Part shown: positions 1-64,000 of the stretch, piece after piece
Layout: the number at the start of each line of letters is the position of its first letter
Numbering within the stretch: the first letter of the stretch is position 1
Assembly (NCBI GenBank): GCA_965243375.1
Contig: CBDEUT010000009.1
Location: 896,401 to 960,400, forward strand
Direction: 5' to 3'
Source of the DNA: Alphaproteobacteria bacterium
GTDB lineage: Bacteria > Pseudomonadota > Alphaproteobacteria > UBA828
Length of the DNA: 64,000 nt
Made by a program: the position numbers and the translations under genes
Notes under the pieces: model-generated
What the model was told of the DNA's origin: nothing
Seen by the model: the letters and a program-made list of their open reading frames with translations, nothing else
Databases searched by the model: none

Positions 1-718
1 TTACCCACGCCGGTGGGAGAGGAGTTAGCCGGTGGGATCGCGGCCTGGCCGGATGACTACCGCGAGTTGAAAGGCTGGAACGGAGGGGACGGCGCTCCCG
101 CAGGATGCCATGGAGGAAGCCGACGACGAGAGCTGCGAAGGACCTGCTGGACGGTCGGGCGCTGGAGACCATTCCCATCATGGAGTATGTCTGGGAGAGG
201 TCCAACAGGGTCCGGGCAAATGAGCAACTGCTACGCGGGCGTGGGTGAGCGGACGGACGGCATGACGGGAAAATACTGGCGGCGCGTCCGGTGCGCTCTG
301 GACACCGCGCCTTCGAGGCCGGACGATCCACGTTATCGACCGAAGGTGTCAGACGGCGCCTGGATGTGGAAACCGGCCGGTTGCTATTCGATGACGGACG
401 TACGATGCCCCGGCGACCGACCTCGGTAAAATCGCAACGGTACCGCCGAGTTGAGGGCAGGTCCGCCGCCGGCCGGGATACCGGATCGCATATGAGGCAA
501 GAAGGTCGTGAAGAACTGGCTGGAGGTCATCTGGGCGGAAGCACGCGTAGGAAGCGAAGACCTGGCCCTGGCAGGGTTCTCGGTCGTCGGAGGAAACCCA
601 ACGTCAAAGACTTACGGCTTGGCACCGGTAGGCCGTTCGGCAACTGACCTCGCCCGCACAATTGAAACTCGTCCGGCAATGCTTGTAAGTGCAACGATGC
701 AACTCTTGGGAGGGACTG

Positions 719-922
719 ATGAAAGTCAGCATCAAAGATTTCGGCGTCGATATGGAAGTGAAGAACAGAGGGATTGAGTTTGAGATGCACTACAATGCTG
801 GTACTTTCAAGGGCAATTGTTATGTCACAAAGAGTGGCCTGATCTGGTGCGAAGGTAAAACCCAAAAGAAAAACGGCATTAGAGTTTCATGGGACGAATT
901 CATCGATTGGATGAATAGCTGA
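719..922 (+). CDS. small hypothetical protein (67 aa; MKVSIKDFGVDMEVKNRG...WDEFIDWMNS) in an AT-richer segment upstream of the TerB gene
   Basis: ORF in a locally lower-GC stretch (about 650-1250); balanced amino-acid composition; internal ATG at 719 chosen over the longer ORF start at 689; no recognisable domain. Confidence 0.35.
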   Translation: MKVSIKDFGVDMEVKNRGIEFEMHYNAGTFKGNCYVTKSGLIWCEGKTQKKNGIRVSWDEFIDWMNS

Positions 923-1245
923 ACACACTCACTCGTATTCTCCGGGATTGAATACAGCAGAATATGCCGTGTGGCCCCCCTTGATTCGGATTCCATCGCT
1001 ACAAGCGCGGTGTTCGCCGTGCGGATGTGCGATTCAATTCGCCACCACGATCTTGTGGATTTGTACAGAGCCGCGGGGTTGACGGCTGGCCTGCTACCGG
1101 TCTGGATGCTACATCGAGTATCAGGCAAGGAGGTCGTGGACACGGTGTAAATTGAACTTGGCAACAAAGCTCTTCCACGAACAGGTGACTTCCTCCGCGA
1201 ACTCGAGATTACTCCCTTACCCTCGGACTATCCGGCACGACAGAA

Positions 1246-3798
1246 ATGAACGAAGAATCCAATACGACGACTATCATCGTCGTCCTCGTAGTGCTCGGAT
1301 TGTTGGTCATCGGCACTATATTCCTCACACGATTCATCGTGCGTCGCATTTCGCGTGCGTTTTCGCGTCAGCCATCTCAGCAGCGCGCAGGCCAAAGAGA
1401 GACGAAGGAGAAAAAGGGGTCTCCCAAGGATGCTCCCGGCTCCGCTTTCAAGGAGCCCACGCTCGGACCGAAAACCTCAGCTCGTGAGCATACTGCCCCC
1501 AAGACCCAACGTCCGGAGGCGCCAGTCGCCCGCACAGCTCCTCCAAAGTCCCAGACCCCAGAATCGCCGCCGGTCGTCGGCCTGTCCTCTGGCGAGTCCC
1601 ACCCCCAGGACGCGTCGCCTCCTTCCAAGGAGCCCACGTCAAGTACAACGCGCCGAACGAGGACTAAACGGCGCGTCGGATCAGGATGGGTTCCCAAGGA
1701 CGGCAGCGCCTATGTCGGCGGCCGGGAGATTGGCGGCATGGTTTACATTGGTCGAGGGCCGCGTACCGGTAGCTTCAACGAACCGGACAACGCCTTTATC
1801 GATCCGAGCAAGAACGTCGCCACGCGCGGCGGCGACTATGAGGGCCAGGGCATGGACTTCTGGCCCAACTATTCGACCATCGATGCTCGGTCACGAGCGA
1901 CTTATCTTGACTGGCTGTCCAGCGGCCGCTCTGACACTCGCTACGACGTCGGATTTGTGTTTCTTTACTTTTATGGGCTCGAGCGACGAGTCTTTGTCGA
2001 CAGGACGGAACCGCAGGAACGTGCCGGCATCATTGCCGAAGTTCGCAGACTGCTTGAGGTGTACGGCGATGACCACTCGATACGTCGTTACCTCGGCGCC
2101 TTCCTTGATACGACGAGCCTCATGGACTCGAGCGACGATCCCCAACCCGTTTTCGAGCACGATGGATACGAGATGCCGGCGAATGTGTTGCTCGCACTCG
2201 GTCGAATGGCGGCACGCGCCGAGCCACTGACGTCGGATTGGATTCTGTCCTGGTTCCTATGCCATCCCGAGACAAGGTTGAGAACACCAGCCAAGCGCGC
2301 CTTTGCCGAGTTCAAAGCTTACTTTCGTCACATGTTCGATAAAGAGTACACGGATGGGCTGAAGATTCGCACGCCAAAGCGGCGTTTGAAACTCCAGTAT
2401 CACGCCGCATCGGGAAATTTTGCGACAGATCTGAAGGAGTACCTGGGCGATATACCCGATGTTTCGAGTCTCTCGGCGCCACTCCGTATTGCGGAAAGGA
2501 TAGCCGACACGAGTGCTGATGACCTGGACAAGTACAGTCGTTACCTCGGGCGCAATCCCGATGGGCAAGGCACCATTGAGGCCCACGCCCTCTTGCCCGA
2601 AGCCCTGTGGCTGTTGTTCCCATGTCCCGAGAAGGAGGAGCTTCAGACCTGGACGACGGAACAGATCGAGTCCGGCGGGCTCGTGCCGGTCGAAGACGTC
2701 GTCGAGCGACTGGAAGGGGCTCGGCCTGACAAGATCGGGAAGCGCCAGCTGATCGGGGTAGCCGATGCGCTTGCGAGACTCGGCGTGGGCATGGCGCCCG
2801 ATCCACGTTTCGCTCTCAGGAAGCCGCAATTCGGCGAACCCGTGGTTCTGTTCCATCTGCCGAGAGACACACGCATGATCGAGAGCCCGGGCGAAGCGTA
2901 TCGAAGCGCGATCCTCAACCTCGCGGTCGCGACGCTTGTAGCCCACGCGGATGGCCACATCGATCATGCGGAGCGGGAGCATATGGTTGGTCAGATCGAT
3001 GCCAATCGATCGGTAACCGATGCCGAGCGGGCGCGGCTGCACGCGAATCTCTCCTGGATGATCGCTGTCCCGCCCGACATCGGCATGTTGCGGACCCGGC
3101 TTCGCAACACGCCCGAAGAGCTGCGAAGCGCGCTGGGTCAATTGGCGGTCATCGCAGCGGGGGCAGATGGCGCGATCGACCCGGAGGAAATTCGCGTCAT
3201 CGAGCGACTCTATGCGGTGATGGGCTTGGAGCGCGAGCGTGTTTACAGCGATTTGCACGGGCTCACCTCTGCGCCGGAGCCGGTGACTGTGCGCCCTGCA
3301 GATCAAGGTACGCGCGAGTTTGCGATCCCTTCGCCACCACCAGAGGCGCCCGCAGATGCCGTGACCCTGGATGCGGCCCGCGTATCAGCTGTGATGGCCG
3401 ACACCGCGCGTGTCAGCCAGGTGCTCGGCGACATTTTCGCGGACGGCGATGACGAAGATGAGGAAAGTGTCGACGACAGCGTTACCGAAGCAAGCGATGA
3501 ATTCAGTGGACTCGACGCGTCACACAGGGCTGTCGTGTCGGTGCTGATCACGCGCCGCCAATGGACAGAGGACGAGGTCGCGGTGCTGACCGACGAGAAT
3601 CAACTGATGGCCGCGGGCGCACTCGAGACCATCAATGAGTGGTCCTTCGGCAAGTACGATGACTCCCTAATCGAAGAATACAATGGCTATGAGATAAACG
3701 TAAGCGCCGCGCCGTCACCCTCGTTGTTGTCTGAGATTTTCGTGGTCATCTGGACCCCGTCAACGACGGAGGTGACAGATGACAGACACATTGCATGA
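1246..3798 (+). CDS. membrane-anchored TerB-N / TerB / TerB-C domain protein (Shango SngA-like); C-terminus altered by IS66 insertion
   Basis: N-terminal TM helix (IIVVLVVLGLLVIGTIFLTRFIV) followed by a Pro/Lys/Ser-rich low-complexity linker; two ADG-x-ID-x-E TerB-type motifs (AHADGHIDHAEREHM, AAGADGAIDPEEIRVIERLY); acidic C-terminal module (DDEDEESVDD...TINEWSFGKYDDSLIEEYNGYEIN) typical of TerB-C; the last 35 codons and the stop lie inside the IS66 left end. Confidence 0.8.
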   Translation: MNEESNTTTIIVVLVVLGLLVIGTIFLTRFIVRRISRAFSRQPSQQRAGQRETKEKKGSPKDAPGSAFKEPTLGPKTSAREHTAPKTQRPEAPVARTAPPKSQTPESPPVVGLSSGESHPQDASPPSKEPTSSTTRRTRTKRRVGSGWVPKDGSAYVGGREIGGMVYIGRGPRTGSFNEPDNAFIDPSKNVATRGGDYEGQGMDFWPNYSTIDARSRATYLDWLSSGRSDTRYDVGFVFLYFYGLERRVFVDRTEPQERAGIIAEVRRLLEVYGDDHSIRRYLGAFLDTTSLMDSSDDPQPVFEHDGYEMPANVLLALGRMAARAEPLTSDWILSWFLCHPETRLRTPAKRAFAEFKAYFRHMFDKEYTDGLKIRTPKRRLKLQYHAASGNFATDLKEYLGDIPDVSSLSAPLRIAERIADTSADDLDKYSRYLGRNPDGQGTIEAHALLPEALWLLFPCPEKEELQTWTTEQIESGGLVPVEDVVERLEGARPDKIGKRQLIGVADALARLGVGMAPDPRFALRKPQFGEPVVLFHLPRDTRMIESPGEAYRSAILNLAVATLVAHADGHIDHAEREHMVGQIDANRSVTDAERARLHANLSWMIAVPPDIGMLRTRLRNTPEELRSALGQLAVIAAGADGAIDPEEIRVIERLYAVMGLERERVYSDLHGLTSAPEPVTVRPADQGTREFAIPSPPPEAPADAVTLDAARVSAVMADTARVSQVLGDIFADGDDEDEESVDDSVTEASDEFSGLDASHRAVVSVLITRRQWTEDEVAVLTDENQLMAAGALETINEWSFGKYDDSLIEEYNGYEINVSAAPSPSLLSEIFVVIWTPSTTEVTDDRHIA

Positions 3799-4204
3799 AC
3801 GAGTGACGGAGGACGCCACCGACGCTTCGGTCGCGGTCGCGACGAGCGCGCACGGCGCACGGGTCTGGCCGGAAGCGGTGAAGGCGCGGATCGTGGAGGA
3901 GACGTTCGAGGAGGGAGCGACGGTGGCGGGGGTTGCCCGGCGTCACGGCCTCTCACGGACGCAGTTGAGCGGCTGGCGGCGCATGGCTCGGGACGGGCTT
4001 CTCGGCCCGGTCGCCGGCGCGGGCGACGATCCGTTCGGCCTGGTCCCGGTGACGGTGTCGGTCGCTGCTGAGCGGAACGGCGCGGCCTCGGTGCCCGCGG
4101 ATGGTATCGCGATCGAGATCGCCGACATCCGGGTGGTGGTGCCGCCGGACTTCGACGCGGGGCACCTGTCGCGCATCCTGGTCTGCGTTCGGGCCGCGCC
4201 ATGA
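3779..4204 (+). CDS. tnpA: IS66 accessory protein TnpA (orf1)
   Basis: 141 aa with the ...ARIVEETFEEGATVAGVARRHGLSRTQLSGWRR HTH typical of IS66 TnpA; stop overlaps the tnpB start. Confidence 0.85.
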   Translation: MTDTLHERVTEDATDASVAVATSAHGARVWPEAVKARIVEETFEEGATVAGVARRHGLSRTQLSGWRRMARDGLLGPVAGAGDDPFGLVPVTVSVAAERNGAASVPADGIAIEIADIRVVVPPDFDAGHLSRILVCVRAAP

Positions 4205-4554
4205 TCCTGACCGGGGAGAAGATCCGGGTCTGGCTGGCGACCCGCCCCGTCGACTTCCGAAAGGGACATGACGGGCTGTCGGCGGTGGTGCAGACGGTGC
4301 TGGGTCACGACCCCTATAGCGGCGCGGTCTTCGCCTTCCGCTCCAAGCGAGGCGACAGAATGAAGATCCTGGTCTGGGACCGCACCGGGCTGGTCATGGT
4401 CTACAAGCGCCTGGAGGGCGGCGGCTTCCAGTGGCCGCGCCCCTCGGACGGCGTGATCGGACTGTCGCCGGCGCAGTTCTCGGCGTTGTTCGAAGGTCTC
4501 GACTGGAAGGCGGTCCGGGCCGTGCGACGGCCTCGGCCGCGCCAGGCGGCCTGA
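4201..4554 (+). CDS. tnpB: IS66 TnpB (orf2)
   Basis: 117 aa, MILTGEKIRVWLATRPVDFRKGHDGLSAVV...VFAFRSKRGDRMKILVWDRTGL, canonical IS66 Orf2. Confidence 0.9.
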   Translation: MILTGEKIRVWLATRPVDFRKGHDGLSAVVQTVLGHDPYSGAVFAFRSKRGDRMKILVWDRTGLVMVYKRLEGGGFQWPRPSDGVIGLSPAQFSALFEGLDWKAVRAVRRPRPRQAA

Positions 4555-4700
4555 CCGCGCAGCTTGCCGTTTCACCGGGGAACGGTGTCCATCCCACCGT
4601 CTCCCCGGTGTCGCCAAGACGAGCTATCCGGCCCCGTTTACGGCGGGGCCGGAAGCATGTTCACCTTGCGTTACCTCATTGATTCTGCTAGAGGAATCCC

Positions 4701-6329
4701 ATGATAACCAGCATGGGAAGCGCCGTTCCCGTGAGTGATCTGCAACGCCGTCTGGCGGCCGTCGAAGCCCAACTTGCGAAGGAGCGTGCCGAGCGCAAGG
4801 CCGCCGAGGACGCGCTGGCTGTGTCCGAGCGGGCGCGCGAACGCCTGGAGCGGATCATCGCCTCGCTGAACCATGCCGTGTGGGGCGCGCGCTCGGAGAA
4901 GCGCCATGCCGATCAGGACCGGCTGCCGCTGTTCGAGGACATCGCGGTCGCCGAGGGGATGCTGGCGGAAGCCCAGGAGAAGGCCGACGCGGCGACCGGC
5001 AGGCAGCGGCGCAAGCCACAGCCGACCAATCGCAACCTCGGCCATCTGCCCAAGCACCTCGAACGCTTCGAGAAGGTGATCGAGCCGGAGAGCGCGGAGT
5101 GCCCTTGCGGCTGCGGCGAGATGGTGAAGGTCGGCGAGGACCGCACCGAGCGGCTCGACGTCGTGCCGGCGAAGTTGAGGGTGCTGGTGACGATCCGGCC
5201 GAAATACATCTGCCGCGCCTGCGAAGGCAAACAGAGCACCCAGGCGCCGGCGCCGGAATATCTGGTGCCGCGCGGCCTGCCGACCGAGGCGCTGGTGGCG
5301 CACACGCTGGTCGCCAAGTTCGCCGATCACCAACCGTTCTACCGTCAGAGCGAGGCATACCGTCGCGAGGGGATCGACCTCGACCGCACCATGCTGGGGA
5401 ACTGGGCGGGGCGCGGGATGCAGGTGCTGGCCCCGGTGATCGACCGGATGATCGAGCACCTCAAGGCGTCGGACGGTCTGTTCATGGACGAGACCACGGT
5501 GCCGGTGATGGCGCCGGGGACCGGCAAGACGCGCCTCGACTATCTGTGGGCGATCGCCCGCGATCAGCGCGGCTATGGCGGGGCCGACCCGCCGATCGTG
5601 GTGTTCCACCACTCGCGCCATCGAAGTGCGAAGGTCGCTCTTGAGTTGATGCGGGGCTACACCGGCGGCGGCCCGCTGCACGTGGACGGCTACAGGGTGT
5701 ACGACGCGCTCGGCGATCCGAAGCAGACGGTCAGCCCATGGGTGCTTGCCTACTGCTGGGTCCACTGGCGGAGACGCTTCGTCGACTTCCAGCGCGGCAC
5801 GGCCTCGCCCGTGTGCGAGGAAATCCTCGAACGGATCGCGGCGCTGTACCGGATCGAGGCCATGGTGCGCGGCCACCCGCCGGAGCTTCGGCTGAAGGCG
5901 CGGCAGGAGTTGTCGGCACCGATCGTCGAGGCCATGCGGCCCTGGCTTGAGGCCCAGCTCGACCGTCTGTCCAGCGCGTCCGAACTCGCCAAGCACATCC
6001 GATATGCCCTCAAGCGCTGGGACGGCCTGTGCCGGTTCCTCCATGACGGGCGTATCGAGATGGACACCAACCCCATCGAGAACCTCATCCGCCCGGTGAA
6101 GCTCACAAAGAAAAACGCGCTCTTCGCCGGCAGCGACGACGGCGCCAGGACATGGGCGCGGTGTGCCAGCCTGATCGGCACCTGCAAGCTCAACGGCATC
6201 AATCCGCAGGTCTACCTGACCGACACCCTGCGCCGGATCGTCGACATGCACCCCGTGTCACGCATCGACGAGCTCATGCCCTGGAACTTCGCTCCGACAA
6301 TCCCGGGCGTCACCCGTCAACAAGGGTGA
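4701..6329 (+). CDS. tnpC: IS66-family transposase TnpC
   Basis: 542 aa; N-terminal leucine zipper/coiled coil, CPCGCG...CRAC zinc finger, DETT DDE core, C-terminal conserved region of IS66 TnpC. Confidence 0.9.
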   Translation: MITSMGSAVPVSDLQRRLAAVEAQLAKERAERKAAEDALAVSERARERLERIIASLNHAVWGARSEKRHADQDRLPLFEDIAVAEGMLAEAQEKADAATGRQRRKPQPTNRNLGHLPKHLERFEKVIEPESAECPCGCGEMVKVGEDRTERLDVVPAKLRVLVTIRPKYICRACEGKQSTQAPAPEYLVPRGLPTEALVAHTLVAKFADHQPFYRQSEAYRREGIDLDRTMLGNWAGRGMQVLAPVIDRMIEHLKASDGLFMDETTVPVMAPGTGKTRLDYLWAIARDQRGYGGADPPIVVFHHSRHRSAKVALELMRGYTGGGPLHVDGYRVYDALGDPKQTVSPWVLAYCWVHWRRRFVDFQRGTASPVCEEILERIAALYRIEAMVRGHPPELRLKARQELSAPIVEAMRPWLEAQLDRLSSASELAKHIRYALKRWDGLCRFLHDGRIEMDTNPIENLIRPVKLTKKNALFAGSDDGARTWARCASLIGTCKLNGINPQVYLTDTLRRIVDMHPVSRIDELMPWNFAPTIPGVTRQQG

Positions 6330-6394
6330 CGGCGCGGCGCTTACAGATAAACGGCGACGTCGCCCAACAGTTGATGCGTTGACGGGAGAGGAAC

Positions 6395-7717
6395 ATGAAG
6401 CGTCCCAAGATCAAGCGGCGCGAGCGCGACACGATCATCCAGGCCTTGCGTGCAGGCGTCGTCCCCAAGCTGGGCCTGCGGCACATCCAAGTCGGGCGGG
6501 CGCGAGAGACCACCGAAATGGTCCGAGATGTCGAACGGATCGGCGAAGGGGGCGCCTCCATCCGCTTCGTGATTGGAGAGTATGGATCGGGCAAGACGTT
6601 CTTCCTCAATCTCGTTCGGCTCATTGCCTTGGAGAAGGGACTGGTCGTGCTTTCGGCGGACTTGGCGCCCGACCGACGCATCCATGCCACGGGCGGGCAA
6701 GCCCGTTCGCTGTATGCGGAGCTCACGCGAAATGCCTCGACCCGCACGAAACCGGAGGGCGGCGCGCTCGCCAGCGTGGTGGAGAGGTTCGTCACCCAGG
6801 CGGTCCGCGAGGCGGACGCCTCCGAGCGAACAGCGGATGCCGTGATCCGAGACAAGCTGGACCATCTCGAGGAGCTGACGGGCGGCTACGACTTCGCCAC
6901 GGTCATCGCCAGGTATTGGGAAGGGCACGAGACGGGTGACGACGAGCTGAAGTCGAATGCGCTGCGCTGGCTCAGGGCCGAGTTCGCGACCAGGACGGAT
7001 GCGCGCAAGGCGCTCGGCGTTCGCACGATCATCGATGACTCCAGCGTCTACGATCACCTGAAGCTCCTGTCCGCATTCGTGCGCGAGGCGGGCTACGGCG
7101 GATTGCTGGTGGAGCTCGATGAACTCGTAAACCTCTACAAGCTCACCAACAGCCAGGCACGTAACGCCAACTATGAACAGATTCTCCGCATCCTGAACGA
7201 CGTTCTCCAAGGCAGTGCCGCGCATCTCGGCTTCATGCTGGGCGGCACCCCGGAGTTTCTCATGGACACGCGGCGGGGCCTCTACAGCTACGAAGCGCTC
7301 CAGTCGCGGCTCGCGGAGAACACCTTCGCACGAGACGGACTGGTCGATCTGTCCGGGCCGGTCATGCGTCTTTCCGGCCTGACGAAGGAAGATTTGTTCG
7401 TGCTGTTGGCCAACGTCAGGCGCGTGTTTCTGGGAGACGAGACGGGTGCCGCGCCGGACGATGCCCTGAAGGCGTTCATGGCGCACTGCTCGCAGCGGAT
7501 CGGCGACGTCTATTTCCGGACGCCGAGAACCACGGTCACCGCCTTCGTGAACATGCTCTCGGTCATCGAGCAGAACCCGGGGACGGCATGGCAGGACCTC
7601 GTCGACGATGTTGAGATCGTGGCGGATGGCGGCGATGACTTGAGCGACATCATCGACAACGAGGCAGCGAAGAGTGGGCAGGAGGCTGACGATGACCTCA
7701 CCAGCTTCCGCCTCTGA
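6395..7717 (+). CDS. P-loop ATPase (Shango SngB-like)
   Basis: 440 aa; Walker A GEYGSGKT near residue 60, Walker B-like LLVELDEL; RBS GGGAGAGG 5 nt upstream; 12 nt downstream of the reconstructed pre-insertion stop of the TerB gene. Confidence 0.8.
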   Translation: MKRPKIKRRERDTIIQALRAGVVPKLGLRHIQVGRARETTEMVRDVERIGEGGASIRFVIGEYGSGKTFFLNLVRLIALEKGLVVLSADLAPDRRIHATGGQARSLYAELTRNASTRTKPEGGALASVVERFVTQAVREADASERTADAVIRDKLDHLEELTGGYDFATVIARYWEGHETGDDELKSNALRWLRAEFATRTDARKALGVRTIIDDSSVYDHLKLLSAFVREAGYGGLLVELDELVNLYKLTNSQARNANYEQILRILNDVLQGSAAHLGFMLGGTPEFLMDTRRGLYSYEALQSRLAENTFARDGLVDLSGPVMRLSGLTKEDLFVLLANVRRVFLGDETGAAPDDALKAFMAHCSQRIGDVYFRTPRTTVTAFVNMLSVIEQNPGTAWQDLVDDVEIVADGGDDLSDIIDNEAAKSGQEADDDLTSFRL

Positions 7718-9944
7718 TCAGCAATCCCGAGCCTTCGATCTTCTGGCGGAGCCGATCCGACGCTGGATCTGGCAAATGAAGTGGACTGCGCTTCGAGACA
7801 TTCAGGAGCGCGCGATCCCTTACCTGATCGACGGCGATGACGACCTCATCATTGCGGCCGCGACCGCCGGGGGAAAGACGGAGGCGGCGTTCCTGCCGCT
7901 GATTTCGAGGGCCCTCACGACCGGAAGTGGCGAGGGCTTCGACCTGGTCTATGTCGGGCCCCTTCGGGCGCTCATCAACGATCAGTTCTGGCGGCTAGAA
8001 GAGCTGTGTGCGACGCTGGAGATACCGGTCCACCCCTGGCACGGCGACATCTCGCAGGCCGTGAAGGCGCGCGCCAGAAAGAACCCGCGCGGCGTCCTGC
8101 TCATCACGCCCGAATCGCTCGAAGCGATGTTCCTCCTGCGCAGCGCGGAGATACCCCGCCTCTTCGCGGACACCCAAGCCATCGTGATCGACGAGCTTCA
8201 TGCTTTGCTGGATTCCGAGCGGGGCGTTCATCTGCGCTCCCTGCTGACCCGGCTCGAACTCGCGGTCGGCCGTCGCATTCGGCGCGTCGGGTTGTCGGCG
8301 ACTCTGGGAGACATGGCGCTGGCCAATGCCTATCTGCGCCCTGAGGCGCCGGAGAAGGTGGGGCAACTGGTCAGCTCCGACGAGCAGGAGCTGCGTGTTC
8401 AGTTGCGCGCCTACATCGCCGGCCGACGCACAGAGCACCCTAGCCCAGAAGAAGCCGAGTCGAACGGTGCCGATATGCAGGATTCATCTGCGGCACGGGC
8501 CGTTGGCGAGCATATCTTCGATAAGCTTCGGGGAAGCAACAATCTTGTCTTTGCAGGGTCCCGGGGCAACGTCGAGCTCTATGCCGATCTCTTGCGCCGA
8601 ATGTGCGAGGAGAGACGTCTTCCGAACGAGTTCTTCCCTCATCACGCCAGCCTGTCTAGGGAGCATCGCGGCTTCGTGGAGAAGCGCCTCAAGGACGGCA
8701 ATCTGCCGGTCACTTCAATTTGCACGTCCACCCTGGAACTCGGGATCGACATCGGCAACGTGGTATGCGTCGGACAAATTGGCGCGCCATGGTCGGTCGC
8801 GGGACTCAAGCAAAGACTGGGGCGGTCAGGGCGGCGGGACGGCCAACCTTCCGTGCTCCGCATGTACGCCATTGAACCGGAGACCGACGCCGACTCGCAT
8901 CCCATCGACACGTTTCACCTAGGCCTGGTGCGCTCGATTGCCATGGTCGAACTGTTGGTCGAGAGTTGGTGCGAGCCGCCGAGACGGGAGGCGCTCCATC
9001 TCTCGACGTTGACACACCAGATCCTATCTGTGATCGCGGAACGGGGCGGGGCATCGGCGAAGCGGCTCTTTTCGACTCTTTGTGACCGCGGTCCGTTTCG
9101 GACAGTCGATTCAGCGCTATTTGATCGGCTCTTACGCCAGCTTGGCGACCCCGACATCGCACTAATCGAACAGGCGTCGGACGGTACGCTTCTGCTTGGC
9201 CGCGAAGGCGAGCGTGTCGTCGAGCACTACAGTTTCTACGCGGTCTTTCATACACCGCAGGAATACCGCGTCGTCCACGATACGAAGACCCTCGGAACGA
9301 TCCCCGTCGATATGCCGCTGACCCCGGACATGACAATCATATTCGTCGGTCGACGGTGGCGCGTTCTCGAGGTGCACGACAAGGAAAGAGTTATCGAAGT
9401 GACGCCCGACTATGCCGGCAAGCCGCCGCGCTTCGGAGGTGATGCAGGCGACGTACATGAGGTCGTCGTACGCCGCATGCGCGACGTGCTGCTCGCCGAT
9501 ATCGTGCCGCCCTATCTCGACAATACGGCTGCAGAAGTCCTTCGCTTTGCCAGAGCCGCCTATCGGCGGTCCGGCCTCGATGACGTACCCATTCGACCGC
9601 TCGGCGAAGATCGACATCTTCTCGCCCTATGGACTGGAACAGTCGGCACAGTTTCTTTGGCGCTTGTGCTGACGTGTCTTGGCTATCGTGTCGGCACTTA
9701 CGATGGCATTCTGGATGTGACATCACCGCGTTCGTGCACGAGAGGCCTCTCTTCACAGCTTGGGGACATCGCAACTGGAGAACTCGACTTGCCCGACCTC
9801 ATACGAGGCCGAGCAGGCGCACTGATCAACGAGCAGTTCCACCACTATCTCGGAGACGATCTATTGCTTTCAGATGCACTATCGAGGCGGTTGGACCTGA
9901 ATGCAGTACCAGGGATCGCCCAAAGATTGTGCTCACGGTTGTGA
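7692..9944 (+). CDS. DEAD/DEAH-box SF2 helicase (Shango SngC-like)
   Basis: Motif I AATAGGKTEAAF, Ia VGPLRALINDQ, II VIDELHAL, III SAT, VI QRLGRSGRR; start chosen at the ATG at 7692 with a perfect AGGAGG RBS 7 nt upstream (the ORF track starts at 7674); overlaps the upstream ATPase gene by 26 nt. Confidence 0.8.
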   Translation: MTSPASASDQQSRAFDLLAEPIRRWIWQMKWTALRDIQERAIPYLIDGDDDLIIAAATAGGKTEAAFLPLISRALTTGSGEGFDLVYVGPLRALINDQFWRLEELCATLEIPVHPWHGDISQAVKARARKNPRGVLLITPESLEAMFLLRSAEIPRLFADTQAIVIDELHALLDSERGVHLRSLLTRLELAVGRRIRRVGLSATLGDMALANAYLRPEAPEKVGQLVSSDEQELRVQLRAYIAGRRTEHPSPEEAESNGADMQDSSAARAVGEHIFDKLRGSNNLVFAGSRGNVELYADLLRRMCEERRLPNEFFPHHASLSREHRGFVEKRLKDGNLPVTSICTSTLELGIDIGNVVCVGQIGAPWSVAGLKQRLGRSGRRDGQPSVLRMYAIEPETDADSHPIDTFHLGLVRSIAMVELLVESWCEPPRREALHLSTLTHQILSVIAERGGASAKRLFSTLCDRGPFRTVDSALFDRLLRQLGDPDIALIEQASDGTLLLGREGERVVEHYSFYAVFHTPQEYRVVHDTKTLGTIPVDMPLTPDMTIIFVGRRWRVLEVHDKERVIEVTPDYAGKPPRFGGDAGDVHEVVVRRMRDVLLADIVPPYLDNTAAEVLRFARAAYRRSGLDDVPIRPLGEDRHLLALWTGTVGTVSLALVLTCLGYRVGTYDGILDVTSPRSCTRGLSSQLGDIATGELDLPDLIRGRAGALINEQFHHYLGDDLLLSDALSRRLDLNAVPGIAQRLCSRL

Positions 9945-9976
9945 TAAGTGAGCCACTTGACGATATCTGCGGTCAC

Positions 9977-10010
9977 GCACTGGTTCCAGTGCCACATTTC
10001 CTTTTTTTTA
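9977..10010 (+). terminator. candidate intrinsic terminator after the helicase gene
   Basis: Hairpin GCACTGG-TTC-CCAGTGC at 9977-9992, followed after 8 nt by a T8 run (10001-10009); spacing is atypically long. Confidence 0.35.
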
Positions 10011-10249
10011 TACTCATGGAGATGAGATTGACACAGAGACCTACAGGCTGCGAAACGACGAGGCTGTCAAAGCACTTCCTGCTTATCCGTGATTCTCATC
10101 CAGCGATGAGGGTTTTGTAGCGCATGGGGCGGTGCACGCCGCGTTTCGGCTGCTTGCGCGTCAGATCGGCGAACCAGCGATCGATCTGATTGACACTCGG
10201 TTCCGTCGAAAAGCGCAGCTATCGCCCCGCCCCAGTAATCGTATGGAAG

Positions 10250-10640
10250 CACGGAGACAAGACGGTTACCGGCGGCGCGGCGCATTTCCTTCAAGCTCGT
10301 CCCGGCGCTTCTCTGTTTGCGCAGCAAGCCGGGGCCCGGCAACCCCTGGGTGTTTCCCGGCCGCGTGCTCGGTACCCGTCTGCGCACACTGAACGCGTCG
10401 TGGCAGGTCGTTCGCAAGGAGGCCGGGCTCGAAGACGTTCGCCTGCATGACTTGCGCCACTCCTTCGCCTCGCGGGCGCTCGCCCTCGGGGAGAGTCTGC
10501 CGATGATCGGGAAACTGCTCGGTCACACGAAGGTGCAGACGACCGCGCGCTACGCACACCTTGGGAGGCACTCAGTGAAGGTCGCTGCCGTTCGGATACC
10601 CGCTTACCGAGTTGCAGCACTTACAGACTCAGCCTTTGCA
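10250..10640 (+). pseudogene. 3' fragment of a tyrosine integrase gene (remnant)
   Basis: Encodes only the C-terminal catalytic segment ...PWVFPG...LEDVRLHDLRHSFASRALALGESLPMIGKLLGHTKVQTTARYAHL, about 70% identical to the intact integrase at 12764-13945, then diverges; no N-terminal domain. Confidence 0.6.
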
Positions 10641-10874
10641 CAACGACAGCAACTGGGCAGAGTCACGCGGGCGCTCCGCCGCGGGGAGTCCCCATTCTGC
10701 ACCGAGCTGCGGAATGTTTCCTGACCGGCCACATCCATAGACTACCGGACACTCCCAACAGGAACACCACCGCAGCAATCCATCCGTTGTCACGCTTCCA
10801 CTTGGACCTAGTACCATTGACTCGATGGAATTACTATACGCGTAGAAGCCATTCAGATCAGGTACGGTTCCGCT

Positions 10875-12353
10875 ATGCCCCAGCAAGTCTATCGGATTCG
10901 CAGCGCCAAACATCTTATTGGCGAATATCATGAATTCCAAAAACAGGAAATCTACTTCGCCAAACCGGACGAACTCAACGATCCTATGGAAGGGCTTCGG
11001 AACATAGTTTGGAGAGGCGATGCGATCATGTGGGAAAACTTCTTTCGACACTACATATCGTGCCTGAATCACACTGTAGTCTTGGTCAAAGTGCTTGGAA
11101 ATAACACTATCGTACAAGCAGAACAAATCCCAATTTGCGGACTGGCAGACGAACATGAAACCCCAATGACGGCTGCAATTCTTGAGGAACTATGTTCCAG
11201 TGTTTTCGATAAATGCAAGCTCCACGCGTTGATACAAGATTTGGCAAATACGAATCACGCGGTCAGACGTGATGAACTGCTTGTCTACCTCAAACACATT
11301 CACTACATCACACTCGGAGAAATACAAAACATCCATATACGTCACAGCATGGCTTCAGGAGAAGCTCGACCCACTCCTCTTCAAGACCCGTTGGAGCTGC
11401 TTCAAGACCCGTTTGAGCTGCCCGAAAACATTCCCACATTGATTCAACGGCTCTATGAAGAGCAACCGGAAATCGCTCGGCCAGCATTGGCTGCTCTATT
11501 TTCTGTTTCGAATCTATTGTTCGATAACATGAATCTGATGCACAAGTACAGCAGTTCTCGACAGAACGATGGAAGCGAAACCCGCGCAAAGCAAAACCGC
11601 GAGTTCATTGTGCTCGATTTTCCGAGAAAATACCTTACTCGACTACCACGTATTCTATATCCTGATTGGTATGTCTCCTGCTTTCTTGAGGACTGTCGAA
11701 ATTCTTCCATATGGGGGCACTATGGAGATAATCATAAGGGGGCCTGTTTGATTTTCGATGCAAATGAAGACTCCGGACAGCTTGGACTGGAATTGAGGCG
11801 CATTACTGGTTTTTCTGGTCATCGTGACAAAAGCTTCGGCGAGATGACAACGAGATCGACATGGAATTACTCTTTGATGACGCTTTATAGTGTAGAATAT
11901 GAGGAAGAGTTGAGGGAGCTAGATTTTTTTCGTTCTATAGGTGTACTTCCCACAGGTCGACTTCTGTCCAAATGGTACACCGACCACGCGGGTAACCGCA
12001 GTATCTGCAGCGACCACATCGGGTCCGGTAACGAGGACTCGTGGCGTGAAGCGTATTGGGAGAAGTTCCATCAAGACATAGTCATAAAATCGCACGACTG
12101 GTCCTATGAGAAGGAAATGCGAATGATCCTAAGCAGTTCGATCTCGGACTTTACGGCAAAGACGTCGCGCAAGCTGACCTATCGATTTTCAAGCTTGAGA
12201 GGAGTTATTTTCGGGATCAGTATGACAGACAATGATAAGATGAAAATTATTGATATCGTGTTTGAAAAATGTCGCAACGAGAACAGGAATGATTTGAATT
12301 TTTTCAGGCATATTACAACCACGAGACGAAAGCTATCGAGAGGCATAGGTTGA
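10875..12353 (+). CDS. DUF2971-like protein (candidate standalone defence/Abi-type gene) in an AT-rich islet
   Basis: 492 aa; N-terminal motif VYRIRSAKHLIGEYHEFQKQEIYFAKPDELNDPMEG resembles the DUF2971 signature (LYKYRS...FS.P..FNDPFE) recalled from memory; gene and flanks (about 10640-12360) visibly much lower GC than surroundings. Confidence 0.65.
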   Translation: MPQQVYRIRSAKHLIGEYHEFQKQEIYFAKPDELNDPMEGLRNIVWRGDAIMWENFFRHYISCLNHTVVLVKVLGNNTIVQAEQIPICGLADEHETPMTAAILEELCSSVFDKCKLHALIQDLANTNHAVRRDELLVYLKHIHYITLGEIQNIHIRHSMASGEARPTPLQDPLELLQDPFELPENIPTLIQRLYEEQPEIARPALAALFSVSNLLFDNMNLMHKYSSSRQNDGSETRAKQNREFIVLDFPRKYLTRLPRILYPDWYVSCFLEDCRNSSIWGHYGDNHKGACLIFDANEDSGQLGLELRRITGFSGHRDKSFGEMTTRSTWNYSLMTLYSVEYEEELRELDFFRSIGVLPTGRLLSKWYTDHAGNRSICSDHIGSGNEDSWREAYWEKFHQDIVIKSHDWSYEKEMRMILSSSISDFTAKTSRKLTYRFSSLRGVIFGISMTDNDKMKIIDIVFEKCRNENRNDLNFFRHITTTRRKLSRGIG

Positions 12354-12763
12354 ACATTAAGATACCACAGGAATGACGCGGAAGTATGTTTTCGTCGAGA
12401 TCAGCTAAGGGGCTGTCAGGTGATTAGCGTCTCACTACATGTCATGCACTTTGCGAACCGCACCGCACCACACATGCCGATGCTGCACAATGCGTCGCAT
12501 GATCCAGATTGAACGCCGAACCTGTTCTCCGCTGCGCACGCTTCGATTAGGGGAGGTCTCCGGTCGGCTTGCGGTCAGCCAGGACGCCCGCTCACTCGGT
12601 CGGCCATGCGCTGGCAAACGATTTCCCGAATCCTTCCTTTGCAGAACGCGACAAGGCGGGAGAGTCTTTGCTGAATCTCATGCGGGTCGGCATTAGGATC
12701 GGGCTGCATCCCCGCCACGGCCGAACCCGGAGAGCTGTTTGTGCAGGTCGTCGACCAGGGTCC

Positions 12764-13945
12764 CTACAGGATGTCGCTGGCAATGCTGTCTGCGATCCGC
12801 TCCGCCGCCTCGTGAACCGAGTCCTGCGCAAGATGGGCGTAGCGCGCCGTCGTCTCGATATCGTGGTGTCCAAGCAGCTTGCCGATCACCGGAAGGGTCT
12901 CGCCGAGTGCGAGCGCCCGGGAGGCAAAGCTGTGTCGGAGGTCGTGCAGCCGCACGTCCTCCAGATCGGCACCGGCCCGGACAATGCGCCAGGCACGGTC
13001 GAGGCCGCCGCTGAGGCGTCCGTCGCGGTCGCCGCCCGGAAACACCCAGGGGCCGTCGTTCCGACGCGGCAGCGTCTCCAGAAGCCCCACCGCCGCCGAC
13101 GGAAGCTGGACCGTGCGGGGACCAGACTTGGCGTCGGCGAGGCGGAGCTCGCCGGCTTCGGGGTCGACGTCCGTCCAGCGCAACGTGAGGATCTCGCTCT
13201 TGCGGCAGCCGGTCAGCATCAGCAGGTGGATCGCCGTCACGGCAAGCGGCGAAACGGCGCCGCTGTCGAGGGCCTCGTGCAGCGCCTGTCCGAGGCGGTC
13301 GAACTCGGCATCGGTCAGGAAGCGCTCGCGGGAGCGCTCGGGATACTTCTCCACCGAGCGGCAGGGATTGAAGCCCTCGGGCGCCAGGCCCCAGCCCTCG
13401 GCCAGACGGTACATGTGCGACAGGACCTTGACCGCCCGGTTCGCCGTGACCGGGCGGTCCGACAGTTCGCGGTGCAGCTCGACGACGTGGCTTCGTTCCA
13501 CCGCCTCCAGGGGCAGCCTGCCGAGGGCCGGCAGGATGTGGCGGCGGAGCACACCACTGACGCTCGTCTGCGTCCTCGGTTTCAGCCTCGCCTCGACATG
13601 CTCCTCCAGGTAGCGCTCGGCAAGATCGGCCACGGTGGGCCCGCCGTTGAGCCTGGCGGCGAGCGGCAGGGGCACCGGGTCCTCGCACGCCCTGATGCGC
13701 GCGATGATGAGCGCCGCCCGCTGGCGGGCCTCCTCGGCATTGAGCACGCCGTGGCGGCCGACCGTCACCCGCTTCGGCAGCCTGTTGCCCGTCCGCTCCC
13801 TGGCCTGGGCGACGTAGACCTTGCCGCCGGACGGATAGACCCGGATCCCGAAGCCGGTCAGGTCCCGGTCCCAGAACACGGTGTCGCGGTCGACTTCCAG
13901 CGCTGCCACGGTGCGGTTGGAGAGGGTCTTCTTCTGCACTGCCAT
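12764..13945 (-). CDS. int: tyrosine recombinase / phage-type integrase (copy 1)
   Basis: 393 aa from the ATG with GAGGAGG RBS (MAVQKKTLSNRTVAALEV...); N-terminal arm-binding (DUF4102-like) region, C-terminal HDLRHSFAS...TTARYAHL with catalytic Tyr. Confidence 0.9.
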   Translation of the reverse strand: MAVQKKTLSNRTVAALEVDRDTVFWDRDLTGFGIRVYPSGGKVYVAQARERTGNRLPKRVTVGRHGVLNAEEARQRAALIIARIRACEDPVPLPLAARLNGGPTVADLAERYLEEHVEARLKPRTQTSVSGVLRRHILPALGRLPLEAVERSHVVELHRELSDRPVTANRAVKVLSHMYRLAEGWGLAPEGFNPCRSVEKYPERSRERFLTDAEFDRLGQALHEALDSGAVSPLAVTAIHLLMLTGCRKSEILTLRWTDVDPEAGELRLADAKSGPRTVQLPSAAVGLLETLPRRNDGPWVFPGGDRDGRLSGGLDRAWRIVRAGADLEDVRLHDLRHSFASRALALGETLPVIGKLLGHHDIETTARYAHLAQDSVHEAAERIADSIASDIL

Positions 13946-13956
13946 GTTGCGCCTCC

Positions 13957-15141
13957 TCACGCCGCCTCGGCACGGCCGCGCAGGACGTGGGCGGCGATGC
14001 TGTCGCCGGTCCGCGCGGCGGCGGCCTTCTCCGCGTCGCGCACCAGGTGGGCGTACTTGGCGGTGGTGCCAACCGTGACATGACCCAGCAGCCTACCGAT
14101 CACCGGCAGGCCCTCGCCAAGGGCCAGCGCCCGCGAGGCGTAGCTATGGCGCAGGTCGTGGACGCGCACATCGTGGAGTCCGGTCTCTCTCCTGATCCTC
14201 CGCCAGTACGAGGAAAGACAGGCCAGTCGGGAACCGGGCTTCGTGCCCCGCAGTACCCAGGGAACTCCCTCGGCCCGCTTGATGCCGTCCAGCACTTTCA
14301 GCACCGGCCCGGTCAGCGGCACCATGCGCGGCCCGGTCTTCGAATCGCGCAAGCGCAAGACGCGCGCCGTGCGGTCGACGTCGTCCCATTTCAGGGTGAG
14401 GATCTCGTCCGTGCGGCAGCCGGTGAGCATCAGCAGGCGGATCGCGGCGATCGCCGAGGGCACCATCGAGCCCTCGGATTCGAACATCTTCAGCGCCGTC
14501 CCCAGCCGCCGGAACTCCTCCGGAGTCAGGAAGCGCTCGCGGGACTTCCCTCGGTAATGGCGGACATGCCGGCTCGGCTTGCGGCCGGGCGGTACCATCC
14601 CCCAGCTCTCGCCCAACGACAAGATCTTCGACAGCACCCACATCGCCTGGTTGGCCGCCGCCGGCGTCGCCCGCAGCTTGTGGTGGAGCGCCGTGAGGTC
14701 TTCGGACCCGACATCCTCGAGCGCCTTCGTCCCCAGGGCCGGGAGGATATGGTTCCGGATCGACACCCGGTAGTTCCTGGCTGTGCTCGGCTTGCAGCGC
14801 GTCTCGACGTAGTTCTTGAGCACGAGTTCGGACAGGTCGGCGACGGTGGGCGGTGGCGGCGCTTTCGACGGCTTGGGGTCCTCGCCCCGCTTGATGCGGT
14901 CGATGACGACGGCGGCCTCGCGCCGGCGGTCCTCGACGGTCTTGGTGCCGACCCGTCCGAGCGTCACCCGCTTCAGGCCCGCCGGTCCCCTGGACTGAAC
15001 GATGTAGAGCTTGCGTCCGGTGGCATGCACCCGCACGCCGAAGCCGGCAAGGTCGCGGTCCCAGAAGATCGTGTCCTTGCCGCCGGCCTTGAGCCCGTCC
15101 ACAATCCGCTTGGTCAGTCTGAGGGTGCTGCGCTTCGGCAT
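13957..15141 (-). CDS. int: tyrosine recombinase / phage-type integrase (copy 2, tandem paralogue)
   Basis: 394 aa from MPKRSTLRLTKRIVDG (RBS GGGGAGAGAAACC); same domain layout, VHDLRHSYASRAL...TAKYAHL; stop 12 nt upstream of the copy-1 start. Confidence 0.9.
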   Translation of the reverse strand: MPKRSTLRLTKRIVDGLKAGGKDTIFWDRDLAGFGVRVHATGRKLYIVQSRGPAGLKRVTLGRVGTKTVEDRRREAAVVIDRIKRGEDPKPSKAPPPPTVADLSELVLKNYVETRCKPSTARNYRVSIRNHILPALGTKALEDVGSEDLTALHHKLRATPAAANQAMWVLSKILSLGESWGMVPPGRKPSRHVRHYRGKSRERFLTPEEFRRLGTALKMFESEGSMVPSAIAAIRLLMLTGCRTDEILTLKWDDVDRTARVLRLRDSKTGPRMVPLTGPVLKVLDGIKRAEGVPWVLRGTKPGSRLACLSSYWRRIRRETGLHDVRVHDLRHSYASRALALGEGLPVIGRLLGHVTVGTTAKYAHLVRDAEKAAAARTGDSIAAHVLRGRAEAA

Positions 15142-15264
15142 GGTTTCTCTCCCCGAAGGCGTTCGTCCAAAGGATGGCGAAGATGAGGAAGCCGATGGAA
15201 ACTCCGGGCTCCATCTCTCCACCCCTGGAGCCGCTGGCCTCTTCCTCCCTTTCTATCACCGCGT

Positions 15265-15420
15265 GAGAAAGCGTTCGGTCACGCAGTGATGAGAGTGGTG
15301 GATTCAACGATTGAGTGTTCGCTTCCAGTCCTTGCGGAGGGGCCGCAACCAGACGTCCTTTTTCGGCTGGGCTCGCTTCGTATGCCTGTCATAGCGTCCT
15401 CTTCCCTGGGTGGTGCCGAC
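15265..15420 (+). repeat. left 156-bp terminal inverted repeat
   Basis: GAGAAAGCGTTCGGTCACGCAGTGATGAGAGTGGTGGATTCAACG...GGTGGTGCCGAC; direct comparison with the reverse complement of 18862-19017. Confidence 0.85.
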
Positions 15421-15505
15421 GCAGTGATGGAATGGGCTGAGGTCATTTTCGGCACCCTCAACAAGACACTGGTAACGCCAACGACGATTCGATATCGTCG
15501 CGCGC

Positions 15506-18100
15506 ATGGCGATGCGCGACGAGGATTTCGGGGCGATCCCGACGCTGACCGAGGCGGACGGCGGGCTCTGGTCGCCGCCCATGGCGACGCCGGAGCCGCG
15601 CGACTGGCGGTCTCTGTACGAGCAGGCGCAGGCGCGAGCGGAGACGGAGCGGGCTCGGGCGGACGCAGCGGAAGCGCGCGTCGCAGAGTTGCTTGTGGCG
15701 GAGAGGACTGCCCGTTCCCGAGCGGGCCAACTGAACACACAACTCGACAAGAACCGGAACAAGCTCAAGGCGGCCAACGAGGAGGTGAAGGAGGTCCGGC
15801 GCGCGGCCAAGGACGCGCTGTTCCACCAGTCGGAAGCAGCGCGGCTGGAGAAGCTGCTTTCGGAATCCGGTGTCGATACGCGCAAGCGCAGCACGATCGT
15901 GTCGCTGCGCATGGAAGTCTTCGAACTTCGCGAAGCCTTGAAGACGCCGAAGCCCGGCGACGCCGCGATCGAGGAACTGCGCGGGGAAGTCGATACCCTG
16001 ACCCGGGAGAACGCCCGGCTGAACAAGGCGCTGGAGCGGTCGCAGGGGCAGAACGACGAGATCGCGGCGCTGCGCAGGAAGGTCGAGGCGCTCCGTCGCC
16101 GGTTGAAACGAGCGGCAAAGCCTTCGCCGGCTGGCAGAGCGAGCGCCCAGCTTCGCAAGGCGCTGGAACGCGCACGCAAGCAGAAGGACACGATCAGGGC
16201 GTTGCGCGGCGAAGTCGGCACGCTCAGCCGGGAGACCCGTCGGCTGAACCGGGAGGCCCGTCGGCTGCGCCGCCAGTTGGAACCGTTGCCGGACCTCAAG
16301 AAGACTGCCCGCAAGATGACCGCCGAGGTCGGTTTTTTGCGCCAGTGTCTGGCCGCCTTCTGCGACCAGAGGGACCGCATCCAGGTGCTGGAGAACCGCA
16401 TCTTCCATCTGAACGTGGCCGTGAGGACGGCGGCCATCAAGAACGAGAAGCTGGAGGCCGAGCTTGCCGAGCGTCCCCTGCTGTCCGCGATCTTCAAGGT
16501 AGTGCGCGCTCGGAACAGGACTATCGAATCGCTGCACGAGGAGATCGCCCGGCAGCGCAAGGCGAACGGCCGGCAGGACAAGAAGATCGCCCGGCTGCGC
16601 GAGACGAACGCTGCACTGGGCAAGAAGATAAAGGCGCTTCGGGCTCTGACCGCGAGCCTGGAAGGCCGGATCGTCCAACTCCGCTCGTCCAGGGCGGTCC
16701 TGTCGAAGGCCGTCTTCGGGGGCAAGAGCGAGAAGCAGGACAAGCCGCGCTCGGAGCGCAAGCGCGGCCAGCAGCGCGGCGCGCCCGGCCACGGCCGCAC
16801 CCCGCGGCCCGCGCTCAAGGAGAAGGAGGAACGGCGGGAGCCGCCGCCGGACGCGCTGATCTGCTCGTGCTGCGGCAAGCCCTATATCGCCAACGGCGAG
16901 AATGCCTCGTCGGTCATCGAGATCGCGGTCAAGGCCCATATCCGCAGGATCGTGCGCCCGCGCTACCGCCGGAGCTGCGAGTGCGCGTCCTCGGCGCTGG
17001 AGGCGATCGCGCCCCCGCCGGCTCGGCTGTTCCCCAGGACGCCCTACGGGGTCAGCGTCTGGGCGCGCATCCTCTACGAGCGCTTCGCCTGCCACAGGCC
17101 CCTGCGCCGGGTTGCGGCATGGATGGCGGACCAGGGACTGCCGATCGCGCCGGGGACGATGGCGAGCAGCGTGCGCCGCTTCCTGCCGCTGTTCGCGCCG
17201 CTCGCCGAGGCGATCCTCGCCCACCAGAACGGGATGGCGGTGCGCCACGGAGACGAGACCGGCTGGCGCATCCAGGCGCTGGGCGAGACCGGCGGTTCGC
17301 GGCGCGCGTGGTTGTGGATCTCGGTCGGCAAGGATGCCGTCTATTACCGCATCGACCCCTCGCGCAGCGCCGAGGCCGCGATGAAGCTGTTCGGTTCGGT
17401 CAAGGGCACGGTGTTCCTGGTCTGCGACCGCTACGTCGCCTACGTGAAGATGGCGCGCGAGCTCGACGGCAAGGTGATCCTGTGCTGGTGCTGGATCCAC
17501 CAGAGGCGCGACTTCATCGAGTGCGCCGCCGGCCAGGTGAAGCTGAGGCAATGGTGCGAGGGATGGATCGAGCGGTTCGCGTCGGTCTTCCGACTGAACA
17601 AGGAGCGGCTGAAGCATTACGATCCCGCTCTCGCTCTCGAACGCCAGTCACCGGCGTTCGACGCGGCACATGCCCCGCTGAAGAAGGCCGTCGAGGATCT
17701 GTTCGTACAGGGCAAAGCGGAGCTGGCCGGGCTGCCGGACAAGGCGCGCCAGGGCAAGGCGCTGCGCTCGCTGCTCAAGCATCGCGAGGGGCTGAGCGTC
17801 TTCGTCGACAATCCCCAGGTCCCCATGGACAACAACCTCCCGGAGCGCGAGTTCCGGAAGGCCGTTATCGGGCGCCGGTTATGCTTCGGTTCGGACAGCG
17901 AGGACGGCGCCGACCTCACGTCGACGATGTACTCGGTCTTCGGCACGCTCTCGATGAACGGCATCGTCGTCCTGCGCTGGCTGGAGGCGTGGCTCGAAGC
18001 CTGCGCGGAGAACGGTGGCCAGCCACCGGACGACCTGTCGCCGTGGCTGCCCTGGACGATGACCGAGGAGCGCAGGCGCGAGTTCATGACGCCGGAATGA
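15506..18100 (+). CDS. IS66-family transposase (single-ORF type) with about 430-aa N-terminal coiled coil
   Basis: 864 aa; long heptad-like repeats (LRGEVDTLTRENARLNKALER... / LRGEVGTLSRETRRLNREARRL...); CSCCGKP...RRSCECA zinc finger; GDETGWRI catalytic region alignable to DETTVPV of the IS66 TnpC at 4701-6329. Confidence 0.8.
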   Translation: MAMRDEDFGAIPTLTEADGGLWSPPMATPEPRDWRSLYEQAQARAETERARADAAEARVAELLVAERTARSRAGQLNTQLDKNRNKLKAANEEVKEVRRAAKDALFHQSEAARLEKLLSESGVDTRKRSTIVSLRMEVFELREALKTPKPGDAAIEELRGEVDTLTRENARLNKALERSQGQNDEIAALRRKVEALRRRLKRAAKPSPAGRASAQLRKALERARKQKDTIRALRGEVGTLSRETRRLNREARRLRRQLEPLPDLKKTARKMTAEVGFLRQCLAAFCDQRDRIQVLENRIFHLNVAVRTAAIKNEKLEAELAERPLLSAIFKVVRARNRTIESLHEEIARQRKANGRQDKKIARLRETNAALGKKIKALRALTASLEGRIVQLRSSRAVLSKAVFGGKSEKQDKPRSERKRGQQRGAPGHGRTPRPALKEKEERREPPPDALICSCCGKPYIANGENASSVIEIAVKAHIRRIVRPRYRRSCECASSALEAIAPPPARLFPRTPYGVSVWARILYERFACHRPLRRVAAWMADQGLPIAPGTMASSVRRFLPLFAPLAEAILAHQNGMAVRHGDETGWRIQALGETGGSRRAWLWISVGKDAVYYRIDPSRSAEAAMKLFGSVKGTVFLVCDRYVAYVKMARELDGKVILCWCWIHQRRDFIECAAGQVKLRQWCEGWIERFASVFRLNKERLKHYDPALALERQSPAFDAAHAPLKKAVEDLFVQGKAELAGLPDKARQGKALRSLLKHREGLSVFVDNPQVPMDNNLPEREFRKAVIGRRLCFGSDSEDGADLTSTMYSVFGTLSMNGIVVLRWLEAWLEACAENGGQPPDDLSPWLPWTMTEERRREFMTPE

Positions 18101-18978
18101 CCGGCGTCGTCGAGTGCCGCTATTACGGGCGCGACTTCACCGCCGACGAGATGGCGCTGCTGCGCGCCCTGATCGCCGCCGATCCGCCGCCGACCCGCGC
18201 CAACCTGGCGAGGGAGTTCTGCCGGCGTACCCGCTGGCTCAAGCCCGACGGCGGCCTCAAGGACATGATGGCCAAGGTGACCATGCTCGCCATGCACCGC
18301 GACGGCGTGATCGAGCTGCCGCCGCCGAGGGGCAAACAGGGCCGGCCCAAGCCCATCGTCTTCGGACCCGACACCGAGCCGCCGCTGTTCCCCGCGCCGA
18401 CCGCCCTCGACGAGGTTCGGCCCCTCGACTTCCGCACCGTCGTGCGCAACACCCGCGAAGGGAAGCTCTGGAACGAGTTCGTCGCCCGCTATCACTATCT
18501 CGGATACAAGCCCCTGGTCGGCGCCCAGATGCGCTACGCCGTCCATGATCGGAACGGCTGGCCGCTGGCCATGCTCGGCTTCTCCACCGCCGCCTGGAAG
18601 CTCGCCCCGCGCGACGACTTCATCGGATGGACGCCCGAGCTGCGCGAGAAGAACCTGCCGCTGGTGGTCGACAATCCGCGCTTCCTGATCCTGCCGTGGA
18701 TCGAGATCCCCAACCTCGGCTCGCACATCCTTGCCATCGTGCGTCGGCGCCTGCCCGCCGACTGGACCGAGCGCTACAACACCACGCCCGTGCTCATCGA
18801 GACCTTCGTCGAGACCCCGCGCTACACCGGCGCCGTCTACAAGGCCTCGGGCTGGACGCGGGTCGGCACCACCCAGGGAAGAGGACGCCATGACAGGCAT
18901 ACGAAGCGAGCCCAGCCGAAAAAGGACGTCTGGTTGCGGCCCCTCCGCAAGGACTGGAAGCGAACACTCAATCGTTGA
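18097..18978 (+). CDS. DUF4338-like accessory protein, translationally coupled to the transposase
   Basis: 294 aa; ATG overlaps the transposase stop (ATGA at 18097-18100); ARYHYLGYKPLVGAQMRYAVHD...NPRFLILPWIE... resembles DUF4338 (the DruA domain) from memory; C-terminus runs into the right TIR. Confidence 0.6.
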   Translation: MTGVVECRYYGRDFTADEMALLRALIAADPPPTRANLAREFCRRTRWLKPDGGLKDMMAKVTMLAMHRDGVIELPPPRGKQGRPKPIVFGPDTEPPLFPAPTALDEVRPLDFRTVVRNTREGKLWNEFVARYHYLGYKPLVGAQMRYAVHDRNGWPLAMLGFSTAAWKLAPRDDFIGWTPELREKNLPLVVDNPRFLILPWIEIPNLGSHILAIVRRRLPADWTERYNTTPVLIETFVETPRYTGAVYKASGWTRVGTTQGRGRHDRHTKRAQPKKDVWLRPLRKDWKRTLNR

Positions 18979-19017
18979 ATCCACCACTCTCATCACTGCG
19001 TGACCGAACGCTTTCTC
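18862..19017 (-). repeat. right 156-bp terminal inverted repeat (carries the last about 39 codons of the DUF4338-like gene)
   Basis: Reverse complement matches 15265-15420. Confidence 0.85.
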
Positions 19018-19199
19018 CCGTTCGACGCACCCTCCGAAAATTGCCGCGAATTCCAGTCATCAAACCGTATGCGAGCGGCATCAAATCGGGGTCGATTGAA
19101 GGCGATGTCTGGCGGCAAGTCAAGGGCCGCGAAACCGGGGAGGATGTAAAATCGTCAACGATTACAACTGTCTATCATGCTCCCGGCGTCAAACGGCGG

Positions 19200-19643
19200 A
19201 TGATGGCGGGGACTGGCAATCCTACCTTGCAGACCTGCACCAAGTGCGGTACGCCCGCCTTCGAGGGCCAGTCCTACTGCGGCCCCTGCGCCGCGATCCG
19301 CAATGCCGGCCGTTCGACGGAGCGCAAGAACGAAGCCGCGAGACGGAGATACGCCGAGCGGCGCGCCTGCGGCCTGTGCACCGATTGCGGCCAGCCGTCC
19401 CAGGGCGCCGCACGTTGCGAGCCCTGTGCGCGCCGGTCGTATGAGCGCTCGACGTATTTCCGGGGGATGCCGCTCTACCCGCCGCAATACACCGTCGTCG
19501 CGCTGGAGACCGGCGAGGACCTGGGGACCTGGGACAGTTGGGAGGACGTGGCGCTCTGCCTCGCCTTCTCCCGGCTCTCGCTCGACCAGGTCACGGTCGT
19601 CACGGACCAGTCCCCGGTCGCGACCTGGGCGGCGTGGGAGTAG
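19200..19643 (+). CDS. hypothetical Cys-rich protein with two CxxC...CxxC zinc-ribbon motifs
   Basis: 147 aa from MMAGTGNPTLQTCTKCGTPAFEGQSYCGPCAA...CGLCTDCGQPSQGAARCEPCARR; weak RBS; true start uncertain. Confidence 0.4.
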   Translation: MMAGTGNPTLQTCTKCGTPAFEGQSYCGPCAAIRNAGRSTERKNEAARRRYAERRACGLCTDCGQPSQGAARCEPCARRSYERSTYFRGMPLYPPQYTVVALETGEDLGTWDSWEDVALCLAFSRLSLDQVTVVTDQSPVATWAAWE

Positions 19644-19800
19644 CCCCTCCGCCTCGCCGCACGACCCACCGGCCGCGGAGCAGGCCTCAGACGTCTTGCC
19701 GGCCCGCGTTCCGCCGGGGGCCTCCCTCCCCGGCGGACTGCCGGCACGTGCCGCCGGCCCGCCGTACGCGAACCCGCCATCCATCCGAAGGAGCCCGCTC

Positions 19801-20064
19801 ATGAGCGCCGACACGCTGCCCGACGACCCATCCTACGTCTTCTGCCCCGAACCCGCCGTCGGCGACGACCCCTGCCGGATTCTCATCCTCGTCGAGGACA
19901 TGACCGTCGCCATTCCCACCGCCCTGGTCGCGCTCACGCGGCATGAGGGGATCCGGCTGTGCGACCGGCTGAACCACCGCCTCGGATACGACAACGCGGC
20001 CTGGACGGCGATCGCGCAGCGGTTCATGCGCCGCGCGGCCGCACACGGCCACACCGTGCACTGA
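19801..20064 (+). CDS. hypothetical protein (87 aa)
   Basis: Internal ATG of a longer ORF; MSADTLPDDPSYVFCPEPAVGDDPCRILILVEDMTVAIP...; no recognised domain. Confidence 0.35.
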   Translation: MSADTLPDDPSYVFCPEPAVGDDPCRILILVEDMTVAIPTALVALTRHEGIRLCDRLNHRLGYDNAAWTAIAQRFMRRAAAHGHTVH

Positions 20065-20297
20065 GTCCTTCGCCGGCGGCGGCGCCCTGAGGCCTGGGGG
20101 GGGCCGCCCAAGCCGGACTTCGCCGCACCCCGGCGTTCCGGCCCGTACGGCCGCTCCCCACCGCATCGCCGCGATCCCCGCAGCCGCCCGTGCCCCTGTC
20201 CCGGCTGGAGAGCCGGAGTCGAGCGAGCGCAGGGCGAGCGTTCGGCGGTGGCGAGGGAGGGGTTCCCTCGCTGCCGGACGCGGCAGAGGAGACCCCG

Positions 20298-20453
20298 ATG
20301 TTCGATTTCAGCTCGGATTACGACCCCGTGACCCCGACGGCCGGCGAGCTGCTGGCCGAGCTGGGCTTCGACACCCGCGCGGTCCGCGATGCCCTGGCCG
20401 ACGACCGGGCCCGGCGCTGCCCCGACCGGGAGGCCCCGGCGGACAGGAGCTAG
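20298..20453 (+). CDS. small hypothetical protein (51 aa)
   Basis: ATG preceded by GAGGAGACC RBS; MFDFSSDYDPVTPTAGELLAELGFDTRAV... Confidence 0.3.
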   Translation: MFDFSSDYDPVTPTAGELLAELGFDTRAVRDALADDRARRCPDREAPADRS

Positions 20454-20553
20454 AGGAGGGCCTGGAGAAGACGAGCGGGAAGGGGCTGGAGAGAGCGTTC
20501 TCCGGTCCCGCCGCTCGACCATCGTCATCAACCAGACCTGAAGGAGCATCGTG

Positions 20554-21033
20554 ATGAGCTTCGGAATGAACCGCGTCGAACTGATCGGCCGCCTCGGCGC
20601 CGACGTCACCGTCAACCACCTGATGAGCGGGGGCCGCGTCGCCAATTTGAGCATCGCGACCGACGAGAGCTACCGGAATCGCCAGACCGGCGAGATCGTG
20701 GACAAGACCGAGTGGCACCGCGCCGTCACCTTCCAGGACGGCCTGATCGACATGCTGGAGCGGCACGCGAAGAAGGGCCGCCTGGTCCACCTCGAGGGCA
20801 AGCTCCAGACCCGGCGCTGGAAGAAGGACGGCGAGGACTCGGACCGCTTCTCGACCGAGATCATCGTCGTGCCCGGCCACAAGGTGCAATTCCTCGACAA
20901 GCCTGCCGGCGCGAACGGGAACGGCGTCCAGGCCGCGGCCGAGCCCGCCCAGTCGGAGAACGGCGAGGCGATGCCGGCCGGCGGCGCTCCGGCGCAGGGC
21001 GACGACCCGGACGAGGACCCGCTTCCGTTCTGA
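20554..21033 (+). CDS. ssb: single-stranded DNA-binding protein
   Basis: MSFGMNRVELIGRLGADVTV...TEWHRAVTFQ...KGRLVHLEGKLQTRRWKKDGEDSDRFSTEIIV, OB-fold SSB with acidic tail DDPDEDPLPF; AAGGAG RBS 7 nt upstream. Confidence 0.9.
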   Translation: MSFGMNRVELIGRLGADVTVNHLMSGGRVANLSIATDESYRNRQTGEIVDKTEWHRAVTFQDGLIDMLERHAKKGRLVHLEGKLQTRRWKKDGEDSDRFSTEIIVVPGHKVQFLDKPAGANGNGVQAAAEPAQSENGEAMPAGGAPAQGDDPDEDPLPF

Positions 21034-21263
21034 TTCTTGACTGTCATCCTCCCTCCCAACTCGGGCGGCCGCTCCGGCGGCTGCCCATTTCTTTTGCAGC
21101 CGGCCCGGAGTCCGTCCCCGGCCGGGCCTCGCGCCCGCGCTTCGCGCGGCGCGTCGCCCACCAGCGCCGGCAGGAGTCCGGGGTTGGCCGGTATCGGGGC
21201 GTCGCTTTCCGGACCCGAGGAGTCTGCCATGTCGAATCCCTGCCATGCCGCCGGGGCCGCGTC

Positions 21264-22208
21264 GTGAACGCGGCCGCCGTCGCCGCCGCGCTCGCAGAGC
21301 GCGCCGAGGCCGTCTGCCGCCACTACCTCCCGCACGGCCGCCGCCAGGGGCGGTACTGGGTTGCGGGCGACCTGGACGGCGCCCGCGGGCGCTCGCTCTA
21401 TGTGCGGCTCGCACCGCCCGGCACGCCGGGCAAGTGGACGGACGCAGCCGAGGGGACGCACGGCGATCTCCTCGACATCGTCCGGCACCGCACGGGCGCG
21501 CCGACGCTGCGCGCGGCGCTCGCAGAGGCGCGCGCGTTCCTCGCCTTGCCCGCTGCGCGGGCAATGGCATCGGACGCGCCCTACGACGCGACGGAAGCGG
21601 CGCGCCGCCTGTGGCGGCGCTGCCGCGCCATCGACAGGACGCATGCGGAGCGCTACCTGCTCGCACGAGGTCTCGCGCGCTGCCGCTTCGCGGCGCTGCG
21701 CTTCCACCCCGAGCTTCGCTACCGCGAAGGCTCGTCCGTCGTTCGTCTCCCGGCGCTGGTCGCCGCCGTGACCGGCAGCGACGGCCTCATCACCGGCGTG
21801 CAGCGCACCTGGCTCGATCCCCGCTCGCCCGCCAGGGCGGGTGTCGCGTCCCCGCGCAAAGCGCTGGCGCGCGTCTACGGGCACGCCGTGCTCTTCGGCC
21901 GCCCCGCCGACGTGCTCCTCGTCGGCGAGGGCATCGAGACGGTGCTGTCGGTGGTCACCGCCATCCCCGACATCACCGCCGCCGCCGCGCTCTCCGCCGG
22001 AAGCCTCGGCGCGTTCGCGCCTCCGCCCGGCGTCGCGCGGCTGGTCATCGCACGCGACAACGACCCGGAGGGGGAGCGGGCGACGGACCGCCTCGCCCGG
22101 CGCTGCGCGCGGGCAAGCGTCGCCGCACTCGTCATCGTCCCCGAAGGCGGGGACTTCAACGACGACCTCGCTGCACTCGGCCGCGATGAGCGCGCTCTCG
22201 GTATCTGA
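21264..22208 (+). CDS. toprim-domain protein (primase-like, ICE/plasmid type)
   Basis: GTG start inferred; the longer ORF start overlaps ssb in another frame; C-terminal Toprim motifs VLLVGEGIETVLSV...ARDNDPEGERA...GGDFNDDL. Confidence 0.65.
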   Translation: MNAAAVAAALAERAEAVCRHYLPHGRRQGRYWVAGDLDGARGRSLYVRLAPPGTPGKWTDAAEGTHGDLLDIVRHRTGAPTLRAALAEARAFLALPAARAMASDAPYDATEAARRLWRRCRAIDRTHAERYLLARGLARCRFAALRFHPELRYREGSSVVRLPALVAAVTGSDGLITGVQRTWLDPRSPARAGVASPRKALARVYGHAVLFGRPADVLLVGEGIETVLSVVTAIPDITAAAALSAGSLGAFAPPPGVARLVIARDNDPEGERATDRLARRCARASVAALVIVPEGGDFNDDLAALGRDERALGI

Positions 22209-22440
22209 TGGCGCGGTGATCGGTTTGTTTGATGGGCATCGTTCGCGGCTGGTGGGGTGACCGGGGGTGTCGGACGGCCGTCGGCGGGTCAAGCCGCTAC
22301 GCGGCTCCTCCGCTTCGCTCCGGCCCTTCGGGTGACCCCCCGCCGTCCATCCGACGGAGTGCATCCATGGCCGTAAGCAAGCTTCCGGCCACGGGCCGAT
22401 CGCTCGACGCAGTGCGGCAACGGGGGCTGGCGAGGGGTGT

Positions 22441-22500
22441 TACCCGTTACCGTTACCCTGCCTCCCTAGGGGTTCGAGGCGGTAACGGTTTTCGGTAACG
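22441..22500 (+). repeat. inverted CGTTACC/GGTAACG repeat cluster between convergent genes
   Basis: CCGTTACCGTTACC...GGTAACGGTTTTCGGTAACG; could be a bidirectional terminator or protein-binding site. Confidence 0.3.
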
Positions 22501-23491
22501 CGTCGTTGCGGCCCGCGTGGTTGACGGCGGCCGGCGGCGCCGCGTTTTCGGCGGCGAGGCGGTAACCGCCCTGGGGTGCGCGTTCGACGCGCCCGGCGCG
22601 GACGAGCTTGCTCAGCGCTTCGGCGACGGTTGCGGGCCGGGTTGCCGCGCGCTCGCGGATCTGGCGCTGCGAGAGCGGTGCATCGGCGTCGGCGAGGGCT
22701 TGGAGGATGCGCCGTTCGGGTGTTTCCGGCTCCGGCGCGGCCTCGGCCGGCACCGGCCGCCGCAAGCGCAGGGCGGGTCCCTCGCCGTCATCGGCGAGTT
22801 CGATCTCGATGTCGGCGAGGCCTGGAGCGGCGCGATGCTCGACGGTCATGACGATCTGCTTGTCGCGGCGGCGCAGATAGAGGTTGCTGTCGCCCCAGGC
22901 ATGGAGCTCGGACGACCCCCTGAGCGCCTGGCCCGGCCGGCTGGCACCGCTCTTGCGGGCATGGTGGACGAGCAGGACGGCGGTCTCGAAGCGGCGCTGG
23001 AGGTCGCGCAGGAAGCCGAGTATGGGAGCGACCTCGGCGACGGTGTTTTCATCGACGCCGTGCAGGCGGACCAGGGGGTCGAGGACCACGAGGCGTGGCG
23101 CGATGCGCTGCACGGTCTCGCGCAGACGCTGCCGGTCGTTGGCATGGTCGAGGCGCAGGATGGGAGCGTCGATGACGGCGATGTCGAGCGTCTCGAAGCT
23201 GGCGCCGGCTGCCCGGGCGATGCCCTCAAGCCGGGCGCGCACGATGTGGCCGGCGTCCTCGGCCGCGAACAGCAGGACCGGTCCGGGCTGTTTGGCGGCG
23301 AAGCGGCGCAGACAGGGAACGCCGGCGGCGACGGCCACGGCGAGGTCCAGAGCCAGGAAGGATTTGCCGCACTTGGGTTCGCCGCCGACGATGCCGACGG
23401 CTTGGCGTCCCCAGAGGCCGTCGACCAGCCACTGCTGCCGGCTCGGGCGGTCCTCAAGGTCGGCCGGGCTTCGGGTCGGGAAGCCCTTCAC
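22466..23491 (-). CDS. RepA-like AAA/RecA-fold ATPase (AAA_25-type)
   Basis: 341 aa; Walker A GGEPKCGKS, LVVLDPL Walker B, C-terminal wHTH; common in ICE/plasmid backbones. Confidence 0.75.
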   Translation of the reverse strand: MKGFPTRSPADLEDRPSRQQWLVDGLWGRQAVGIVGGEPKCGKSFLALDLAVAVAAGVPCLRRFAAKQPGPVLLFAAEDAGHIVRARLEGIARAAGASFETLDIAVIDAPILRLDHANDRQRLRETVQRIAPRLVVLDPLVRLHGVDENTVAEVAPILGFLRDLQRRFETAVLLVHHARKSGASRPGQALRGSSELHAWGDSNLYLRRRDKQIVMTVEHRAAPGLADIEIELADDGEGPALRLRRPVPAEAAPEPETPERRILQALADADAPLSQRQIRERAATRPATVAEALSKLVRAGRVERAPQGGYRLAAENAAPPAAVNHAGRNDALPKTVTASNP

Positions 23492-24321
23492 CGGCGCGCT
23501 CTCCTGGTCTTGGTGGGCTCCCCCCAGGTCTCCAGGAAGAGCTTTTCGTCGAGCACTTCACGATCCTGATCGGCGCCGGCGGCGAGCAGCGCATCGGCCA
23601 TGACGGTGAGCGTCCTGGGGTTGCCGCCGGCATGGGCGACGAGGGTGTCCTTGAGGCCGGCGGTCATCAGGGCGGGGTTGCCGGCCTCCTCCAGCAGGTG
23701 GTCGAGGAGGCGCAGTAGATCCTCGTCTTCGGGACGCGTCATGAGGAGGCGCTGGCGGATGCGGGAGTCGATGGGATGCAGCTCCGGCGTGCGCAGTTTT
23801 GCGAGCAGCCGGTTGTCACCGGCCAGCACCACGCCAAGGATGGTGCGCGAGTCGAAGTCGGTCGAGGAGAGCAGGCGCATCTCGGTCAGCACCGCGTTGG
23901 GCAGCTCCTGTGCCTCGTCGACCAGCAGGAGTGGGCGCATGCGCGTGTCGTCGAGGTGGTCGAGCCAGCGCTGCCGCAGTCCCTTGATCCCATTCCAGCG
24001 ATTGTTGTGGGCCATGGTGATGGCGAAGCGGTCGGAGATCTCGTGGTAGAAGTCGGCGACGCTGGAGGACGGATGGGTGAGGACCGCGACGCTCAACCTG
24101 TCGATGCGCTCAAGGCGCTCGGCGAGCAACCGCAGCGCCACGCTCTTGCCGATGCCGGGCGGGCCGCCGATCAGGGCGAAGCCGCCCTGGCGCACCAGAT
24201 GCCGTTCGACCCTGCGGCAGAAGTTCTCGACGGCGGGTGTGGTCATCAGGCCATCGACCGGGAGGTCGGTGGAGAAGGGGTTCCACTTGAGGCCGTACAG
24301 CGTGAGCATTTCGCGGTTCAT
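23488..24321 (-). CDS. tniB: TniB/ExeA-like transposition AAA+ ATPase
   Basis: 277 aa from MNREMLTLYGLKWNPF (ExeA/TniB N-terminal signature), Walker A GGPPGIGKS, Walker B LLLVDEAQ; RBS GGGGAGACC; ATGA overlap with the upstream tniA stop. Confidence 0.8.
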   Translation of the reverse strand: MNREMLTLYGLKWNPFSTDLPVDGLMTTPAVENFCRRVERHLVRQGGFALIGGPPGIGKSVALRLLAERLERIDRLSVAVLTHPSSSVADFYHEISDRFAITMAHNNRWNGIKGLRQRWLDHLDDTRMRPLLLVDEAQELPNAVLTEMRLLSSTDFDSRTILGVVLAGDNRLLAKLRTPELHPIDSRIRQRLLMTRPEDEDLLRLLDHLLEEAGNPALMTAGLKDTLVAHAGGNPRTLTVMADALLAAGADQDREVLDEKLFLETWGEPTKTRRARR

Positions 24322-25796
24322 GAGGGGTCTCCCCGATCGTCGTCTTCGCCCGGCCCGGGGCTTTCGGCGTGAGGCAGCCAGGCCGGCGGCAGGCCCGTCG
24401 CGGCCTGGTCGTCGAGGATGCGCCTGAGCAGCGGCGCGGCTTCGCCCCCGCCGGCGCTGCCGCCGCCATCGTTGTCGCCGGGCCCGGCCGGGCGGCGCAT
24501 ACCGCCGGCATTGCCGCGCCGGTCGAGCGGGTAGAGGGTGCACAGCCGCTCGCCGCTTCGGCCGTCGACCAGATCAACGCTGGCCAGGTCCCAGCGCGCA
24601 TAGCGGATCCACAGCGTGCTCAGGTGGCGCCACGGCGCGGGAACCTGATAGCGGATGCCCTCGAGCGACACGGTTCCGTCCGAGCGCCGCAGCGTGCGCT
24701 TCACGGTGATGCGGAACGCCGCCCTGAGCTCGTCGCGGCCGAGGCAGGGCCTCGACGCATCGTCGCTGTCGAGCAGGCGCTTGAGCGGCGTGGTGCCGAG
24801 CTCGCGGTGCACCCGGCGGTGGTAGTCCTGCTCGACCCAGGCGACGGTCGCGTCGTTGAGCGTCTTCAGGGTGAGCGGCTCGACGCCTTCGAGCATGGCC
24901 ATCAGGCGGCCCTCGACCGAGGCCCACAGGACCTCCATCTTGCCATTCTGATGAGGCGCCCCCGCGAGGGTCCTGGAGTGGATGATGCCGAGCCGGTGCA
25001 GCCCCTCCTCGACCTCCCCCGCCATCATCGGCGAGCCGTTGTCGCTCATGAGCGCGCGCGGCAGGCCGCGCTTCATGAAGGCCTGGCAGAGCCCGTGGAC
25101 GAAGACCTCGGCGGTCTCCTCCAGGTACCACTGCAGGTGGCAACCCACCCGCGAGTGGTCGTCGAGGAAGCCGAGCATGATCGGCGTGCGCCAGGCGCCG
25201 GACGCGGTCAGCACCCGGCACCGGGCATGATGGAAGTCGGTGTGCCAGAGCGCATGGCTGCGCGAGACCTCGAAGCTCAGCACCTCGCGCGGCTCGACCG
25301 GCGCCCGCTCGGGTTCCCGGTCGAAGCGCCGCCGGCGGCGCTGGCGCACCAACCCGCGATTGCGCATTGCCCGGGTCAGCGTCGCGTAGGAGGGCATCGG
25401 GCCGAGCGCCGGATCGACCTCGACCAGCGCCCGCAGGTTGTCGTAATGCAGCTGCCCCGACCACGACGGATGCGCCCGGTACTGGCCGCGCAGCGCCTCG
25501 ATCAGCGCCGGCGACATCGCCCGCTCGCGGCCGGCATCGGTGCGCGGCCGGCGGCGCAGCGCCTTGACCGGATCCCGGTCCGCCGCCCGTGCCTGGTAGT
25601 ACCAGCGTTCGATCGTCGACACCGAGAAGCGCACCGGCCCCTTGCCGGACGGGTGATCCCAGTCGCGTTGCGACAGCCGCTCCAGCTCCGCCCGCAACTG
25701 CCCCGTGGGCGGCGGCGAGGCCAGCAACGGCCCGACGACCGCGAAGCGCAGCCGCGCCCACCGGTCGCGGTCGCCCCCTCCGTTGTTGCTGTCCAT
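24318..25796 (-). CDS. tniA: TniA-like DDE transposase (Mu/Tn552/Tn5053 retroviral-integrase superfamily)
   Basis: 492 aa; N-terminal RWARLRF HTH; rve core HTDFHH...SDNGS...E; Mu-transposase-like C-terminal domain. Confidence 0.8.
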   Translation of the reverse strand: MDSNNGGGDRDRWARLRFAVVGPLLASPPPTGQLRAELERLSQRDWDHPSGKGPVRFSVSTIERWYYQARAADRDPVKALRRRPRTDAGRERAMSPALIEALRGQYRAHPSWSGQLHYDNLRALVEVDPALGPMPSYATLTRAMRNRGLVRQRRRRRFDREPERAPVEPREVLSFEVSRSHALWHTDFHHARCRVLTASGAWRTPIMLGFLDDHSRVGCHLQWYLEETAEVFVHGLCQAFMKRGLPRALMSDNGSPMMAGEVEEGLHRLGIIHSRTLAGAPHQNGKMEVLWASVEGRLMAMLEGVEPLTLKTLNDATVAWVEQDYHRRVHRELGTTPLKRLLDSDDASRPCLGRDELRAAFRITVKRTLRRSDGTVSLEGIRYQVPAPWRHLSTLWIRYARWDLASVDLVDGRSGERLCTLYPLDRRGNAGGMRRPAGPGDNDGGGSAGGGEAAPLLRRILDDQAATGLPPAWLPHAESPGPGEDDDRGDPS

Positions 25797-25850
25797 GGCG
25801 GCATCTCGACTCTCCCTGGCCGTGTCGGGGAGATGCCCATGTAGAGCGCC

Positions 25851-26465
25851 CTATCCGTTCATGACAGAAACGTTTTCTGCGGGCGCCGCCGGCCCGGCGC
25901 CGAGCGCGCAAAAGCCGGTCCACGGCATCAGCCAGACCAGGCTGCGCAACAGCCGCGAGCGGAAGCCGCGGCCCCGCATGGTGCGCAGCAGCCAGCGCAG
26001 CGGCACGTCGGCGGGGGGTGCCGCCAGCGCGCCCCGCTTCGCCCCCCACTCCCGGGTCAGCGGGAAGACTTCCAGCCACCAGCGCCGCCAGCGCTTCAGC
26101 GTCGAGGCCGGAACCCCGCACCGCCGCGCGATCGTCTGCAACCGCACGCCGCCGGCCACAGCCAGCGCGCTCACCACCAGGAACAGCGCCCCGACGTAGA
26201 AGCGGCGCCCGAAGAAACGCACCGACGGCGGCTTCACGCGGCGCCGGCATGACGAACAGCACAAGCTGAAGCGCCGCGCGTCGTCCCGAAGATCCACCGC
26301 CAGACCGTAGGGCTTGCGCGGGTAGGTCGCGCTGTGAAGCGTGCCGCCGCAGCGCGGACAGCCGGCCGCTCGGCAGGCCTCCGCCTCCGCCGCATCGACG
26401 CGCTTGAGAAAAGCCCAGACCCGGGCATTCGAATGGATGGAGTGCCGGAACAGCTTGTGCGACAT
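25851..26465 (-). CDS. hypothetical Zn-ribbon protein upstream of tniA (possible TniQ-like target selector or regulator)
   Basis: 204 aa; CPRCGG...CCSSCRRR zinc ribbon, ASTLKRWRRWW HTH-like segment; co-oriented and 54 nt upstream of tniA. Confidence 0.45.
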   Translation of the reverse strand: MSHKLFRHSIHSNARVWAFLKRVDAAEAEACRAAGCPRCGGTLHSATYPRKPYGLAVDLRDDARRFSLCCSSCRRRVKPPSVRFFGRRFYVGALFLVVSALAVAGGVRLQTIARRCGVPASTLKRWRRWWLEVFPLTREWGAKRGALAAPPADVPLRWLLRTMRGRGFRSRLLRSLVWLMPWTGFCALGAGPAAPAENVSVMNG

Positions 26466-26717
26466 TGGGGCCGTCTCAGGTTGATATCACCGTCACCGAG
26501 ACAAGCCCTCCGGCGGCCTTCATGCAAGATCGCCGGGGGGCAACCACCCCAAATCCTCGATTAATTCGAGCGGATCAGCCCTGATTCCCCGCTGAAATTC
26601 TGCGCCCTCTCACGCGACGCGCTCGCCGCGCGGCTCGCGCCCCTCTTCCGCTTCGCGGGAGGGGGAGGGCAGCCCGCATGAGAGCGGGCATTCAGGGGCG
26701 AGAGAGGGAGCATCGCG

Positions 26718-26957
26718 ATGGGACGCTATCGAACCGACCTTACATTCGCGCGCGCAGCGCAGGACGAAGTGCGCATCTACCGTCACGGCGAGTACATCGG
26801 CGACATCTACAAGGACGAGGACATTCTCAACCCGGGCCGCTTCCACTATCTGATCTGGCTGGCCGAGGACTGGCGCGGCTGGAAGCGCGTGACCGAGCGC
26901 AGCCAGCTCCGGGCCGCCACGGAGCGATGGGTGGAGACTCATCCGTTCTACGGATGA
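26718..26957 (+). CDS. small hypothetical protein (79 aa)
   Basis: GAGAGGGAG RBS 9 nt upstream; MGRYRTDLTFARAAQDEVRIYRHGEYIGDIYKDEDILNPGRFHYLIWLAEDWRGWKR...; coding-like composition. Confidence 0.45.
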   Translation: MGRYRTDLTFARAAQDEVRIYRHGEYIGDIYKDEDILNPGRFHYLIWLAEDWRGWKRVTERSQLRAATERWVETHPFYG

Positions 26958-27618
26958 CACCGAAGCGTGCGCTTCGGCTCCAATCCCGTCCGGCGTATCG
27001 GCATTCAAGAAAAGGGTTGGGCGCGTCGCTTCGCGACCGGGCTACCCTGTCGAGCCCGCTGCGCGGTCTCGCCCCTTCGGGCGGGTATCCCTCGCGCCTC
27101 CGGTCGCTGCGCTCCCTCCGCGCTTCGCTTGGCAAGGAGGGCGGTGCGTGTGGAGAGAGGGCTACTCCTCCCGAGGTGTGCCCATTGTTCCACACGTGCT
27201 CGCGACAGCAACCCTGCGGGTCCTCCGGTCGCTCCGCTCCCTGCGGCCTGGCCCAAAAACCTCTAGGGCGGGCCGTGAAAGTCGCCGACCGTGAAGTTGG
27301 GCTTGCGCGAACTCTCCCACCGCCTCGCGTGTGGCGCGCCGGACCCGCGAGCGGGCCCGGCGCATCGGCCCGGCGCTCCCAGCCCTTGAGCAGGCCAACT
27401 CGAAAAGCGGCCAGCCACCGCGACCCCGCGCCGGGCCTCCCTAAGCCGCACGACGCCCAACTTCCGCACCACTCGGCGACTTTCCGCACCAACCCCGCCC
27501 AAGAGGTTCTAGGGCCAGGTGCTGTCCCTGCGCGCGCGTGAACCAACAGGCACACGTCGGGAGACGAACGCCCCGGCGGTTCCGGGCCAGACGGCTCACG
27601 CAAACAAGGAGACAGTCA

Positions 27619-28541
27619 TGTACGACATCGACAGCATCGACACGCCGAACGAGTCAGCGACCGCAGCGATCTGCGAGCAGGCGCAGCTCTTCGGCGCGAC
27701 GCCCGAGCGCGGCGAGTTCGACACCCGCGACGTCTGGGACGAGGACGACGCCACCAGCGCGCTGAGCGAAGCGTTCCGCATCGTCGCCGAGGGCGTCGCA
27801 CCGGACGGCTTCCAGCTCGCCGATGAGCGCGAGAGCCTGCTGTGGGGCTTCGTCAACTGCCTCGACGCCCAGGTGCGGCGCCTCGACCGCAGCGTCGACC
27901 GGCTGAGCCCGGAGCTGCGCGACCTCCAGCGCGAGCAGGACGGCACCGAGATCAAGTCACGCGAGCTGGAGCTGGTGACGCAGCGGGCGCAGAACCTCGG
28001 CGACCGGCGCGACGCCTTCGAGACCATGCGCGACGCGGCGGCGGAGCAGTACCGCGCCGCCACCGGCGAGACCTGGCGCCCGCGCTACGGCAGCCACACC
28101 AGCCAGACCGGCAAGCTGACCTCTGCTGCCATCGACGCGCGCGACTTCATGCGGGCGAGGAAGGACCGCGAGACGCGCGCGCACCTGCCCGAGGGAACGC
28201 TGATCGCCGTCGCGGGCGGCAAGGACGTCCGCGACCCCGCCGCCGTCATCGCGAAGCTGGACAAGGCGAAGGCGAAGTACGCCGACATCATCCTCGCCCA
28301 TGGCGGCGGCCCCGGCGTCGAGCGCATCGCGGCGCGCTGGGCCGAGCGCAACGGCGTCCACCAAGTGGTCTGCAAGCCCGACTGGAACAAGCACAAGCGG
28401 GCCGCCCCGTTCCGGCGCAACGAGGAGCTGCTGAACCTGCTGCCGAAGGGCCTCATCGCCTTCCCCGGCAACGGCATCACCGACAACCTCGTGGACCGCG
28501 CACGGCAGCTCGGCATCCCGGTCCAGCGCTGCGACGCATAG
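27619..28541 (+). CDS. DUF2493 (SLOG/DprA-like Rossmann) domain protein with N-terminal coiled-coil extension
   Basis: C-terminal LIAVAGGKDVRDPAAVIAKLD...ADIILAHGGGPGVERIAARWAERNGVHQVVCKPDW...LIAFPGNGITDNLVDRARQLGIPV matches DUF2493 as recalled; start at the ATG at 27619 (the ORF track begins at 27519). Confidence 0.65.
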
Positions 28542-29097
28542 TCCGCAGCGCATCGCGGGCCGCGTCGTCTCCGGACGGCGCGGTCCGTTTCTTTTTGGTC
28601 GGACCTCACGGCAACGCCACAGCGTCCTCCTCGCGCCGCCGCTTCGCGCGGCGCTCGTCGCGGTCCTCGCCGCACTCGCCCTGGCCGGCTGCGCCGGCTG
28701 CGGGCATCGCCCCGGCTCGTGCCCGGCGCACTTCGTGCCTCGCCGGTGCCGGCTTCGCCGCGCACCGTGCTCCGCACTGCGCCGTGCAGTGGTGCCCTCA
28801 CGAGTGCGGACAGCACCGCCAACGCCTCCGGCAGCGTGCTGCCCACCACTGCCCGCGGCTCCGGCCGCACCGTCCGCCACTCAATCGCCGTGGTGGCTCC
28901 GATCCACCGGCTTCACCGACGTCGATTTCCCGAACATTGATGCTACCGATTCGGCCGTTCCGGACCGCCCGGGGCGGCTGTTTTTCCACACCCCACGCAG
29001 CGGGCTGCAAAAGGGCGCATGCGCGCGCGGAGCGTGCCGTTTGCGTGCCTTTTCGGCGCCTTTGGGAGACTTTCGGCGTCCGCTTCTTGTTGGAGCG

Positions 29098-29240
29098 AGT
29101 CGCTTCTCTGGAGAACCGCCGTCAACCGTCTGGAATCGCGTGCTTTTTCAGAACGCGGTTCTCTGGAGAACCGCCCGGATCGCCCCGAACTTCTCCAGAG
29201 AACCGCCGATTCAGGCCCACGCTTCTCTGGAGAACCGCCC
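29098..29240 (+). repeat. four 17-bp iterons TTCTCTGGAGAACCGCC (third copy TTCTCCAGAGAACCGCC), candidate oriT/operator
   Basis: Copies at about 29101, 29160, 29190 and 29223; core TTCTC-YR-GAGAA is itself a palindrome; in a 745-bp gene-free gap just downstream of the RHH gene and traA. Confidence 0.6.
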
Positions 29241-29287
29241 GAAACGGCGGCGCATCGCCCGTTTCGGCCGACCCGGAAGACGGCCGA

Positions 29288-29740
29288 TTAGCCCGAGGTC
29301 GCCTTATCGGTGGCCACGGGGACGGTCTTCGCTTGACGGTCTTCCCCGTTCGGACCGCCGCCGATCAGCTCGTCCTGGACCCCTCGCGCGCCGGCGATCA
29401 GCGCGTCCAGCTCCTCTTCGCGGCCTTCGTCGAGCATGTCGTAGAGCAGTTTCGACACCAGGATGTGGGCGGCGCGGAAGGTCAGCTCGATCAGGGGGGC
29501 CAGCCGGTCCGCCGCCGCGCCCGCCGGCGGGCCGTCCGCCACCGCCGCCAGCGCGGCGAAGCGGACGAACTCAGGGCCGGTCAGGCCGCGTTGTTCGGCG
29601 GCGGCCTCGACCCGCTCCCACTCCGGATCGTGGAACCGGATCGAATGCGGGTTGCGTTTCTCCGTCCTGCCGGCCTCGGCCGGGGCGGTTTCGGGCTGTT
29701 TTCCGTCCATTCCGTTCCTTCCGCGCTTCCCGTTTCCCAC
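29288..29740 (-). CDS. ribbon-helix-helix (MobC/CopG-like) DNA-binding protein, putative relaxosome accessory factor
   Basis: 150 aa; HSIRFHDPEWERVEAAAEQRGLTGPEFVRFAALAAV fits a beta-strand + two-helix RHH; starts 31 nt downstream of the traA stop. Confidence 0.5.
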   Translation of the reverse strand: MGNGKRGRNGMDGKQPETAPAEAGRTEKRNPHSIRFHDPEWERVEAAAEQRGLTGPEFVRFAALAAVADGPPAGAAADRLAPLIELTFRAAHILVSKLLYDMLDEGREEELDALIAGARGVQDELIGGGPNGEDRQAKTVPVATDKATSG

Positions 29741-29770
29741 CTTCGCCGGAGGATCCGGCGGCCCGGCGCG

Positions 29771-32700
29771 CTACAGTCCGAGGTCCATGCCGCCCCTGCC
29801 GCGCCCGCGCGCGGGCGGTTCCGGCGCCTTCCCGGGCGCCTTGGCAGGGGATTTCGCGGGCGTCTCCGCCCCCTCCCGGCCCTTGCCGGGGTCCCGTTCG
29901 GCTCCGCGGTCCGGGCGCAGCGCACGGTCTTGGCCGTACTCGGCCGCCTTTTCCGGTGTCCCTCGCCGCATCTCGCCGATGCCTTCGAGCGCCGCGATGC
30001 GCTCGCCGGTGACGGCTTCGAGCTGCGCCTTCAGCTCGTCGGCGTTGTCGGTGACCAGCTCGGCCCGGTCGCGCGCCCGGCTGATCTCGACGTAGAAGCT
30101 CTTCTGCGTGGTGAGGTGCGGGTGCCTGGCCTCCATCGCGGCGATCACGTTGTCCACCGTACGGCCCTGGAAGGCGTACACGGTGGACGCCCAGGCATGG
30201 TCGAGATGGCGAAGCTGCGGGTCGCTCTTGCCCAGCTCCAGCGTCTTCCCGTCCTCCAGGCGGAACGTCACCCGGCCGTTGGCGACCTTGAGCACTTCCG
30301 CCGTGCGGCTGTTGACCAGCCCGAGACCGGCGTCGTTGCGCGTCCAGCGGATGCGGTCGCCGGCCCTGAGTCCGATTTCTTCCGCGCGGTAGACCTCGCT
30401 GCCGCCCTTGCGCCCGCCGATCTCCTGTGGCTTCCAGGCGACCGAGCCGCCCTTTCCGTCGCAGCACCGCGCGGGCCTTGTAATCGACTCCCATGACGCG
30501 CCGCTCGTCGCCCTTCTCGACGCCGATCCGCTTGTAGGGGCGGTGGAAGGCGACCACGTCGCCCGGTCCGTAGTTGCCGGCGAGCGTCTTCTCGGCATTG
30601 GTGTAGCCCATCGAGACCAGCCGTTCGGACGCCATCGCCGCCCCGTGGATGCGGCCCTCACGGGCCAGGCGCTCGCGGATGTGGCCGTTGATCGCCTGGC
30701 GCAGCTCGTGCGAGGGCGCCATCACGCCGGTGTTCTGCCGCGCTTCTTCGTCCAGCCTGAGCCAGCGGGCCGCGACCGCGCCGGCGATATTGTCGGGCTT
30801 CACCTCGGCGACGTTGCTCCCGAGCTTCTCGAAGGCGCGCTCGATGTCGCCCTTGAGGCTGGCTTCCACCGCTTCCTTCAGCACCGCGTCGCGCTGGCGC
30901 ATGATCTCGTCCATCGTCGCGGTCCGCATGCCGGCGGCCTGGAGCTGGGCGAAGGGCTTCCCGGCATCCACTGCATCCAACTGCTTCGCGTCGCCCACCA
31001 GCACCAGGCGGGGGATGCGGAGTTCGTTCGCGATCCTGAGGAGGTCCCGCGCCTGCACGGTGGAGGCGAGCGAGCCCTCGTCCACCACCAGGATCGTCTT
31101 CGCGAAGGCCGCGCGCATCTCCCGCGCGCCCTTGCGCGTGAGCCGTCCCTCCGCCACGCCGGCGTTGCGGGCGAGGAAGCGCTGGAGGGTTTCGGACTCG
31201 ATCCCGGCCTCGGAGGCGAGCGTCCGGACCGCCGACGCGGACGGCGCGAGCCCCGCCATGCGCCAGCCCTTCTTCTCCGCGAGCGCCCGCGCGCGGCTCA
31301 GCATCGTGGTCTTTCCGGTGCCGGCGTAGCCCTGCACGCCCACCGTGCGATCCTTCGCCGACAGGATCAGCTTCACCGCGTCCTTCTGCCCGGCCGTGAG
31401 CGGCCCCTTGTTGAGGTGCCCCTGGACCTGCCAGCCGCGCATCGGCGCCCGGCCGCGGCCCCGGCCGCCGCGCCACAGCGCCACCGCCTCGCGCTCCTCG
31501 CCGACGGTGCGGTCGGTGGCGAGCGAGTCCTCGGCGCCGGGGATGTTCACCGCATGCAGGGTCCCGGCCTTCTCCAGCGCCGCGACCTCGCGTTCGACCT
31601 CCCCGATCGACGCGGCGCCGGGCGCATGGGCGAGCGCGGCGGCCAGGAGATCGGTGCGGGCGAACACCGCCTCGCGCTCCGAGAGGTGCGCCATCCCCCA
31701 GGCCACCGCCTCCGCGGCGGGCGACGACGGCGCGGCTTCCACCGCCCCTTCGCGCGCCGGCGCGTGTGCCCCGGACCCTGCCGCCGCCAGCTCCACGGAC
31801 CCTGAGTCCATGCCGGCTGCGCCCGCCTCTCGTGCATCCCCGATCTCCGGCAGCGCTGTCGCCACTGGTATCCGTGCCTCGCCTGCCTCCGCGGTCGGTT
31901 CCGCCGCCGCTTCCAGACCCGGCGAAGCCGAGCGTTCGACGGCGCCGGCGACCAGCGCACCGGTATCGAGGCCGAGATCGGCCGTCTGCTTCCGCCAGAC
32001 GCCGCGCAGCTCATCGCGGTCGATGTCGCGCTTGACGGCGCGGGTCATCAGCGCCGCTCGCTCCGCCAGGCGAGGATTGTCCGCTGAGCTGCCCAGATCG
32101 CGCGCCGCCATCGCCGCCTCGATCTCCGCCCGCCGCGTCGAGAAGGCCTCGATCGCCGCGCGCGGCACGCCGGCGATCTCGAAACGGCCGTCGGCATGGG
32201 TCTTCTCGATGCCGTAGCCGAGCTTCGAGAGGCCGGCCGCGAGCTCGCTCCGGTAGAGCATCCCGATCAGCTTCTGGCGCGCATAGAGGCCCTCGTTGGC
32301 CATGGTCCGCCACTTGCCGTCGTTGCCCTGCACCATGTTGGCGAGCACGGCGTGGGTGTGGAGCTGCGGATCCAGGTTGCGCGAGGTGTCGTGCCGGAAG
32401 GTGGCGGCGACCATCTTCTGGTTGCCGACCCGCACCATCCTGCCCGTGTCCGGGTCCTTCATGCGGGTCTCGGCCGCGTTCTTCTCCACCCAGGTCAGCG
32501 TCGCGGCGACGGCGCGGTCGTGGGCGTCCACGATGCGCGCATCGCCGCCGACCAGCGCGGCGAGGGAAACGGATTTCGGGGCGGAGAAAGTGAGGTCGCG
32601 GCCGGGGCGGTGCACGATCTCCCCGTCCTTGACGCGCTTGCCGAGCCGCCGCCCCGAGCCGTCCGGCACGCGGCCTTCGAGGACCTGCCGGAACGTATCG

Positions 32701-32906
32701 GCGTCGACCGGTCCCGTCAGCCCGAGCTCTTCGGCGCCCCTGCCGGCCCAGGCGCTGGCCTCGCGGTGCTCGGGATCGTCCTTCGCGTAGTAGCCGTCGC
32801 GCTCGTAGTAGCTCGCTCCCTGGGGCCGGGAGGCGGGCGAAGGAGACAGGGCCGGGCGGAGAGTCCCTTTCCCCGTGCCGGCGGTATGATCGGAGGCCAT
32901 GACCAT
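29771..32906 (-). pseudogene. traA: MOBF-type conjugative relaxase-helicase TraA/TrwC-like, frameshifted near 30430-30480
   Basis: N-terminal relaxase (YYERDGYYAKDD, HTHAVLANM), central AAA_30 helicase (GYAGTGKTT); coding continues in another frame (ORF 29771-30661: ...RIRWTRNDAGLGLVNSRTAEVL...AFQGRTVDNVIA...); the first about 100 codons of the 1,211-aa ORF look non-coding. Confidence 0.8.
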
Positions 32907-33279
32907 GACGCGAACATTTGACGGACCTGACAATGGCCCGGCAGCGCCGAGCCGCAGCTCCCGGCCAACCGGCATCGAGCGCGCCATCGTCCTCTGCGGT
33001 TTCGTGGCCGCGGCGCTGTGGACCGCGCTGTCTGCTGCCGCCGGCACCGGCATGGAATCTGCCGGCGCTCTGTGGCTGGCGGCCATCGCCTGGGCCGTCG
33101 TCTCCTCGCTGGCGCTCGCGCTCCGGCGCGGCGTCCGCGACGGCGACTGGTCCGCTTTCCGCCGCCGCCGGTCCCGGGACAACGGCGACCTCGTGGACTG
33201 GACCACCCGGACCGGCCGCTACACGTATCTTCGGCACCGGGAGGACCGCCTCCTCCACGACGACCGCCACCTGCGCTGA
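32899..33279 (+). CDS. possible small two-TM membrane protein between traA and traG (speculative)
   Basis: 126 aa with two hydrophobic helices (IVLCGFVAAALWTALSAAAGTG, ALWLAAIAWAVVSSLALAL) filling the traA-traG gap on the opposite strand; could be a chance GC-rich ORF. Confidence 0.2.
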   Translation: MTMTRTFDGPDNGPAAPSRSSRPTGIERAIVLCGFVAAALWTALSAAAGTGMESAGALWLAAIAWAVVSSLALALRRGVRDGDWSAFRRRRSRDNGDLVDWTTRTGRYTYLRHREDRLLHDDRHLR

Positions 33280-33296
33280 CCGGCCCGCGGCCCGGC

Positions 33297-34299
33297 TCAC
33301 GGCGACGAATCCCCCCAGCCCCTCTCGTCCCGTCGCGGCGCGGCCTCTTCGGTGCCGCCGGGGACGGCATCGGGCACCGCGTTCTGCGCCGTGCCGAACA
33401 GCTTGCCGGCGAGCCAGTCGCCCACCACGGGCAGGTTCTCCGTCGCGTGCCGCTCGAACGGCTTGTCGGTCTGCGGGCAGCGCCGCCAGCAGCTCGGCCC
33501 GCGCCAGCGCGTCCGTCCGCGCGTCGGGGAAGATGCGCCTGCCGAACACGGTGCCGGCGCGGGCGATCTCGGCGTTCCACTGGCCGTTGAGCCGCCCCGC
33601 CGCATCGCGGCAGGTGACGATCTGACGGTCGATCGGCGTGGCGCCGGTGCCCGTCGCCGGCTGGCGGGTGGCGAACTCGACCATGCGCGCGGGCGAGGCC
33701 CCCGCCGACGGCGAGCCGGTCGCGGTGACCAACGCCCAGATGTCCGTCGACTCTCTGAGATCGTCCGCCGACATGTGCCCGAGCAGCAGCGCGTGGAACA
33801 CGCACTGGCGGGCGTAGTTGCGCACGTTGCGGGCGAACACTGCGTCGGTTATCTCGAGCCGGGTCGCCTTGGCCGCGAGCCTGGCCCCGAAGATCAGCCC
33901 GTGGCGCCGGTACTGGAGGTCGTTCGGCAGCGTGAACGCCTGCTCGGTGAGGCGCGTCAGCCCATCTCCGACCTGCGACGTAATCGAGGCGAACAGCGCG
34001 AGGCCTATGGGCACGTTCGCCACCACCGCCGGGGCCAGCGTGGGGTCCAGCCGGTCGACGACCCGCACCGTCGCCTTGGGCACGATCATCGCGCCCCAGA
34101 CGACCACGAACAGCAGGATCCACTTCGCGTTGTCCTTCCACGAGCCGCCGAAGGCGGTGCGGAAGAGCACCCAGGCCAGTCCGGCGACGCCGGCGAGCTG
34201 GGCAAGCGTGATGTATGCGCCACCCGAGGTGATCGCGGCGACCGCGTTCAGGAGATCGACGAGGTAGGTCCCGCCGCCGAGGGTGAAGAGCTCGTACAT
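33297..34299 (-). pseudogene. traG: TraG N-terminal-domain protein (F-type mating-pair stabilisation family), frameshifted near 33450-33500
   Basis: MYELFTLGGGTYLVDLLNAVAAITSGGAYITLAQLAGVAGLAW... is the TraG_N signature; the reading frame switches to the 33297-33605 ORF for the C-terminus (...DKPFERHATENLPVVGDWLAGKLFG...). Confidence 0.7.
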
Positions 34300-34311
34300 T
34301 ATATATGGGGG

Positions 34312-35739
34312 CTACCGCGACCCGGCCCCGGCGCCGCCGCGCGCGAACGCTACGGCCGCGCGCAGATCGGCGGACAAGGCGCCCGCCAGCTCGGTCTCGA
34401 TCAGGCGCAGCTTCTCGACCACGGCGAGCGCGGTGTTGAGCCGTTGCAGGCCCTGGTGGCGGTGGCGGGCGAGAGCCACCCGGTTGGAACGCAGGCCCTC
34501 GCGCCAGCGCTGCAACTGCTCGCCGTCGGCGATGTCGAGCGTCCCGGCGCGCTCCTCGACCGTGCGGTGAAGATCGGTGATCCAGACCTGCATGACATCG
34601 AGCGCCACCGCCTCCGCCAGCGCCTCCATCTCCTGGTCGATCACCGCACCCCGGTATGCGGCGGCCGCGTTGGCGACCCGGTAGACCGGCAGCGTGGTGA
34701 GGTTCACGAGGCCGAGGGCCTCCGCCCGAGGCGCTGTGTCCGTGCGGACGGCGTCGACCAGGTCGCGCAGGAGGCCGGCGACACGCACGCGGAATCCCCG
34801 GTTCGCGGGAATGGTGACCGTGGCCAACGTGGGGTTGAGGCAGGCGGCCGGCGTGTCGCAGCGGTAGACCGGGAGCGCGCCGCCGCCCTCCATCAGCACC
34901 TCGGTGACGCGCCGGTCGAGCGCCAGCGGCTCCAGGATGCGCACGCGCGGGCCGGAGGTATCGGAGTCGGAGACGGGTGCCGTGACGATCAGCGTGCCCG
35001 TGACCGCCATGGCGAACTCGGCAAGCTGGGTGTCTCCGGCGAGGAAGGACGACGCCCGGATTGCCTTCCAGGCATAGTTGACGTTGACCGGCACCTGGTC
35101 CGCCATGGCGCCCGAAGCGCTGGCGAGCGTCGAGTTGCGCCGCCCGTCAGCGCCGCAGCCGTGCTTGGCTGCCGCGTAGTCCGAGAAGATGCCCTGGCCG
35201 GTGCCGATCGCGGCGCAGATCGCGGACGAGGCCCGGTCGTTCTTCGACCACAGTGCGCCGACCAGCGCCTGCGCGGTCTCGCAGGAGTTGAGATTCTGCG
35301 AGTTCACCCACTGCGCCAGCGCCCGGAGCTTGGCCATGGTCTCGGCGATCACCGGCGAGATCGTCTCCAGCGCCAGCTCGAAGGCGAAGCCGGCCGCGTT
35401 CTGCGCCACCGCGCGGCCGAAGGCGATGAGCTGGTCCGAGTTGATGAAGGAGAAGGCGCCGGCGAAGGCGTCGATGCCGCCGCAGCCGGCCCGGAAGGAC
35501 GGCAGGTTGACGGTGGCGATCTGCTCGGAACGCACGGGCGCGCGGAGGTAGAGGTTGCCGAGGGTCCAGTGCCCCGAGGCCTGGCCCTGGAACGCGGTCG
35601 GGCCGGTGGTGTTGACCGCCGCGCCCTGCCAGAAGCGGTTCATCTCCGAAAGCACGTCCGCGCGGGCGGGCGATGCGGCGATGGCCAGCGTGGCGATTGC
35701 CAACGCCGCAATGGAATGCCTCTTCCATTCAATAGTCAT
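34312..35739 (-). CDS. traH: F-type conjugal transfer protein TraH
   Basis: 475 aa, signal peptide, conserved TraH regions (NLPSFRAGCGGIDAFAGAFSFINSDQL..., C-terminal coiled region). Confidence 0.85.
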   Translation of the reverse strand: MTIEWKRHSIAALAIATLAIAASPARADVLSEMNRFWQGAAVNTTGPTAFQGQASGHWTLGNLYLRAPVRSEQIATVNLPSFRAGCGGIDAFAGAFSFINSDQLIAFGRAVAQNAAGFAFELALETISPVIAETMAKLRALAQWVNSQNLNSCETAQALVGALWSKNDRASSAICAAIGTGQGIFSDYAAAKHGCGADGRRNSTLASASGAMADQVPVNVNYAWKAIRASSFLAGDTQLAEFAMAVTGTLIVTAPVSDSDTSGPRVRILEPLALDRRVTEVLMEGGGALPVYRCDTPAACLNPTLATVTIPANRGFRVRVAGLLRDLVDAVRTDTAPRAEALGLVNLTTLPVYRVANAAAAYRGAVIDQEMEALAEAVALDVMQVWITDLHRTVEERAGTLDIADGEQLQRWREGLRSNRVALARHRHQGLQRLNTALAVVEKLRLIETELAGALSADLRAAVAFARGGAGAGSR

Positions 35740-36550
35740 TGCCCGGCTCCAGTGCGGTGAGCGTGTAGATCCGCTCGGCCATCTCGTCCTCGGCCATGAC
35801 GCCGAAGCCGACCGGCAGCACCCGTTTCGTCACCGTGTCGAACAGCACGAGCGCCGGGACGGGCGCGTTCCCCAGGCCGAGCCGGGCGGCGCGGCCGTTG
35901 TCCGCCACCGCCTCGGGCCAGCCCTCCAGCGCCTCGCCGGTGAGCGACACAGCGAGCACATCGAGTCCGTGACGGGACGCGAAGGCGCGCAGCAGCGGGC
36001 CGAACACCCGGCACGCCGCGCAGCCGGCATGGCCGAGGTAGATGAGGCCGTAGCGCTCGCCGAGGTGGGCGAGGGCGGCGTCGCGGGCCTCACGCCGTTC
36101 GTCCGACCAGACCTGCTTGGCGAGCGCGCCGACCGGGCGGCGGAGCGTGTAATCCAGTTCCGGCGTCGCCCAGACCGTCCTCCGGACAGCGTCGGAGAAG
36201 GCGGCGGCCCGTTGCAGGGTTTCCTGTTGCAGGCGCAGGTAGGCGGCGACCTTGGCGGGCGTCGGGTTCAGGATGGCTTCCGCGCGCGCCTCCTCCAGCG
36301 CCTTGCGCATCGCCTCGATCCGCTCCGACGCGGATTGCGCGGGGCCGGGAGGGGGTGGCGGCGGAACAGGCTCAACACGCGGCGGCTCCTCCTCCCGTCG
36401 GTCGCAGTAGAAGTGCCAGCCCAGCGAGGCGCCGGCGTTCGGATCCCCGCACCACGAGCGCCATTCGGCGGCGGCCGCGGGCGCGCCCAGCGCCGACCAC
36501 ACGACCGTCGCGGCAAGGACACGTCTCAGGGCACCCACGGCGGCGGTCAT
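35729..36550 (-). CDS. traF: F-type TraF (thioredoxin-fold pilus-assembly protein)
   Basis: Signal peptide then ...ERYGLIYLGHAGCAACRVFGPLLRAFASRHGLDVLAVSLTG... thioredoxin-like; start placed at the MTAAVG ATG overlapping the traN stop. Confidence 0.7.
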   Translation of the reverse strand: MTAAVGALRRVLAATVVWSALGAPAAAAEWRSWCGDPNAGASLGWHFYCDRREEEPPRVEPVPPPPPPGPAQSASERIEAMRKALEEARAEAILNPTPAKVAAYLRLQQETLQRAAAFSDAVRRTVWATPELDYTLRRPVGALAKQVWSDERREARDAALAHLGERYGLIYLGHAGCAACRVFGPLLRAFASRHGLDVLAVSLTGEALEGWPEAVADNGRAARLGLGNAPVPALVLFDTVTKRVLPVGFGVMAEDEMAERIYTLTALEPGNDY

Positions 36551-36551
36551 C

Positions 36552-37667
36552 TCACTGGCCCCGGCGGTAGAAGTCGCGGATGCGCGCCCGCATGGCATCC
36601 CCGGTGTCGCCCGCGTCCGGCAGCGACACCGAGGGCTCCCTCGATCCGTCCATCAGGTCCTGGGTGAACTCGGAGAGATCGAGGCGCGGGAAGTCGATGC
36701 CCTCGATCTCGGCCACGGTGAGGCCCCGGCAGCTCGACCATCCGATGCCGAGCTGGGCTCGGCCCTGCTGCTGCAGGATGCGTCCGAGCTTGGAGCCGAA
36801 TACGCACCAGGCCCGCGAGCGGCGGATGCAGGCGCCGAAGAAGGTGCGCTTCGAGCAGTACTTGCCGAGATAGTGGGTGTTGCCGGCGTTGCGCTCCTCC
36901 GCCAGCTCGCGCTCCGAAGCCGAGCAGTTGGCGAGGCCCACGAGCACGCCGCTGTTCTTGCAGCAGTTGGCGAGCCCGAACAGCTTGATGTGGCAGGCGC
37001 GGCGCTGGCCGGTGAAGAAGCGCATGTCCTGGCGGTCGAATTCGTCCCCGCCCAGCTCCAGCGCCATGTTGAGACGGGTCGTGGCCTCGACGAAACCGGT
37101 GTTGGCCTCCGGGCGCACGGTCTCGCAGCCGGCGCCGACGCAGTACCGCACGGACCCGCAGGTCCCGCCGTCTTCCGCATCCTGAAGGTCCGCGCCGCAG
37201 TCCGCGGTGCCGCCCGAGGCAAGGCCGCCCGCGCCGTGCACCGAAGACTGCGGCGATGCGGCGATATTCTCGGAGCGGGTCACCACCGGATCGGTCGCCG
37301 GCACGCTCGCGGCGCGCCGGCTCGTCGTGCCCCGGACCACCGCGCGCCCGGCCGCACCGCCCGGATCGTCCGGATCGCCAAGCCGTGCCCGGCCTTCGTC
37401 CTCAAGCCGGCTTGCACCGATGCTGCGTTCGGGCAGGTTCGTGCCCGCGTAGCCCGGCACCTCCGCCACATTGGACGCATCCCGCGCGATCGTGCGCGCC
37501 GTCGAATTGCCCGCGTTACCGATGGCCCGCGCCGCCTCTGTGGGATCCTCGGCGTGGGCGGCCCCGCCCAAGACGATCCACAAGAGGAACCCGCAGACCG
37601 CCGCCATCAGCGTCCAGCCGAACAGCCGGGTCGCCCGGGCTCTCCGCGCGATCGCCCGCGCCGTCAT
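36552..37667 (-). CDS. traN: F-type TraN (Cys-rich outer-membrane mating-pair stabilisation protein)
   Basis: 371 aa, signal peptide, many conserved Cys (CGSVRYCVGAGCE...CCKNSG...CSKRTFFGACIRRSRAWCVFGSKLGRI). Confidence 0.8.
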   Translation of the reverse strand: MTARAIARRARATRLFGWTLMAAVCGFLLWIVLGGAAHAEDPTEAARAIGNAGNSTARTIARDASNVAEVPGYAGTNLPERSIGASRLEDEGRARLGDPDDPGGAAGRAVVRGTTSRRAASVPATDPVVTRSENIAASPQSSVHGAGGLASGGTADCGADLQDAEDGGTCGSVRYCVGAGCETVRPEANTGFVEATTRLNMALELGGDEFDRQDMRFFTGQRRACHIKLFGLANCCKNSGVLVGLANCSASERELAEERNAGNTHYLGKYCSKRTFFGACIRRSRAWCVFGSKLGRILQQQGRAQLGIGWSSCRGLTVAEIEGIDFPRLDLSEFTQDLMDGSREPSVSLPDAGDTGDAMRARIRDFYRRGQ

Positions 37668-38404
37668 GGTTCCCTGCCGAGGCGTTCGAGCCAGGCCTTC
37701 GCGACCCCGCGCCCCGCATCGCCCTCTTCGGCCACCGCCTCAAGCGCTGCGACGAGGCCGATGTTTCCCGTGACGAGGTCGTGCGGCGGCGCGGGATCGC
37801 CGGCGCAGCCCCGGCTCCGGCACGGCGGCACGCCGCCCGGCGCGACCACCACGGCGGGCACCCTCTCGATGCCGAACAGGCGGAACAGGCGCGGATCGAT
37901 GGCAACGCCTACCTCCGCGCCGCCGAGGCGTTCGCCGATCCGCGTCGCGGTCTCCGGCAGCCCGCCTTCGCCGACCCCGCGCAGCACCAGCGGCGCGCCG
38001 GCCGCTGCGGCATCGCGCGCCCATTGGCGCCAGCTCGGGGCAGGCACCGAGAGGCTGGTGAAGATCAGGAGTTCCGCCGAGCCCGAACGCGGTCCCGAGA
38101 GTTCGCCCGCGTGGCGTTCGGCCGGAAGGGGCGCGGCGGAGAGGCGGGGCGACCCAGGCAACGTCTGCCGGGCGGTCTCGCCGGCCCGTTCCAGCGCACG
38201 GTCAAGGATCGAGCGGGTCCACGCGCCAAGCGACTCCCCGTCGTTGGCACCCGCCTTGCGCAGCACGTCATCGACCAGGCGGGCCGCATCGGCTTCGGGA
38301 CCTGCCGTGCCCGTCCCGTCCGCGCCTACAGGATTGGGCGAGCCCGCCGCCAGCACCGAAGACGCCAGGAACACCGCAACTAAACCTTTCCTGACTGGCG
38401 TCAT
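37664..38404 (-). CDS. trbC: F-type TrbC-like periplasmic protein
   Basis: 246 aa from MTPVRKGLVAVFLASSVLAAG (signal peptide); gene order traU-trbC-traN-traF-traH-traG matches F-like T4SS. Confidence 0.65.
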   Translation of the reverse strand: MTPVRKGLVAVFLASSVLAAGSPNPVGADGTGTAGPEADAARLVDDVLRKAGANDGESLGAWTRSILDRALERAGETARQTLPGSPRLSAAPLPAERHAGELSGPRSGSAELLIFTSLSVPAPSWRQWARDAAAAGAPLVLRGVGEGGLPETATRIGERLGGAEVGVAIDPRLFRLFGIERVPAVVVAPGGVPPCRSRGCAGDPAPPHDLVTGNIGLVAALEAVAEEGDAGRGVAKAWLERLGREP

Positions 38405-38448
38405 CTTCCTATCCTCGACACTCGATTTGTCTTTGTGTTTCAATGGGT

Positions 38449-39450
38449 TCACAGGAGGCAACAATTGCGCTTTTTCCACAGCAGGTAGCCGAAGTTCTCT
38501 CCGGCCACCGGCAGCTCGCGGAGCGTCTCCCAGAGCACCGAGGAGCGCCCGGTCGGGTTGCAGCCGGTGAACGAGTCGACGGCCGGAACCGGCTGGATCA
38601 TCTGCCAGCGGTACTGCGACTTCTTCATGATCGGCATCGGGTAGCGGCCGCAGAGCGCGCCGGAGCCCATCGTCCCCCAGGCGAGCCCGGCGCGGTGGAG
38701 CCGGTAGAGCAGGCGCTGGGAGGCGAGCAGCGACGCCTGCACCCCGCCGACATGGGCCGCGACGTTGCCGGTCAGCGGATACATCCCGCCCTGGCATCCC
38801 GCGCACCAGAACAGCGGATCGAGCGGCAGCCCGGCCGACGAGGCCGCGCAGTCAGCGGCGCAAGCGGCCTGCGCGGGCAGGTTGGCGAACAGCGCCGCCT
38901 CGGGGTTGAGCAGGAAGGTGAGCTCGTCGTCGAGCCAGGCCGGGTCGAGCTCCGAGGCCCAGGCGATGTCGAGACCGCCGCCCTCCAGGCAGCCCAAGTC
39001 GAGCAGCACCCCGATCCAGGACAAGAGCGGATACATGTAGTAGTGCGCGTGCCAGACCGAGCCCTTGGCGCCGTCGCCGCCGGCAGCACCCGTGCGCCCG
39101 CGCCCGGCCGGCAGGCCGGGATCGATGGTGAGGCCGCCGAGGTTGGGGAAGCACCAGGGCGCCCGCGTCGCGTCGACCAGCCTCGCCGGCTCCCACACCC
39201 CGAGCGAGAGGCCGATGCGCGGAATGGGCGAGCCGCAGAGGCAGATCGGCGACCCCGGATTCGGAGTATCCAGCACGCCCGAGACGCTGCCGATGGAGAT
39301 CGGTCCGATCGAGATCGGAAAGAGGCACTCCCAGCAGACGTCCGAGATCGGATTGACGAACCGCCCGGTGCAGGACTGCGCCGAGGCCGGGGCAGACCAG
39401 AGCAGGGCGGCAAGGGCGAGCGCCGCGAGCGGGGCGAGGCGGCGGATCAT
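38449..39450 (-). CDS. traU: F-type TraU
   Basis: 334 aa from MIRRLAPLAALALAALLW (signal peptide); conserved CTGRFVNPISDVCWECLFPISIG...CLCGSP...HAHYYMYPLLSWIGVLLD... TraU signature; upstream part of the ORF is non-coding-like. Confidence 0.85.
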   Translation of the reverse strand: MIRRLAPLAALALAALLWSAPASAQSCTGRFVNPISDVCWECLFPISIGPISIGSVSGVLDTPNPGSPICLCGSPIPRIGLSLGVWEPARLVDATRAPWCFPNLGGLTIDPGLPAGRGRTGAAGGDGAKGSVWHAHYYMYPLLSWIGVLLDLGCLEGGGLDIAWASELDPAWLDDELTFLLNPEAALFANLPAQAACAADCAASSAGLPLDPLFWCAGCQGGMYPLTGNVAAHVGGVQASLLASQRLLYRLHRAGLAWGTMGSGALCGRYPMPIMKKSQYRWQMIQPVPAVDSFTGCNPTGRSSVLWETLRELPVAGENFGYLLWKKRNCCLL

Positions 39451-39854
39451 TCCGCTGCCGCCGGTCCGGCGGCGCCGCCCTCCGCGGCACCCGTCATGTC
39501 GTCCGCCGCGCGGCGTGCGCCCAGGATGTTGACCATGCCGTGCCGGCCCGAAACGACGATCTCGGTGACCGTCCGGTCGTTGCCTTCCCTGTCGGTGAAG
39601 CCGCGCGTCGCGATCCGCCCCTCGACCATCACCCGGTCGCCCTTGCGCAGCATCTTTTCGACCGCCGCGACCGTGGGTCCGTAAACGACGATCCGATGCC
39701 ATTCCGTCGCCTCGGCCGGGCGGCCGTCCCCGTCCGTCCACTTCTCGGTCGTGGCGAGCGTGAACACGGCCGCCTTGCCGCCCTTCTTCAGGTCGCGGAT
39801 CGCCGAACAGCGGGAATGCTGCGTAGCCCCAGGCCCCGTTGGACCAGCTCGCAT
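39447..39854 (-). CDS. SSB-like OB-fold protein with aberrant N-terminus (second ssb, possibly frameshifted)
   Basis: ...FTLATTEKWTDGDGRPAEATEWHRIVVYG...KGDRVMVEGRIATRGFTDREGNDRTVTEIVV... is strongly SSB-like, but the first about 25 residues do not match the SSB N-terminal strand in any frame. Confidence 0.45.
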   Translation of the reverse strand: MRAGPTGPGATQHSRCSAIRDLKKGGKAAVFTLATTEKWTDGDGRPAEATEWHRIVVYGPTVAAVEKMLRKGDRVMVEGRIATRGFTDREGNDRTVTEIVVSGRHGMVNILGARRAADDMTGAAEGGAAGPAAAE

Positions 39855-39974
39855 TGACGTGCACGCGCGAGGCCGCGGCGAGCCAGAGCGCCGCCAGCGC
39901 GATCATCACCGCCAAGCCGATATGGCGCCGACGCCTATTGCCGGCACGCAGGGCAAAGGTCCGACGCTGAGCGG

Positions 39975-40382
39975 TCACCGCCCGTCTCCCGGGGCCGGTC
40001 CGCTGCTCCCGGCCCGCCCCCGTTCGAGGAGCCCCGTGAGCGCCGCCTCGACGTCAGCCGTCAGATCCGGCGCTCCGGCGGCAACCGCGCGGGCCGGCAG
40101 CAGCACCACGCCGCGAGTTTCCGCAACCCGATCGAGCGCGGCTTCCAGCGCGGCGCCCCAGGCGCGCACATCTTTGGACGTCCGGCCTTCCGCCGCCGCG
40201 CGGGTCGTGTACGCTGCAGTCATCTCCCCGAGGCGGACCGAACCGATGCGGGGCGCCTCGGACGCGTCAAGCCGCACCGTCGCCGCCGCGACCACGGCCG
40301 CCACGGCACTCGACAGCAGCACCGCCGAGACCATGACCGGCCAGTTCGACCCGCTCCGGTCCATGTCAGCCTTGCCCGGCAT
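39975..40382 (-). CDS. trbI: small signal-anchored protein, TrbI-like by position (trbI-traU neighbourhood)
   Basis: 135 aa, single N-terminal TM (WPVMVSAVLLSSAVAAVVAAA); assignment rests mainly on gene order. Confidence 0.4.
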   Translation of the reverse strand: MPGKADMDRSGSNWPVMVSAVLLSSAVAAVVAAATVRLDASEAPRIGSVRLGEMTAAYTTRAAAEGRTSKDVRAWGAALEAALDRVAETRGVVLLPARAVAAGAPDLTADVEAALTGLLERGRAGSSGPAPGDGR

Positions 40383-41004
40383 CCGCGGCGACCGGCTTGC
40401 CCCGCTCGTCCTCCGATCCGGCCAGCGCCCGGAAGCGGGCGAACCAGGCCTCGGCCGCCTTGTCCGGCGGCATCGGGCGGATGCGCCGCTTCAGCGGCGG
40501 GAAGCCGATCCCGGCGCCGGCGGGATCATTCCCGTCCAGCAGGTCGCGGCTCTCGGCGGCAGCCGCCATGCGGGTCACGAACCGCAGCAGTTCGGCGTGT
40601 TCTTCCTCGAGCACTGCTCCCAGGCCCGCGGCCTCGCGCACCGCCGCCTCGATCCCGGAGGCGAGGCGGCCCGTCCTTTCCATCGCACGCTGCGAACCCG
40701 GAGCCGCGCCCCGGAGCCAGGCCGACGGCGCGTCCGCAACCAGCGCATGGAGCGCAAGCGTTCGCCGGTCTTCGTCCGCGAGCCCGTCGAGCGCCTCGAT
40801 CTCTTCCGACACCATGACCGCATGGGCCGCAACCGAGTGGTAGCCGCGCATGCAGCCGCCCCGGCGGCAGGTGTTGGCCAGCACATGGGCCAGCGCCTCG
40901 AAGTCGATATCGGCGGCGGTGATGTTCTCCGGGTCGCCCGGCCAGTTGAGCGGGCGCTCCGCACGCGCGCTTCGCCGGCGCGCACCGCGAGTTCTTGCCG
41001 TCAT
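40366..41004 (-). CDS. HD-domain phosphohydrolase-like protein
   Basis: 212 aa; GYHSVAAHAVMVSEEI resembles the H...HD motif region of YfbR-type HD hydrolases; weak. Confidence 0.4.
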   Translation of the reverse strand: MTARTRGARRRSARAERPLNWPGDPENITAADIDFEALAHVLANTCRRGGCMRGYHSVAAHAVMVSEEIEALDGLADEDRRTLALHALVADAPSAWLRGAAPGSQRAMERTGRLASGIEAAVREAAGLGAVLEEEHAELLRFVTRMAAAAESRDLLDGNDPAGAGIGFPPLKRRIRPMPPDKAAEAWFARFRALAGSEDERGKPVAADAGQG

Positions 41005-42362
41005 GGCGCTTCTTCCGTTTCAGTTGTTTCGGGATGTGCGGCGGCAGCGGGGGCGGTTTCCCCGGCAAGCCGGTCGATGGCCTCGACCGTCGTGAGCCCC
41101 TGCGCCTTCAGGGTCTCGACCGCCGCGAAGGCGGGGCCGCGCGAGGAGAACAGCGCGACCGACCAGGCGTCGAGCACCAGCCGCGCGACCCGCCAGCCGT
41201 CCGGGCCGTGCAGCACGATCTCCGCGTAGCGGCCGTCCGCGGTGGTCAGGCTCTTGAGCGCGCGCTCCATGCCGGGATCGCAGTGGATGCGCTTCTCCTG
41301 CTTCAGGAGCTCGACCGACTCGTCCTTCTGGGCGAGGAAGATCGTCCAGTCCGAGTTCTCCCAGGCCGCGCGCGCCGCCGGGTTGGCGTAGTAGTCGTTT
41401 ACGCTCTGAGTCCCGGTGACGAGAGCCCCGCGGTACTTGCGCGCCCGGCGCGCGGCGCCTTCGAGAAACGCCTTCGAGTCCTCGCCCGAAAGCAGGTCCC
41501 ACGCCTCGTCGATGACGATCGCCTTCGCCCGCGTGCGCGGGCCGTGATACATGCGCTGGGTGGCGAGGAAGACCACCAGCATCAGCACCACCGCCTGGAC
41601 GTCGCCCCGGCCCTTGAGCTCGGCGAGCTCGAACACGGTGAGCGCGTTCTCCAGGTCCGGGACGTTGTTGCCGGCAAAGAGGCGCCCCATCGCGCCGCCC
41701 GGACACCACGGCCCGAGAGAGGTCGCCATGTCGGCCGCGCGCCGGTCGTCGCGGGCTTCGAGGTTCTTGCGCACCGTGCCGAGATCGGCGTCGTTGCCGG
41801 CCTCGTCCCAGGGCGCTGCAATGGCCTCGGCGATGTGCGCCGCCTCGATGTCGTCGATCGAGCCCCGGCGCCGTGCCATCCGCCCGATGACGCCGGCCAG
41901 CATGGCGAAGCACTCCTCGCGGTAGTCGCCGTCGTGATTGGCGGTGCCTGAGTCGATCATGGCGAAGGGGTTGAGGCAGGCCGGGTCCTTGCCGAAGGCG
42001 ATGAACGCGCCTTCGAGGGCTTCGGCGGTGTGCTGGAAAGACCGCCCGTCGTCGATCACCACGGCCTCGCCGCCGGCGCCGATCAGCCCGGTCACCAGCT
42101 CCTGCATCAGCACCGACTTGCCGGAGCCCGACTTGCCGGTGACGGCGACGTTGTAGTTGCCCGCCTCGTTGGCGAAGGGGGACCAGCAGGCGGGCTGGCC
42201 GCGGCGCCCGATCAGGAAGAGAGCGGGCGGGTTGTCGGGATTGGCCGGCTGGCCGCGCCACTCGCCGTGCAGCGGCGCGAGGTTGACCGCGCTCGATGTC
42301 AGCAGGGTCTTCATCCGGCCCATGCGTTCGAGATCGGCGTCCAGCCCGCCGGCGGACGCCAT
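41001..42362 (-). CDS. traC: TraC/VirB4-like T4SS ATPase, C-terminal ATPase half only
   Basis: 453 aa; Walker A VTGKSGSGKS at about residue 75 (in full-length F TraC it lies near residue 480), Walker B AIVIDEAWDLL; the N-terminal about 400 aa are not encoded upstream. Confidence 0.75.
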   Translation of the reverse strand: MASAGGLDADLERMGRMKTLLTSSAVNLAPLHGEWRGQPANPDNPPALFLIGRRGQPACWSPFANEAGNYNVAVTGKSGSGKSVLMQELVTGLIGAGGEAVVIDDGRSFQHTAEALEGAFIAFGKDPACLNPFAMIDSGTANHDGDYREECFAMLAGVIGRMARRRGSIDDIEAAHIAEAIAAPWDEAGNDADLGTVRKNLEARDDRRAADMATSLGPWCPGGAMGRLFAGNNVPDLENALTVFELAELKGRGDVQAVVLMLVVFLATQRMYHGPRTRAKAIVIDEAWDLLSGEDSKAFLEGAARRARKYRGALVTGTQSVNDYYANPAARAAWENSDWTIFLAQKDESVELLKQEKRIHCDPGMERALKSLTTADGRYAEIVLHGPDGWRVARLVLDAWSVALFSSRGPAFAAVETLKAQGLTTVEAIDRLAGETAPAAAAHPETTETEEAP

Positions 42363-42657
42363 GGGCAGCCGCGGCCGGAGGGGACGGGTCCGGCCTACGC
42401 GCCGGGCCCGTCCCCGGCGCCGCGCGCCAAGTCGCGGTAGCGCCTTGCGTCCGCCCTCGCCTTCCTCAGCCAGCGCCCGATCTGCGAGTGCATCGTAAGC
42501 ATCCGGCGGGGACCGCAGACGGTGAATCGCGGAACGTGACGGGGAGTTCCAAGGTGGGCAGGCGAGTGACGCTCAGCCCCACGGTGACGCTCACGGTGGA
42601 CCGCGCAGAGACGCGGCCTCGGCCGCAGGGAAGACGGTGTCTCTGGTGAGGTCCGGC

Positions 42658-44244
42658 TTAGGCGGCCAGGGCCTGGTGCTGGGCTGTCTTCCAGTTCCAG
42701 GGCAGGAGCTGGTGCAGGTCGCTTTGCGGCAGATCGGCAATCTGTCCGAGAACATCGGCGAGCCAGGCCTGGGGATCGACATCGTTGAGCTTGGCGGTGC
42801 CGATGAGGGTGTACATCGCCGCCGCCCGCACTCCGCCGCGATCGGAGCCGCAGAACAGCCAGGATTTTCGTCCCAAAGCGATGACCCGAAGCGCCCTCTC
42901 GACAGCGTTGTTCGTGAGGCAGATCTGGCCGTCATCGAGGAAACGGGTGAAGCCGTCCCAGCGTCTGAGCATGTAATCCATCGCCTTGGCGACAGAGGCG
43001 TGGCGCGACAGCCTGGCACGCTCCGTGCGCATCCAGTCCTCGAGATCGGCGACGAGCGGCGCGCTCGCCTCCCGGCGCACGGCAAGGCGCTGATCGGCAC
43101 TCTTGCCGTTGATCTCGCGTTCGATGTCGAACAGCGCGTCGGTCCGCTTCACCGCCTCCATCGCCAGCGGCGAGATCGGCGGCGCCTGCTCGCCGCGCCT
43201 CTTGCTCGCCGCGATATCGGCAAGCTCGTAGAACTTCCTCCGACTGTGAGCCCAGCACAGGGCCTCGATCACGGCTCCCGGCGAGCGGCCCGGCACATAG
43301 AGCCGGTTGAAGCCAGCATAGGCATCGGCTTGAAGCACCCCGGCAAAGGTCTTCAGGTGCTCGACCGGGTGATTGCCCGAACGGTCGCGGGAGTATCGGA
43401 ACAGCACGGCCGGCGGATCCGGACCGCCGAACGGCCTGTCGTCACGCACATAGGCCCAAGCCCGCCCGGTGACGGTCTTGCCCTTGGCCAGCACCGGGAC
43501 GGGAGTGTCGTCGCCGTGCAAGCGCCGGGCCGCAAGCACGTGATCGGCGATCAGGTCATGCAGCGGTTTCAGCGCCACGGCGCAGGCCCCGACCTGATCG
43601 GCCAGCGTCGACAGGCTCAGGTCGACCCCCTCGCGCGCGTAGCGCTCGCGCTGCCGGTTCAACGGCTGGTGCTGGCCATATTTCTCGAACACGATCGTCG
43701 CCAGAAGGTTCGGACCCGCCCAACCTCGCGGCACCGCGTGGAACGGCGCCGGCGGCTGCGAGACCTTCTCGCAATCGCGGCAGGTGAACTTCTCGCGGAT
43801 CGTCTGGATCACCTTCCACCGGCGCGGGATCACCTCAAGCGTCTCGGTCACGTCCTCGCCGATCTTCGACAGCCGCTCCGACCCGCAGCACGCGCACGAT
43901 GTCGGTGCAGGAACCACCACCCGCTCGCGCGGCAGATGCTCGGGGAAGGGCTTGCGCGACGGCTTGCGGCGCGTGAACCCCTTGACCTGGGTGGTCTCGG
44001 CCGCGGCTTGCTCGGCCGCGAGATCGTCCTCCGTCGCGTCCGCCGTCAGCTCGTCGAGCGCAAGCTCCAGTTGGTTGAGGAGACGCACCGTGCGCTCCGA
44101 GCGCTGCCCGTAGAGCGCACGGCGCAGCTTCTCGACCATCAGCTTCAGCGAGGTGATCTGCTCCTCGGCCGCCGTTGCCCGAGCCTCCGAGGCCGCAAGC
44201 GCCGCCTCGAGAGTTTCAACGTCGCGTCGGGCCGTGACCGTCAT
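42658..44244 (-). CDS. tnpC: IS66-family transposase TnpC (copy 2)
   Basis: 528 aa; leucine zipper, CACCGSERLSKIGEDVTETLEVIPRRWKVIQTIREKFTCRDCE zinc finger, DDTPVPVL core. Confidence 0.9.
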   Translation of the reverse strand: MTVTARRDVETLEAALAASEARATAAEEQITSLKLMVEKLRRALYGQRSERTVRLLNQLELALDELTADATEDDLAAEQAAAETTQVKGFTRRKPSRKPFPEHLPRERVVVPAPTSCACCGSERLSKIGEDVTETLEVIPRRWKVIQTIREKFTCRDCEKVSQPPAPFHAVPRGWAGPNLLATIVFEKYGQHQPLNRQRERYAREGVDLSLSTLADQVGACAVALKPLHDLIADHVLAARRLHGDDTPVPVLAKGKTVTGRAWAYVRDDRPFGGPDPPAVLFRYSRDRSGNHPVEHLKTFAGVLQADAYAGFNRLYVPGRSPGAVIEALCWAHSRRKFYELADIAASKRRGEQAPPISPLAMEAVKRTDALFDIEREINGKSADQRLAVRREASAPLVADLEDWMRTERARLSRHASVAKAMDYMLRRWDGFTRFLDDGQICLTNNAVERALRVIALGRKSWLFCGSDRGGVRAAAMYTLIGTAKLNDVDPQAWLADVLGQIADLPQSDLHQLLPWNWKTAQHQALAA

Positions 44245-44311
44245 GGCCGGGAATGAATCAGATTCGCAGCCTCACGGCAATTGCCAATCGCGCAGGGTGA
44301 TTCGCCCGGCC

Positions 44312-44659
44312 TCAGCCCACCCGCGACGGGCGCCAAGTGCGAACCGGGTTGCGCCACTCGATCCCCTCAAGCAGGTAGGCGAGCTGCGCCGAGCTGATCG
44401 ACAGTGCGCCGCCCGATGCCGACGGCCAAGTGAACCGGCCCCGCTCCAGGCGCTTGGCGTAGAGCGAGAACCCGAGACCGTCATGCCACAAAATTTTGAC
44501 GAGATCGCCGCGGCGTCCGCGGAACACGTAGAGATCCCCCGCGTGGGGATCGCGGCCGAGACCCTCCTGAACCTGAAGCGCCAGCGTGTTCATGCCACGG
44601 CGCATGTCCGTCACCCCGGTCGCCAACCACACCCGCACGCTGCCCGGGACCGGGATCAT
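44312..44659 (-). CDS. tnpB: IS66 TnpB (copy 2)
   Basis: 115 aa, MIPVPGSVRVWLATGVTDMRRGMNTLALQVQ...LYVFRGRRGDLVKILWHDGLG. Confidence 0.9.
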   Translation of the reverse strand: MIPVPGSVRVWLATGVTDMRRGMNTLALQVQEGLGRDPHAGDLYVFRGRRGDLVKILWHDGLGFSLYAKRLERGRFTWPSASGGALSISSAQLAYLLEGIEWRNPVRTWRPSRVG

Positions 44660-45060
44660 CGGCGCTCCACGACCGCAAGCACCCGCGCCAGCGCAGGGGC
44701 ATCCACCGTTCCGTCAACCGTCACCCGCACGCCACCGGAAAGCGCGATCTCGATCCGCCCGGCCGCCGGCGCTGCGCCGAAGTAGCCGTCCTCCGGCGGT
44801 GCATCGCCCGACGGCGTGACAATCACCGGCACGAACCCGCCGCCCCCGGCCTCGCCATCCTCCTCGCGAAACCGACGTCGCCAATCGAACACCAGATTGG
44901 CGCGCACGTCGTTGCGCTTCGCCACCGCCGTCACCGTGGCGCCGGGCGCGTAGCTCTCCGCAACGATCCGCCGCTTGTCGGCGTCGCTCCACTTCCGGGC
45001 CCGGCGGCGTTTCCCGGCCTCGGCCTCGGCACCCAAATTCGCCTGCTGTTCATTCGACAT
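44656..45060 (-). CDS. tnpA: IS66 TnpA (copy 2)
   Basis: 134 aa, ...WSDADKRRIVAESYAPGATVTAVAKRNDVRANLVFDWRRRF. Confidence 0.85.
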   Translation of the reverse strand: MSNEQQANLGAEAEAGKRRRARKWSDADKRRIVAESYAPGATVTAVAKRNDVRANLVFDWRRRFREEDGEAGGGGFVPVIVTPSGDAPPEDGYFGAAPAAGRIEIALSGGVRVTVDGTVDAPALARVLAVVERR

Positions 45061-45170
45061 CCGCGATCGCCTCCGTCTGCTCCACGGTGGGCACCACGGT
45101 GCCCACCACCGATCGCGAACACTCGCCGATTTTCAGCTTATCGCACAGACGGTCCCCGCCGGATGCTTAC

Positions 45171-45881
45171 AGTGCATCCAGCCGCCGACGAAATATTCCT
45201 TCTCCGCCTCGGCCGGCCCCCAGATCGCCGCCGCGATCTCCCGGTACGTCCGGCCCTCCGCGCTGCCTTCCAGGGCGGCCAGCAGCTCGCGATCCCCAGC
45301 CCCCGAACCCGCCCCGGCGGAGGGGCCGGCACCCCCGACCAGAGGTCCTCGATCCGCAGCACCGTGCGCACCAGCTCCAGCCCGGCATCGTCCGGGAACG
45401 CCGCGCCGCCGGGAAGGCGGACCTGGACCGCCGCGCCGGGCCGCTCGGCCTTCAGCACCAGCGCGCCGTCCGCCAGCCGCAGGCCCGCGAGCACGGACCC
45501 GCCAGCCGCCGCAAGCGCGGCCAGCGCCGCCGCATCCCGCACCGCCCTGCCGTCCGCCATCGGGCCCCGCGCCCAGAAGGGCGAGACGGGGCCGTCCTCG
45601 TCGTAGGGGTCTTCCCAAGCAAGCAGACCCCAGCCGAGCGCGGCCAGGTCCGCCGCCGTCTGGAGCCTGACCGGAAAGGGCGCCGCCTCCGGCAGGCCGG
45701 GAGACGGCGCGCGGCGCAGCCAGGCCCTGCGGTAGCCTGCGCTCGCCCGGACGAAGCTCCAGGCGCGGACCGGGTCCCACTCGACCGGCTGCGCGCGGCG
45801 CCGTCCGCGGCGGCCCCGGCCGGACCCGGCCGGCGGGTCCCCTTCCGGGTCCTCCAGGATCATGGACTTCGCTCCCCGCAC
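45171..45881 (-). pseudogene. DUF2285-like ICE regulator gene (HTH C-terminus) with an internal frameshift, 3' end severed by IS66 copy 2
   Basis: N-terminal part in one frame (...AADLAALGWGLLAWEDPYDEDGPVSPFWARGP...), then Gly-rich linker + HTH (GDRELLAALEGSAEGRTYREIAAAIWG) in the -1 frame from about 45300; the IS is inserted after ...EYFVGGWMH; the original last 36 codons lie at 42373-42495. Confidence 0.55.
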
Positions 45882-45918
45882 CCGGACCGCGCCGCCCTTC
45901 CGCGCGTTCGCCCGACGC

Positions 45919-48900
45919 TCACCACCGGATCAGGCTGCGCAGCATCACCCCGTGCTCGGGCGGCGCATTGCCGTTGGCCGCTTCGCGGCGGGTGGCGTCG
46001 AGGTTGACCTCGAACCCCGGGTCGCCCCGCACCGCCGAGGTCAGCCGCCAGCCCATGCGGTACTCGCGCGAGGTGTCCGACATCCCGAACCCGACATTGG
46101 GCGTCCCGGTGAAGCGGTCGCCGAACAGCGCCATGCCGTAGCCCGCTTCGGCCGTTAGGCCCCGCGCCGCCTCGAACGTCCCGCCGGCCGCCCCGCCCGG
46201 CGCGAGCGCCCGCGCGTCGCGCGCACCCCACAGCCGCTCCGACGCGCTCGACGCCGCCCCGATGGTCGGTGCAAGGCTGAACGAGAGGCCCCGCCCGCGC
46301 TCGCCGGGGTCGAGCCGCGCCGTCGCGCTCATCCCCCACTCGCGGTAGTCCGAGTCCGCGTGCGCGACCAGCATTCGCCCCTTCGCCTCAATGGAGAGCC
46401 CCGAGGCCGCGTCGCTCCAGGCCACGCCGCCGCCGAGCTCGACGCCCGTGCCGGTCTCGGCGTCGCCGCCGTCGTGGCGCACCCCCAGCTCCAGAGAGGG
46501 ACGCAGCGTCGCGGTGTCGGAGAGTGCGAAGGAGCGCCCACCCTCCAGCACCAGCCGCAGCCGGCTCGCGTCCGCTGTCGTCACCGCAGAGTTGGCTGCC
46601 TTCTCCGACTCCGTCTGCACGAAGAACGCGTCCGCCTTGAGTGCGAGGTCCATGCCGCCCGCCTCGTCCTGCGTCAGCAGCGCGCCCCGCGCCCCCAGAG
46701 CGCCCATCTGCATGCTCAAATCGGTCCGTATCGGGGCCATGCCGCCGTCGTCGAACCGAATGGTCATGTCGCCCGTGCCGAAGCCCGCTAAGCCCCAGGC
46801 CGAAACCCGCTCGCTGACCTTGACCTGCGCATACGGGCTCACGGTGGTGAGCGTGCTTTCGATCTTTCCGGACTGGCCCCGGTCCACCCCGGGACTGTCG
46901 AACCTGCCCTCGCCCTCGCTCAAGCTGACCGCCACACCCGCGAGCAGGCGGCCGAAGTCCGCGTCCGCCCCGAGCACCCCGGTCACGACCTCGCCGTCCA
47001 CGCTTGTCCGGCCGGTATCGTCCGCGTGCTCGCCGTCGAAGCTGCCATGCGCCACCCGGCCCCATGCGGCGAGCCCGGGACCCGAGCCCTCGCGCGCCGG
47101 GGCCACGTGGAACGCGCTGCCCAGCAGCAGATCGCGACCCGTCATCGAGTGCGCGGCAGCGGTCGTTGAAGGCTCATTCCAGATATCGGACGGGCCGTGG
47201 CGCGCGAACGGGTCGTCGTCGTTCGCAGCTGGCGCGCCCGGCGCGCCGAACGCGTGTGCAAGCCCCGCCAGCGCGTCCGCCAGCGCCTGGCCGTCGTCGG
47301 TCCGCGACAGGTCGAGGGGCTGGCCCGCGAGCGTTGCATGCGCCCCCGGCGCGAGACCGGCGCCGAGCCGGCCGGAGATCGCGTCCGTCACCTGGCTCCC
47401 CACCGTGCGCCCGAAGCGCGAGAGCCACATCGCTTGCAGATGGTCGTCGTTGCGGATGAGACCCTGCGTCTCGCGGTGCCTGGCCTCCAGGCGCCCGCCC
47501 TGCGGGTTCGAGAACCGCAGCAGGAAGTACTCCGTCCCCTCGTCGACGGCATCGTCGAGAATGGGAACCGACACGAACTTGAACCGCTCGCCCGCCGCGA
47601 AGGTCAGCCGGCCCGAGACCGCGGTGTAGTCCGCGCCCGCCTGCGCTGGCGGCGTCCCCGCCCACGCGCGCGCGCCGTCCGCCGTCGCATAGTCCACCGT
47701 CACCGTCTCCCGGGCCGCGCGACTGAGGCGAACCGTGAACACGACCGCATCGTCGCTTCCCTCCCTGGCGACGCTCCGCTTCGTCACGATCCCCGGGCCG
47801 GGCTCGTCGTTGTCGGCGACCGCCACCGTGGCCGTGCCCTGCGAAGACGACACCGTGTAGCCTGTGCCGGCAGCGAGCGCCGCCGTCACCGACCCGTCCG
47901 GCTCGTCCGCGCTATCATCCGCTGTCGCCACCGTGAAAGTCGCAGTTCCGCCGGTCGGAACCGTCACCGTCCGCGAGCCGGTCGCACCCGAGGCGGCGTA
48001 GTCGCCGCTCTGGCTCACCGTCACAGCGACCGTGAGCGCCGCCGCAGGCGCCGGGTTGGCCGTGAGAGTGAACGTGGCGCCGCTGCCCTCGGTCACCCCC
48101 GCGCCAGCGGAAATCGAGACCTCTGGGATTGCCGGGGCCGGATCGTCGTTATCGGAAACCGCCACCGTGGCCGTGCCCTGCGAAGACGAGACCGTGTAGC
48201 CGGTGCCAGCGGCGAGTGCCGCCGTCAACGAGCCGTCCGCCTCGTCCGTACTGTCATCCACCGTCGCCACCGTGAAGCTCTCCGTGCCGCCGGTCGGAAC
48301 CGTCACCGTCCGCGAGCCGGTCGCGCCGGAGGCCGCGTAGTCGCCGCTCTGGCTCACCGTCACAGCGACCGTGAGCGCCGCCGCAGGCGCCGGGTTGGCC
48401 GTAAGGGTGAACGTGGCGCTGCCGCCCTCGGTCACGCCCGCGCCGGCCGCGATGACGAGCTCCGGGGTCGTGCTCCCGCCGCCGTTCTCGATCTCCCGCA
48501 GCGCCGCCGCGACCTCCACCCAAGGCGTCCAGCCCCGGTCGGCGAACGCCTGGGCTTCGGCCGCCGTCATCGGCGTCAGCGACGGATCGGCCACCGTCTC
48601 CCCGAACGCGAGCAGCGCCCGGTCCCAGCGGTCCGTGTGCGCCTTGTTGGAACTCCACTGCGGGTTGTCGTTGCGCCACCCGTACATCTTCGCGATCAGC
48701 GCCGCATACGGAGTGGCTTGCGGCGCCTCGTCATTGTCGGTCACCGCCACCGTGGCCGCGCCCTGCGAGGACGAGACCGTGTAGCCGGCGCCCGCGGCGA
48801 GCGTTGCCGTCACCGAGCCGTCCGCCTCGTCCGCGGCGTCATCGACCGTCGCCACCGTGAAGGTCGCCGTCCCGCCGGTCGGGACCGTCACCGTCCGTGA

Positions 48901-51717
48901 GCCGGTCGCGCCCGGAGCGGCGTAGTCGCCGCTCTGGCTTACCGTCACCGCGACCGTGAGCGCCGCCGCGGGCGCCGGGTCGGCGGTGAGGGTGAACGTC
49001 GCACTGGCGCCCTCGGTCACGCCAGCGCCGGCGGCGATGACGAGCTCCGGTGTCGTGGTCCCACCGCCGTTCTCAATCTCCCGCAGCGCCGCCGCGACCT
49101 CCACCCAGGGCGTCCAGCCCCGGTCGGCGAACGCCTGGGCTTCGGCCGCCGTCATCGGCGTCAGCGAGTCGTCGGCCACCGACTCCCCGAATGCGAGCAG
49201 CGCCCGGTCCCAGCGGTCCGTGTGCTCCTTGTTCGAACTCCACACCGGGTTGTCGTTGCGCCACCCGTACATCTTCGCAATCAGCGCCGTGTACGGAGTG
49301 GCCAACGGTGCGTCGTCGTCGTCCGCCACCGCCACCGTGGCCGTGCCCTGCGAGGACGAGACCGTGTAGCCGGTGCCGCCGGCGAGCGTCGCCGTCACCG
49401 AGCCGTCCGCCTCGTCCGCACCGTCGTCCACCGTCGCCACCGTGAAGGTCGCCGTGCCGCCGGTCGGCACCGTCACCGTCCGCGAGCCGGTCGCGCCCGG
49501 GGCGGCGTAGTCGCCGCTCTGGCTCACCGTCACATCGACCGTGAGCGCCGCCAAAGGCGCCGGACTCGCCGTGAGGGTGAACGTGGCGCTACCGCCTTCG
49601 GTCACCCCCGCGCCAGCGGAAATCGAAACCTCCGGCGTGGCCGGCGTCTCGTGGTTCTGGATGGTCACCGTGTGTTCGCTGTTAGCGCCCACCGTGTAGC
49701 CGGGCGTGTAGCCAGTGCCTGCGGTGAGTATCAGGACGATGGTCTCACCGCTGTCGTCCACGTCGTCGTCGATGATCGTCACCGGGATGGTCGCGGTCGT
49801 CGCACCCGACGGCACCGATACCGAGCCGGACGTGAGACGATAGTCAAGACGGAAGGTCGCCGTGCCGCTCCCCAACGTGTAGTTCACGTTAATTGGATAA
49901 GTTGTGGCCGACGACAGGTTTATCGTCACGTTATGCGTGCCCGAATCCTCCTGCGCGCTCGATGCCTGCGACGCGAACGACGCCACAGGTGGATCGTCAT
50001 TGTCGAGGATACTGGCAGTTACGTGTCTGTAGTCATAAAGACTAGACCGCGCCGTGCGAAGCGCGGCATTCGTCGGATTCGACAGTCTTAGGTAGAAATA
50101 CTCCGTGCCCTCATAGTCACTGTCATCCGTCGTCGACACGCTTACGGTCTTTTCGGTTTGCTGCGGCGCGAACGTCAGAGTTCCCGATGTCGCAACGTAG
50201 TCGACGCCGCTTGTCGCCGGGCCGCCTCCAGCTTGGTATTGGACCGTCACCGTTTGATCGCTTGGGGCTGACAGGCCCACGGTAATCGTGACGGGGTTGC
50301 CTTCAACGGCGTCCGTCGATGCCTTCACCGCCACGTACGGCGAGCCGTCGACATCGGTGTCGGCGTCAGTGATTATGCCGGTCGCCGTCGCGTCGACCAG
50401 CGTCGCGTGTAACGGGTTCGACAACGTCACCGTGAACGTTTTGTTTCCCTCATCCGAACGGTCGCGCTGCGTCGTCGGCACGTACAAATACTCAAGCGTT
50501 TCACCCGGCGGAAACACCAGCAAACCCGACGAAGGCGTAAAGTCCGCCCCACTCTGCGCGGTCCCGCTCGATGTCCTGTATTGAACCGAAACCTGCCGGT
50601 CACTGGGCTTCGACAGCGACACATGAAACCTCATCCGATCACCCGCGGCGACATTCGAACCAATATTCGAACCCGGCCCCAGCAAGAATCCGACTGTCGG
50701 CAAGTCATTCGGCGGAGGCGGTTGAACTGTCCCGTCGTCGTCAATGATGGTTCCCGTCGCCGTTGCGTCGCCCAGCGTCGCGTTTATCGGGTTCGACAAC
50801 CTCACGGTAAACGTCTCATCCTCCTCGTCGATGTCGTCATCCGCTGTGACTACGCGCAATTTGAACGAGGCGGGCGTCGACCCCGAGCCGCCGCCGAACC
50901 AGACCCGCACCGCCTCCGGTATCTTGAAGTCGAAGAGCGGCGTTGCCGTGTCACCGGGTCCCACCTCCAGTCTGAAATCCACCCAAACCGGCCGGCTGGT
51001 GGGCACAGACAGGGAAATCTTGAATTCGACCTTACCTCCCTCGGTCGCACTCCCATCGGATATGCTCACCGTCGGCGGAGGGTCGTCGTCGACGATTGTG
51101 CCCGTTGCCCTCTTATAGCCCCGCGACGAATTCAACCACGCATTCGTCGGGTTCGACAGGCGCAAATGGAATATCTCGTTGAATTCGTACGCCGAGTCAC
51201 TCGTCGTCGATACACGCACCGTCTTCCTGGTCTCTCCTGGGGCGAACCTCAGCGTACCGGACGCTGCGGTGAAGTCGCTCCCGCTCTGCGCGTTGTAATG
51301 ACCCCGATAGTGCGCACCACTCTCGGTTGCGTATTGAACTGTCACCGGTCGATCGGTCGATTTCGACAGCAATACCTCGAAGACAATTTCGCCACCCTCC
51401 GTCACGCTCTTATCGAACGTGCTTACGCGGGGCATTTGAGCTGCCGCGGTGTTCCCAAGCCCAACCATCGTGATGCCAACTAGGGCAATAACCCAGACGC
51501 CAATTCTCGGACTTGCGCGCCAAGTGCCGACCCGCACCAGCTCACGGATGAACGCGCCGTTCGTTCCGCCAGTGCAGCAGAGGCGCAGCAGGCGGCACAG
51601 CGCGGATTGACCGTGCTTCCGCCGCAGGTCGGACCAGCAACGAGGCTGTCGGGGAAAGAAAGATTCCGGTGGCGCAGAAGGCGACGACCGGCGGAGCGGG
51701 GGGAGTGCCCCGAGCAA
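45919..51717 (-). CDS. giant Calx-beta-repeat autotransporter (adhesin-like) with C-terminal beta-barrel
   Basis: Roughly 1,900 aa; signal-peptide-like RIGVWVIALVGITMVGLGNTAAAQ; multiple Calx-beta units (TIVDDDPPPTVSISDGSATEGG...); C-terminal approximately 300-aa domain ending ...VMLRSLIRW typical of autotransporter barrels; exact start uncertain (51717 or an internal GTG/ATG). Confidence 0.75.
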   Translation of the reverse strand: MLGALPPLRRSSPSAPPESFFPRQPRCWSDLRRKHGQSALCRLLRLCCTGGTNGAFIRELVRVGTWRASPRIGVWVIALVGITMVGLGNTAAAQMPRVSTFDKSVTEGGEIVFEVLLSKSTDRPVTVQYATESGAHYRGHYNAQSGSDFTAASGTLRFAPGETRKTVRVSTTSDSAYEFNEIFHLRLSNPTNAWLNSSRGYKRATGTIVDDDPPPTVSISDGSATEGGKVEFKISLSVPTSRPVWVDFRLEVGPGDTATPLFDFKIPEAVRVWFGGGSGSTPASFKLRVVTADDDIDEEDETFTVRLSNPINATLGDATATGTIIDDDGTVQPPPPNDLPTVGFLLGPGSNIGSNVAAGDRMRFHVSLSKPSDRQVSVQYRTSSGTAQSGADFTPSSGLLVFPPGETLEYLYVPTTQRDRSDEGNKTFTVTLSNPLHATLVDATATGIITDADTDVDGSPYVAVKASTDAVEGNPVTITVGLSAPSDQTVTVQYQAGGGPATSGVDYVATSGTLTFAPQQTEKTVSVSTTDDSDYEGTEYFYLRLSNPTNAALRTARSSLYDYRHVTASILDNDDPPVASFASQASSAQEDSGTHNVTINLSSATTYPINVNYTLGSGTATFRLDYRLTSGSVSVPSGATTATIPVTIIDDDVDDSGETIVLILTAGTGYTPGYTVGANSEHTVTIQNHETPATPEVSISAGAGVTEGGSATFTLTASPAPLAALTVDVTVSQSGDYAAPGATGSRTVTVPTGGTATFTVATVDDGADEADGSVTATLAGGTGYTVSSSQGTATVAVADDDDAPLATPYTALIAKMYGWRNDNPVWSSNKEHTDRWDRALLAFGESVADDSLTPMTAAEAQAFADRGWTPWVEVAAALREIENGGGTTTPELVIAAGAGVTEGASATFTLTADPAPAAALTVAVTVSQSGDYAAPGATGSRTVTVPTGGTATFTVATVDDAADEADGSVTATLAAGAGYTVSSSQGAATVAVTDNDEAPQATPYAALIAKMYGWRNDNPQWSSNKAHTDRWDRALLAFGETVADPSLTPMTAAEAQAFADRGWTPWVEVAAALREIENGGGSTTPELVIAAGAGVTEGGSATFTLTANPAPAAALTVAVTVSQSGDYAASGATGSRTVTVPTGGTESFTVATVDDSTDEADGSLTAALAAGTGYTVSSSQGTATVAVSDNDDPAPAIPEVSISAGAGVTEGSGATFTLTANPAPAAALTVAVTVSQSGDYAASGATGSRTVTVPTGGTATFTVATADDSADEPDGSVTAALAAGTGYTVSSSQGTATVAVADNDEPGPGIVTKRSVAREGSDDAVVFTVRLSRAARETVTVDYATADGARAWAGTPPAQAGADYTAVSGRLTFAAGERFKFVSVPILDDAVDEGTEYFLLRFSNPQGGRLEARHRETQGLIRNDDHLQAMWLSRFGRTVGSQVTDAISGRLGAGLAPGAHATLAGQPLDLSRTDDGQALADALAGLAHAFGAPGAPAANDDDPFARHGPSDIWNEPSTTAAAHSMTGRDLLLGSAFHVAPAREGSGPGLAAWGRVAHGSFDGEHADDTGRTSVDGEVVTGVLGADADFGRLLAGVAVSLSEGEGRFDSPGVDRGQSGKIESTLTTVSPYAQVKVSERVSAWGLAGFGTGDMTIRFDDGGMAPIRTDLSMQMGALGARGALLTQDEAGGMDLALKADAFFVQTESEKAANSAVTTADASRLRLVLEGGRSFALSDTATLRPSLELGVRHDGGDAETGTGVELGGGVAWSDAASGLSIEAKGRMLVAHADSDYREWGMSATARLDPGERGRGLSFSLAPTIGAASSASERLWGARDARALAPGGAAGGTFEAARGLTAEAGYGMALFGDRFTGTPNVGFGMSDTSREYRMGWRLTSAVRGDPGFEVNLDATRREAANGNAPPEHGVMLRSLIRW
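47790..49640 (-). repeat. intragenic near-identical tandem repeats (585-bp unit = Calx-beta module + Trp-rich module, about 2 copies, plus flanking Calx-beta units)
   Basis: Six-frame ORFs 48371-48784 and 48956-49369 translate to near-identical peptides, giving a 585-bp period; protein shows repeated blocks ISAGAGVTEG...YTALIAKMYGWRNDNP.WSSNK.HTDRWDRALLAFGE... Confidence 0.85.
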
Positions 51718-52103
51718 CAGCGCGAGGGTGGGGAGAAGGGAGAAACTGGCGCGGCGGTGCCCTGAGCGCGGGTCAGAACCTGACGGGGAGCCTAGCCGGG
51801 AATGCCGCGCGCAATTCTGGCCGCTGGGCCGCTGGGCTTAATTGTACACACCGCGCCGCGGGCGCGTGTCAAGCCCCGATGGCATCGTCCCGGCACTCGC
51901 CAGCGCCGCCGTCTCGAAAAGCCGCCGCCGGCAAGCGTCAGGTTCGGTCTCTGGAACTGCATGCGTTTACCCACAAACCGGTGATGTTGATCCGACGGGC
52001 GGAGCAACCCAGTGCGAAAGTAACGACATGACAGTGAGATAATTGTGTATGATAACGCCCAAAATAGTGAGGATTTCGGAGATATTGCGATGCGGCAGGC
52101 CCC

Positions 52104-54452
52104 TTGAAGAGCCCCGACGAGCTCGCGCGGGAGATCGAGGTCCTGGAAGAACGCATCTCTGCCCTGAGCGCGGCGGTGCTCCGCCTCGGCTCGAGTCTCG
52201 ACCTCGCCACCGTGCTGCAGGAGGCCGCCGACAGCGCCCGCGCGCTCACGGGCACGCGCTACTGCCTCATCGTCACCGTGGACGAGGCGGGCGAGGCGCG
52301 CGAGTTCGTCAGCTCGGGCCTCACCCCCGACGAGCACCGCGAGTTAGCCGAGTGGCCGGACGGACGCCGGCTGTTCGCCCATCTCCGCGACCTGCCGGGA
52401 CCGTTCCGGCTCGACGATCTCTCCGGGCATATCCGCGCGCTCGGCTTCTCCGACGAGCTGGTGCGCACGAAGACGATGCACGGCACGGCCATGCGCCATC
52501 GCGGGGTGCAGGTGGGCAACTTCTTCCTCGCCGGCAAGGAGGACGCGGACGGGTTCGGCGCCGCGGACGAGGAGATGCTGGAGCTGTTCGCCTCGCAGGC
52601 GGCGGCGGCGATCGTCAACGCGCAGACCCACCGGCAGGAGCAGCGCGCACGGGCCGACCTCGAGGCCTTTATCGAGACCACGCCGGTCGGCGTGATGGTC
52701 CTCGACGCCGGCACCGGCCTCCCGGTGTCGTCGAACCGGGAGGCGCGCCGGCTCATCGAGCCCCTGCGCGCGCCGGACCGCCCCGACGAGGCGCTGCCGG
52801 AGATCGTGACTTGCCGGTTGGGCGACGGGCGCGAGATCGCCCTCGACGAACTCATTCTGTCGGACGAGATAAGGAACGCCGGGACGGTGCGCGCCGAGGA
52901 GATCCTGCTCTCGGCGCCCGACGGTCGCAGCGTCTCGATCCTGGTCAACGCCACGCCGATCTACGGCGAGGACGGCGAAGTGGCTGCCGTGGTCGTCACC
53001 ATGCAGGACCTCGCGCCGCTGGAGGAGCTGGACCGCCTGCGCACGGAGTTCCTCGGCATGGTGAGCCACGAGCTGCGCACGCCGCTCGCCGCCATCAAGG
53101 GCTCGACCGCCACGGTGCTCGGCGCCTCGCCGGCGCTCGACCCGGTCGAGCTGCACCAGTTCTTCCGGGTCGTCGACGAGCAGGCCGACCAGATGCGGGG
53201 TCTGATCGGTGACCTCCTGGACGCGGGCCGCATCGACACGGGCACGCTGTCGGTCTCGCCGGTGCCGACCGAGGTGCAGTCGCTGGTGGAGCAGGCCAGG
53301 AACGCGCTCCAGAACGGCGGCGCCACGCACACGGTCCTCGTCGACCTGCCGGAAGACCTGCCCCTCGTGCTGGCCGACGGCCCGCGCATCGTGCAGGTGC
53401 TGAACAACCTGCTCGCCAACGCCGCGCGGCACTCGCCCGGCTCTTCGCCCATCCGGGTCGCCGCGTCGCTCGACGGCCCGCATGTGGCGGTCGCGGTTTC
53501 GGACGACGGACCCGGGATTCCGGCGGAGCAGCTGCCGCGCCTGTTCCGGAAGTATGCCGCCCCCGGCGACGACGACGCGAAACGCGGTCTCCGGGGATCC
53601 GGCCTCGGGCTCGCCATCTGCAAGGGCCTGGTCGAGGCGCATGGCGGGCGCATCCGGGCCGAGAGCGGCGGGCCGGGCCGGGGCGCCCGCTTCACCTTCA
53701 CCATCCCGGCGGCCGAAGACTCCGCCCACGCGCCAGGAGCGGCCCGCGACCGCGCCCTGCCGGCCGGACGGAACGGCGTGCCGCCGGTCCTGGTGGTGGA
53801 CGACGACCCGCGCACGCTGCGCTTCGTGCGCGACGCGCTCGCCCAGGCCGGCTACGCGCCGCTCGCGACCGGCAACCCGGACGAACTTTCGCAAATCATC
53901 AGGTCTCAGCGTCCCTGCCTGGTCCTGCTCGACCTGATGCTGCCCGGCGCCGACGGCATCGAGCTCATGGAAACCGTACCCGAGCTGGCCGACCTGCCGG
54001 TCATCTTCATCTCCGCCTACGGGCGGGACGAGACCGTCGCCAGGGCGCTGGAGAAGGGCGCCGCCGACTACCTGGTCAAGCCCTTCTCGGCCACGGAGCT
54101 GACGGCGCGGATCCGGGCCGCCCTGCGCAGGTGGGCCGGACCGGAGACCTTCATCCTCGGCGATCTCGCCGTCGACTACGAGGAGCGGCGGGTCACCGTG
54201 GGCGGCCATCCGGTGGGCCTGACCGCCACCGAGTACGAGCTCCTGCGTCTGCTCACGCTGAACGCGGGACGGGTCTCGACCTACGAATCTCTGATCCGAC
54301 AGCTCTGGAACGGGCCGGACCCGGGCGACCCGGACCGGGTGCGCACCTTCATCAAGCAGCTGCGCCGCAAGCTCGGCGACGACCCGGCCCGGCCGGCCTG
54401 GATCCTGAACGAGCGCGGCGTCGGCTACCGCGTGCCGAGGCCGGAAGAGTAG
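52104..54452 (+). CDS. single-chain two-component system: GAF-PAS-HisKA-HATPase_c-REC-OmpR-type wHTH
   Basis: 782 aa; H-box GMVSHELRTPLAAIKGS, G2 box GSGLGLAICKGLVEAHGG, receiver VLVVDDDP...LLDLMLPGADG, C-terminal LTATEYELLRLLTLNAGRVSTYESLIRQLW trans_reg_C; TTG start inferred. Confidence 0.8.
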   Translation: MKSPDELAREIEVLEERISALSAAVLRLGSSLDLATVLQEAADSARALTGTRYCLIVTVDEAGEAREFVSSGLTPDEHRELAEWPDGRRLFAHLRDLPGPFRLDDLSGHIRALGFSDELVRTKTMHGTAMRHRGVQVGNFFLAGKEDADGFGAADEEMLELFASQAAAAIVNAQTHRQEQRARADLEAFIETTPVGVMVLDAGTGLPVSSNREARRLIEPLRAPDRPDEALPEIVTCRLGDGREIALDELILSDEIRNAGTVRAEEILLSAPDGRSVSILVNATPIYGEDGEVAAVVVTMQDLAPLEELDRLRTEFLGMVSHELRTPLAAIKGSTATVLGASPALDPVELHQFFRVVDEQADQMRGLIGDLLDAGRIDTGTLSVSPVPTEVQSLVEQARNALQNGGATHTVLVDLPEDLPLVLADGPRIVQVLNNLLANAARHSPGSSPIRVAASLDGPHVAVAVSDDGPGIPAEQLPRLFRKYAAPGDDDAKRGLRGSGLGLAICKGLVEAHGGRIRAESGGPGRGARFTFTIPAAEDSAHAPGAARDRALPAGRNGVPPVLVVDDDPRTLRFVRDALAQAGYAPLATGNPDELSQIIRSQRPCLVLLDLMLPGADGIELMETVPELADLPVIFISAYGRDETVARALEKGAADYLVKPFSATELTARIRAALRRWAGPETFILGDLAVDYEERRVTVGGHPVGLTATEYELLRLLTLNAGRVSTYESLIRQLWNGPDPGDPDRVRTFIKQLRRKLGDDPARPAWILNERGVGYRVPRPEE

Positions 54453-54596
54453 CGCGGGTCCTTCGAAGCCGACTCCGCGCCGGAGCCGTTTCCGAGGGTT
54501 CCCTGTGCCGGCCGTCGTCAGCGGCCCGATCTGACCGGCCCCGGCGATCGCGGCCCGGTGCGTCCCGCGGCTGACGCCGGTCCCGCTCCGCCCGCT

Positions 54597-55340
54597 TCAC
54601 TCTCCTTCGGCGCCCGGCAGCGCGACCGTCGCGCGCAATCCGCCTTCGGCGCGGTTCGCGAGCACGATGTCGCCGCCGTGGCCGCGCACGATGCCGCGCG
54701 CGATGGCGAGCCCGAGCCCGCTGCCCCCGGTGTCGCGGCTGCGCGACGCTTCGAGCCGCACGAAGGGCTCGAACACCCGCTCCAGGTCGGCGTCCCGGAT
54801 GCCCGGGCCCTCGTCCTCCACCACGACCCGGAGCTCGGCATCGCCCGGCTCGATCCGCACCGCCGCCCGCCCTCCGTAGGCGGCCGCGTTCTCCAGCAGG
54901 TTGCGCAGCGCCCGGCGCAGCGCCGCGGGCCGGCAGGCCACGAGCACCCGGCCGGAGTCCGCGACCGCGATGTCATGCCCGAGCTCGGCGAGATCGGCGG
55001 CGACGCTGTCCACGAGCGCATGCAGGTCGACGGTCCGCGTCTCTTCCCGTTGCATGTCCTCGCGGATGAACGCGAGCGCGTCCTCGGTCATCCGCTGCAT
55101 CTCGTCGAGAGCGGCGAGGATCTTGGCCCGCGTCTCCGGGTCTTCGACGAACTCGGCATGCAGCCGCAGGCTGGTGATCGGAGTCCGAAAATCGTGGGAG
55201 ACCGCCGCCAGCATGGCCGTACGGTCCCGCACGTAGCGGTCCAGCCGTGCGCGCATGAGGTTGAACGCGCGCACCGTCTCGCGGGTCCCCGCCATGGCCT
55301 GCCACAATTCCGCCGGTTCGCCGGCAAGGTTCTGCGACAA
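54597..55340 (-). CDS. histidine kinase lacking sensor/TM region (HAMP-tail + HisKA + HATPase_c only)
   Basis: 247 aa; AAVSHDFRTPITSL H-box, NLLENAAAYGG N-box, GGSGLGLAIARGIV G2-box; begins within a HAMP-like helix, so either a soluble kinase or a 5'-truncated remnant. Confidence 0.65.
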   Translation of the reverse strand: MSQNLAGEPAELWQAMAGTRETVRAFNLMRARLDRYVRDRTAMLAAVSHDFRTPITSLRLHAEFVEDPETRAKILAALDEMQRMTEDALAFIREDMQREETRTVDLHALVDSVAADLAELGHDIAVADSGRVLVACRPAALRRALRNLLENAAAYGGRAAVRIEPGDAELRVVVEDEGPGIRDADLERVFEPFVRLEASRSRDTGGSGLGLAIARGIVRGHGGDIVLANRAEGGLRATVALPGAEGE

Positions 55341-55403
55341 CCGGCGCCCATATTCCCGTCAGCCATCGACACCCGATGGGCGAACCGAAGCAGGAGATCA
55401 CCG

Positions 55404-55892
55404 ATGAGAACCAAGACGAAGACACTGACCGCCCTCGCCGTCGCCGCCGCCCTCGGCGGAACCGCACTGGCGGGAACGAGCTACGCCGGCCACCGCGACG
55501 GCGGCCACGGCATGGGCTTTCTCGACGAGGGGCCGCTCGCGGTCTCTGCGATGGAGATGTTCGACGCTGCCGACGCCGACGGCGACGGCAGGCTCACCCA
55601 GGGCGAGATCGACAAGCTGCGCAACGACCTGCACGCGGCGCACGACGCCGACGGCGACGGCAACCTCGACCTCGAGGAGTTCGAGGGGCTCTGGCACGAG
55701 ACCACGCGCCCGCTCACGGTGCGCGCCTTCCAGACGCTCGACACCGACGGCGACGCGGTGGTCACACGCGCCGAGTACGACCGGCCGCTCGCCGGCATCG
55801 TCGAGCAGCTCGACCGCGATCGCGACGGCAGCCTCTCCATGAAGGACCGCTGGCACGACGACGATGACGGAGGGTGGTGGGACGACGACTAG
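55404..55892 (+). CDS. secreted EF-hand calcium-binding protein
   Basis: 162 aa; signal peptide MRTKTKTLTALAVAAALGGTALA; three DxDGDG EF-hand loops (DADGDGRLTQGE, DADGDGNLDLEE, DTDGDAVVTRAE); AGGAGA RBS. Confidence 0.75.
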   Translation: MRTKTKTLTALAVAAALGGTALAGTSYAGHRDGGHGMGFLDEGPLAVSAMEMFDAADADGDGRLTQGEIDKLRNDLHAAHDADGDGNLDLEEFEGLWHETTRPLTVRAFQTLDTDGDAVVTRAEYDRPLAGIVEQLDRDRDGSLSMKDRWHDDDDGGWWDDD

Positions 55893-56089
55893 CACCGCTC
55901 ATGAATCCCCCGCGCCGTCCGGCGGGGAGCGACCTGCCGCCGGGCGGCGCGCGGAGAACCGGATCCGATCTCGAACCCCGGACACCTGTGACCCGCGCCC
56001 GCGCCCCGGTCTCGCAAGCCATGGTCCGGTGCCGTCCGGACCGGGACGGCCGAGTCCCGGTATCGCAGCCCTTCCGGAGGACCCCGTCG

Positions 56090-56632
56090 ATGACCGACGA
56101 GAGATACCACCTCACCGCCCGTCTCATTCACTGGATCATGGCGCTGGGCTTCGTCTTCATGTGGGGCTCCGGCTTCGCAATGACGAAGCTCGTGGAGGAC
56201 GACTCTTCGCTCGAGGAGCTGCTGTTCGGCCTGCACATTTCGGTGGGGGTAACGCTGCTCGCCCTGCTTGTCCTGCGCATCGCGATCCGCCTGGCCCACC
56301 AGCCGCCGCCGCTGCCGGCGACGATCCGGAGGGTCGAACGCACCGCCGCACATCTCGGCCATGCCGCGCTCTACGCGCTTCCCGTGCTGGTGATCGCAGC
56401 CGGCTGGGCGGAGACCAACTTCGGCGGCCATGCCGTGCAATGGTTCGGTGTCGAGTTGCCCCGAATCTTCCCCGAGACCGGGGAGGACCTCCAGGACCTG
56501 TCCGAGGACGTTCACATGTGGCTCGCCTACGGCATGCTGGCGGTCGCCGCCGGCCATGTCGCGGCGGCCCTCAAGCATCGCTGGTTCGACGGACACGACG
56601 TCATCCGCCGCATGACCTTCGGCGGCAGATAA
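56090..56632 (+). CDS. cytochrome b561 family protein (copy 1)
   Basis: 180 aa; ARLIHWIMALGFVFMW...HISVGVTLLALLVLRIAIRL...HLGHAALYALPVLVIAAGW...HMWLAYGMLAVAAGHVAAALKHRW, four-helix di-haem b561 pattern with conserved His. Confidence 0.8.
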   Translation: MTDERYHLTARLIHWIMALGFVFMWGSGFAMTKLVEDDSSLEELLFGLHISVGVTLLALLVLRIAIRLAHQPPPLPATIRRVERTAAHLGHAALYALPVLVIAAGWAETNFGGHAVQWFGVELPRIFPETGEDLQDLSEDVHMWLAYGMLAVAAGHVAAALKHRWFDGHDVIRRMTFGGR

Positions 56633-56799
56633 GGGGACGTCATTTCTGCGCCGGGAAGGCGACGGGCCATGCCATCACCGGAGCGCGTCGCCCTTGGACA
56701 GCGTCTCTCGCCCGAAGCGCTCGACCGCCTCCATTGTCTCGCGCACGTCGTCCCATGTCGTGGGGTGGTTGACGATGCACATCCTGAGCGCGAACGTGC

Positions 56800-57066
56800 C
56801 GGGATGAACCCAAAGGAGCAGGGATGATCGTTGCACAACGTGAACGGCAGAACCTCGCGCGAAGCCCTTACGATCACTTCCGCGGCCGGCCGTCCGGCCT
56901 CGGGCGGATCCTCCAGCAGCTGCTCTTCCAGGACCTGCTGGAACTCGCCGCCCTCCCAGGCATATTCCATGGGCAGTCGCTCAAACCGCTCCACCAAGAG
57001 TTCGAGCGCCTTTTGCCCGAGGTCGAGCATCCGTTCGCGTGATATCAGAAGATCGCTGTTGGGCAT
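56800..57066 (-). pseudogene. 5' fragment of a PLP-dependent (group II decarboxylase-like) gene
   Basis: First about 80 codons (...QQVLEEQLLEDPPEAGRPAAEVIVRASREVLPFTLCNDHP.SFGFIPA) resemble the N-terminus of pyridoxal-dependent decarboxylases; reading frame then degenerates and overlaps the cyt b561 gene. Confidence 0.35.
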
Positions 57067-57148
57067 GGTCTTCCTCCTTCATGGCGATCCCAGGCGCACA
57101 CAGCCGGGCGAATAAATCTGCTCCGTTCCTACGCCCAGGGAGAGCCGA

Positions 57149-57439
57149 TTAGTCGGTGGCACCTTGATAGCGCAGGCTGGCCTCGAGGGTGGTGATCCTG
57201 TTGTCGAGCTCGATGAGTGCGCCCCAGAGATTGATCACGTCCTCGTAGGCCGGCCAGCCGTCCTCGGTCGGGAAGGCGCCGCACTCCTCGGCGCTCTTCG
57301 GGGCAAAAAGCGCATCGTTCAACAGGGCCTGGGCTTGTTCGAGTTCGGTACGATACTTCGAGGCCACGGCGCGCAGATTCTCGCGCTTCCGGCGCAAGAC
57401 GGCCAGCTCCAGTTCATCGGTCAGGACACCATCGTCCAT
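57149..57439 (-). CDS. hypothetical protein (96 aa)
   Basis: Coding-like composition (MDDGVLTDELELAVLRRKRENLRAVASKYRTELEQAQALLNDALFAPKSAEECG...); no domain recognised. Confidence 0.4.
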   Translation of the reverse strand: MDDGVLTDELELAVLRRKRENLRAVASKYRTELEQAQALLNDALFAPKSAEECGAFPTEDGWPAYEDVINLWGALIELDNRITTLEASLRYQGATD

Positions 57440-57444
57440 ACTGC

Positions 57445-57840
57445 TCAGTCCGAAGGCCAGATCGCGCAGCCCATCCGGATGCAGTGGTGCGCGACGAGCA
57501 TCTCCACGGGCTCCTCGCGCAGTTCCGGGGCTCTCAGGTGCTGCGACTTATCCACCCGGTACGCGCGCAGTAGGCGCATCGCTTCCTGCTTGCTGAATCC
57601 GCCGCCCGGATCATGTGTGAGCGCGCCGCCGGCGAGCGGAGTGAGGGCTGCTGCGAGGGCGATCGGCCGCGCGAGGGCTTCGGGCCGTTCGCCCTGCGTC
57701 GCGGCCGACACCGGGCCGGCGTCAGGTTGCCGGACGTCGCGCCTCTGCTTCATGGCGCTACTTCGGTCGTTGTCCTGCTTCACCTCCTCGAGCCGGTTCT
57801 CCTCGACCGGCCGGAACGAAAACCGGTTCCCCAGGTCCAT
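57445..57840 (-). CDS. hypothetical protein (about 131 aa), immediately upstream of 57149-57439
   Basis: Internal ATG (MDLGNRFSFRPVEENRLEEVKQDNDRS...) of a longer GC-rich ORF; weak. Confidence 0.3.
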   Translation of the reverse strand: MDLGNRFSFRPVEENRLEEVKQDNDRSSAMKQRRDVRQPDAGPVSAATQGERPEALARPIALAAALTPLAGGALTHDPGGGFSKQEAMRLLRAYRVDKSQHLRAPELREEPVEMLVAHHCIRMGCAIWPSD

Positions 57841-58997
57841 CGCCTGGCGCCCATGCGACGCCCGGCCTGGCGCAGCGCGCATGCGCGTCCTTGCAGCCCA
57901 CATGCGCTGATTCGGCAGAAACTCAGGCCGGACTGTGCCCGAAGCGATGCAATCCCGGGCGCAGGAACAACGGTTTCTCATCCTTGCGTGGACCGGGCGG
58001 TACTTCGTCGGGCGCCGCCGGAGGCATGCCGCAAACAGCCACTGCCGACACTGCTGCACTCGCGAGCGCTCCGTTCGGTCTCCGGAATGGCATCCACGAG
58101 CTCGCAATCACGAATTCTCACTGTGACAGGCGTCCTTGCCGATCGCACCTTAGGCGTGTGTCCGTGAGATTTTTGTGAGTAAATTGACAGATATTATGCG
58201 GGTTACGGGGAATTCGGTGAGACGACTCGAGGTGTCCACCGCGCCCACCCCTGCCGCATTGCCCCTCGGGTCCGGGTGGGGGAGCAGTTCACTGACCTCT
58301 CCGTCGCGGCAGGTGCGACCGAAGGCACCGTGATACAGATGCCCGGTCCGGGCACCGGCAGGATGGCGGTGCAAACGGGCGGATCCACCTTGGACATCAT
58401 GACATCGTGGCGGCGCCCCCGAAACGCACACTATTTTGGCCATTTTACACACAATATACTCACATCTCTGCTGCTAACTAGCAGCCGTGGGAACACTCGA
58501 CATCCTGATCGACACCACCCGAATTCGAGGCAGCCCATGCGGCTCCAGAAACCGAACGTGGCGCACGTGAACACGGCCTTACCGGTAGCGCTTCCTCGAA
58601 ACGGCGCCATCAGCGAGAGCTGTGCCGGCCCGCTGCCGGCGGCGTCGCCGGCCAGGCGGTTGAGGACTTACCGCCCCGCCCATCGCGGCCCTTTGGTTCC
58701 TGTCCTCGGGGCCGCCGCGCCGACGGGAGACTGATCCTCGTGAGCTCCGTCGGCGTGCATCGGGGCCGGGTCGTCGAACGCGTCCTGCTTTCGACGGCCC
58801 GGCCGCTTTCATGGACAGACCGTGATGGGCGGCGGACACGACTGCGCCAGCAAAGCCGATCCGGCCCCATCCGCCACCAAGGCGAATATGGGCCCGCCTG
58901 AGTTGCGACTCGTGCGCGAGACGAGCGCCCAAGACCGCCGGCCGATCGGAGCTCTCGCGGCCGTGGCCGGTATCGCCGCCACCGTCTCGCACCGTCC

Positions 58998-59531
58998 GTG
59001 AAATACGCACTCCCCGCTCGCCTGATTCACTGGCTGATGGCGCTCGGCTTCCTGTTCATGTGGGTCTCAGGCTTCGCCTTGAACCAGGTCGTCGAGGACG
59101 AGACGCCCGTGGAGGATTTCTTCCGGGGCACCCACATCTCGATGGGAGTGGTCATGGCGGCGCTGCTGGTGATCCGGATCGCCATCAGGCTCACGCATCG
59201 CGCGCCGCCGCTCCCGGCCGAAATTCGCGGTCTCGAGCGCCGCACGGCCCACTGGGGCCATGCCGCGCTCTACGCGCTGCCGATCGTGGTGATTTGCATC
59301 GGGTGGGCTCAGGTGAAGATCGGCGACCACTCGGTGCAGTGGTTCGGCAGCGAACTACCCAGGGTGTTCCCGACGGCCGAGGCTTGGGAGGACTTCGCCG
59401 AGGGCGCGCACATGTGGCTGGCCTACGCGATGCTCGCCTTCGCCTTGGGGCATGTCCTCGCGGCGCTCAAGCACCGCTACCTCGACGGCCACGACGTAAT
59501 CCAACGCATGACATTCGGGAGAAGGCCATGA
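58998..59531 (+). CDS. cytochrome b561 family protein (copy 2, paralogue of 56090-56632)
   Basis: 177 aa; ARLIHWLMALGFLFMW...HISMGVVMAALLVIRIAIRLTHRAPPLP...HWGHAALYALPIVVICIGW...HMWLAYAMLAFALGHVLAALKHRY; about 60% identical to copy 1 by eye. Confidence 0.85.
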   Translation: MKYALPARLIHWLMALGFLFMWVSGFALNQVVEDETPVEDFFRGTHISMGVVMAALLVIRIAIRLTHRAPPLPAEIRGLERRTAHWGHAALYALPIVVICIGWAQVKIGDHSVQWFGSELPRVFPTAEAWEDFAEGAHMWLAYAMLAFALGHVLAALKHRYLDGHDVIQRMTFGRRP

Positions 59532-59746
59532 AGCGCACGATATTGGCCGCAGCGTTCATCCTCGTGGCGTCCGGCGCGGGCGCGGCGGGTGCCGAGTGGT
59601 TCACTTGTTCGGACGGCACGCTGTGTGCCGAGTTTCGCCTCAACGACCCGAAGTATAGGTGGCAGCTTGAGGAGCAATTCGCGAAATGCGAGCCGGGCCG
59701 AACATGTCCGAATGTACTCGCTTGCTGGGGCGAGATTGTAATGTAG
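59528..59746 (+). CDS. small secreted Cys-containing protein (72 aa), translationally coupled to cyt b561 copy 2
   Basis: ATGA overlap at 59528-59531; signal peptide MKRTILAAAFILVASGAGAAGA; four Cys. Confidence 0.5.
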   Translation: MKRTILAAAFILVASGAGAAGAEWFTCSDGTLCAEFRLNDPKYRWQLEEQFAKCEPGRTCPNVLACWGEIVM

Positions 59747-59889
59747 TGGTTCGAAGGAGAGAGGGCGGGTGAGTCGGAGATAATAGGGGAGGCAGTCTCG
59801 ACGGGTGATATCGTTGACGAAGGCGCATTCCGGCGCCAGTGCACCGACCTCGGCGGAACAATCGTCGAGCCGAATTAGGGGAGAGAACC

Positions 59890-60267
59890 ATGAAACGCAT
59901 CATCATCGCGGCTGCTCTTGCCGCCCTCATCGCCCTGCCCGGCATCGCCGCCGCCGAGCATCGCAGCGGCATCTTGGAAAACGTGATCTGGCCCTGCGTC
60001 GATCATGAGGTGCAGGAGCTGGATCTGCAGGAGCACCACGCGGCGCCGGCCGCGACCATCATGTTCGAGCTTGACCGCGACTACTACGAGGAAGTCATCG
60101 ACGCGGTGGAAGAGGCCTTCCGCGAGCATCCCACCGTCATCGCCGCGACCATCTACGAGGCTGGGCTCGCGGCCTGCGTCCAGAATCAAGGCTCGTGGGA
60201 GGTTGAGGTTGAACCGGAAGAGCCCATCAAGTGCGATGTGGGAAGCGATGTTGAGGGCTGTAACTGA
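59890..60267 (+). CDS. small secreted protein (125 aa)
   Basis: GGGGAGAGAACC RBS then ATG; signal peptide MKRIIIAAALAALIALPGIAAA; acidic mature part with four Cys. Confidence 0.5.
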   Translation: MKRIIIAAALAALIALPGIAAAEHRSGILENVIWPCVDHEVQELDLQEHHAAPAATIMFELDRDYYEEVIDAVEEAFREHPTVIAATIYEAGLAACVQNQGSWEVEVEPEEPIKCDVGSDVEGCN

Positions 60268-61524
60268 CGACTGGGGCTTCGCCTCGGTCCGCCGGGCCGC
60301 TTGGGCGGGCGAGCTTGAATGAACCACGTGCAAGCCTTCGTCTGTTTCCTGATAGGCTTGGCGCTTCTGACGGGCGGCATCGCGAGCGTGCTGCAGATGT
60401 TCGCGGGCAACGGATGACCGGATCGGGAGAGCTTGTGCTGCAGCGGGCCTCCCGGAGTCGCCCCGGTCCGTTCCCTGTTATAGGACCGGGGCGGCGTTCG
60501 ATCGGAGGAAAAGAGGAACTACGCTGAGGTGCTTGGCCTCAACATCGTCGGCCACATTCCTTCGAGTGCCGTGCAGGCGAGACTGCGCTTCACGATAGAG
60601 AATACTCCCGATGACGAGGTAGCGCTGGTCATGATGCTGTCGCCTGAGCTGGCGAGCGCCCTCGCGGAAGACTTCACGGCGCTGCGACGGCTACGGCCCG
60701 CGAAGGGGCTCGATGCGTGATTGGGCCGACCTGATCTGCGTGGCCGAGGTCGCCACGGCTGTCGCGATCATCGTCAGAATCGTGGCGTTGTAAGGGAGGA
60801 GAGAAACGTGACCCGGGAGGAGGCCCGGCCCCTTGATGTACCTGCGGTCGACGACAAAGCGGACATCGAGCCGCTGATCGATCAGCGGATGCGACCGCAC
60901 ATTTGCTCCGGGAAGTTGGGGTCGATTTTCCACGCTTTACAACACGCTGGTGCACCTCGGAATGCAAGTTCGGACCGACCGAACGGGAGCTGCGCGGCTA
61001 TCTCAAGGCCCCTCCGCGCTTCGGCGGCCGGCTCGTCAGCGCCATGGGCAATGAGCGCGCGTAGGAAAGCCCGGCACGCGCAAGGAAGGCGAGAACGCGA
61101 TCATGGTCGTGGTCGGCCTGCACATCGTCGGCGCGCTCAACAGGCACTTCGTCGCCCGGGCGGACGTGTTGCGCCGGATACTCAGGACGGAACGATGAGT
61201 TGGATCCTTGTGGTGCGTGCCGCCTCGGTCGCCGTCATCATCGCGCCGCGCGGTCCCGGGCTGCATGGCCCGGATCGTGGATCGTACCACCCGGCCGATC
61301 GCTGTCGGGATCCGGGCCGTCGGCGAGCGCGGTTGAGCATGCGCTGGCTCATGCTGCCGACCGTCTCCTGGCTGAGCACGCCGAATAGCAGCGCCAGCGC
61401 TGGGAGGAGATCTGAGAAGTGGGCGCGGCAGCCTGGATGCCGTGCCCGAACCCGCTCGGCACCATCGAGAACAGGCCAAAGTCCACTTCACGGCAGAGAG
61501 TAACGACACAAAGGATCTCACGAC

Positions 61525-62643
61525 ATGACTAGAGCATCGTCTCGACGCACCGACGGCAGGTCTTGCGGGAACCTGAGCCGGCGCGCGTTTCTGGGCCGGA
61601 CCGCGGCGCTCGGCGCCGCCGCGGCAGCCGCCGCTGCACTGCCCGGCCGCGCGGCGGCGGCCGGCACGGACGAGGACCTGTTCCTGCTCGGCCTGGAAGA
61701 GCATTTCGCGACGCCGGAGCTGATGCGGCTCAACGGCATCCGGTCCCTGAAAGGCGCGATCGGGGCCGACATCAACGACGTCGGCGCCGGGCGCATCGCC
61801 GAAATGGACGCGGCGGGCATCGACATCCAGGTCCTCTCGGCCCTCACGCCCGGGGCCCAGAACCTGCCCGGGGCCGAAGGCGTCGCCTACGCCCGCAGGC
61901 TCAACAGCTGGGTCGCCCGCGAGGTCATTTCGGCCCATCCGGATCGCTTCCGCGCCTTCGCCGCGCTGCCGCTGAGCGAGCCGCAGGCGGCCGCGGACGA
62001 ACTCGAATACGCGGTTCGCGAGCTCGGCTTCGTGGGCTGCATGACCTACGGGGCCGTCCACGGCAAGTTCCTCGATCGCGCCGACTTCGCGCCGGTGCTC
62101 GCCCGCGCCGAGACGCTCGGCGTGCCGATCTACATCCACCCGAACCGGGCGTCCCCCGAAGCGATGGAGGTCTACTACAACGGCCTGGGCGACAGGTTGG
62201 TGAGCTTCGCCCTCAGCGGCCCGGGCTACGGCTGGCACCAGGAGGTCGCGCTGCAATGCCTGCGGATGATCGTCAGCGGCGTCTTCGACCGGCATCCGAA
62301 GCTGCAGATCGTCGTCGGGCACATGGGCGAGGGCCTGCCGTTCTTCTACTGGCGCTTCGGCGGCGACCTGGCGCGGGTCACCGCGGACCGGCTGCAGAAA
62401 CCCGTTCAGCAGTATTTCCACGACAATTTCTGGATCACCACCAGCGCGTTCTTCCGTGACGAGCTGTTGCGGCTGGTGCTGTCGGTGATGGGCGAGGACC
62501 GGGTGATGTTCGCGGTGGACTATCCGTTCGTGAGCAACAGGGAGGGCGCGGACTGGCTGCGTGCGGCCGATCTGCCCCGGTCCGTCAAGGAGAAGATCGC
62601 CCACAAGAACGCGGAGAGACTGCTCGGGATCGGCCCCTTCTGA
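61525..62643 (+). CDS. amidohydrolase-2 (ACMSD-like metal-dependent hydrolase/decarboxylase) with Tat signal
   Basis: 372 aa; twin-arginine motif SRRAFLGRTAALGAAAAA; EEHF...H metal-binding start, ...HMGEGLPFFYWRF..., DYPF C-terminal motif of PF04909. Confidence 0.8.
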   Translation: MTRASSRRTDGRSCGNLSRRAFLGRTAALGAAAAAAAALPGRAAAAGTDEDLFLLGLEEHFATPELMRLNGIRSLKGAIGADINDVGAGRIAEMDAAGIDIQVLSALTPGAQNLPGAEGVAYARRLNSWVAREVISAHPDRFRAFAALPLSEPQAAADELEYAVRELGFVGCMTYGAVHGKFLDRADFAPVLARAETLGVPIYIHPNRASPEAMEVYYNGLGDRLVSFALSGPGYGWHQEVALQCLRMIVSGVFDRHPKLQIVVGHMGEGLPFFYWRFGGDLARVTADRLQKPVQQYFHDNFWITTSAFFRDELLRLVLSVMGEDRVMFAVDYPFVSNREGADWLRAADLPRSVKEKIAHKNAERLLGIGPF

Positions 62644-64000
62644 GGGCGGACGAACGTCGCCTTGAGACGTCGCGCAGACGCCCCGATCCCGCATCGAGTT
62701 GCCGGCGCGGGGTCATGTGCCGTCGAACGCACGCCGCGCCGACCTCCTCGCGGCGGATCGGGGCGTCCCCGTGGGTGTCGGGCCTTGCCGGTCTCGCGCC
62801 CACGGCCGTGCCGAGCCCACACTGCGACAGGTTTCCGGGGACCGTCTCGCCGCCGGACCCGGGCACAGGGGGCGCCGCGATCGGCGTACGCTCGAACCGC
62901 CCCGCGCCGGCTCCCGCATCGGCCGCAGCCGCGGCCCGTCTCCCGGTCACATAAGGCGAAGCTATCCGATCGACTTGAAAACCCTCTTGGACACCGCCGC
63001 CGGGCGTCCGCATGTGCGAAGTAGGCGCACACGAGAGAGTTGCGGAGAGAGCCTAACGGACGGCGTACGGAACCAGCCATCCCTGGCCGCAATCCTCGAC
63101 GAGCTGCGTGGGCGGACCGGCCGGCCGGTGCGCGCCGTGGCCTGCTCGACCGGCTGCCCGGAACGCCCCTCCGGGCCCTGCCGCTCGCCTTCGGCCGCCG
63201 CCGCTACCGCGCCGGCTTCGTCGGCCGGCGCTCGGCCAAGGACCTGATGCCGTTCCGCGCCCTCGAACATGCTGTGCGCGACGCCGCGCTCGGGCGCCCC
63301 GGCTGACCGCGCCGCCCGTCGGCGGGCGCGCAGGCGCCACGGCAGGCCGCTCGGACAAACCTCCCCACGCCCCGACCTCGATTCGAACTATTACTCTTCC
63401 TGCCGGCTTCCGGCGCTGCCAATGCGCTCTGGCAGGTCCGCCCGCGGAGCGGCCGGGATGTCATCGATCACGCCGCAGGGTGACGAAGCGCCGGAGCGGG
63501 CCGGGCTGCCGGACCCGCAGAGGCGGGGTCAGTGGGTTTGGCGCAATTCGCTATTGGCCGGATACCCCTTCACTGAGTTACCGCCCGCGGCGGTCCGGAC
63601 GTTGTTCCCGCGGGCCAAAACCGTGTTTCGGCGCCAAGTGCCGCCCGATCCGGTCCCGATATTGAAAAATCCCTCGTTCGATTTGATTACGCGGGCAGCG
63701 TTCATCGCTCAGGTGCCCGCTGAACCGAAGCAATCCACGACCCGTCGAGACGCGCGAAGAATCGGGCATTTCGTCGGGCCGTTACGATCCGCCGTGAGAC
63801 CTCGGACGACGACCGCCCCGGCTTTGCGGCCGGGCCACAAACTGAGGGCGGTCCGGTGCGCCGCGCCTGGCCGTTGCCAGACTGAGAAACGGGAGCGTCG
63901 GAGCCGTTGCCGACGGCCCGGCTGTCGGATCTTCCGCCCCACCCAACGCCCCGCTACCACGGCACCTCCGGCAGCCATATCGTTCAATCACGACCCTTCT

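Follow-up and report, generated by a model that had tools for sequence, protein, structure and literature searches.

A probable Shango defence operon interrupted by an IS66-family insertion sequence in an alphaproteobacterial mobile-element mosaic

The window analysed here is a 64,000-nucleotide stretch of an alphaproteobacterial contig, and positions 1246–9944 of it hold three genes, referred to as sngA, sngB and sngC, all in the same orientation (plus strand). As the DNA stands, the first of these is split: codons 1–818 of sngA lie at 1246–3699, an insertion sequence (IS) of the IS66 family occupies 3700–6344, and the orphaned end of the gene, consisting of its last nine codons (GDVAQQLMR) and the stop codon, is found at 6353–6382. 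Downstream are sngB at 6395–7717 and sngC at 7692–9944, the latter preceded by the ribosome-binding site AGGAGG at 7680–7685, 6 nt before the ATG at 7692. Three IS genes thus separate sngA from sngB, and while sngB and sngC are intact, sngA lacks its last 9 codons.

The IS is 2,645 bp long and was delimited from Pfam matches, inverted repeats and a target duplication. Its genes tnpA (3779–4204), tnpB (4201–4554) and tnpC (4701–6329) are all intact and lie on the plus strand, and their Pfam matches, HTH_Tnp_1 (5.7e-13), TnpB_IS66 (1.3e-38) and DDE_Tnp_IS66 (2.8e-90) together with zf-IS66, LZ_Tnp_IS66 and IS66_C, assign the element to the IS66 family. The terminal inverted repeats, IRL at 3700–3726 and IRR at 6318–6344, are 27 nt long, 96% complementary and start with GTAAGCGCCGCGCC. 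They are bordered by a perfect 8-bp target-site duplication, AGATAAAC, with the left copy at 3692–3699 and the right copy at 6345–6352, and the insertion point is 27 nt upstream of the sngA stop codon. Reading continues from sngA into the IS at 3700–3798, where 32 residues (VSAAPSPSLLSEIFVVIWTPSTTEVTDDRHIA) replace the native GDVAQQLMR; the open reading frame 1246–3798 accordingly encodes 850 aa, of which the final 32 codons are IS sequence. The same IS-derived tail is present on SngA in a database protein from this genome (P0003). No second copy of the IS was found within the window, and a megablast search found no close copy among plasmids. The element is absent from all 80 related loci, and its entry into sngA is recent.

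Removal of the IS joins 1246–3699 to 6353–6382 and yields a SngA of 827 aa with the C-terminal end ...EINGDVAQQLMR followed by the stop codon. In this arrangement the three co-oriented genes are adjacent, sngB starting 12 nt past the restored sngA stop and sngC overlapping sngB by 26 nt. The reconstruction is proven, beyond inference, by the metagenome contig L082, because this contig lacks the IS and carries a single AGATAAAC at the junction, that is, an empty site, is 99% identical to the window on either side of the IS, and encodes an 827-aa SngA with 1 residue different from the reconstructed one. Both L082 and a second locus, L001, have an operon geometry identical to that of the window without the IS, and the SngB and SngC of the window are 1 and 4 residues off the IS-free allele. 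The initial annotation, which had described one tight operon interrupted by an insertion, with a 440-aa ATPase gene 12 nt after the restored stop of gene 1 and an overlapping gene for a 750-aa SF2 helicase behind an AGGAGG site, was correct in all these respects. It gave the reconstructed gene 1 product as 850 aa, however, and this is the length of the IS-fused reading frame, the actual length being 827 aa. A promoter and terminator scan of 800–10400 returned signals at chance level, and no operon promoter was located.

SngA, analysed with Pfam, PADLOC and a search for hydrophobic segments, consists of a transmembrane helix at approximately residues 8–31, a P/S/T/K-rich linker (approximately 35–145), TerB_N (154–349), a middle helical region, TerB (559–664) and TerB_C (700–818). 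The three Pfam matches (TerB_N 1.9e-58, TerB 3.5e-09, TerB_C 1.5e-21) and the N-terminal helix agree with the membrane-anchored TerB protein described earlier for gene 1; the hydrophobic segment is followed by an R-rich stretch, and the predicted topology derives from hydropathy and the positive-inside rule. Against the PADLOC profile PDLC03958, fragments of SngA cover the TerB_N/TerB/TerB_C core in order (3e-85, 286 bits, residues 117–818, profile positions 24–516 of 528), and with the IS-free protein the match improves to 9e-87 and ends at profile position 524 of 528, as against 516 for the IS-fused form. A sequence search against solved structures gave no match for SngA. The tail that the IS has displaced is well conserved: GDVAQQLMR is identical in the relatives P0005, P0006 and P0009 and is conserved over about 120 homologues, among which the motif E[IV]NGD[IVL]AQ[QE]LMR recurs from alphaproteobacterial proteins to more distant ones. 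At the other end of the protein, 67 of the 76 related loci have an N-terminal transmembrane anchor with a disordered linker, in 3 of these 67 a peptidoglycan-binding motif precedes the anchor, and PF01471 is on record for many SngA homologues. The N-terminal module, as judged from the sequences of these relatives, thus seems to be interchangeable: some have none, others have a single transmembrane helix, and others again a transmembrane helix preceded by a peptidoglycan-binding domain in the periplasm.

SngB is a BrxD-like P-loop ATPase of 440 aa, with a Walker A motif GEYGSGKT at residues 61–68 that is invariant across 83 loci, and a Walker-B-like LLVELDE at 237–243. It matches Pfam BrxC_BrxD at 3.6e-151 and the PADLOC profile PDLC03959 over its full length (2.1e-174, 579 bits, profile 1–438 of 439), and found no match among solved structures, whether searched as a single sequence or as a 19-sequence SngB profile. 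SngC is a 750-aa Lhr-like SF2 DExH helicase built of two RecA domains and a winged helix, with a C-terminal region rich in beta structure; Pfam recognises DEAD and Helicase_C in the protein, and we found in it the helicase motifs I, Ia, II (DELH), III (SAT) and VI. Again, the match to the PADLOC profile, PDLC03960, extends over the full length (8.6e-262, 869 bits, profile 3–718 of 720). The three proteins showed no sign of a nuclease or toxin fold, and the SngC C-terminus matches only Lhr and winged-helix domains.

For each of the three proteins, then, the best match is a PADLOC Shango profile: the TerB-type protein, the ATPase and the DEAD/DEAH helicase. The Pfam and PADLOC searches by which the initial annotation had proposed to check its assignment to Shango were positive throughout, and since the homology is strong (286, 579 and 869 bits), its suggestion of a possible new variant falls away. 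Nor is SngA unusual, as had been supposed: an anchor is found in the 67 of 76 related loci and in the Klebsiella plasmid copy described below, 770–830 aa is the normal range for SngA, and the core fits the profile in order. In every related genome with enough flanking sequence (about 80) the order sngA-sngB-sngC is collinear. Shango has been validated in Pseudomonas aeruginosa PA14 (Johnson et al., 2023, PMC10250203) and in Escherichia coli (Millman et al., 2022), and with these systems the window locus shares gene content and order (TerB-type protein, ATPase, DEAD/DEAH helicase) as well as a mobile or defence-island context. It differs from them in belonging to an alphaproteobacterial high-GC clade and in carrying an IS66 element in the sngA 3′ end, and the assignment of the locus to Shango rests on the PADLOC profiles. 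An enterobacterial copy on the Klebsiella pneumoniae plasmid pCRE-055-1 (NZ_CP061405.1; HCV81_RS27280, RS27275 and RS27270) has the same three-gene order, tight spacing and best PADLOC families, scoring 350, 618 and 936 bits for SngA, SngB and SngC, and encodes proteins of 769 aa (SngA, with an N-terminal transmembrane helix), 438 aa (SngB) and 731 aa (SngC). Its genes are uninterrupted, however, and identity to the window proteins is only 30% (SngA), 58% (SngB) and 42% (SngC).

The surroundings of the operon are strongly accessory, as was noted before. Neighbouring features include an integrase fragment, a DUF2971 gene, two integrases, more IS66 elements and a transposition module, and genes for conjugation (TrwC relaxase, TraH, TraN, TraU, TraG) lie nearby. 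The earlier observation that the GC content is below that of the backbone also holds, with 61.3% for the operon without the IS against 70.3% for the window at 20–64 kb. No tRNA genes or Rfam families were found in the whole window. Judged by profiles and gene order, the locus is very probably a bona fide Shango system (sngA-sngB-sngC) of a clade common in Alphaproteobacteria, residing in an integrative/conjugative mosaic and recently struck by an IS66 insertion. It is, in other words, an IS-damaged copy of a three-gene system that is already published, and is real yet not new. The association of TerB_N, ATPase and helicase genes is said to have been predicted first by Anantharaman, Iyer and Aravind in 2012.

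Whether the interrupted copy still works is a separate matter. Because the conserved 9-residue SngA tail is replaced and sngBC are cut off from the operon promoter, we regard the IS-bearing copy as probably weakened or dead, a point that the initial annotation did not raise. The fused SngA would end in 32 foreign residues, and sngBC would lie 2.65 kb from the operon promoter and be transcribed only via read-through from the IS. The alternative is that the allele still functions, with an active SngA–IS fusion and with transcription running on from the IS66 transposase genes into sngB and sngC. The three transposase genes tnpA, tnpB and tnpC point in the same direction as the operon, and no terminator-like site was found between the end of tnpC (6329) and sngB (6395), so read-through expression of sngBC could take place. 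The sngB ribosome-binding region is undamaged, the two downstream reading frames are intact and nearly identical to the IS-free allele, and all three Pfam domains are still detected in the fused SngA. Nevertheless, we consider a working allele unlikely: conservation of the lost tail extends beyond the alphaproteobacterial homologues to more distant ones, an insertion at this site is tolerated in none of about 76 related loci, the stoichiometric coupling of sngA, sngB and sngC would be gone, and the transposase genes of IS66 elements are normally only weakly expressed.

Two further explanations concern the identity of the genes rather than their present state. According to the first, the operon would have a housekeeping or stress role, either as an Lhr-type repair helicase with an accessory ATPase or, for the TerB protein, in tellurite or metal stress. 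SngC does share its SF2 DExH core with the repair helicases Lhr and MrfA (PDB 5v9x, 7lhl, 6znp), which are its nearest solved relatives, and it matches the ligase-associated DEXH helicase family TIGR04121 at 1.3e-62; TerB, moreover, was first described in tellurite-resistance clusters. We nevertheless hold such a role to be very improbable. SngC scores far below all NCBIfam helicase family cut-offs (212 bits against 850 for TIGR04121, 175 against 849 for PRK13767) and is thus not an orthologue of Lhr or MrfA, and its gene is invariably linked to sngA and sngB. No TerC, TerD or TerZ genes lie nearby. Both the housekeeping Lhr-type helicase and the tellurite-resistance cluster were rejected. In addition, the operon lies below the backbone in GC and is surrounded by integrases, ISs and conjugation genes, it is patchily distributed over phyla, with SngB relatives on 689 plasmids, and anti-phage activity has been demonstrated for the Shango family (PMC10250203; bioRxiv 10.1101/2022.05.11.491447).

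The second, that genes 2 and 3 are BrxD and BrxHI left over from a type 2 BREX (Pgl-like) system instead of Shango, is the least credible and was rejected: SngB and SngC are homologous to this ATPase/helicase pair (SngB matches PADLOC BrxD at 7.8e-46 and NCBIfam BrxD at 4e-44, SngC matches BrxHI at 3.9e-114), but the Shango profiles outscore those of BREX by a wide margin (gene 2, 579 vs 155 bits; gene 3, 869 vs 380 bits), SngB reaches only 151 bits with NCBIfam BrxD where the cut-off is 350, a scan of the neighbouring ORFs turned up no gene of the PglX, PglZ or PglW type, and where type 2 BREX has methyltransferase, PglZ and kinase partners, the window locus has a TerB_N/TerB/TerB_C protein, a TerB_N protein being always the upstream partner in relatives too. 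A study of Hachiman places SngC in one group with BrxHI, DruE and DpdJ (PMC12278908).

Returning to Shango, we found no account of its mechanism in the searched literature, and the following model of the intact system, inferred from analogy, is of low certainty. The N-terminal helix of SngA would tether the protein to the inner membrane, leaving the TerB_N/TerB/TerB_C body in the cytoplasm, where SngA might act as a non-enzymatic sensor or scaffold close to the envelope. SngB, as a BrxD-like P-loop ATPase, could link the SngA signal to SngC, or load SngC, which would be an Lhr-like DNA translocase, 3′-to-5′ by analogy with Lhr, targeting phage DNA or replication intermediates. Because none of the genes encodes a nuclease or toxin domain, the system might interfere through the activity of the helicase as such, or through nucleases of the host that are drawn to the DNA once it is unwound. 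The interchangeable N-terminal module of SngA suggests, more specifically, that Shango may be physically located at the inner membrane or at the cell wall, sense an envelope event at DNA entry and signal via the BrxD-like ATPase to the Lhr-like helicase, a proposal that we put forward tentatively and think more doubtful than probable. TerB-type modules with a proposed membrane link are also known from Bunzi (BnzA) and Dionysus (DinB), although the partners there are pore-forming or other membrane proteins, with neither an ATPase plus helicase nor the TerB_N/TerB_C architecture. That an anchor is the rule in SngA, and that some relatives have a peptidoglycan-binding domain, supports, at the level of sequence, a speculation in the literature that the membrane is where TerB-type defence proteins act; this point derives from the family survey, not from the copy in the window. 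If the signalling proposal is true, the IS-fused allele and its 99%-identical IS-free counterpart would constitute a ready-made C-terminal-tail mutant for dissecting signalling. For annotation, the locus is best labelled an IS66-disrupted Shango system and has little significance beyond that, other than as a further example of an insertion sequence probably knocking out a defence operon within a mobile-element mosaic.

Lastly, long minus-strand ORFs were observed inside the genes, for example at 2257–3306, 4671–6251 and 6341–7486. We assume these to be shadow frames of the kind common in high-GC DNA; they overlap plus-strand genes that have strong family matches.

The initial annotation had proposed a Shango-like operon of TerB, ATPase and helicase genes, together with profile searches as a check, and in our hands these searches placed the PADLOC Shango families on top for all three products, all encoded on the forward strand. 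Gene 1 (sngA; 1246–3798, 850 aa) matches Pfam TerB_N (1.9e-58, residues 154–349), TerB (3.5e-09, 559–664) and TerB_C (1.5e-21, 700–818), and its top PADLOC family is SngA (3e-85). The gene 2 product (SngB; 6395–7717, 440 aa) matches Pfam BrxC_BrxD (3.6e-151), covers the whole PADLOC SngB profile (2.1e-174), and has intact Walker A (GEYGSGKT, K67) and Walker-B-like (LLVELDE) motifs. Gene 3 (sngC; 7674/7692–9944, 756/750 aa) encodes DEAD and Helicase_C domains (Pfam), covers the whole SngC profile (8.6e-262), and retains motifs I (AATAGGKT), Ia (PLRAL), II (DELH), III (SAT) and VI (QRLGRSGR). With the Shango-type operon of a Klebsiella IncF plasmid as a yardstick, the PADLOC bit scores for SngA, SngB and SngC were 286, 579 and 869 in the window versus 350, 618 and 936 on the plasmid; scores this near to those of the plasmid operon make the locus a typical rather than a marginal member, and the earlier suggestion of a possible new variant was not borne out.

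A BREX type 2 BrxD/BrxHI pair was also considered, as BrxHI is the next PADLOC family for gene 3 (3.9e-114) and BrxD also matches gene 2 (7.8e-46), but SngB and SngC are far ahead of both and the locus tested negative for membership. The same was found for an Lhr-type repair helicase and for a Ter cluster. Apart from gene intactness, all testable sequence-level defining features of Shango are present, and the window thus holds a routine copy of a published defence system, damaged by an IS and of a kind that standard tools would detect.

The inserted IS66-family element measures 2,645 bp. Its 27-nt inverted repeats occupy 3700–3726 and 6318–6344 (96% complementary, starting GTAAGCGCCGCGCC), and on either side of it lies a target duplication, the perfect 8-bp direct repeat AGATAAAC at 3692–3699 and 6345–6352. 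The three smaller open reading frames between sngA and sngB are its tnpA, tnpB and tnpC (Pfam HTH_Tnp_1, 5.7e-13; TnpB_IS66, 1.3e-38; DDE_Tnp_IS66, 2.8e-90), and the IS66 zinc-finger, leucine-zipper and C-terminal domains were matched as well. Joining 1246–3699 to 6353–6382 yields an 827-aa SngA with the C-terminus ...EYNGYEINGDVAQQLMR directly before the stop, and the 850 aa assigned initially is therefore the IS-fused frame, of which the last 32 residues derive from the left end of the element. The rest of the proposed layout stood: 12 nt separate the restored sngA stop from the ATG of the 440-aa sngB, and the 750-aa sngC reading, with its ATG at 7692, overlaps sngB by 26 nt and has an AGGAGG ribosome-binding site at 7680–7685, six bases ahead. 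Two related contigs confirm the IS-free reconstruction. L082, an ENA metagenome contig of 10,138 bp, is 99% identical to window positions 1071–3700 and 6345–10852, the two matching blocks sharing exactly one AGATAAAC(G), and its gene 1 encodes 827 aa with one residue different from our reconstruction; the more distant L001 (84% DNA identity over 5.7 kb) has the identical 12-nt gap and 26-nt overlap.

The nine SngA residues displaced by the IS lie within a C-terminal motif conserved across homologues, E[IV]NGD[IVL]AQ[QE]LMR, and the fused protein reaches position 516 of the 528-position SngA profile versus 524 for the IS-free protein. Both sngB and sngC are intact (1 and 4 residues different from the IS-free allele, respectively) and are displaced 2.65 kb from whatever drives sngA. 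Since the IS genes are co-oriented with the operon and no terminator-like site was seen between tnpC and sngB, read-through expression of sngB and sngC is possible; still, we consider it likely that the copy in the window is weakened or dead. Insertion was recent, judging by the perfect target duplication, by transposase genes that are still intact and by an empty allele that is 99% identical.

An unusual SngA, the other suggestion made initially, did not hold up. Fragments of the protein match the PADLOC SngA profile in order (132–360 to profile 30–197, 354–535 to 191–310, 552–677 to 306–394, and 702–818 to 394–516), and the core architecture is therefore canonical. Its length is ordinary, as the nominal 528 profile positions understate the real length of SngA proteins: the Klebsiella plasmid SngA has 769 aa, with a transmembrane helix at its start, and the 120 best database homologues span about 625 to 1,050 aa, nearly all with TerB_N, TerB and TerB_C. 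Outside the profile lie residues 1 to about 130, comprising in order a short acidic stretch, a hydrophobic helix (about 8–31), an R-rich stretch and a P/S/T/K-rich linker of variable length. When we extended the sngA frame upstream in related genomes, 67 of the 76 loci with complete flanks had an in-frame hydrophobic segment ahead of the TerB_N core. Shorter database entries, such as P0003, the NCBI call of the window's own sngA (686 aa, start at M165), probably differ in the start codon that was called rather than in the protein itself. Among the 67 loci, three have a peptidoglycan-binding motif before the helix, and many of the homologues in the database have PF01471 on record. In L006, L008 and L018 a signal/transmembrane segment and a PF01471-type peptidoglycan-binding domain precede the membrane helix and TerB_N core, which suggests that a protein otherwise located in the cytoplasm has one module facing the periplasm.

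The window differs from the 99%-identical L082 upstream of sngA as well: a segment of about 560–630 bp (511–1138) with a low GC content (51%) is missing from L082. The segment ends about 110–125 nt ahead of the sngA start, and an imperfect direct repeat of 17 nt, AGGCAAG(A/G)AGGTCGTG, flanks it. It may have been gained by insertion in the window or lost by deletion from L082, with a possible effect on the sngA promoter. It contains a 67-aa open reading frame (about 720–922; MKVSIKDFGVDMEV...DWMNS) with a good ribosome-binding site and no match in Pfam or PADLOC.

The lower GC of the operon (61.3% versus 70.3% for window 20–64 kb) and its accessory neighbourhood, both noted initially, were confirmed. 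Directly after sngC lies a truncated C-terminal tyrosine recombinase fragment (10317–10724, forward strand); together with two tandem full-length tyrosine integrases with Arm-DNA-binding domains (12764–13960 and 13957–15222, reverse strand), it resembles the scars and junctions that integrative elements leave when stacked. Close behind the Shango operon, a patch of 45% GC encodes a 492-aa DUF2971 protein (10875–12353, forward strand). The protein hits PDC-S31, a candidate defence family in PADLOC (1.8e-23), and may represent a second, candidate defence gene in the island. A second IS66-type element of about 3.75 kb (15265–19017) has 156-nt, 99% identical terminal inverted repeats (15265–15420 and 18862–19017) and an unusually long 864-aa protein, the C-terminal half of which is an IS66-type DDE transposase; a further IS66 element occupies 42658–44244. 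The TniB/rve-type transposition module on the reverse strand (22466–25796) encodes a 492-aa rve integrase, a 351-aa TniB-like ATPase (AAA_22) and a 341-aa AAA_25 protein that ends in a winged helix, and beside it are two open reading frames (564 and 273 aa; 19833–22364) without a family match. The suggested ICE is supported by a reverse-strand conjugation gene set (29571–42362) comprising a 1,211-aa TrwC relaxase that includes a helicase domain, TraH, TraN, TraU and a TraG-type P-loop protein. Also on the reverse strand is a 1,932-aa open reading frame (45919–51717) with at least six Calx-beta repeats; between roughly 47.8 and 49.6 kb it contains DNA repeats about 585 bp in length, with about 89% identity to each other.

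As for mechanism, the two Shango discovery papers report protection in E. coli and P. aeruginosa that ranges from modest to strong, with membrane surveillance put forward as speculation, and a review from 2026 continues to list it as unknown; the literature we searched, up to mid-2026, held no mechanistic study. Our structural comparisons contributed little: by sequence, Lhr and MrfA are closest to the SngC core, no solved relative of SngB was retrieved, and none of the three proteins showed a nuclease, toxin or pore domain. The best-supported working model, drawn by analogy, would have SngA as a scaffold or sensor that is tethered to the membrane and has no enzymatic role, SngB as a BrxD-like ATPase coupling to or loading the helicase, and SngC as an Lhr-like DNA translocase acting on incoming or replicating phage DNA. 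The mechanism is not more tractable here than with the validated E. coli and P. aeruginosa systems.

SngB has at least 478 relatives in the species-representative genome collection, the best 80 of which (73–91% identity) are mainly from marine Alphaproteobacteria, e.g. Rhodobacterales, Hyphomicrobiales and Sphingomonadales. In every related locus with enough flank, the three sng genes are collinear, closely packed and free of insertions. A few of the best 80 are in MAGs that carry the labels Bryobacterales, Poribacteria, Anaerolineales or Bacteroidota, where the Shango operons (L005, L013, L017, L022 and L045) have 73–85% SngB identity to the window, the result of either contamination during binning or a recent transfer between phyla. 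SngB relatives were also found on 689 plasmids, of which 449 records are from Klebsiella and 144 from Salmonella; conjugation is predicted for 541 records.

What the first reader, a model, noticed from the sequence alone, without database searches (positions are those of the whole stretch)
3692..6352. IS66 insertion into the last codons of the TerB gene, separating it from the ATPase-helicase genes
An exact 8-bp direct repeat AGATAAAC flanks a 2,645-bp element with 27-bp IRs and tnpA, tnpB and tnpC.

Removing the element restores a TerB ORF ending ...YEINGDVAQQLMR*, with its stop 12 nt before the ATPase start codon. With the IS in place, the TerB protein instead gains a 35-residue IS-encoded tail, and the two downstream genes sit 2.6 kb from the operon promoter.

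This is a plausible recent inactivation or rewiring of a defence system by an IS. An outward IS promoter could keep genes 2-3 expressed.
Basis: seen in the sequence. Interest (0 to 1): 0.65.

Follow-up and report, generated by a model that had tools for sequence, protein, structure and literature searches.

The report
IS66 insertion splitting a Shango operon
A 2.6-kb IS66-family insertion sequence recently landed in the last codons of the first gene of a three-gene Shango anti-phage operon, replacing that protein's terminal helix and separating it from its two partner genes; near-identical relatives still carry the empty site, and this is an ordinary, well-known kind of event.

Summary
Window 3700-6344 is a complete 2,645-bp IS66-family element. 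It has 27-nt inverted repeats (26/27 matching), the genes tnpA, tnpB and tnpC, and an exact 8-bp target-site duplication, AGATAAAC. It sits 9 codons before the stop of sngA, the TerB_N/TerB/TerB_C gene of a Shango defence operon (sngA, sngB, sngC).

Two metagenome contigs carry the unoccupied site with a single AGATAAAC and the predicted 12-nt sngA-sngB spacer. One is about 99% identical to the window, the other about 90%. In all 80 related Shango loci examined, sngA and sngB abut, and none has an IS between them. A 100% identical IS copy exists elsewhere, so the insertion is recent.

One correction: the IS-encoded tail is 32 residues, not 35. It replaces a conserved 9-residue C-terminal helix.

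sngB and sngC remain intact and point the same way as the IS genes. No outward promoter was detected, so any expression would come from read-through. Loss or weakening of defence is likely but unproven. The IS-bearing allele also carries derived substitutions at otherwise invariant residues, and a related strain has a different IS in sngA.

This is a new example of a known phenomenon and of modest interest.

The parts
1246..3699 (+). sngA, native part (codons 1-818): N-terminal transmembrane-like segment, then TerB_N, TerB and most of TerB_C
   Evidence: Pfam: TerB_N 2e-58, TerB 3.5e-9, and TerB_C 1.5e-21 reaching only profile position 140 of 148. PADLOC SngA 3e-85. The start at 1246 is shared by full-length homologues P0001-P0008 and P0122.
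3692..3699 (.). Left copy of the 8-bp target-site duplication AGATAAAC
   Evidence: The empty-site contigs L083 and L002 have a single copy.
3700..6344 (+). Complete IS66-family insertion sequence, 2,645 bp, genes in the same orientation as the Shango operon
   Evidence: Absent from L083 and L002. A 100% identical copy is in L001, and copies at 96% and 88% identity are in L084-L091; 8 of the 9 copies checked have perfect 8-bp duplications of different sequence.
3700..3726 (+). Left inverted repeat, GTAAGCGCCGCGCCGTCACCCTCGTTG
   Evidence: I1: 27 nt, 96% complementary.
3700..3798 (+). IS-encoded extension of the sngA reading frame: 32 codons (VSAAPSPSLLSEIFVVIWTPSTTEVTDDRHIA) plus a stop. It overlaps the tnpA start by 20 nt.
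   Evidence: The same fused protein is in NCBI as P0003, annotated from an internal Met.
3779..4204 (+). tnpA (141 aa)
   Evidence: Pfam HTH_Tnp_1 5.7e-13.
4201..4554 (+). tnpB, IS66 Orf2 (117 aa); its ATG overlaps the tnpA stop (ATGA)
   Evidence: Pfam TnpB_IS66 1.3e-38. The exact protein is listed in 45 blocks of the contig index.
4573..4653 (+). Two G+C-rich hairpins in the 146-nt tnpB-tnpC spacer, with no U tract. They could attenuate read-through.
   Evidence: Fold -72.6 kcal/mol, z -6.6. Conserved in five related IS copies with a few compensatory changes. Not scored as an intrinsic terminator. No Rfam match.
4701..6329 (+). tnpC, DDE transposase (542 aa)
   Evidence: Pfam DDE_Tnp_IS66 2.8e-90, IS66_C 5e-19, zf-IS66 1.3e-14, LZ_Tnp_IS66 3e-9. 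The exact protein is on 5 contigs.
6318..6344 (-). Right inverted repeat
6345..6352 (.). Right copy of the target-site duplication AGATAAAC
6353..6382 (+). Orphaned last 9 codons of sngA (GDVAQQLMR) plus the stop
   Evidence: The same tail is conserved in homologues down to about 50% identity. It is predicted to form the terminal helix of TerB_C.
6383..6394 (+). Native 12-nt sngA-sngB spacer with the ribosome-binding site GGGAGAGG, intact
   Evidence: The spacer is identical in L083 and L002.
6395..7717 (+). sngB, BrxC/BrxD-type ATPase (440 aa), intact
   Evidence: Pfam BrxC_BrxD 3.6e-151. PADLOC SngB 2.1e-174, covering the full profile.
7692..9944 (+). sngC, DEAD/DEAH helicase (750 aa from the ATG used in L083; the longest ORF starts at GTG 7674), intact
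   Evidence: Pfam DEAD 3.5e-27 and Helicase_C 1.4e-13. PADLOC SngC 8.6e-262. The start matches L083.

Best explanation
A complete and evidently active IS66-family element (tnpA-tnpB-tnpC, 2,645 bp) transposed recently into the 3' end of sngA. sngA is the TerB-domain gene of a Shango anti-phage operon, which sits on a lower-G+C region flanked on one side by integrase genes in an uncultured bacterium. The insertion made the usual 8-bp duplication.

Shown:
- The insertion keeps SngA through its invariant Asn818.
- It replaces the conserved 9-residue C-terminal helix of the TerB-C domain with 32 unrelated, partly hydrophobic residues.
- It moves sngB and sngC 2,653 bp further from sngA.
- It breaks the tight sngA-sngB juxtaposition found in every relative examined.

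Inferred:
- sngB and sngC can now be transcribed only by read-through from the sngA or IS promoters. That read-through must cross three extra genes and a structured 146-nt spacer.
- Shango output is therefore most likely reduced or lost. This would relieve any cost of the system and make the cell more permissive to phages or mobile DNA.
For: Structure of the insertion:
- Repeats, duplication, length and genes.
- Shango identity.
- Empty sites: L083 (~99% identical; its SngA, P0122, is 827 aa with 1 difference from the restored protein) and L002 (~90% identical). Both have one AGATAAAC and the 12-nt spacer.
- In 80 of 80 related loci the sngA stop lies between -29 and +12 nt of the sngB start, and no IS intervenes.

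Recency and activity:
- The copy in L001 is 100% identical over 2,645 bp and is nested inside another copy of itself.
- 8 of 9 copies or close variants have perfect 8-bp duplications of different sequence.

Damage to SngA:
- The TerB_C match reaches profile position 147/148 (82.9 bits) in the intact allele, but 140/148 (77.6 bits) in the window protein.
- The tail consensus xDVAxxLxx is conserved.
- AlphaFold2 of the 92% identical P0009 places residues 655-662, the replaced segment, in a terminal helix after a beta hairpin, with block pLDDT 80-87.

Expression:
- No + strand promoter-like site was found in the IS.
- The tnpB-tnpC spacer has strong, conserved hairpins.

Hints that constraint is relaxed:
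- Window-derived SngA P369T (Pro in 76/76 relatives) and SngC K715Q (Lys in 79/79), plus K29M, R100W and SngB E2K.
- A related strain (L095) has sngA split by a different IS.
Against: - No expression or phage data exist.
- Only the last 9 residues are lost, and all invariant residues up to Asn818 are retained.
- sngB and sngC are full-length, with complete profile coverage.
- The IS genes point the same way as the operon, gaps between genes are short (146 and 65 nt), and no canonical terminator was detected. Read-through expression of sngB/sngC is therefore plausible.
- The sngB ribosome-binding site is intact.
- The nonsynonymous:synonymous count on the window branch (5:4) does not differ significantly from the family baseline of 0.35 (p about 0.17).
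- The AlphaFold2 model is only moderately confident overall (mean pLDDT 74, pTM 0.54).
Confidence: 0.65

Rival explanations
1. The insertion is tolerated and nearly neutral. SngA works without its last helix, sngB and sngC are expressed by read-through across the same-orientation IS, and Shango still defends.
For: - The insertion lies 9 codons from the stop, and all invariant SngA residues are kept.
- sngB and sngC are intact.
- The IS genes share the operon's orientation, and no terminator-like site was found on the + strand of the IS.
- The ribosome-binding site and spacer of sngB are untouched.
Against: - The replaced tail is conserved across homologues down to about 50% identity and is predicted to be helical.
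- The abutting or overlapping sngA-sngB arrangement is universal in 80 relatives.
- The IS has conserved strong hairpins in an untranslated spacer.
- The allele carries derived changes at two otherwise invariant residues.
Confidence: 0.28
2. The Shango locus was already non-functional or dispensable before the IS arrived. On this reading the IS is a symptom of relaxed selection, not its cause.
For: - The window lineage has derived replacements at positions invariant in 76-79 relatives: SngA P369T and SngC K715Q.
- There is a second structural difference from the ~99% identical allele: a 628-bp indel 107 nt upstream of sngA.
- An independent IS disruption of sngA exists in a related strain.
Against: - There are no frameshifts or stop codons in any of the three genes.
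- There are only 9 derived changes in total, and the nonsynonymous:synonymous ratio is not significantly raised.
- The order of events cannot be resolved from two alleles.
Confidence: 0.2
3. Adaptive rewiring. The IS supplies a new promoter or regulatory input for sngB/sngC, or the SngA-IS fusion gains a new property, and the allele is maintained by selection.
For: - The same orientation and the 20-nt overlap of the fused sngA stop with the tnpA start create a continuous six-gene array.
- IS hits in sngA recur in this community.
Against: - No outward or internal + strand promoter-like site was found.
- The allele is seen in only one genome.
- The 32-aa tail is simply the read-through of the left repeat and the tnpA leader.
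Confidence: 0.05
4. Assembly artefact: an IS copy was wrongly collapsed or placed into the Shango locus.
For: The IS is multi-copy in this community, and repeats are a classic cause of misassembly.
Against: - A misjoin would not create an exact 8-bp duplication of the target at precisely the repeat tips, in a site shown to be single-copy in two independent contigs.
- The same fused protein is annotated in the NCBI record on a 1.84-Mb contig.
Confidence: 0.01

Closest known systems
IS66 family of insertion sequences (IS66, IS679 and relatives; Han et al. 2001 J Bacteriol 183:4296 and Gourbeyre et al. 2010 Res Microbiol 161:136, cited from my own knowledge; both appear in the reference list of PMC6778807)
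   Same: - Size of about 2.6 kb.
- Three same-orientation ORFs: tnpA (helix-turn-helix), tnpB (IS66 Orf2, with an ATGA overlap on tnpA) and tnpC (DDE transposase with zinc-finger and leucine-zipper domains).
- Terminal inverted repeats beginning GTAAGCG.
- 8-bp target duplication.
   Different: Nothing of substance. This particular element has no near-identical match in the plasmid collection. It was seen only in uncultured-bacterium contigs, with named relatives in Rhodospirillaceae MAGs and Hoeflea sp.. I could not check it against ISfinder names.
Shango anti-phage system, SngA/SngB/SngC (Millman et al., bioRxiv 10.1101/2022.05.11.491447; Johnson et al. 2023, PMC10250203)
   Same: A TerB-domain protein, an ATPase and a DEAD/DEAH helicase, in that order, with very strong matches to all three PADLOC Shango profiles. 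The neighbourhood carries integrase genes and another candidate defence gene.
   Different: The operon is interrupted by an IS, and SngA lacks its native C-terminal helix. The host is a high-G+C uncultured bacterium rather than E. coli or Pseudomonas. The mechanism of Shango is itself unknown in the papers I could search.
IS-mediated inactivation of defence systems, for example IS insertions into cas genes (Sheng et al. 2023, PMC10359306)
   Same: A natural IS transposition into a defence gene, with the intact allele retained in close relatives. It recurs in the same gene family through different ISs (window and L095).
   Different: Here the target is Shango rather than CRISPR-Cas. The hit is at the extreme 3' end and in the operon's orientation, so it is not an obvious null allele. 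No phenotype has been measured.
BREX accessory modules BrxD (ATPase) and BrxHI (helicase)
   Same: SngB also matches BrxD (7.8e-46) and SngC also matches BrxHI (3.9e-114). The ATPase-helicase pair is a shared module.
   Different: The Shango profiles score far higher. No other BREX genes (such as pglX or pglZ) showed up among the ORFs flanking the operon, though this was not searched exhaustively. The partner here is a TerB protein.

Membership tests
IS66 family insertion sequence | DDE transposase TnpC of the IS66 type | tested here: met
   PF03050 2.8e-90, plus PF13817, PF13005 and PF13007.
IS66 family insertion sequence | Accessory genes tnpA (helix-turn-helix) and tnpB (IS66 Orf2) upstream of tnpC in the same orientation, with tnpA and tnpB overlapping | tested here: met
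   PF01527 5.7e-13 and PF05717 1.3e-38. tnpA ends at 4204 and tnpB starts at 4201.
IS66 family insertion sequence | Terminal inverted repeats of about 20-30 bp beginning GTAAGCG | tested here: met
   27-nt repeats, 26/27 matching, starting GTAAGCG. The same tips occur in 8 other copies.
IS66 family insertion sequence | 8-bp target-site duplication | tested here: met
   AGATAAAC on both sides. There is a single copy in the empty sites L083 and L002. 8 of 9 copies have perfect 8-bp duplications.
IS66 family insertion sequence | Demonstrated transposition activity | not testable with these tools
   Indirect evidence only: identical copies at different sites, including one nested in another copy.
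Shango defence system | SngA: a protein with TerB_N, TerB and TerB_C domains | tested here: met
   Pfam; PADLOC SngA 3e-85. TerB_C is truncated at profile position 140/148 by the IS.
Shango defence system | SngB: BrxC/BrxD-type (DUF2791) ATPase | tested here: met
   PF10923 3.6e-151; PADLOC SngB 2.1e-174.
Shango defence system | SngC: DEAD/DEAH-box helicase | tested here: met
   PF00270 and PF00271; PADLOC SngC 8.6e-262.
Shango defence system | Three genes contiguous in one operon, with sngA abutting or overlapping sngB | tested here: not met
   In the window, 2,596 nt and three IS genes separate the fused sngA stop (3798) from sngB (6395). The feature is met after in-silico excision and in 80 of 80 relatives. 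The locus is therefore an interrupted Shango.
Shango defence system | Protection against phage infection | not testable with these tools
   Shown only for the E. coli and P. aeruginosa systems (PMC10250203; 10.1101/2022.05.11.491447).

The most novel reading that the evidence does not exclude
The insertion may be a switch or rewiring rather than a simple knockout. On this reading sngB and sngC are now co-transcribed with the transposase genes, so ATPase-helicase expression and transposase expression are coupled. Alternatively, SngA carrying the hydrophobic IS-encoded tail behaves differently. The recurrent IS hits in sngA of co-occurring strains (window and L095) would then reflect selection to toggle Shango in this community. 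If so, the natural allelic series would give a first handle on what the TerB-C terminal helix and sngA-sngB coupling do in a system whose mechanism is unknown. The series is: intact (L083, L002), helix-swapped (window) and split mid-gene (L095).
Probability: 0.08. Interest if true: 0.5.

Novelty: new member of a known kind. Interest (0 to 1): 0.25.

Why it matters
This is a cleanly documented natural case of an insertion sequence disrupting a Shango defence operon, with filled and empty alleles only about 1% apart. It adds one data point to the view that defence systems are frequently switched off by ISs.

It also provides a ready-made allelic series for testing two things in Shango, whose mechanism is still unknown:
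- whether the conserved C-terminal helix of the TerB protein is needed;
- whether the tight sngA-sngB coupling is needed.

It does not reveal a new kind of element or mechanism.

Tried and rejected
- **Exact-protein look-ups.** SngB and the fused SngA (P0003) are not on record in the contig index, so the source contig could not be fetched. The source genome is not among the GTDB species representatives; the best SngB match is 91%.
- **JGI metagenome scans.** A pattern for the site, designed to match both the filled and empty forms, gave 0 hits, and so did a pattern for the left inverted repeat.
- **Plasmid collection.** Only short, weak matches to the IS were found, so no named near-identical element.
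- **Promoter and terminator scan.** Nothing on the + strand within the IS. This gives no support for an outward promoter, but the scan covers only sigma-70 consensus sites and may not suit a 68% G+C organism.
- **Rfam.** No match in window 1-12,500.
- **Relaxed-selection test from nonsynonymous:synonymous counts.** 5:4 on the window branch against a baseline of 0.35 gives p about 0.17. I treat this as suggestive only and rely instead on where the changes fall.
- **Literature.** Han et al. 2001 (PMC95320) is not held, so the IS66 family criteria are cited from my own knowledge. No mechanistic or structural paper on Shango was found.
- **Structure.** No model coordinates were available, so contacts of the terminal helix could not be measured. 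A second prediction of the fused protein was judged uninformative and was not run.
Full report
**1. The observation**

An exact 8-bp direct repeat, AGATAAAC, lies at 3692-3699 and 6345-6352. It brackets a 2,645-bp segment (3700-6344) whose ends are 27-nt inverted repeats matching at 26 of 27 positions: GTAAGCGCCGCGCCGTCACCCT(C/T)GTTG. The 22-nt repeat core occurs only at these two places in the 64-kb window, against 0.01 expected by chance.

The segment carries three genes on the + strand:
- tnpA, 3779-4204: HTH_Tnp_1, 5.7e-13.
- tnpB, 4201-4554: IS66 Orf2, 1.3e-38. Its start overlaps the tnpA stop.
- tnpC, 4701-6329: DDE_Tnp_IS66, 2.8e-90, with the IS66 zinc-finger, leucine-zipper and C-terminal domains.

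Size, gene set, GTAAGCG termini and the 8-bp duplication are the features I know for the IS66 family (Han et al. 2001; Gourbeyre et al. 2010; cited from my own knowledge, since the first paper is not held).

**2. The host locus**

The interrupted gene and its neighbours are a Shango anti-phage system.
- ORF 1246-3798 has TerB_N, TerB and TerB_C domains and matches PADLOC SngA at 3e-85.
- ORF 6395-7717 is a BrxC/BrxD-type ATPase, SngB 2.1e-174.
- ORF 7692-9944 is a DEAD/DEAH helicase, SngC 8.6e-262.

Shango was described as a TerB / ATPase / helicase three-gene system that protects E. coli and P. aeruginosa, and its mechanism is unknown (10.1101/2022.05.11.491447; PMC10250203). I found no later mechanistic paper.

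The locus has 58-63% G+C against about 70% for most of the window. Downstream lie a DUF2971 / PDC-S31 candidate defence gene, an integrase fragment and two tandem tyrosine integrases. It therefore looks like a horizontally acquired defence-carrying region.

**3. Proof of insertion**

Removing 3700-6352 in silico gives an 827-aa SngA ending ...YEINGDVAQQLMR*. Its stop is 12 nt before the sngB ATG, and the spacer holds a GGGAGAGG ribosome-binding site. This reconstructed state exists in nature.
- Contig L083 (ENA ERZ25069412) is 99.1% identical to window 1071-3700 and 99.5% identical to 6345-10852. The two alignments overlap by exactly AGATAAAC plus one ambiguous G. Its SngA (P0122, 827 aa) differs from the reconstruction at one residue.
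- Contig L002 (ENA ERZ25069580), about 90% identical, shows the same single-copy site and the same 12-nt spacer.
- Across 78 species-representative genomes plus these two contigs, the sngA stop always lies between -29 and +12 nt of the sngB start, and none has an IS there.

Both were tested, and neither occurred.

**4. Recency and activity of the IS**

- A copy 100% identical over all 2,645 bp lies in contig L001. There it is inserted into another copy of itself with its own 8-bp duplication (GATCGACC), and that outer copy is in turn cut by a second IS66-family element.
- Copies at 96% and 88% identity in six other contigs have the same tips.
- In total, 8 of the 9 copies checked have perfect 8-bp duplications of unrelated sequence.
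- The exact TnpC protein occurs on 5 contigs.

With the perfect duplication and an empty site in a ~99% identical allele, the insertion is young.

**5. Effect on SngA**

The fused ORF keeps residues 1-818. It then reads through the left repeat for 32 codons (VSAAPSPSLLSEIFVVIWTPSTTEVTDDRHIA), not 35, and stops 20 nt inside tnpA.
- The nine lost residues are conserved in pattern (xD[VI]AxxLxx) in homologues down to about 50% identity.
- The Pfam TerB_C match reaches profile position 147/148 in the intact allele but 140/148 in the window protein.
- An AlphaFold2 model of the 92% identical homologue P0009 has the same tail. It places these residues in a terminal helix (655-662) that follows a beta hairpin, with block pLDDT 80-87. 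The whole model is only moderate (mean pLDDT 74, pTM 0.54).
- The invariant Asn just before the junction is preserved, because it is encoded in the duplicated target.

The lesion is therefore a terminal-helix swap, not a gross truncation.

**6. Effect on sngB and sngC**

Both genes are full-length with complete profile coverage, and the sngB ribosome-binding site is untouched. The IS moves them 2,653 bp further from whatever promoter drives sngA and ends the abutting arrangement.

The IS genes share the operon's orientation. The locus now reads sngA'-tnpA-tnpB-tnpC-sngB-sngC, with untranslated gaps of 146 nt and 65 nt. The consensus scan found no + strand promoter-like site and no intrinsic terminator in the IS, so the outward-promoter idea has no support, and read-through is the simplest route to expression.

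The tnpB-tnpC spacer folds into two strong hairpins (-72.6 kcal/mol, z -6.6). They are conserved among six IS copies with a few compensatory changes. They lack a U tract, and whether they attenuate transcription is unknown.

My inference is that expression of sngB and sngC is reduced and no longer matched to SngA. This step is not shown.

**7. Hints of relaxed constraint**

Between the window and L083 there are 12 codon differences in the three genes. Polarised with L002 and L003, 5 nonsynonymous and 4 synonymous changes are derived in the window lineage, against 1 and 1 in L083.

Two of the window's replacements hit residues that do not vary in any relative examined:
- SngA P369T (Pro in 76 of 76).
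- SngC K715Q (Lys in 79 of 79).

A third, SngC K29M, replaces a position that is always polar. The 5:4 count itself is not significantly different from the family baseline (p about 0.17), so this is suggestive only. It cannot say whether the decay preceded or followed the IS.

A related strain (L095; 89-93% nucleotide identity; same sample as the intact L002) has sngA split mid-gene by a different, ~2-kb DDE_Tnp_1-type IS. Only this locus showed a split SngA match in the screen. IS disruption of sngA therefore recurs among the close relatives but looks rare across species representatives.

**8. Comparison with what is known, and verdict**

The element passes every sequence-level test for IS66 membership. 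The host system passes the three gene-content tests for Shango and fails only the contiguity test, because of the IS. It is an interrupted Shango.

IS insertion into defence genes, with intact alleles in relatives, is already documented, for example for cas genes (PMC10359306). This finding is a real, well-supported and recent event, but it is a new example of a known kind. Its modest value is as a natural allelic series for a defence system whose mechanism is unknown.

My confidence is about 0.97 for the structural reading and about 0.6-0.65 that defence is impaired.

Noticed in passing
window 511-1138 (repeats at 443-510 and 1071-1138; ORF 719-922 +): A 628-bp segment (52% G+C) lies 107 nt upstream of the sngA start and is absent from the ~99% identical contig L083. 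It is flanked by an imperfect ~68-bp direct repeat with the core AGGCAAG(A/G)AGGTCGTG.

It carries a 67-aa ORF (MKVSIKDF...) that has no Pfam match but has 31 homologues of the same length at 54-96% identity. In other genomes (L092-L094) these sit in regions rich in ISs and toxin-antitoxin or defence genes, not next to Shango. Whether this is an insertion in the window or a repeat-mediated deletion in L083 is unresolved. Either way it alters the promoter-proximal region of sngA.
   Followed up: partly
window sngA codon 369 (2350-2352); sngC codons 29, 100, 715 (numbered from ATG 7692); sngB codon 2: The IS-bearing allele has derived amino-acid changes at positions otherwise invariant in relatives: SngA P369T (Pro in 76/76) and SngC K715Q (Lys in 79/79). 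It also has K29M, R100W and SngB E2K. sngC shows 4 nonsynonymous and 0 synonymous differences from L083. The pattern is consistent with relaxed selection but is not statistically significant.
   Followed up: yes
L095 8909-10956 (ENA ERZ25069580 ctg102715): In a related Shango locus (89-93% nucleotide identity), sngA is split in mid-gene, between the TerB_N part and the TerB/TerB_C part. The cause is a different ~2-kb IS encoding a 574-aa DDE_Tnp_1 transposase, with inverted repeats of about 19 bp. sngB and sngC are intact. The same sample also holds an intact locus, L002.
   Followed up: partly
window 42495-45170 (- strand): A second, different IS66-family element: 2,676 bp, 21-bp perfect inverted repeats starting GTAAGCATCC, 8-bp duplication AGTGCATC, and a 528-aa TnpC. 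It shares only short stretches of about 65-79% similarity with the first IS and is 100% identical to L001 6205-8863.
   Followed up: partly
L001 944-8863 (ENA ERZ26051807): A nest of ISs. A copy of the 2,645-bp IS is inserted (duplication GATCGACC) into another copy of itself. The outer copy is truncated at its position 2608 by the second IS66 element, which is also present in the window.
   Followed up: partly
window 4573-4653: Two strong G+C-rich hairpins in the tnpB-tnpC spacer (z -6.6). They are conserved in six copies or variants of the IS, with compensatory changes at a few pairs. There is no Rfam match and no U tract. This may be a regulatory or attenuating element of this IS66 subgroup.
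   Followed up: partly
window 10317-10724 (+), 10875-12353 (+), 12764-13960 (-), 13957-15222 (-): Downstream of Shango lie four features:
- a C-terminal fragment of a tyrosine integrase, 67% identical to the integrase at 12764-13960;
- a low-G+C (46%) DUF2971 gene matching the PADLOC candidate defence family PDC-S31;
- two tandem full-length tyrosine integrases.

No tRNA gene was found anywhere in the window.
   Followed up: partly
window 1246-1738 (sngA codons 1-164): The public protein for this gene (P0003, 686 aa) starts at Met165. It omits an N-terminal hydrophobic segment and a Pro/Ser-rich linker that are conserved in full-length homologues (P0001-P0008, P0122). The annotated start is therefore probably too far downstream.
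   Followed up: no
window vs L083: 1-510 and 9945-10852 compared with 1246-9944: The Shango coding regions are about 99.8% identical between the window and L083, while the flanking non-coding or pseudogene DNA is only 98-98.8% identical. Synonymous divergence in the genes is lower than flank divergence. This could reflect recent exchange of the Shango cassette or faster-evolving flanks.
   Followed up: no

Follow-up and report, generated by a model that had tools for sequence, protein, structure and literature searches.

A single horizontally acquired long-form DUF2971 gene next to a Shango locus: predicted DarT-like ADP-ribosyltransferase fold, internal helical insertion and a probably impaired copy

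The window, a stretch of 64,000 nucleotides from an alphaproteobacterial contig, carries a Shango locus and a low-GC islet with one long reading frame; the integrase genes on both sides of that islet were already described in the earlier note (Table 1). Shango was recognized by the occurrence of SngA (TerB), SngB (ATPase) and SngC (helicase) in one locus, where an IS66 element parts sngA from sngBC; its insertion, marked by the IS66 ends and a target-site duplication, displaced the last 10 codons of sngA to positions 6353-6382. Since these three genes lie immediately upstream of the DUF2971 gene, the defence-island setting proposed before could be confirmed. The surroundings of the gene also contain IS66, IS630 and integrase debris. 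The integrase fragment upstream of the gene is 88% identical to an integrase fragment of the related locus L001 and to positions 766-895 of locus L084, and forms an inverted repeat with sequence at the 3' end of the integrase 1 gene. A general association of the family with P4-type integrases was considered and rejected, because such an integrase was present within 8 kb in only 4 of 82 loci; the association is limited to the window, L001 and L084.

Table 1. Positions of the Shango genes, the DUF2971 gene with its parts, and the integrase genes in the window
Feature	Position	Strand	Basis or remark
sngA of Shango (TerB_N/TerB/TerB_C)	1246..3699	+	Pfam; PADLOC SngA E = 3e-85
sngB of Shango (BrxC/D-type ATPase)	6395..7717	+	PADLOC SngB E = 2.1e-174; Pfam BrxC_BrxD E = 3.6e-151
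sngC of Shango (DEAD-box helicase)	7674..9944	+	PADLOC SngC E = 8.6e-262; Pfam DEAD, Helicase_C
Tyrosine integrase (P4-type) fragment, both ends missing	10333..10590 (ORF 10317-10724)	+	Pfam Phage_integrase positions 89-168 only
Stretch common to the window and L001, 2,058 bp	10597..12651	+	blastn, junction sequences, alignments
Long-form DUF2971 / PDC-S31 gene, 492 aa, predicted DarT-like ADP-ribosyltransferase fold	10875..12353	+	ATG start
N-terminal core (aa 1-46): strand beta-1 with R7, R9 (10893-10901); N35-D-P-M-E-G40 loop	10875..11012	+	PDC-S31 profile, conservation
Internal helical insertion, ~215 aa (aa ~50-260)	11022..11654	+	no Pfam or PADLOC match
21-bp in-frame tandem duplication (LQDPLEL/LQDPFEL)	11379..11420	+	in disordered loop of the insertion
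C-terminal core (aa 262-473), Pfam DUF2971 region	11658..12293	+	PF11185, PDC-S31, conservation
T-run with 1-nt deletion, frame shifted	12293..12295	+	GATTTGAA here, GATTTTGAA in relatives
Native 3' end, now out of frame; ancestral stop TGA 12374-12376	12296..12376	+	encodes conserved beta-hairpin in intact homologue
Integrase 1, 398 aa, full length	12764..13960	-	Arm-DNA-bind_3, SAM-like, Phage_integrase domains (Pfam)
Integrase 2, 421 aa, full length, tandem with integrase 1	13957..15222	-	same domains as integrase 1 (Pfam)

GC content calculated in 400-nt windows was 0.44-0.49 from about 10800 to 12600 and 0.60-0.72 in the flanks on both sides. The earlier note had assigned low GC to a 1.7-kb segment at 10640-12360; the low GC itself was reproduced, whereas its extent had to be corrected to about 10800-12400 at 100-nt resolution, which coincides with the reading frame and not with all of that segment. 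The GC content of the reading frame was 45.4%, against 68.9 +/- 4.2% outside the islet (z = -5.6 in 1479-nt windows), the window-wide minimum was located inside it at 10901, and its GC contents at the three codon positions were 0.50, 0.37 and 0.49, respectively, compared with third-position values of 0.82-0.89 in neighbouring host-type genes. The 2,058-bp stretch shared with L001 at 93% identity consists of the gene and approximately 275 bp per side, and the L001 copy comes from another high-GC genome, where its surroundings differ. Taken with the IS66, IS630 and integrase remains, the deviating GC content and this identity in another context show horizontal transfer. What makes up the islet is a single acquired gene, which belongs to the long form (460-495 aa) of the DUF2971 / PDC-S31 family. 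The acquisition claimed in the earlier note therefore stands, but low GC is a weaker mark of its recency than had been supposed, because it is typical of the family: in 70 of 73 loci the GC content of the gene was lower than that of its flanks, with a mean difference of 9.7 points.

Boundaries of a mobile unit were also sought. Position 10597, at which the matches of three loci begin, was rejected as a recurrent element end because L001, L083, L084 and L085 match each other further upstream, indicating that 10591/10597, where the integrase fragment abuts the shared stretch, is a breakpoint specific to the window. A 13-nt direct repeat, CCTTTGCA[C/G]AACG (10633 and 12636), is not supported as an att core, since it has only two copies, which are imperfect, and there is no excised or empty site for comparison. 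The ends of the 2,058-bp stretch showed no terminal inverted repeats. A promoter and terminator scan gave nothing above the shuffled expectation, an Rfam scan of 9900-12900 at E <= 1 gave no match, and the exact protein sequence had no match in the contig index.

The encoded protein begins MPQQVYRIRSAKHLIGEYHEFQKQEIYFAKPDELNDPMEG and contains the YRxRS-type N-terminal motif by which it had first been noticed. Its membership in DUF2971 was borne out by PF11185 (28.6 bits against a cut-off of 22, residues 280-417, profile positions 2-89 of 89; 30.3 bits over the same positions for the fragment 262-473 alone) and by four PADLOC HMMs for PDC-S31 (best E = 1.8e-23). Searches of the protein against NCBIfam gave no match, and against Pfam at E <= 1 none besides DUF2971. 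The match to PDC-S31 goes together with the single-gene organization of that system but falls in three separate stretches, of which the C-terminal core covers profile positions 66-143 and 175-236, and 216 residues (47-262) match nothing; this is not the contiguous short architecture of the PDC-S31 profiles. The N-terminal Y-R-x-R ... L-N-D-P-x-E motif lies outside the Pfam model but is part of the family profiles, and residues 1-60 alone matched PDC-S31 PDLC04990 (positions 6-48 of 259, E = 8.2e-6), so its attribution to DUF2971 was correct.

The domain order proposed on the basis of this motif has to be changed. The earlier note placed the DUF2971 domain at the N-terminus, followed by about 250 residues with no recognizable domain that might form a novel effector or sensor. 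Although the motif truly belongs to the family, both PF11185 and PDC-S31 have matches within the C-terminal half (residues 262-473), in which the conserved Y283 and E412-x-E414 are also located, and the AF2 model builds a single fold from residues 1-46 and 262-480 with an insertion in between. By the profile matches that architecture is refuted, and we give it practically no chance; the unrecognized part is the internal insertion of residues ~50-260. In the structure model, strands of the N-terminal core are at residues 3-9, 25-27 and 44-46, and helices of the insertion at 50-77, 97-113, 116-124, 132-156, 167-175, 186-196, 198-230 and 237-260. The insertion falls between PDC-S31 profile positions ~48 and 66, and its conservation is weak (mean 0.12-0.49) except for E134/H143 and the segment 241-260. 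The 21-bp duplication inside it is specific to the window copy, being absent from the intact homologue P0001 and from other homologues, and the corresponding loop (residues 164-179) has pLDDT below 50. In the C-terminal core, W280, Y283 (11721-11723), H287 and E412-x-E414 (12108-12116) are followed by R416.

In the model the protein has the fold of an ADP-ribosyltransferase (ART), nearest to DarT and Tpt1 and broken by the helical insertion. Among 253 diverse relatives, R7, R9, N35, D36, P37 and E39 in the N-terminal part and Y283, H287, E412, E414 and R416 in the C-terminal part were conserved in >=95%, with R7, R9 and the latter five all kept in the window copy, and outside the tail discussed below every residue conserved to this degree is intact there except for L21F. 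The candidate motif residues R7/R9, Y283 and E412-x-E414 are at the places expected of ART motifs, an assignment made by conservation and secondary structure, and E412/E414 are placed where strand 414-420 begins, which is also the position of ART motif III. The putative active-site residues of the family, R7/R9 on strand beta-1, W280-x-x-Y283-x-x-x-H287 and E412-x-E414, are retained. S277/S278 were not conserved across the 253 relatives. The motif I residue is Arg in this protein, whereas the literature puts DUF2971 in the H-Y-E clade. A search of the family profile against PDB sequences returned only a designed helical repeat (E = 5.7). To our knowledge, no DUF2971 protein has a demonstrated biochemical activity. 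The family has been placed by prediction among the ADP-ribosyltransferases, as a relative of DarT and AbiGi, and E412-x-E414 and the other motifs agree with the DUF2971 motif description given there (PMC12522546).

The 3' end of the window copy carries a frameshift. One base is missing from a T-run, a loss unique to the window in the DNA alignment with L001, L083 and L085, and the alternative frame after the run reads FEFFQAYYNHETKAIERHRLNIKIPQE followed by a stop, matching the C-terminus of P0001. As a result, the last 19 residues are replaced (19 codons out of frame). In the model of P0001 the native tail forms strands at 468-475 and 480-485 with pLDDT of 94-95, and in the model of the window protein the last 20 residues have pLDDT of 36-40. 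Because the deletion replaces this conserved beta-hairpin, the copy has probably lost some or all of its activity, provided that the missing base is not a sequencing error in the homopolymer. A fully functional copy, either by such a sequencing or assembly error or by tolerance of the altered tail, is a possibility to be taken seriously, though we lean against it: the change sits in a T-run, a classic site of errors, the shifted frame ends after just 19 codons and keeps F476-F477 by chance, and the strongly conserved residues elsewhere are in place as described above; however, the replaced part holds the conserved F474, Q478 and A479 and constitutes the confidently modelled two-strand hairpin. 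Of the three closest copies, moreover, two are interrupted independently by insertion sequences (L083 by IS1595, L084 by a Mu-like transposase), which argues for inactivation in progress, and together with the frameshift these disruptions suggest that the lineage of the window copy may be decaying.

Beyond the window, the family profile matched 8,064 clusters in total, 968 of them at E <= 1e-30 and nearly all of these 460-495 aa long (the long-form clusters, ~970, were counted at 50% identity); DUF2971 as a whole has been found in 5,981 species (PMC12522546). The long form was seen in Proteobacteria, Poribacteria, Bacteroidota, Firmicutes and one haloarchaeal plasmid, and its relatives were carried on 13 plasmids, while tblastn against 50,697 phage records gave no match. 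An all-against-all BLAST of 593 neighbouring ORFs yielded no conserved partner or antitoxin, and no neighbour cluster was present in more than 8 of approximately 80 loci; the long form travels as a single gene without a conserved partner. Among 126 nearest-neighbour ORFs from 63 loci, Eco57I/type IIG, N6_Mtase, MmeI, type I REase and AbiEii were recurrent, with recognizable defence genes making up only ~10-15% of nearest neighbours as a raw share. An Arcobacter plasmid has the gene flanked by hsdM/S on one side and hsdR on the other, and a type I R-M system adjoins it on Zymomonas pZZM405. The gene thus sits in a defence island, with Shango here and beside or inside restriction-modification loci elsewhere.

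The statement in the earlier note that DUF2971 has no known mechanism is outdated, since the family is a predicted ADP-ribosyltransferase (PMC12522546) and its member Aristaios, a single gene, is a validated abortive-infection system under which phage transcription and the production of phage protein are blocked (PMC11381338, PMC13064643, PMC12967558). By analogy with Aristaios, the long form may act as a one-protein abortive-infection system, in which the enzyme, once activated by phage infection, would transfer ADP-ribose from NAD+ to a nucleic acid, in the manner of DarT, or to a component of gene expression, and this modification would stop phage transcription and translation. A DarT-like one-protein abortive-infection enzyme of the long DUF2971 form, probably impaired in the window, is the explanation that we favour overall, with slightly better than even confidence. 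Since no antitoxin accompanies the gene, the internal helical insertion would be the likeliest cis-acting sensor or autoinhibitor. The full version of this idea, in which the ~215-residue insertion is a built-in phage sensor and autoinhibitor that replaces the antitoxin of DarTG and makes the protein a self-regulated DarT-like nucleic-acid ADP-ribosyltransferase, is considerably more tentative.

Two other roles were weighed against this explanation. The fold could be right and the chemistry different, with NAD+ degraded by an NADase or NAD+ phosphorylase activity, like that of RES-domain toxins, so that NAD+ depletion leads to abortive infection, or with NAD+ or a nucleotide merely bound; we consider this improbable. 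Slightly less probable still is a role outside phage defence, as a selfish toxin stabilizing the island or plasmid or as a secreted effector against other cells. The plasmid-borne relatives, the embedding of the gene among integrases and insertion sequences, and the prediction that ~18% of DUF2971 proteins are secreted effectors (PMC12522546) are consistent with such a role, but an addiction toxin or inter-bacterial effector would normally need the antitoxin or immunity partner that is lacking as a conserved neighbour here, no secretion-system genes were nearby within the window, the genes around it belong to restriction-modification, Abi and Shango systems, and an antiphage phenotype has been demonstrated for one member of the family (PMC11381338).

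The gene is an ordinary member of a known family, in its uncharacterized long form, and this copy is likely impaired. Only one short DUF2971 member, Aristaios, has a phenotype, though the family is very widespread, and the long form is a large subfamily with tightly constrained length, invariant catalytic-type residues and an unexplained internal domain. A role of the insertion as sensor or autoinhibitor, if confirmed, would explain why such a DarT-like toxin needs no antitoxin to be carried safely, and ART-based immunity would then have a new kind of regulatory architecture. The value for this window is modest, consisting of a corrected domain map, the context of Shango, IS66 and integrase debris, and the flagging of the copy as probably damaged.

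Tpt1/KptA, which has ~180-230 aa and a different set of catalytic residues, is a housekeeping enzyme of RNA repair. As an RNA 2'-phosphotransferase (PDB 7yw4, 7yw2, 9ld3) it is among the closest known systems, but it shows no sequence match to the protein here, whose context is a defence island. DarT of DarTG, a DNA ADP-ribosyltransferase toxin (PDB 7yk3, 7omv, 7omu, 8baq), is also among the closest; however, the protein lies outside the DarT family PF14487, with no Pfam match but DUF2971 and no PADLOC DarT match, no ORF for a DarG macrodomain antitoxin occurs in 10597-12760, and Macro is absent from the 25 most frequent neighbour families. CmdT of CmdTAC is reportedly an mRNA ADP-ribosyltransferase that acts in abortive infection by blocking phage protein synthesis, and is said to require an antitoxin and a chaperone. 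Likened by description only, this phenotype is that reported for Aristaios, but CmdTAC has partner proteins and none was seen for the gene here. PDC-S31, a single-gene phage-defence candidate of PADLOC for which a literature search found no describing publication, has profiles that cover the N-terminal motif and the C-terminal core; they are contiguous over 208-273 positions, whereas the protein here matches them in three stretches around the insertion. Aristaios, carried on the Lactococcus plasmid pUCCL641_199 (PMC11381338), has 316 aa compared with 492 aa and the unmatched helical insertion here, and the antiphage phenotype was measured for this lactococcal protein, whereas the protein here is known from sequence and model, in a frameshifted copy. 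The likeness between the two lies in the Pfam family PF11185, at family level only, the single gene, the predicted ART fold and the location on mobile DNA among defence genes.

The earlier note was right to assign the gene of the AT-rich islet to DUF2971; the protein is an unremarkable representative of this family, which databases already annotate, and its sole new element is the insertion that defines the long form (DUF2971 proteins of 460-495 aa with an internal helical insertion). Pfam returned a single match (PF11185, DUF2971, 28.6 bits for a cut-off of 22), bearing out the proposed membership; the 492-aa ORF and its quoted N-terminal motif were both present. This match covered residues 280-417, away from the N-terminus and exactly within the C-terminal ~250 residues that had been thought to carry no recognisable domain. 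PADLOC matched the protein to PDC-S31 (E = 1.8e-23) in three separate stretches, and an NCBIfam scan of it gave no match. In piecewise profile scans, residues 1-60 matched PDC-S31 profile positions 6-48 (E = 8e-6) and residues 262-473 matched positions 66-143 and 175-236 as well as PF11185, whereas residues 47-262 gave no match, so that we read the protein as an ordinary DUF2971 core with a ~215-residue insertion. The matches at 262-473 rule out an N-terminal DUF2971 domain followed by a new C-terminal domain. Homologues are many and constant in length: 481 word-indexed matches were mostly of 465-495 aa, the named ones being labelled "DUF2971 domain-containing protein", and an exhaustive profile search gave 8,064 clusters at E <= 1e-3 (968 at E <= 1e-30), of which the best 150 were almost all of 460-495 aa. 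At three Poribacteria loci (L019, L022 and L042), 738-951-aa ORFs from a simple ORF caller overlapped the DUF2971 match; these may be extra-domain fusions or read-through from crude ORF calling.

The AlphaFold2 model of the window protein (33-sequence alignment; pLDDT 84.1, pTM 0.80) opens with strands at 3-9, 25-27 and 44-46; residues 50-260 are entirely helical, and a strand-rich part follows at 265-480, in which 302-339 form a long hairpin and 360-402 helices. The intact homologue P0001 was modelled independently (pLDDT 86.2, pTM 0.82). The fold agrees with published work that predicts DUF2971 to be an ART, places it near DarT and AbiGi and describes its helical inserts as unusually large (PMC12522546), and we count the predicted ART fold as established; the structures listed further include a SopF-like effector, TreX, CteC, scabin, heat-labile enterotoxin, RES toxin and PARPs. 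Residues conserved in at least 95% of 253 relatives include R7, R9, E20, Q24, N35, D36, P37, E39, W46, G48, D49, W53, N55 and E134 in the first half and W280, Y283, H287, G289, E412, E414 and R416 in the second, and the window copy retains all residues at this threshold with L21F as the sole exception. On a mapping by residue position rather than superposition, R7/R9 in the first strand are candidates for ART motif I; the candidate for motif II is Y283, as its "strictly conserved tyrosine", and that for the motif III E-x-E is E412-x-E414, at the beginning of strand 414-420. S277/S278 seemed invariant in close relatives but fall below 85% family-wide, which leaves an S-T-S-type motif II unsupported. 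Conservation within the insertion is weak, at 0.12-0.49 per 20-residue block, apart from islands around E134/H143 and at 241-260.

Features of the islet and its upstream side
Feature	Coordinates	Strand	Details
sngA	1246-3699 (+6353-6382)		SngA E = 3e-85
IS66 (tnpA, tnpB, tnpC)	3700-6344		27-nt terminal inverted repeats 3700-3726 / 6318-6344
sngB	6395-7717		SngB E = 2.1e-174
sngC	7674-9944		SngC E = 8.6e-262
Tyrosine-recombinase fragment	10317-10724		left of islet ORF; Pfam positions 89-168 only
Islet gene	10875-12353	+	492 aa
Integrase 1, complete	12764-13960	-	right of islet ORF, tandem with integrase 2
Integrase 2, complete	13957-15222	-	right of islet ORF, tandem with integrase 1

The AT-rich segment is genuine and not a chance fluctuation. 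GC fell from 0.60-0.72 to 0.44-0.49 over about 10800-12600 (400-nt windows), with the 64-kb minimum at 10901 and a dip that at 100-nt resolution matched the ORF (about 10800-12400); the much lower GC claimed for the islet was thus measured as 0.454 for the ORF versus 0.689 +/- 0.042 for 1479-nt windows outside the islet (z = -5.6). Codon-position GC was 0.50/0.37/0.49, against a GC3 of 0.82-0.89 in neighbouring host-type genes. The integrase remnant and the tandem integrases were found on either side as described. A 176-nt, 72% inverted repeat links the integrase fragment (10422-10597) with the 3' end of integrase 1 (12795-12970); lying around the DUF2971 gene, it could be a substrate for inversion or deletion via homologous recombination. 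Between sngC and the integrase fragment, a short minus-strand frame (NQIDRWFADLTRKQPKRGVHR, ~10130-10215), which resembles the C-terminus of IS630-family transposases, is putative further mobile-element debris.

Directly upstream lies a complete Shango system at 1246-9944 (bioRxiv 10.1101/2022.05.11.491447; PMC10250203). Its GC (0.58-0.64 versus ~0.70 background) is likewise low, so the island exceeds the flagged islet. IS66, flanked by the 8-bp target duplication AGATAAAC (3692-3699 / 6345-6352), is inserted 10 codons upstream of the sngA stop; since it cuts sngA off from sngBC, Shango expression may be affected. A second IS66-family unit (15262-19020) has unusually long inverted repeats (15262-15420 / 18862-19020, 159 nt, 99% identical) and encodes an 864-aa transposase (15506-18100) whose N-terminal region is a long coiled-coil.

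Low GC is a trait of the family: gene GC lay below flank GC at 70 of 73 long-form loci among L003-L082 (mean 9.7 points, Wilcoxon p = 1.6e-13), whatever the host GC (slope of gene on flank GC, 0.70). Composition alone therefore gives no acquisition date, and of the proposed recent horizontal acquisition the transfer stands but the recency is less well supported than stated; the stronger evidence is 93% identity of 10597-12651 (2,058 bp) to L001, a 3.96-Mb contig of ~0.7 GC, in a different context. There the P0001 gene is intact, with HU-like genes on either side and IS and integrase debris around. In two of the three closest relatives the gene is broken by independent events: at L083 (9475-10404) it is interrupted by IS1595 (8-bp overlap at 12246-12253) and at L084 (9228-10724) it is truncated by a Mu-like/rve transposase. 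Counting the window frameshift, only one of the four closest copies is undamaged, which suggests that selection on the gene is relaxed or negative in these GC-rich hosts. L084 carries the same integrase 3' fragment in the same orientation 6.8 kb upstream of the gene, together with an HU-like gene, type I HsdR and two tandem integrases that share only ~40% identity with the window's pair. The window looks like an L084-like arrangement minus ~6.8 kb between fragment and gene; the 10591/10597 junction is unique to the window in alignment A3. The closest relatives repeatedly carry HU-like (Bac_DNA_binding) genes beside it; these genes (L001 891-1166, 9216-9491 and 12045-12335, two of the three flanking it; L084 7009-7290) are lost from the window.

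From codon 474 onward the window protein departs from every homologue. An alternative frame encodes FEFFQAYYNHETKAIERHRLNIKIPQE*, the C-terminus of P0001, and the DNA alignment shows one T missing from GATTTTGAA in the window only (run at 12293-12295), the ancestral stop lying at 12374-12376. The native tail is modelled in P0001 as a pair of strands (468-475 and 480-485, pLDDT 94-95), whereas pLDDT is 36-40 for the last 20 residues of the window model, so the frameshift is predicted to delete a conserved, ordered element. The copy is probably impaired; we also considered that it is functional, as a sequencing error in the homopolymer could account for the apparent frameshift. An in-frame tandem duplication of 21 bp (11379-11420) lengthens a disordered loop by seven residues, probably without harm.

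The gene stands as a single-gene unit, no conserved partner being found across 80 reference-genome loci, and a search of 50,697 phage records yielded none with the gene. A defence-island setting, which the earlier note had cited for the family, is seen in Shango upstream and in nearest neighbours elsewhere (Eco57I/type IIG 6/126, N6_Mtase 4/126, MmeI 3/126, type I REase 2/126, AbiEii 2/126). On an Arcobacter plasmid it lies between hsdM/S and hsdR with a Fic gene beside, and on Zymomonas pZZM405 it adjoins a recombinase and a type I R-M system. We propose that the long form would be a putative NAD+-dependent ADP-ribosyltransferase switched on upon infection, most likely acting on nucleic acid because of its resemblance to DarT/Tpt1, and that the internal helical domain may be a sensor or autoinhibitor standing in for an antitoxin. 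Other readings considered were that NAD+ is degraded, not transferred, and that the protein is a selfish toxin or a secreted effector. In the literature, the short DUF2971 protein Aristaios (316 aa), for which neither target nor escape mutants are known, acts alone against Skunavirus by abortive infection and blocks phage transcription and protein production (PMC11381338, PMC13064643, PMC12967558).

Follow-up and report, generated by a model that had tools for sequence, protein, structure and literature searches.

The insertion sequence (IS) described here lies at positions 15267..19015 (+ strand) of a 64,000-nt stretch of alphaproteobacterial DNA, the whole of which is referred to as the window. 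It is a 3.75-kb unit (3749 bp) with two genes, a transposase and a gene for a DUF4338 protein, between long inverted repeats. The ends were set by comparison with relatives, whose copies have the same termini, GAAAGCGTTCGG, and are bordered by 8-bp target duplications. A first-pass annotation of this DNA had placed the limits at 15265-19017. A bounded unit does exist there, but the outer two complementary bases on each side are flanking DNA and are complementary by chance. The 156-bp inverted repeats with a single mismatch that it described were seen both in a repeat search (arms 15262-15420 and 18862-19020, 159 nt, 99% complementary) and in a direct comparison of the arms, which read GAGAAAGCG inward from 15265 and 19017 and differ at one place (15393 A versus 18889 C). 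A probe of the terminal 41 nt matches the window at exactly two places, where shuffled sequences predict none. Within the revised limits, the left long inverted repeat (15267..15420, + strand), with its mismatch at 15393, appears to be the right end copied in inverted orientation. The right inverted repeat (18862..19015, + strand) contains the last ~39 codons and the stop of the DUF4338 gene, followed by 37 nt of terminal DNA. The ends had been said to lack the GTAAGCG of the IS66 family; the terminus GAAAGCG differs from it by one base, and many relatives have exactly GTAAGCG. This copy has no target-site duplication, and its flanks are CCGCGTGA and TCCCGTTC.

The first gene (15506..18100, + strand) encodes an IS66-type DDE transposase of 864 aa. 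It matches PF03050 DDE_Tnp_IS66 (1.2e-51, 176 bits against a cut-off of 23) and NCBIfam NF033517 transpos_IS66 (265.6 bits against a cut-off of 180); with the 8-bp duplications of its relatives, these matches agree with the first assignment of an IS66-family transposase in a transposable element. From the zinc finger to the C-terminus it is 28% identical to a canonical TnpC of the same window (BLASTP E 5e-33), with the CxxC...CxC and DDE motifs aligned as the earlier reading had them. The zinc-finger region, CSCC...CEC (aa 453-493; 16862..16984, + strand), aligns with the zf-IS66 region of that TnpC despite a sub-threshold Pfam match. The DDE catalytic core (aa 513-803; 17042..17914, + strand) was placed by the Pfam stretch, the TnpC alignment and motif positions, and D583, D641 and E780 form a candidate catalytic triad. 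None of the Pfam models LZ_Tnp_IS66, zf-IS66 and DDE_Tnp_IS66_C reaches E 0.01 on this protein; all three are matched by both canonical IS66 copies in the window. Among 72,556 plasmids, no relative above ~31% identity was found.

The N-terminal part of the transposase, aa ~34-403 (15605..16714, + strand), is predicted to be a long helical or coiled-coil region. AF2 predicts long helices of 87, 51, 45 and 80 aa, the DNA has 21-nt (heptad) repeats, a periodicity of 3.5 residues is detectable, and there are weak matches to coiled-coil families. A coiled coil of ~430 aa had been proposed; a long helical region is retained, but its length is ~370 aa because helices are predicted at residues ~34-403. 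The region varies in length among lineages, in which the transposases have 632-864 aa. No tnpA or tnpB ORF is present in the 239 nt from the terminus to the transposase start. Canonical IS66 copies elsewhere in the window carry PF05717 and HTH_Tnp_1 genes.

The second gene (18097..18978, + strand) starts within the transposase stop, the ATGA overlap at 18097 being as first reported. It encodes 293 aa, not 294, and its assignment to DUF4338 was upheld by the profile search that had been proposed (PF14236, DUF4338/DruA, 3.4e-38, 131.9 bits). Between its stop and the right terminus are 37 nt, which places its last ~39 codons inside the right arm, as had been noticed; the left long repeat holds an antisense copy of them. 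The gene has a dN/dS of 0.17-0.28, codons within the repeat included. The view that it is integral to the element is upheld: it is translationally coupled to the transposase, and all of the intact relatives examined have it, at many sites.

The element belongs to a large, multicopy IS group; a single chromosome can have as many as ~14 copies. In 77 unique relatives the family termini are G(T/A)AAGCGTTCGG, ~20 bp; these include GTAAGCG or GTAATCG, with repeats of 17-25 bp. By this comparison the transposase works on these ends and generates 8-bp target duplications; the duplications are perfect in 55 of the 77 and match at 7 of 8 positions in 5 more. The search for further copies had been recommended in the earlier reading for defining ends and duplications. 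IS66 family members have terminal repeats of 20-30 bp starting with GTAAGCG and 8-bp target duplications (family description quoted in PMC11946415), and the termini and duplications of the present group fit that description; the window copy, with GAAAGCG, repeats of 154-156 bp and no duplication, is atypical of it. The branch has an anatomy of its own: a tnpC-type transposase only, a long helical arm and a coupled DUF4338 gene. All intact relatives examined show this pairing, at many sites and with 8-bp duplications, in agreement with the suggestion of a distinct IS66-related subgroup. The long repeats are not a trait of that subgroup, for most lineages have 17-25 bp and the long form appears secondary.

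Compared with canonical IS66 elements (IS66, IS679, ISRm14; tnpA-tnpB-tnpC), the branch shows both likenesses and differences. Its transposase is homologous to TnpC, its termini are GTAAGCG or one mismatch from it, its duplications are 8 bp, and most relatives have repeats of ~20 bp. In contrast, the leucine-zipper region is replaced by a helical extension of 200-370 aa, tnpA and tnpB are missing, the downstream DUF4338 gene is always present, and identity to TnpC is ~28%. A strong site preference, MITE derivatives and sublineages with long repeats are also features of the branch. The ISBst12 group of the IS66 family has tnpC only, and the window element is similar in that respect. The window also contains two IS66 copies of the canonical three-gene type, which offer a direct contrast. 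No published description of this IS66 branch was found, though named members may already exist in ISfinder. The branch appears to be widespread and still mobile; its mobility is seen from the duplications of relatives, the window copy having none and adjoining what looks like a damaged MITE. If this reading is right, a large IS66 branch with its own anatomy has been defined.

The DUF4338 protein is predicted to contain a small helical N-domain (aa ~1-75), a linker and a GNAT-fold core (aa ~108-267) that is most like Mom (AF2 model, pLDDT 81). The N-domain is compact, with three helices predicted at high confidence. DUF4338 has independently been called a GNAT (PMC10853773). Phage Mu Mom (PDB 8bv8) transfers glycine from Gly-tRNA to adenine in DNA, and its catalytic residues are H58, Y59, R111, S124, D149, R151 and Y159 (PMC13219725). 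In Foldseek searches Mom had the highest query-normalised TM-score among the top-ranked matches; by E-value, generic GNATs were slightly ahead of it. Sequence support for a specific relationship to Mom is weak. Identity is 13-14%, Mom lacks the extra N-terminal domain, and hhalign between the two family alignments gave a probability of 6% (E 0.006). The Pfam Mom model PF25680 does not match the window protein at E up to 10, and it reaches a Thiodictyon homologue at E 0.0078, below the cut-off. Nevertheless, Mom would be the closest relative in the modelled GNAT fold, and hhalign pairs H133/Y134, N206/S209, E239 and Y248 of the DUF4338 protein with H58/Y59, N121/S124, D149 and Y159 of Mom (PMC13219725 numbering). 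Variation at H133/Y134, S209, E239 (E or Q) and Y248 is absent or almost absent, and the residues matching the catalytic residues of Mom are invariant across both DUF4338 clades. R111 and R151 of Mom have no securely aligned partner.

About 6,000 close DUF4338 homologues were found, and the wider family comprises 8,359 half-identity clusters. In this family the association with transposases extends beyond IS66. For example, the gene lies upstream of Tn5-type transposases, again with a 4-nt overlap, in 2.36-kb ISs with repeats of 20-24 nt. Single polypeptides join DUF4338 to DDE domains of IS66, Tn5-type, IS630-type and ISAs1-type, although in metagenomes such calls may be frameshift or calling artefacts. 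DUF4338 is thus coupled or fused to IS66, Tn5/IS4, ISAs1 and IS630 transposases, and this recurrence with three families other than IS66 argues for a role together with the transposase rather than for cargo defence. The first-pass description, a DNA-binding or defence-related accessory factor, was too vague for a protein with a GNAT-type enzyme fold closest to that of phage Mu Mom. A GNAT-fold transferase most like Mom, co-produced with the transposase, is the description we prefer, its role being inferred. It would work in physical association with the transposase, its enzymatic substrate being nucleic acid or, with lower likelihood, a protein, and one possibility is that it marks the DNA of the element or of the target. 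If so, this domain of unknown function, which the first gene of Druantia type I also encodes, gains a concrete and testable lead: a Mom-like transferase with candidate catalytic residues H133, Y134, S209, E239 and Y248. The recurrent coupling or fusion to four transposase families would point, as 'Rosetta-stone' evidence, to a transposition cofactor of a new kind.

A broader proposal, which we offer only tentatively, is that DUF4338 is a Mom-like nucleic-acid-modifying transferase that has repeatedly been recruited as a physical partner by DDE transposases from four or more unrelated families (IS66, Tn5/IS4, ISAs1, IS630), possibly marking transposon-end or target DNA to control when or where transposition happens. 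In that case DruA of Druantia type I would be a relative that has become domesticated and modifies or senses DNA in the same manner.

An unlikely alternative, although one with several points in its favour, is that the DUF4338 gene is passenger cargo for defence, anti-defence or host benefit and has no part in transposition. The fold is that of an enzyme rather than of a classical transposition protein, and the domain occurs in Druantia type I DruA, as its Pfam name and a weak PADLOC match indicate. Between lineages the DUF4338 protein is also better conserved (85-93% aa identity) than the transposase core (62-88%), which fits selection for a function of its own. However, cargo would hardly be expected to be translationally coupled in two unrelated IS families with opposite gene orders, to be fused to four DDE families, or to be kept in every intact relative of elements only 2.4-3.8 kb long. 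The connection to Druantia, also drawn in the first-pass annotation, reduces to the shared PF14236 domain. The DruA profiles of PADLOC cover 407-675 aa whereas the window protein has 293 aa and is IS-borne; the PADLOC DruA score is 18.3 bits (E 2.4e-4), from an alignment of 93 residues to a 407-position profile, and the Pfam model gives IS-borne proteins a fit (132 bits) much better than that of the DruA-specific models. No other dru gene was found among the neighbouring genes checked, and druB-E are not nearby. The neighbours in the window are the transposase, two integrases, a zinc-ribbon ORF, SSB and a Toprim protein; in relatives the same two-gene unit is found in unrelated contexts.

The IS branch tends to insert just upstream of the integrase genes of integrative elements. 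In the window these are a tandem P4-type pair on the minus strand. The first gene (13957..15141; Pfam Phage_integrase and Arm-DNA-bind_3) has a likely start ATG at 15141, from alignment with relatives, and the second is at 12764..13960. Thirteen nt upstream of the start at 15141 ends an apparent MITE remnant (15155..15266), with its integrase-side terminus GAAGGCGTTCGTCC at 15155, and the IS comes next. At its contact with the IS the remnant lacks ~12-14 nt of its second repeat, which is probably why the window copy has no target duplication. Complete MITEs of 124-135 bp with duplications occur at the same hot spot: 124 nt in L072 (duplication CGGCTCGA) and in L013 (two copies), and 135 nt in L090 (duplication GAGGCCCT). 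They are non-coding and share the termini and duplication length of the autonomous IS; like many IS copies, they precede the first integrase gene of the pair by 0-60 nt and lie 40-41 nt from the conserved motif described below. Among loci selected through the DUF4338 gene, about a third of the copies precede the start codon of that first gene by 0-200 nt: 22 of 77 are no more than 200 nt away from it and 14 no more than 60 nt. These integrase-upstream copies are found in both orientations, 11 each. Tandem arrays occur in L043, L055 and L047, and the same 8 bp are re-used.

On the other side of the IS, 41 nt from its right terminus, begins a conserved ~47-nt motif, GTCATCAAACCG...GGCATCAAATCGGGG (19056..19101, + strand; motif HMM), which is a likely landmark for target choice. 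The HMM gave 21 matches in 1.4 Mb of loci, and those beside an IS end start ~31-43 nt away; in 15 unique copies the distance is 32-43 nt, mostly 40-41. Two more matches are unoccupied integrase-upstream sites, and unoccupied homologous sites are present in L083 and L084. Tn7 (TnsD, attTn7) and the Tn5053/Tn402 'res hunters' are site-seeking transposons. As in these, a short and constant distance separates the insertion from a recognised sequence, the recombinase gene of another mobile element is adjacent, either orientation occurs and sites are used repeatedly. The IS differs from them in having no TnsABC or TniABQ; it consists of two genes, its DDE transposase belongs to a different family, and many copies lie elsewhere.

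It is rather improbable that the DUF4338 protein is itself the target selector, its N-terminal helical (possibly winged-helix) domain binding the motif and recruiting the transposase as TnsD/TniQ do in Tn7-like elements, with the GNAT part structural. The fixed 40-41 nt from a conserved motif and the confidently predicted three-helix domain would suit such a role, as would the use of the same kind of site by lineages with ~63% identity in the transposase core but ~86% in DUF4338. On the other hand, the invariance of the Mom-like residues in both clades argues for catalysis, most copies in some genomes (L064-L073) are at unrelated sites without the motif, and next to the Tn5-linked elements examined, most of them on short contigs, no integrase gene was seen. 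What we consider probable is that the window holds an intact copy of an autonomous IS of a distinct IS66 branch, with a coupled Mom-like gene, a transposase-linked role for it and targeting upstream of integrases. Insertion there probably affects integrase expression, hence the mobility of integrative conjugative elements. Fixed-distance insertion upstream of integrases would then be a new example of a mobile element homing on the control region of another.

Repeat length in the group is bimodal, 17-25 nt or 120-149 nt, and most lineages have the short form. In at least two lineages, which still transpose, the left tip has been exchanged for 120-156 bp of inverted right end; junction positions differ between GAAAGCG lineages and GTAATCC/GTAATGC lineages. 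Judging from this junction anatomy, the long repeats are secondary and arose from the right end copied onto the left tip. In the window element the first ~16 nt of an ordinary left repeat would have been exchanged for an inverted copy of the right-most ~154 nt. The sequence GCAGTGATG at 15421..15429 (+ strand), identified by aligning the left end with short-repeat relatives (L011, L012, L054), would be the remnant of the original repeat from ~position 17 on, and so the junction where the copy displaced the left tip. Such right-end copying would have taken place two or more times in the family. The likely route is through nested or head-to-head copies from which internal DNA was then deleted, because a 6085-bp composite with 2349-bp arms (L082) has its own target duplication and shows that a pair of right ends can move jointly in transposition.

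The reverse history, with long repeats ancestral and the short ones produced by repeated deletion, is distinctly improbable. The 9-nt direct repeat GCAGTGATG at 15284-15292 and 15421-15429, on either side of the extra segment, could mediate precise deletion to a short repeat, and close relatives do differ in repeat length (L012 short, L016 long). Short repeats in canonical IS66 and in most lineages of the group, the different junctions of the GAAAGCG and GTAATCC/GTAATGC lineages, and the L082 composite, which looks like a gain in progress, all speak for secondary acquisition instead. That the 156-bp repeats belong to no transposon, two unrelated genes simply being enclosed by a local inverted duplication or an artefact of assembly, as the missing target duplication and an exact junction unique so far (no match in JGI metagenome contigs) might suggest, is refuted by 24 sister copies that have 120-141-nt arms and distinct perfect 8-bp duplications at different sites, and has next to no probability given that the arms stop exactly at termini common to dozens of relatives and the adjoining MITE remnant explains the missing duplication. 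The long repeats are the least important part of the element; yet they illustrate that two right ends can make a working transposon.

The two genes of the element lie on the forward strand between ends that comparison with relatives places at 15267 and 19015. The first (15506-18100) encodes an IS66-type transposase of 864 aa (PF03050 DDE_Tnp_IS66, 1.2e-51; 265.6 bits against the NCBIfam IS66 transposase equivalog, whose cut-off is 180). Its stop overlaps, as ATGA, the start of the DUF4338 gene (18097-18978). The first-pass annotation had named this second domain as DUF4338-like; profile search finds it as PF14236 (DUF4338, at present named DruA in Pfam) at 3.4e-38, in a protein of 293 rather than 294 aa. 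Residues ~34-403 of the transposase form a run of very long predicted helices, and this N-terminal region contains 21-nt DNA repeats and has weak matches to coiled-coil families. The window also holds two canonical IS66 elements, at 3779-6329 (+) and 42658-45060 (-), which serve as an internal contrast. Each has three genes: tnpA (HTH_Tnp_1), tnpB (PF05717) and tnpC (LZ, zf-IS66, DDE and IS66_C). The element studied lacks tnpA and tnpB, and its transposase is only 28% identical to canonical TnpC from elsewhere in the window and falls below threshold for the LZ, zf-IS66 and IS66_C Pfam models, whereas both canonical copies match all three. In a collection of 72,556 plasmids no transposase relative is closer than about 31%, and the DUF4338 protein has only two matches, both distant (40% identity). 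Given the missing genes, the low identity, the missed models and the lack of a close plasmid relative, the element is a divergent, separate branch of the IS66 family.

Relatives of this element are abundant. A word-indexed search with the DUF4338 protein gives more than 6,000 homologues, of which the top 120 share 78-93% identity with it and almost without exception its length of 293 aa; the exact window protein is not on record in public assemblies. Gene-context queries, together with a scan that took one genome from each species, yielded 78 loci (loci are given L-numbers below). Most come from Alphaproteobacteria assembled from metagenomes, and a few bear the label Gammaproteobacteria or Bryobacterales. 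A chromosome can carry up to about 14 copies, and OZ253541.1, OY763326.1 and CBDHDJ01 are among the metagenome assemblies rich in copies. In every intact case the DUF4338 gene is directly 3' of an IS66-type transposase gene, the transposase being 632-864 aa. Both ends could be placed for 77 unique copies, and 8-bp target duplications are perfect in 55 of these and match at 7 of 8 positions in 5 more. The termini are G(T/A)AAGCGTTCGG-like. The first-pass annotation had remarked that a GTAAGCG terminus is missing; this holds for the window type, which is GAAAGCG, but many relatives have exactly GTAAGCG. The hallmarks quoted for IS66 (PMC11946415), 20-30-bp repeats beginning GTAAGCG and 8-bp direct repeats, are matched by the termini and duplications of the relatives. 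At the level of sequence, comparison of the copies establishes an IS66-type DDE transposase, functional termini of about 20 bp, 8-bp staggered insertion, and the existence of both autonomous and miniature forms. The distinct IS66-related subgroup proposed earlier is thus borne out by a gene pair found in every intact relative examined and by duplications at many copies. The element is a new variant of the IS66 family and not a new kind of element; no description of a two-gene IS66 branch was found in the searchable literature.

The window copy first drew notice through its inverted repeats. A repeat search of the window gives arms at 15262-15420 and 18862-19020 (159 nt, 99% complementarity); from GAGAAAGCG inward the repeat is 156 nt with one mismatch (15393 A versus 18889 C), as had been noted at first reading. 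A 41-nt probe from the terminus occurs exactly twice in the 64-kb window, where none is expected by chance. A stretch of 37 nt separates the DUF4338 stop from the right terminus, which puts the last ~39 codons of the gene inside the right arm, again as first described. The single mismatch is a T-to-C change in the gene copy, giving Y265H; the ancestral base persists in relatives and in the left arm.

Long repeats do not mark the group. Repeat length in the family is bimodal, 17-25 nt in most lineages versus 120-149 nt (same measure), and the long state occurs with three terminus types, GAAAGCG/GATAGCG (including the window copy), GTAATCC and GTAATGC. Elements with long repeats transpose as they are, since 24 such copies have distinct perfect duplications. 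In L012, L011, L054 and other short-repeat relatives, a repeat of ~25 nt is followed by unique DNA up to the transposase start. At the left end of the window copy an inverted duplicate of ~154 nt from the extreme right end stands in place of the first ~16 nt of this old repeat, and the remainder of the old left repeat, GCAGTGATGG..., resumes at 15421. The closest long-repeat relatives (L016, L027 and L065) apparently have the same junction minus a further ~25 nt. The GTAATCC and GTAATGC lineages have a junction unlike that of the window type. A single ancestral origin of the long repeats is rejected on this ground; junctions that differ between lineages require at least two independent events.

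One locus, L082, suggests how such arms could arise. A 6085-bp unit (L082:2876-8960) combines a complete copy with part of an oppositely oriented one, whose right-hand 2349 nt abut the left terminus of the complete copy exactly; the unit is flanked by its own 8-bp duplication, CGCGAACC. It shows that two right ends make a competent transposon and that a unit bounded in this way has transposed, which makes it plausible that nested or head-to-head copies, followed by internal deletion, would give arms of 120-156 nt. Among JGI metagenome contigs the left-end junction of the window copy has no exact match, and a degenerate junction pattern has four matches, none homologous to the element. The 156-bp repeats are best read as a secondary, recurrent rearrangement. 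The interesting parts of the element are its accessory enzyme and its targeting.

The targeting concerns tandem P4-type integrase genes (Arm-DNA-bind_3 and Phage_integrase domains). Among the 77 unique copies, 22 are no more than 200 nt upstream of the start codon with which the leading gene of such a pair begins, 14 of the 77 no more than 60 nt, and the 22 are divided 11 each way in orientation. In some copies, for example L016 and L028, the duplication takes in the integrase ATG. On the side of the IS facing away from the integrase there is a conserved motif of ~47 nt. A profile built from 12 instances has 21 matches in 1.4 Mb of loci. Those beside an IS end start about 31-43 nt from it, and the distances measured for 15 unique copies range over 32-43 nt, with 40 or 41 the usual values; the motif of the window copy (19056-19101) is 41 nt from the right terminus. 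Two further matches are at empty integrase-upstream sites (L083 and L084), with the motif 27-55 nt from the ATG. An Rfam scan of the window gave no match to a known RNA for the motif, and a tRNA scan found none.

Repeated use of one target is seen on chromosome OZ253541.1, where L043, L055, L052 and L047 are head-to-tail arrays of 2-3 identical copies, 8-10 nt apart (spacers CCCTTGAA, CCTTGAAA and CGTTGGCG). In the L043, L055 and L047 arrays the copies are parted only by the re-duplicated 8 bp, as expected for insertion into a regenerated site. The reverse relation, integrases homing on the IS, is rejected because the duplications flank the IS and unoccupied homologous sites exist; these observations instead indicate that the IS homes on the integrase control region. 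Among these loci, all of which were found through the DUF4338 gene, the enrichment appears strong. Many copies are at unrelated sites (e.g., most of L064-L073). Comparison of the copies documents frequent insertion 40-41 nt from the motif upstream of integrase pairs; the searchable literature gave no description of such targeting. Such insertion would alter integrase expression; a consensus promoter scan of the element ends found no outward promoter toward the integrase.

Several loci have further features of note. In L087, L090 and L093 the insertions (duplications CGTAGGGC, CCCCTACG and CCGTAGGG) are ~5 nt from a sequence that resembles a tRNA gene at its 3' end, GGGTTCAACTCCGCGACCCCTCA, perhaps what is left of an integrative element's attachment site. 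In L011 and L059 (OY761822.1) the IS has the integrase pair on one side and, on the other, a defence pair of DISARM/YprA-like type, made up of a 1285-aa DEAD helicase and an MZB (DUF1998) protein. In one copy (L005:1839-4986) the IS66-type transposase gene is interrupted by three tyrosine recombinase genes, a trio that looks like a recombinase-in-trio element targeting the IS.

The window copy itself has unmatched flanks, CCGCGTGA and TCCCGTTC, and hence no target duplication. A segment of ~110 nt (15155-15266) separates its left end from the start codon of the integrase at 15141, with a family-type terminus, GAAGGCGTTCGTCC, on the integrase side and, on the IS side, the inner part of a second repeat, ACGCGGTGATAG..., without its last 12-14 nt. 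This segment is a damaged miniature derivative (MITE), and its presence probably accounts for the missing duplication. Complete MITEs of 124 and 135 nt with 8-bp duplications have been detected at the same type of site in L072, L013 and L090. In L072 an IS and a MITE are in tandem with a duplication common to both, and the junction in the window resembles this arrangement after loss of a few nucleotides by deletion. L013 has two 124-nt MITEs (3579-3702 and 6929-7052), one on each side of a full-length IS and a few nt from its ends.

The DUF4338 gene is under purifying selection, with dN/dS of 0.17-0.28 against twelve lineages, the 39 codons in the repeat included. Between lineages the protein is 85-93% identical versus 62-88% for the transposase core, with dS of only 0.2-0.5; this excess points to tighter constraint on DUF4338 or else to its transfer as a module from one lineage to another. 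The domain family is large (8,359 half-identity cluster representatives, E up to 1e-3), and the same full-length architecture, at 40% identity over 293 aa, occurs with other transposases. For example, L096-L107 represent another IS type, 2.36 kb long and bounded by terminal repeats of 20-24 nt (e.g., L104:172-2533 and L096:4904-7275), in which a DUF4338 gene of 293-298 aa is upstream of a Tn5/IS4-type transposase gene (Tnp_DNA_bind and Dimer_Tnp_Tn5) with a 4-nt overlap; it is multicopy and on many short contigs. DUF4338 is also found in single polypeptides with IS66-type DDE (proteins P0424 and P0432), Tn5-type DDE (P0449, P0480 and P0473), IS630-type DDE_3 (P0503) and ISAs1-type DDE (L095, 5034-6368) domains. 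That the gene is coupled in either order, and is fused to transposases of four unrelated families, speaks for joint action of the protein with the transposase and against a role as cargo, such as the defence-related accessory suggested earlier. Literature searches gave nothing relevant on DUF4338 or DruA together with transposases, nor any description of DUF4338 as a transposase partner.

In an AlphaFold2 model of the protein (pLDDT 81) a linker connects a small N-terminal helical domain to a GNAT fold, the last a secure assignment; DUF4338 has already been termed GNAT (PMC10853773). A Foldseek search ranked Mom, the DNA-modifying protein of phage Mu, 6th by E-value, but no other top-ranked match has as high a query-normalised TM-score. 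Searching the PDB sequences with a profile of the DUF4338 family gave no meaningful match, and the Pfam Mom model does not match the window protein. With hhalign, the alignment matched a lone Mom sequence over 16 residues only, and the Mom family alignment over 117 columns with weak statistics (probability 6%, E 0.006). This weak alignment pairs H133/Y134 with Mom H48/Y49 of the Mu record (H58/Y59 in the paper numbering), N206/S209 with N111/S114 (N121/S124), E239 with D139 (D149) and Y248 with Y149 (Y159), and the motif GAVYKASGW with Mom GVVYQASNF; Mom R111 and R151 have uncertain partners. Mom transfers glycine from Gly-tRNA to DNA adenine, and the paired residues are among those important or essential for it (PMC13219725). 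A specific relationship to Mom is likely but not proven. The DUF4338 protein would be co-translated with the transposase and would assist it as a transferase of the Mom type, whose substrate may be DNA. The accessory factor of the first-pass annotation, described there as DNA-binding or defence-related, is read here more narrowly as a GNAT-fold and probably Mom-like protein.

The likeness to Druantia DruA that had been pointed out extends to the shared domain, PF14236. The PADLOC models specific to DruA cover just 93 residues of the protein, with a score of 18 bits, and a check of the neighbouring genes found no other dru genes. Its annotation as a Druantia component is not warranted.

The two integrase genes of the window mark one side of an integrative conjugative element, so that the IS is between them and the rest of it. 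Genes of this element, to the right of the IS (20551-39978), include those for SSB (20551-21033), DUF7146/Toprim (20712-22208), an AAA_25 protein (22466-23491), TrwC relaxase (29571-33206), TraH (34312-35739) and TraU (38449-39978). Inside it, at 23488-25796 (-), a 351-aa AAA_22 ATPase adjoins a 492-aa rve-type integrase-core protein, and the pair looks like a Mu/Tn7/IS21-type transposition module. Left of the integrases a defence-like cluster (1246-9944), split by a canonical IS66, encodes a TerB_N/TerB/TerB_C protein (1246-3798), a BrxC/BrxD-like ATPase (6395-7717) and a DEAD-box helicase (7674-9944). A 135-aa tyrosine integrase fragment at 10317-10724 (+), which comprises the C-terminal part of the catalytic domain and is 62-67% identical to both intact integrases, may have been left behind by a different integrative element. 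The gene at 45919-51717 (-) encodes a protein of 1932 aa that contains five Calx-beta repeats.
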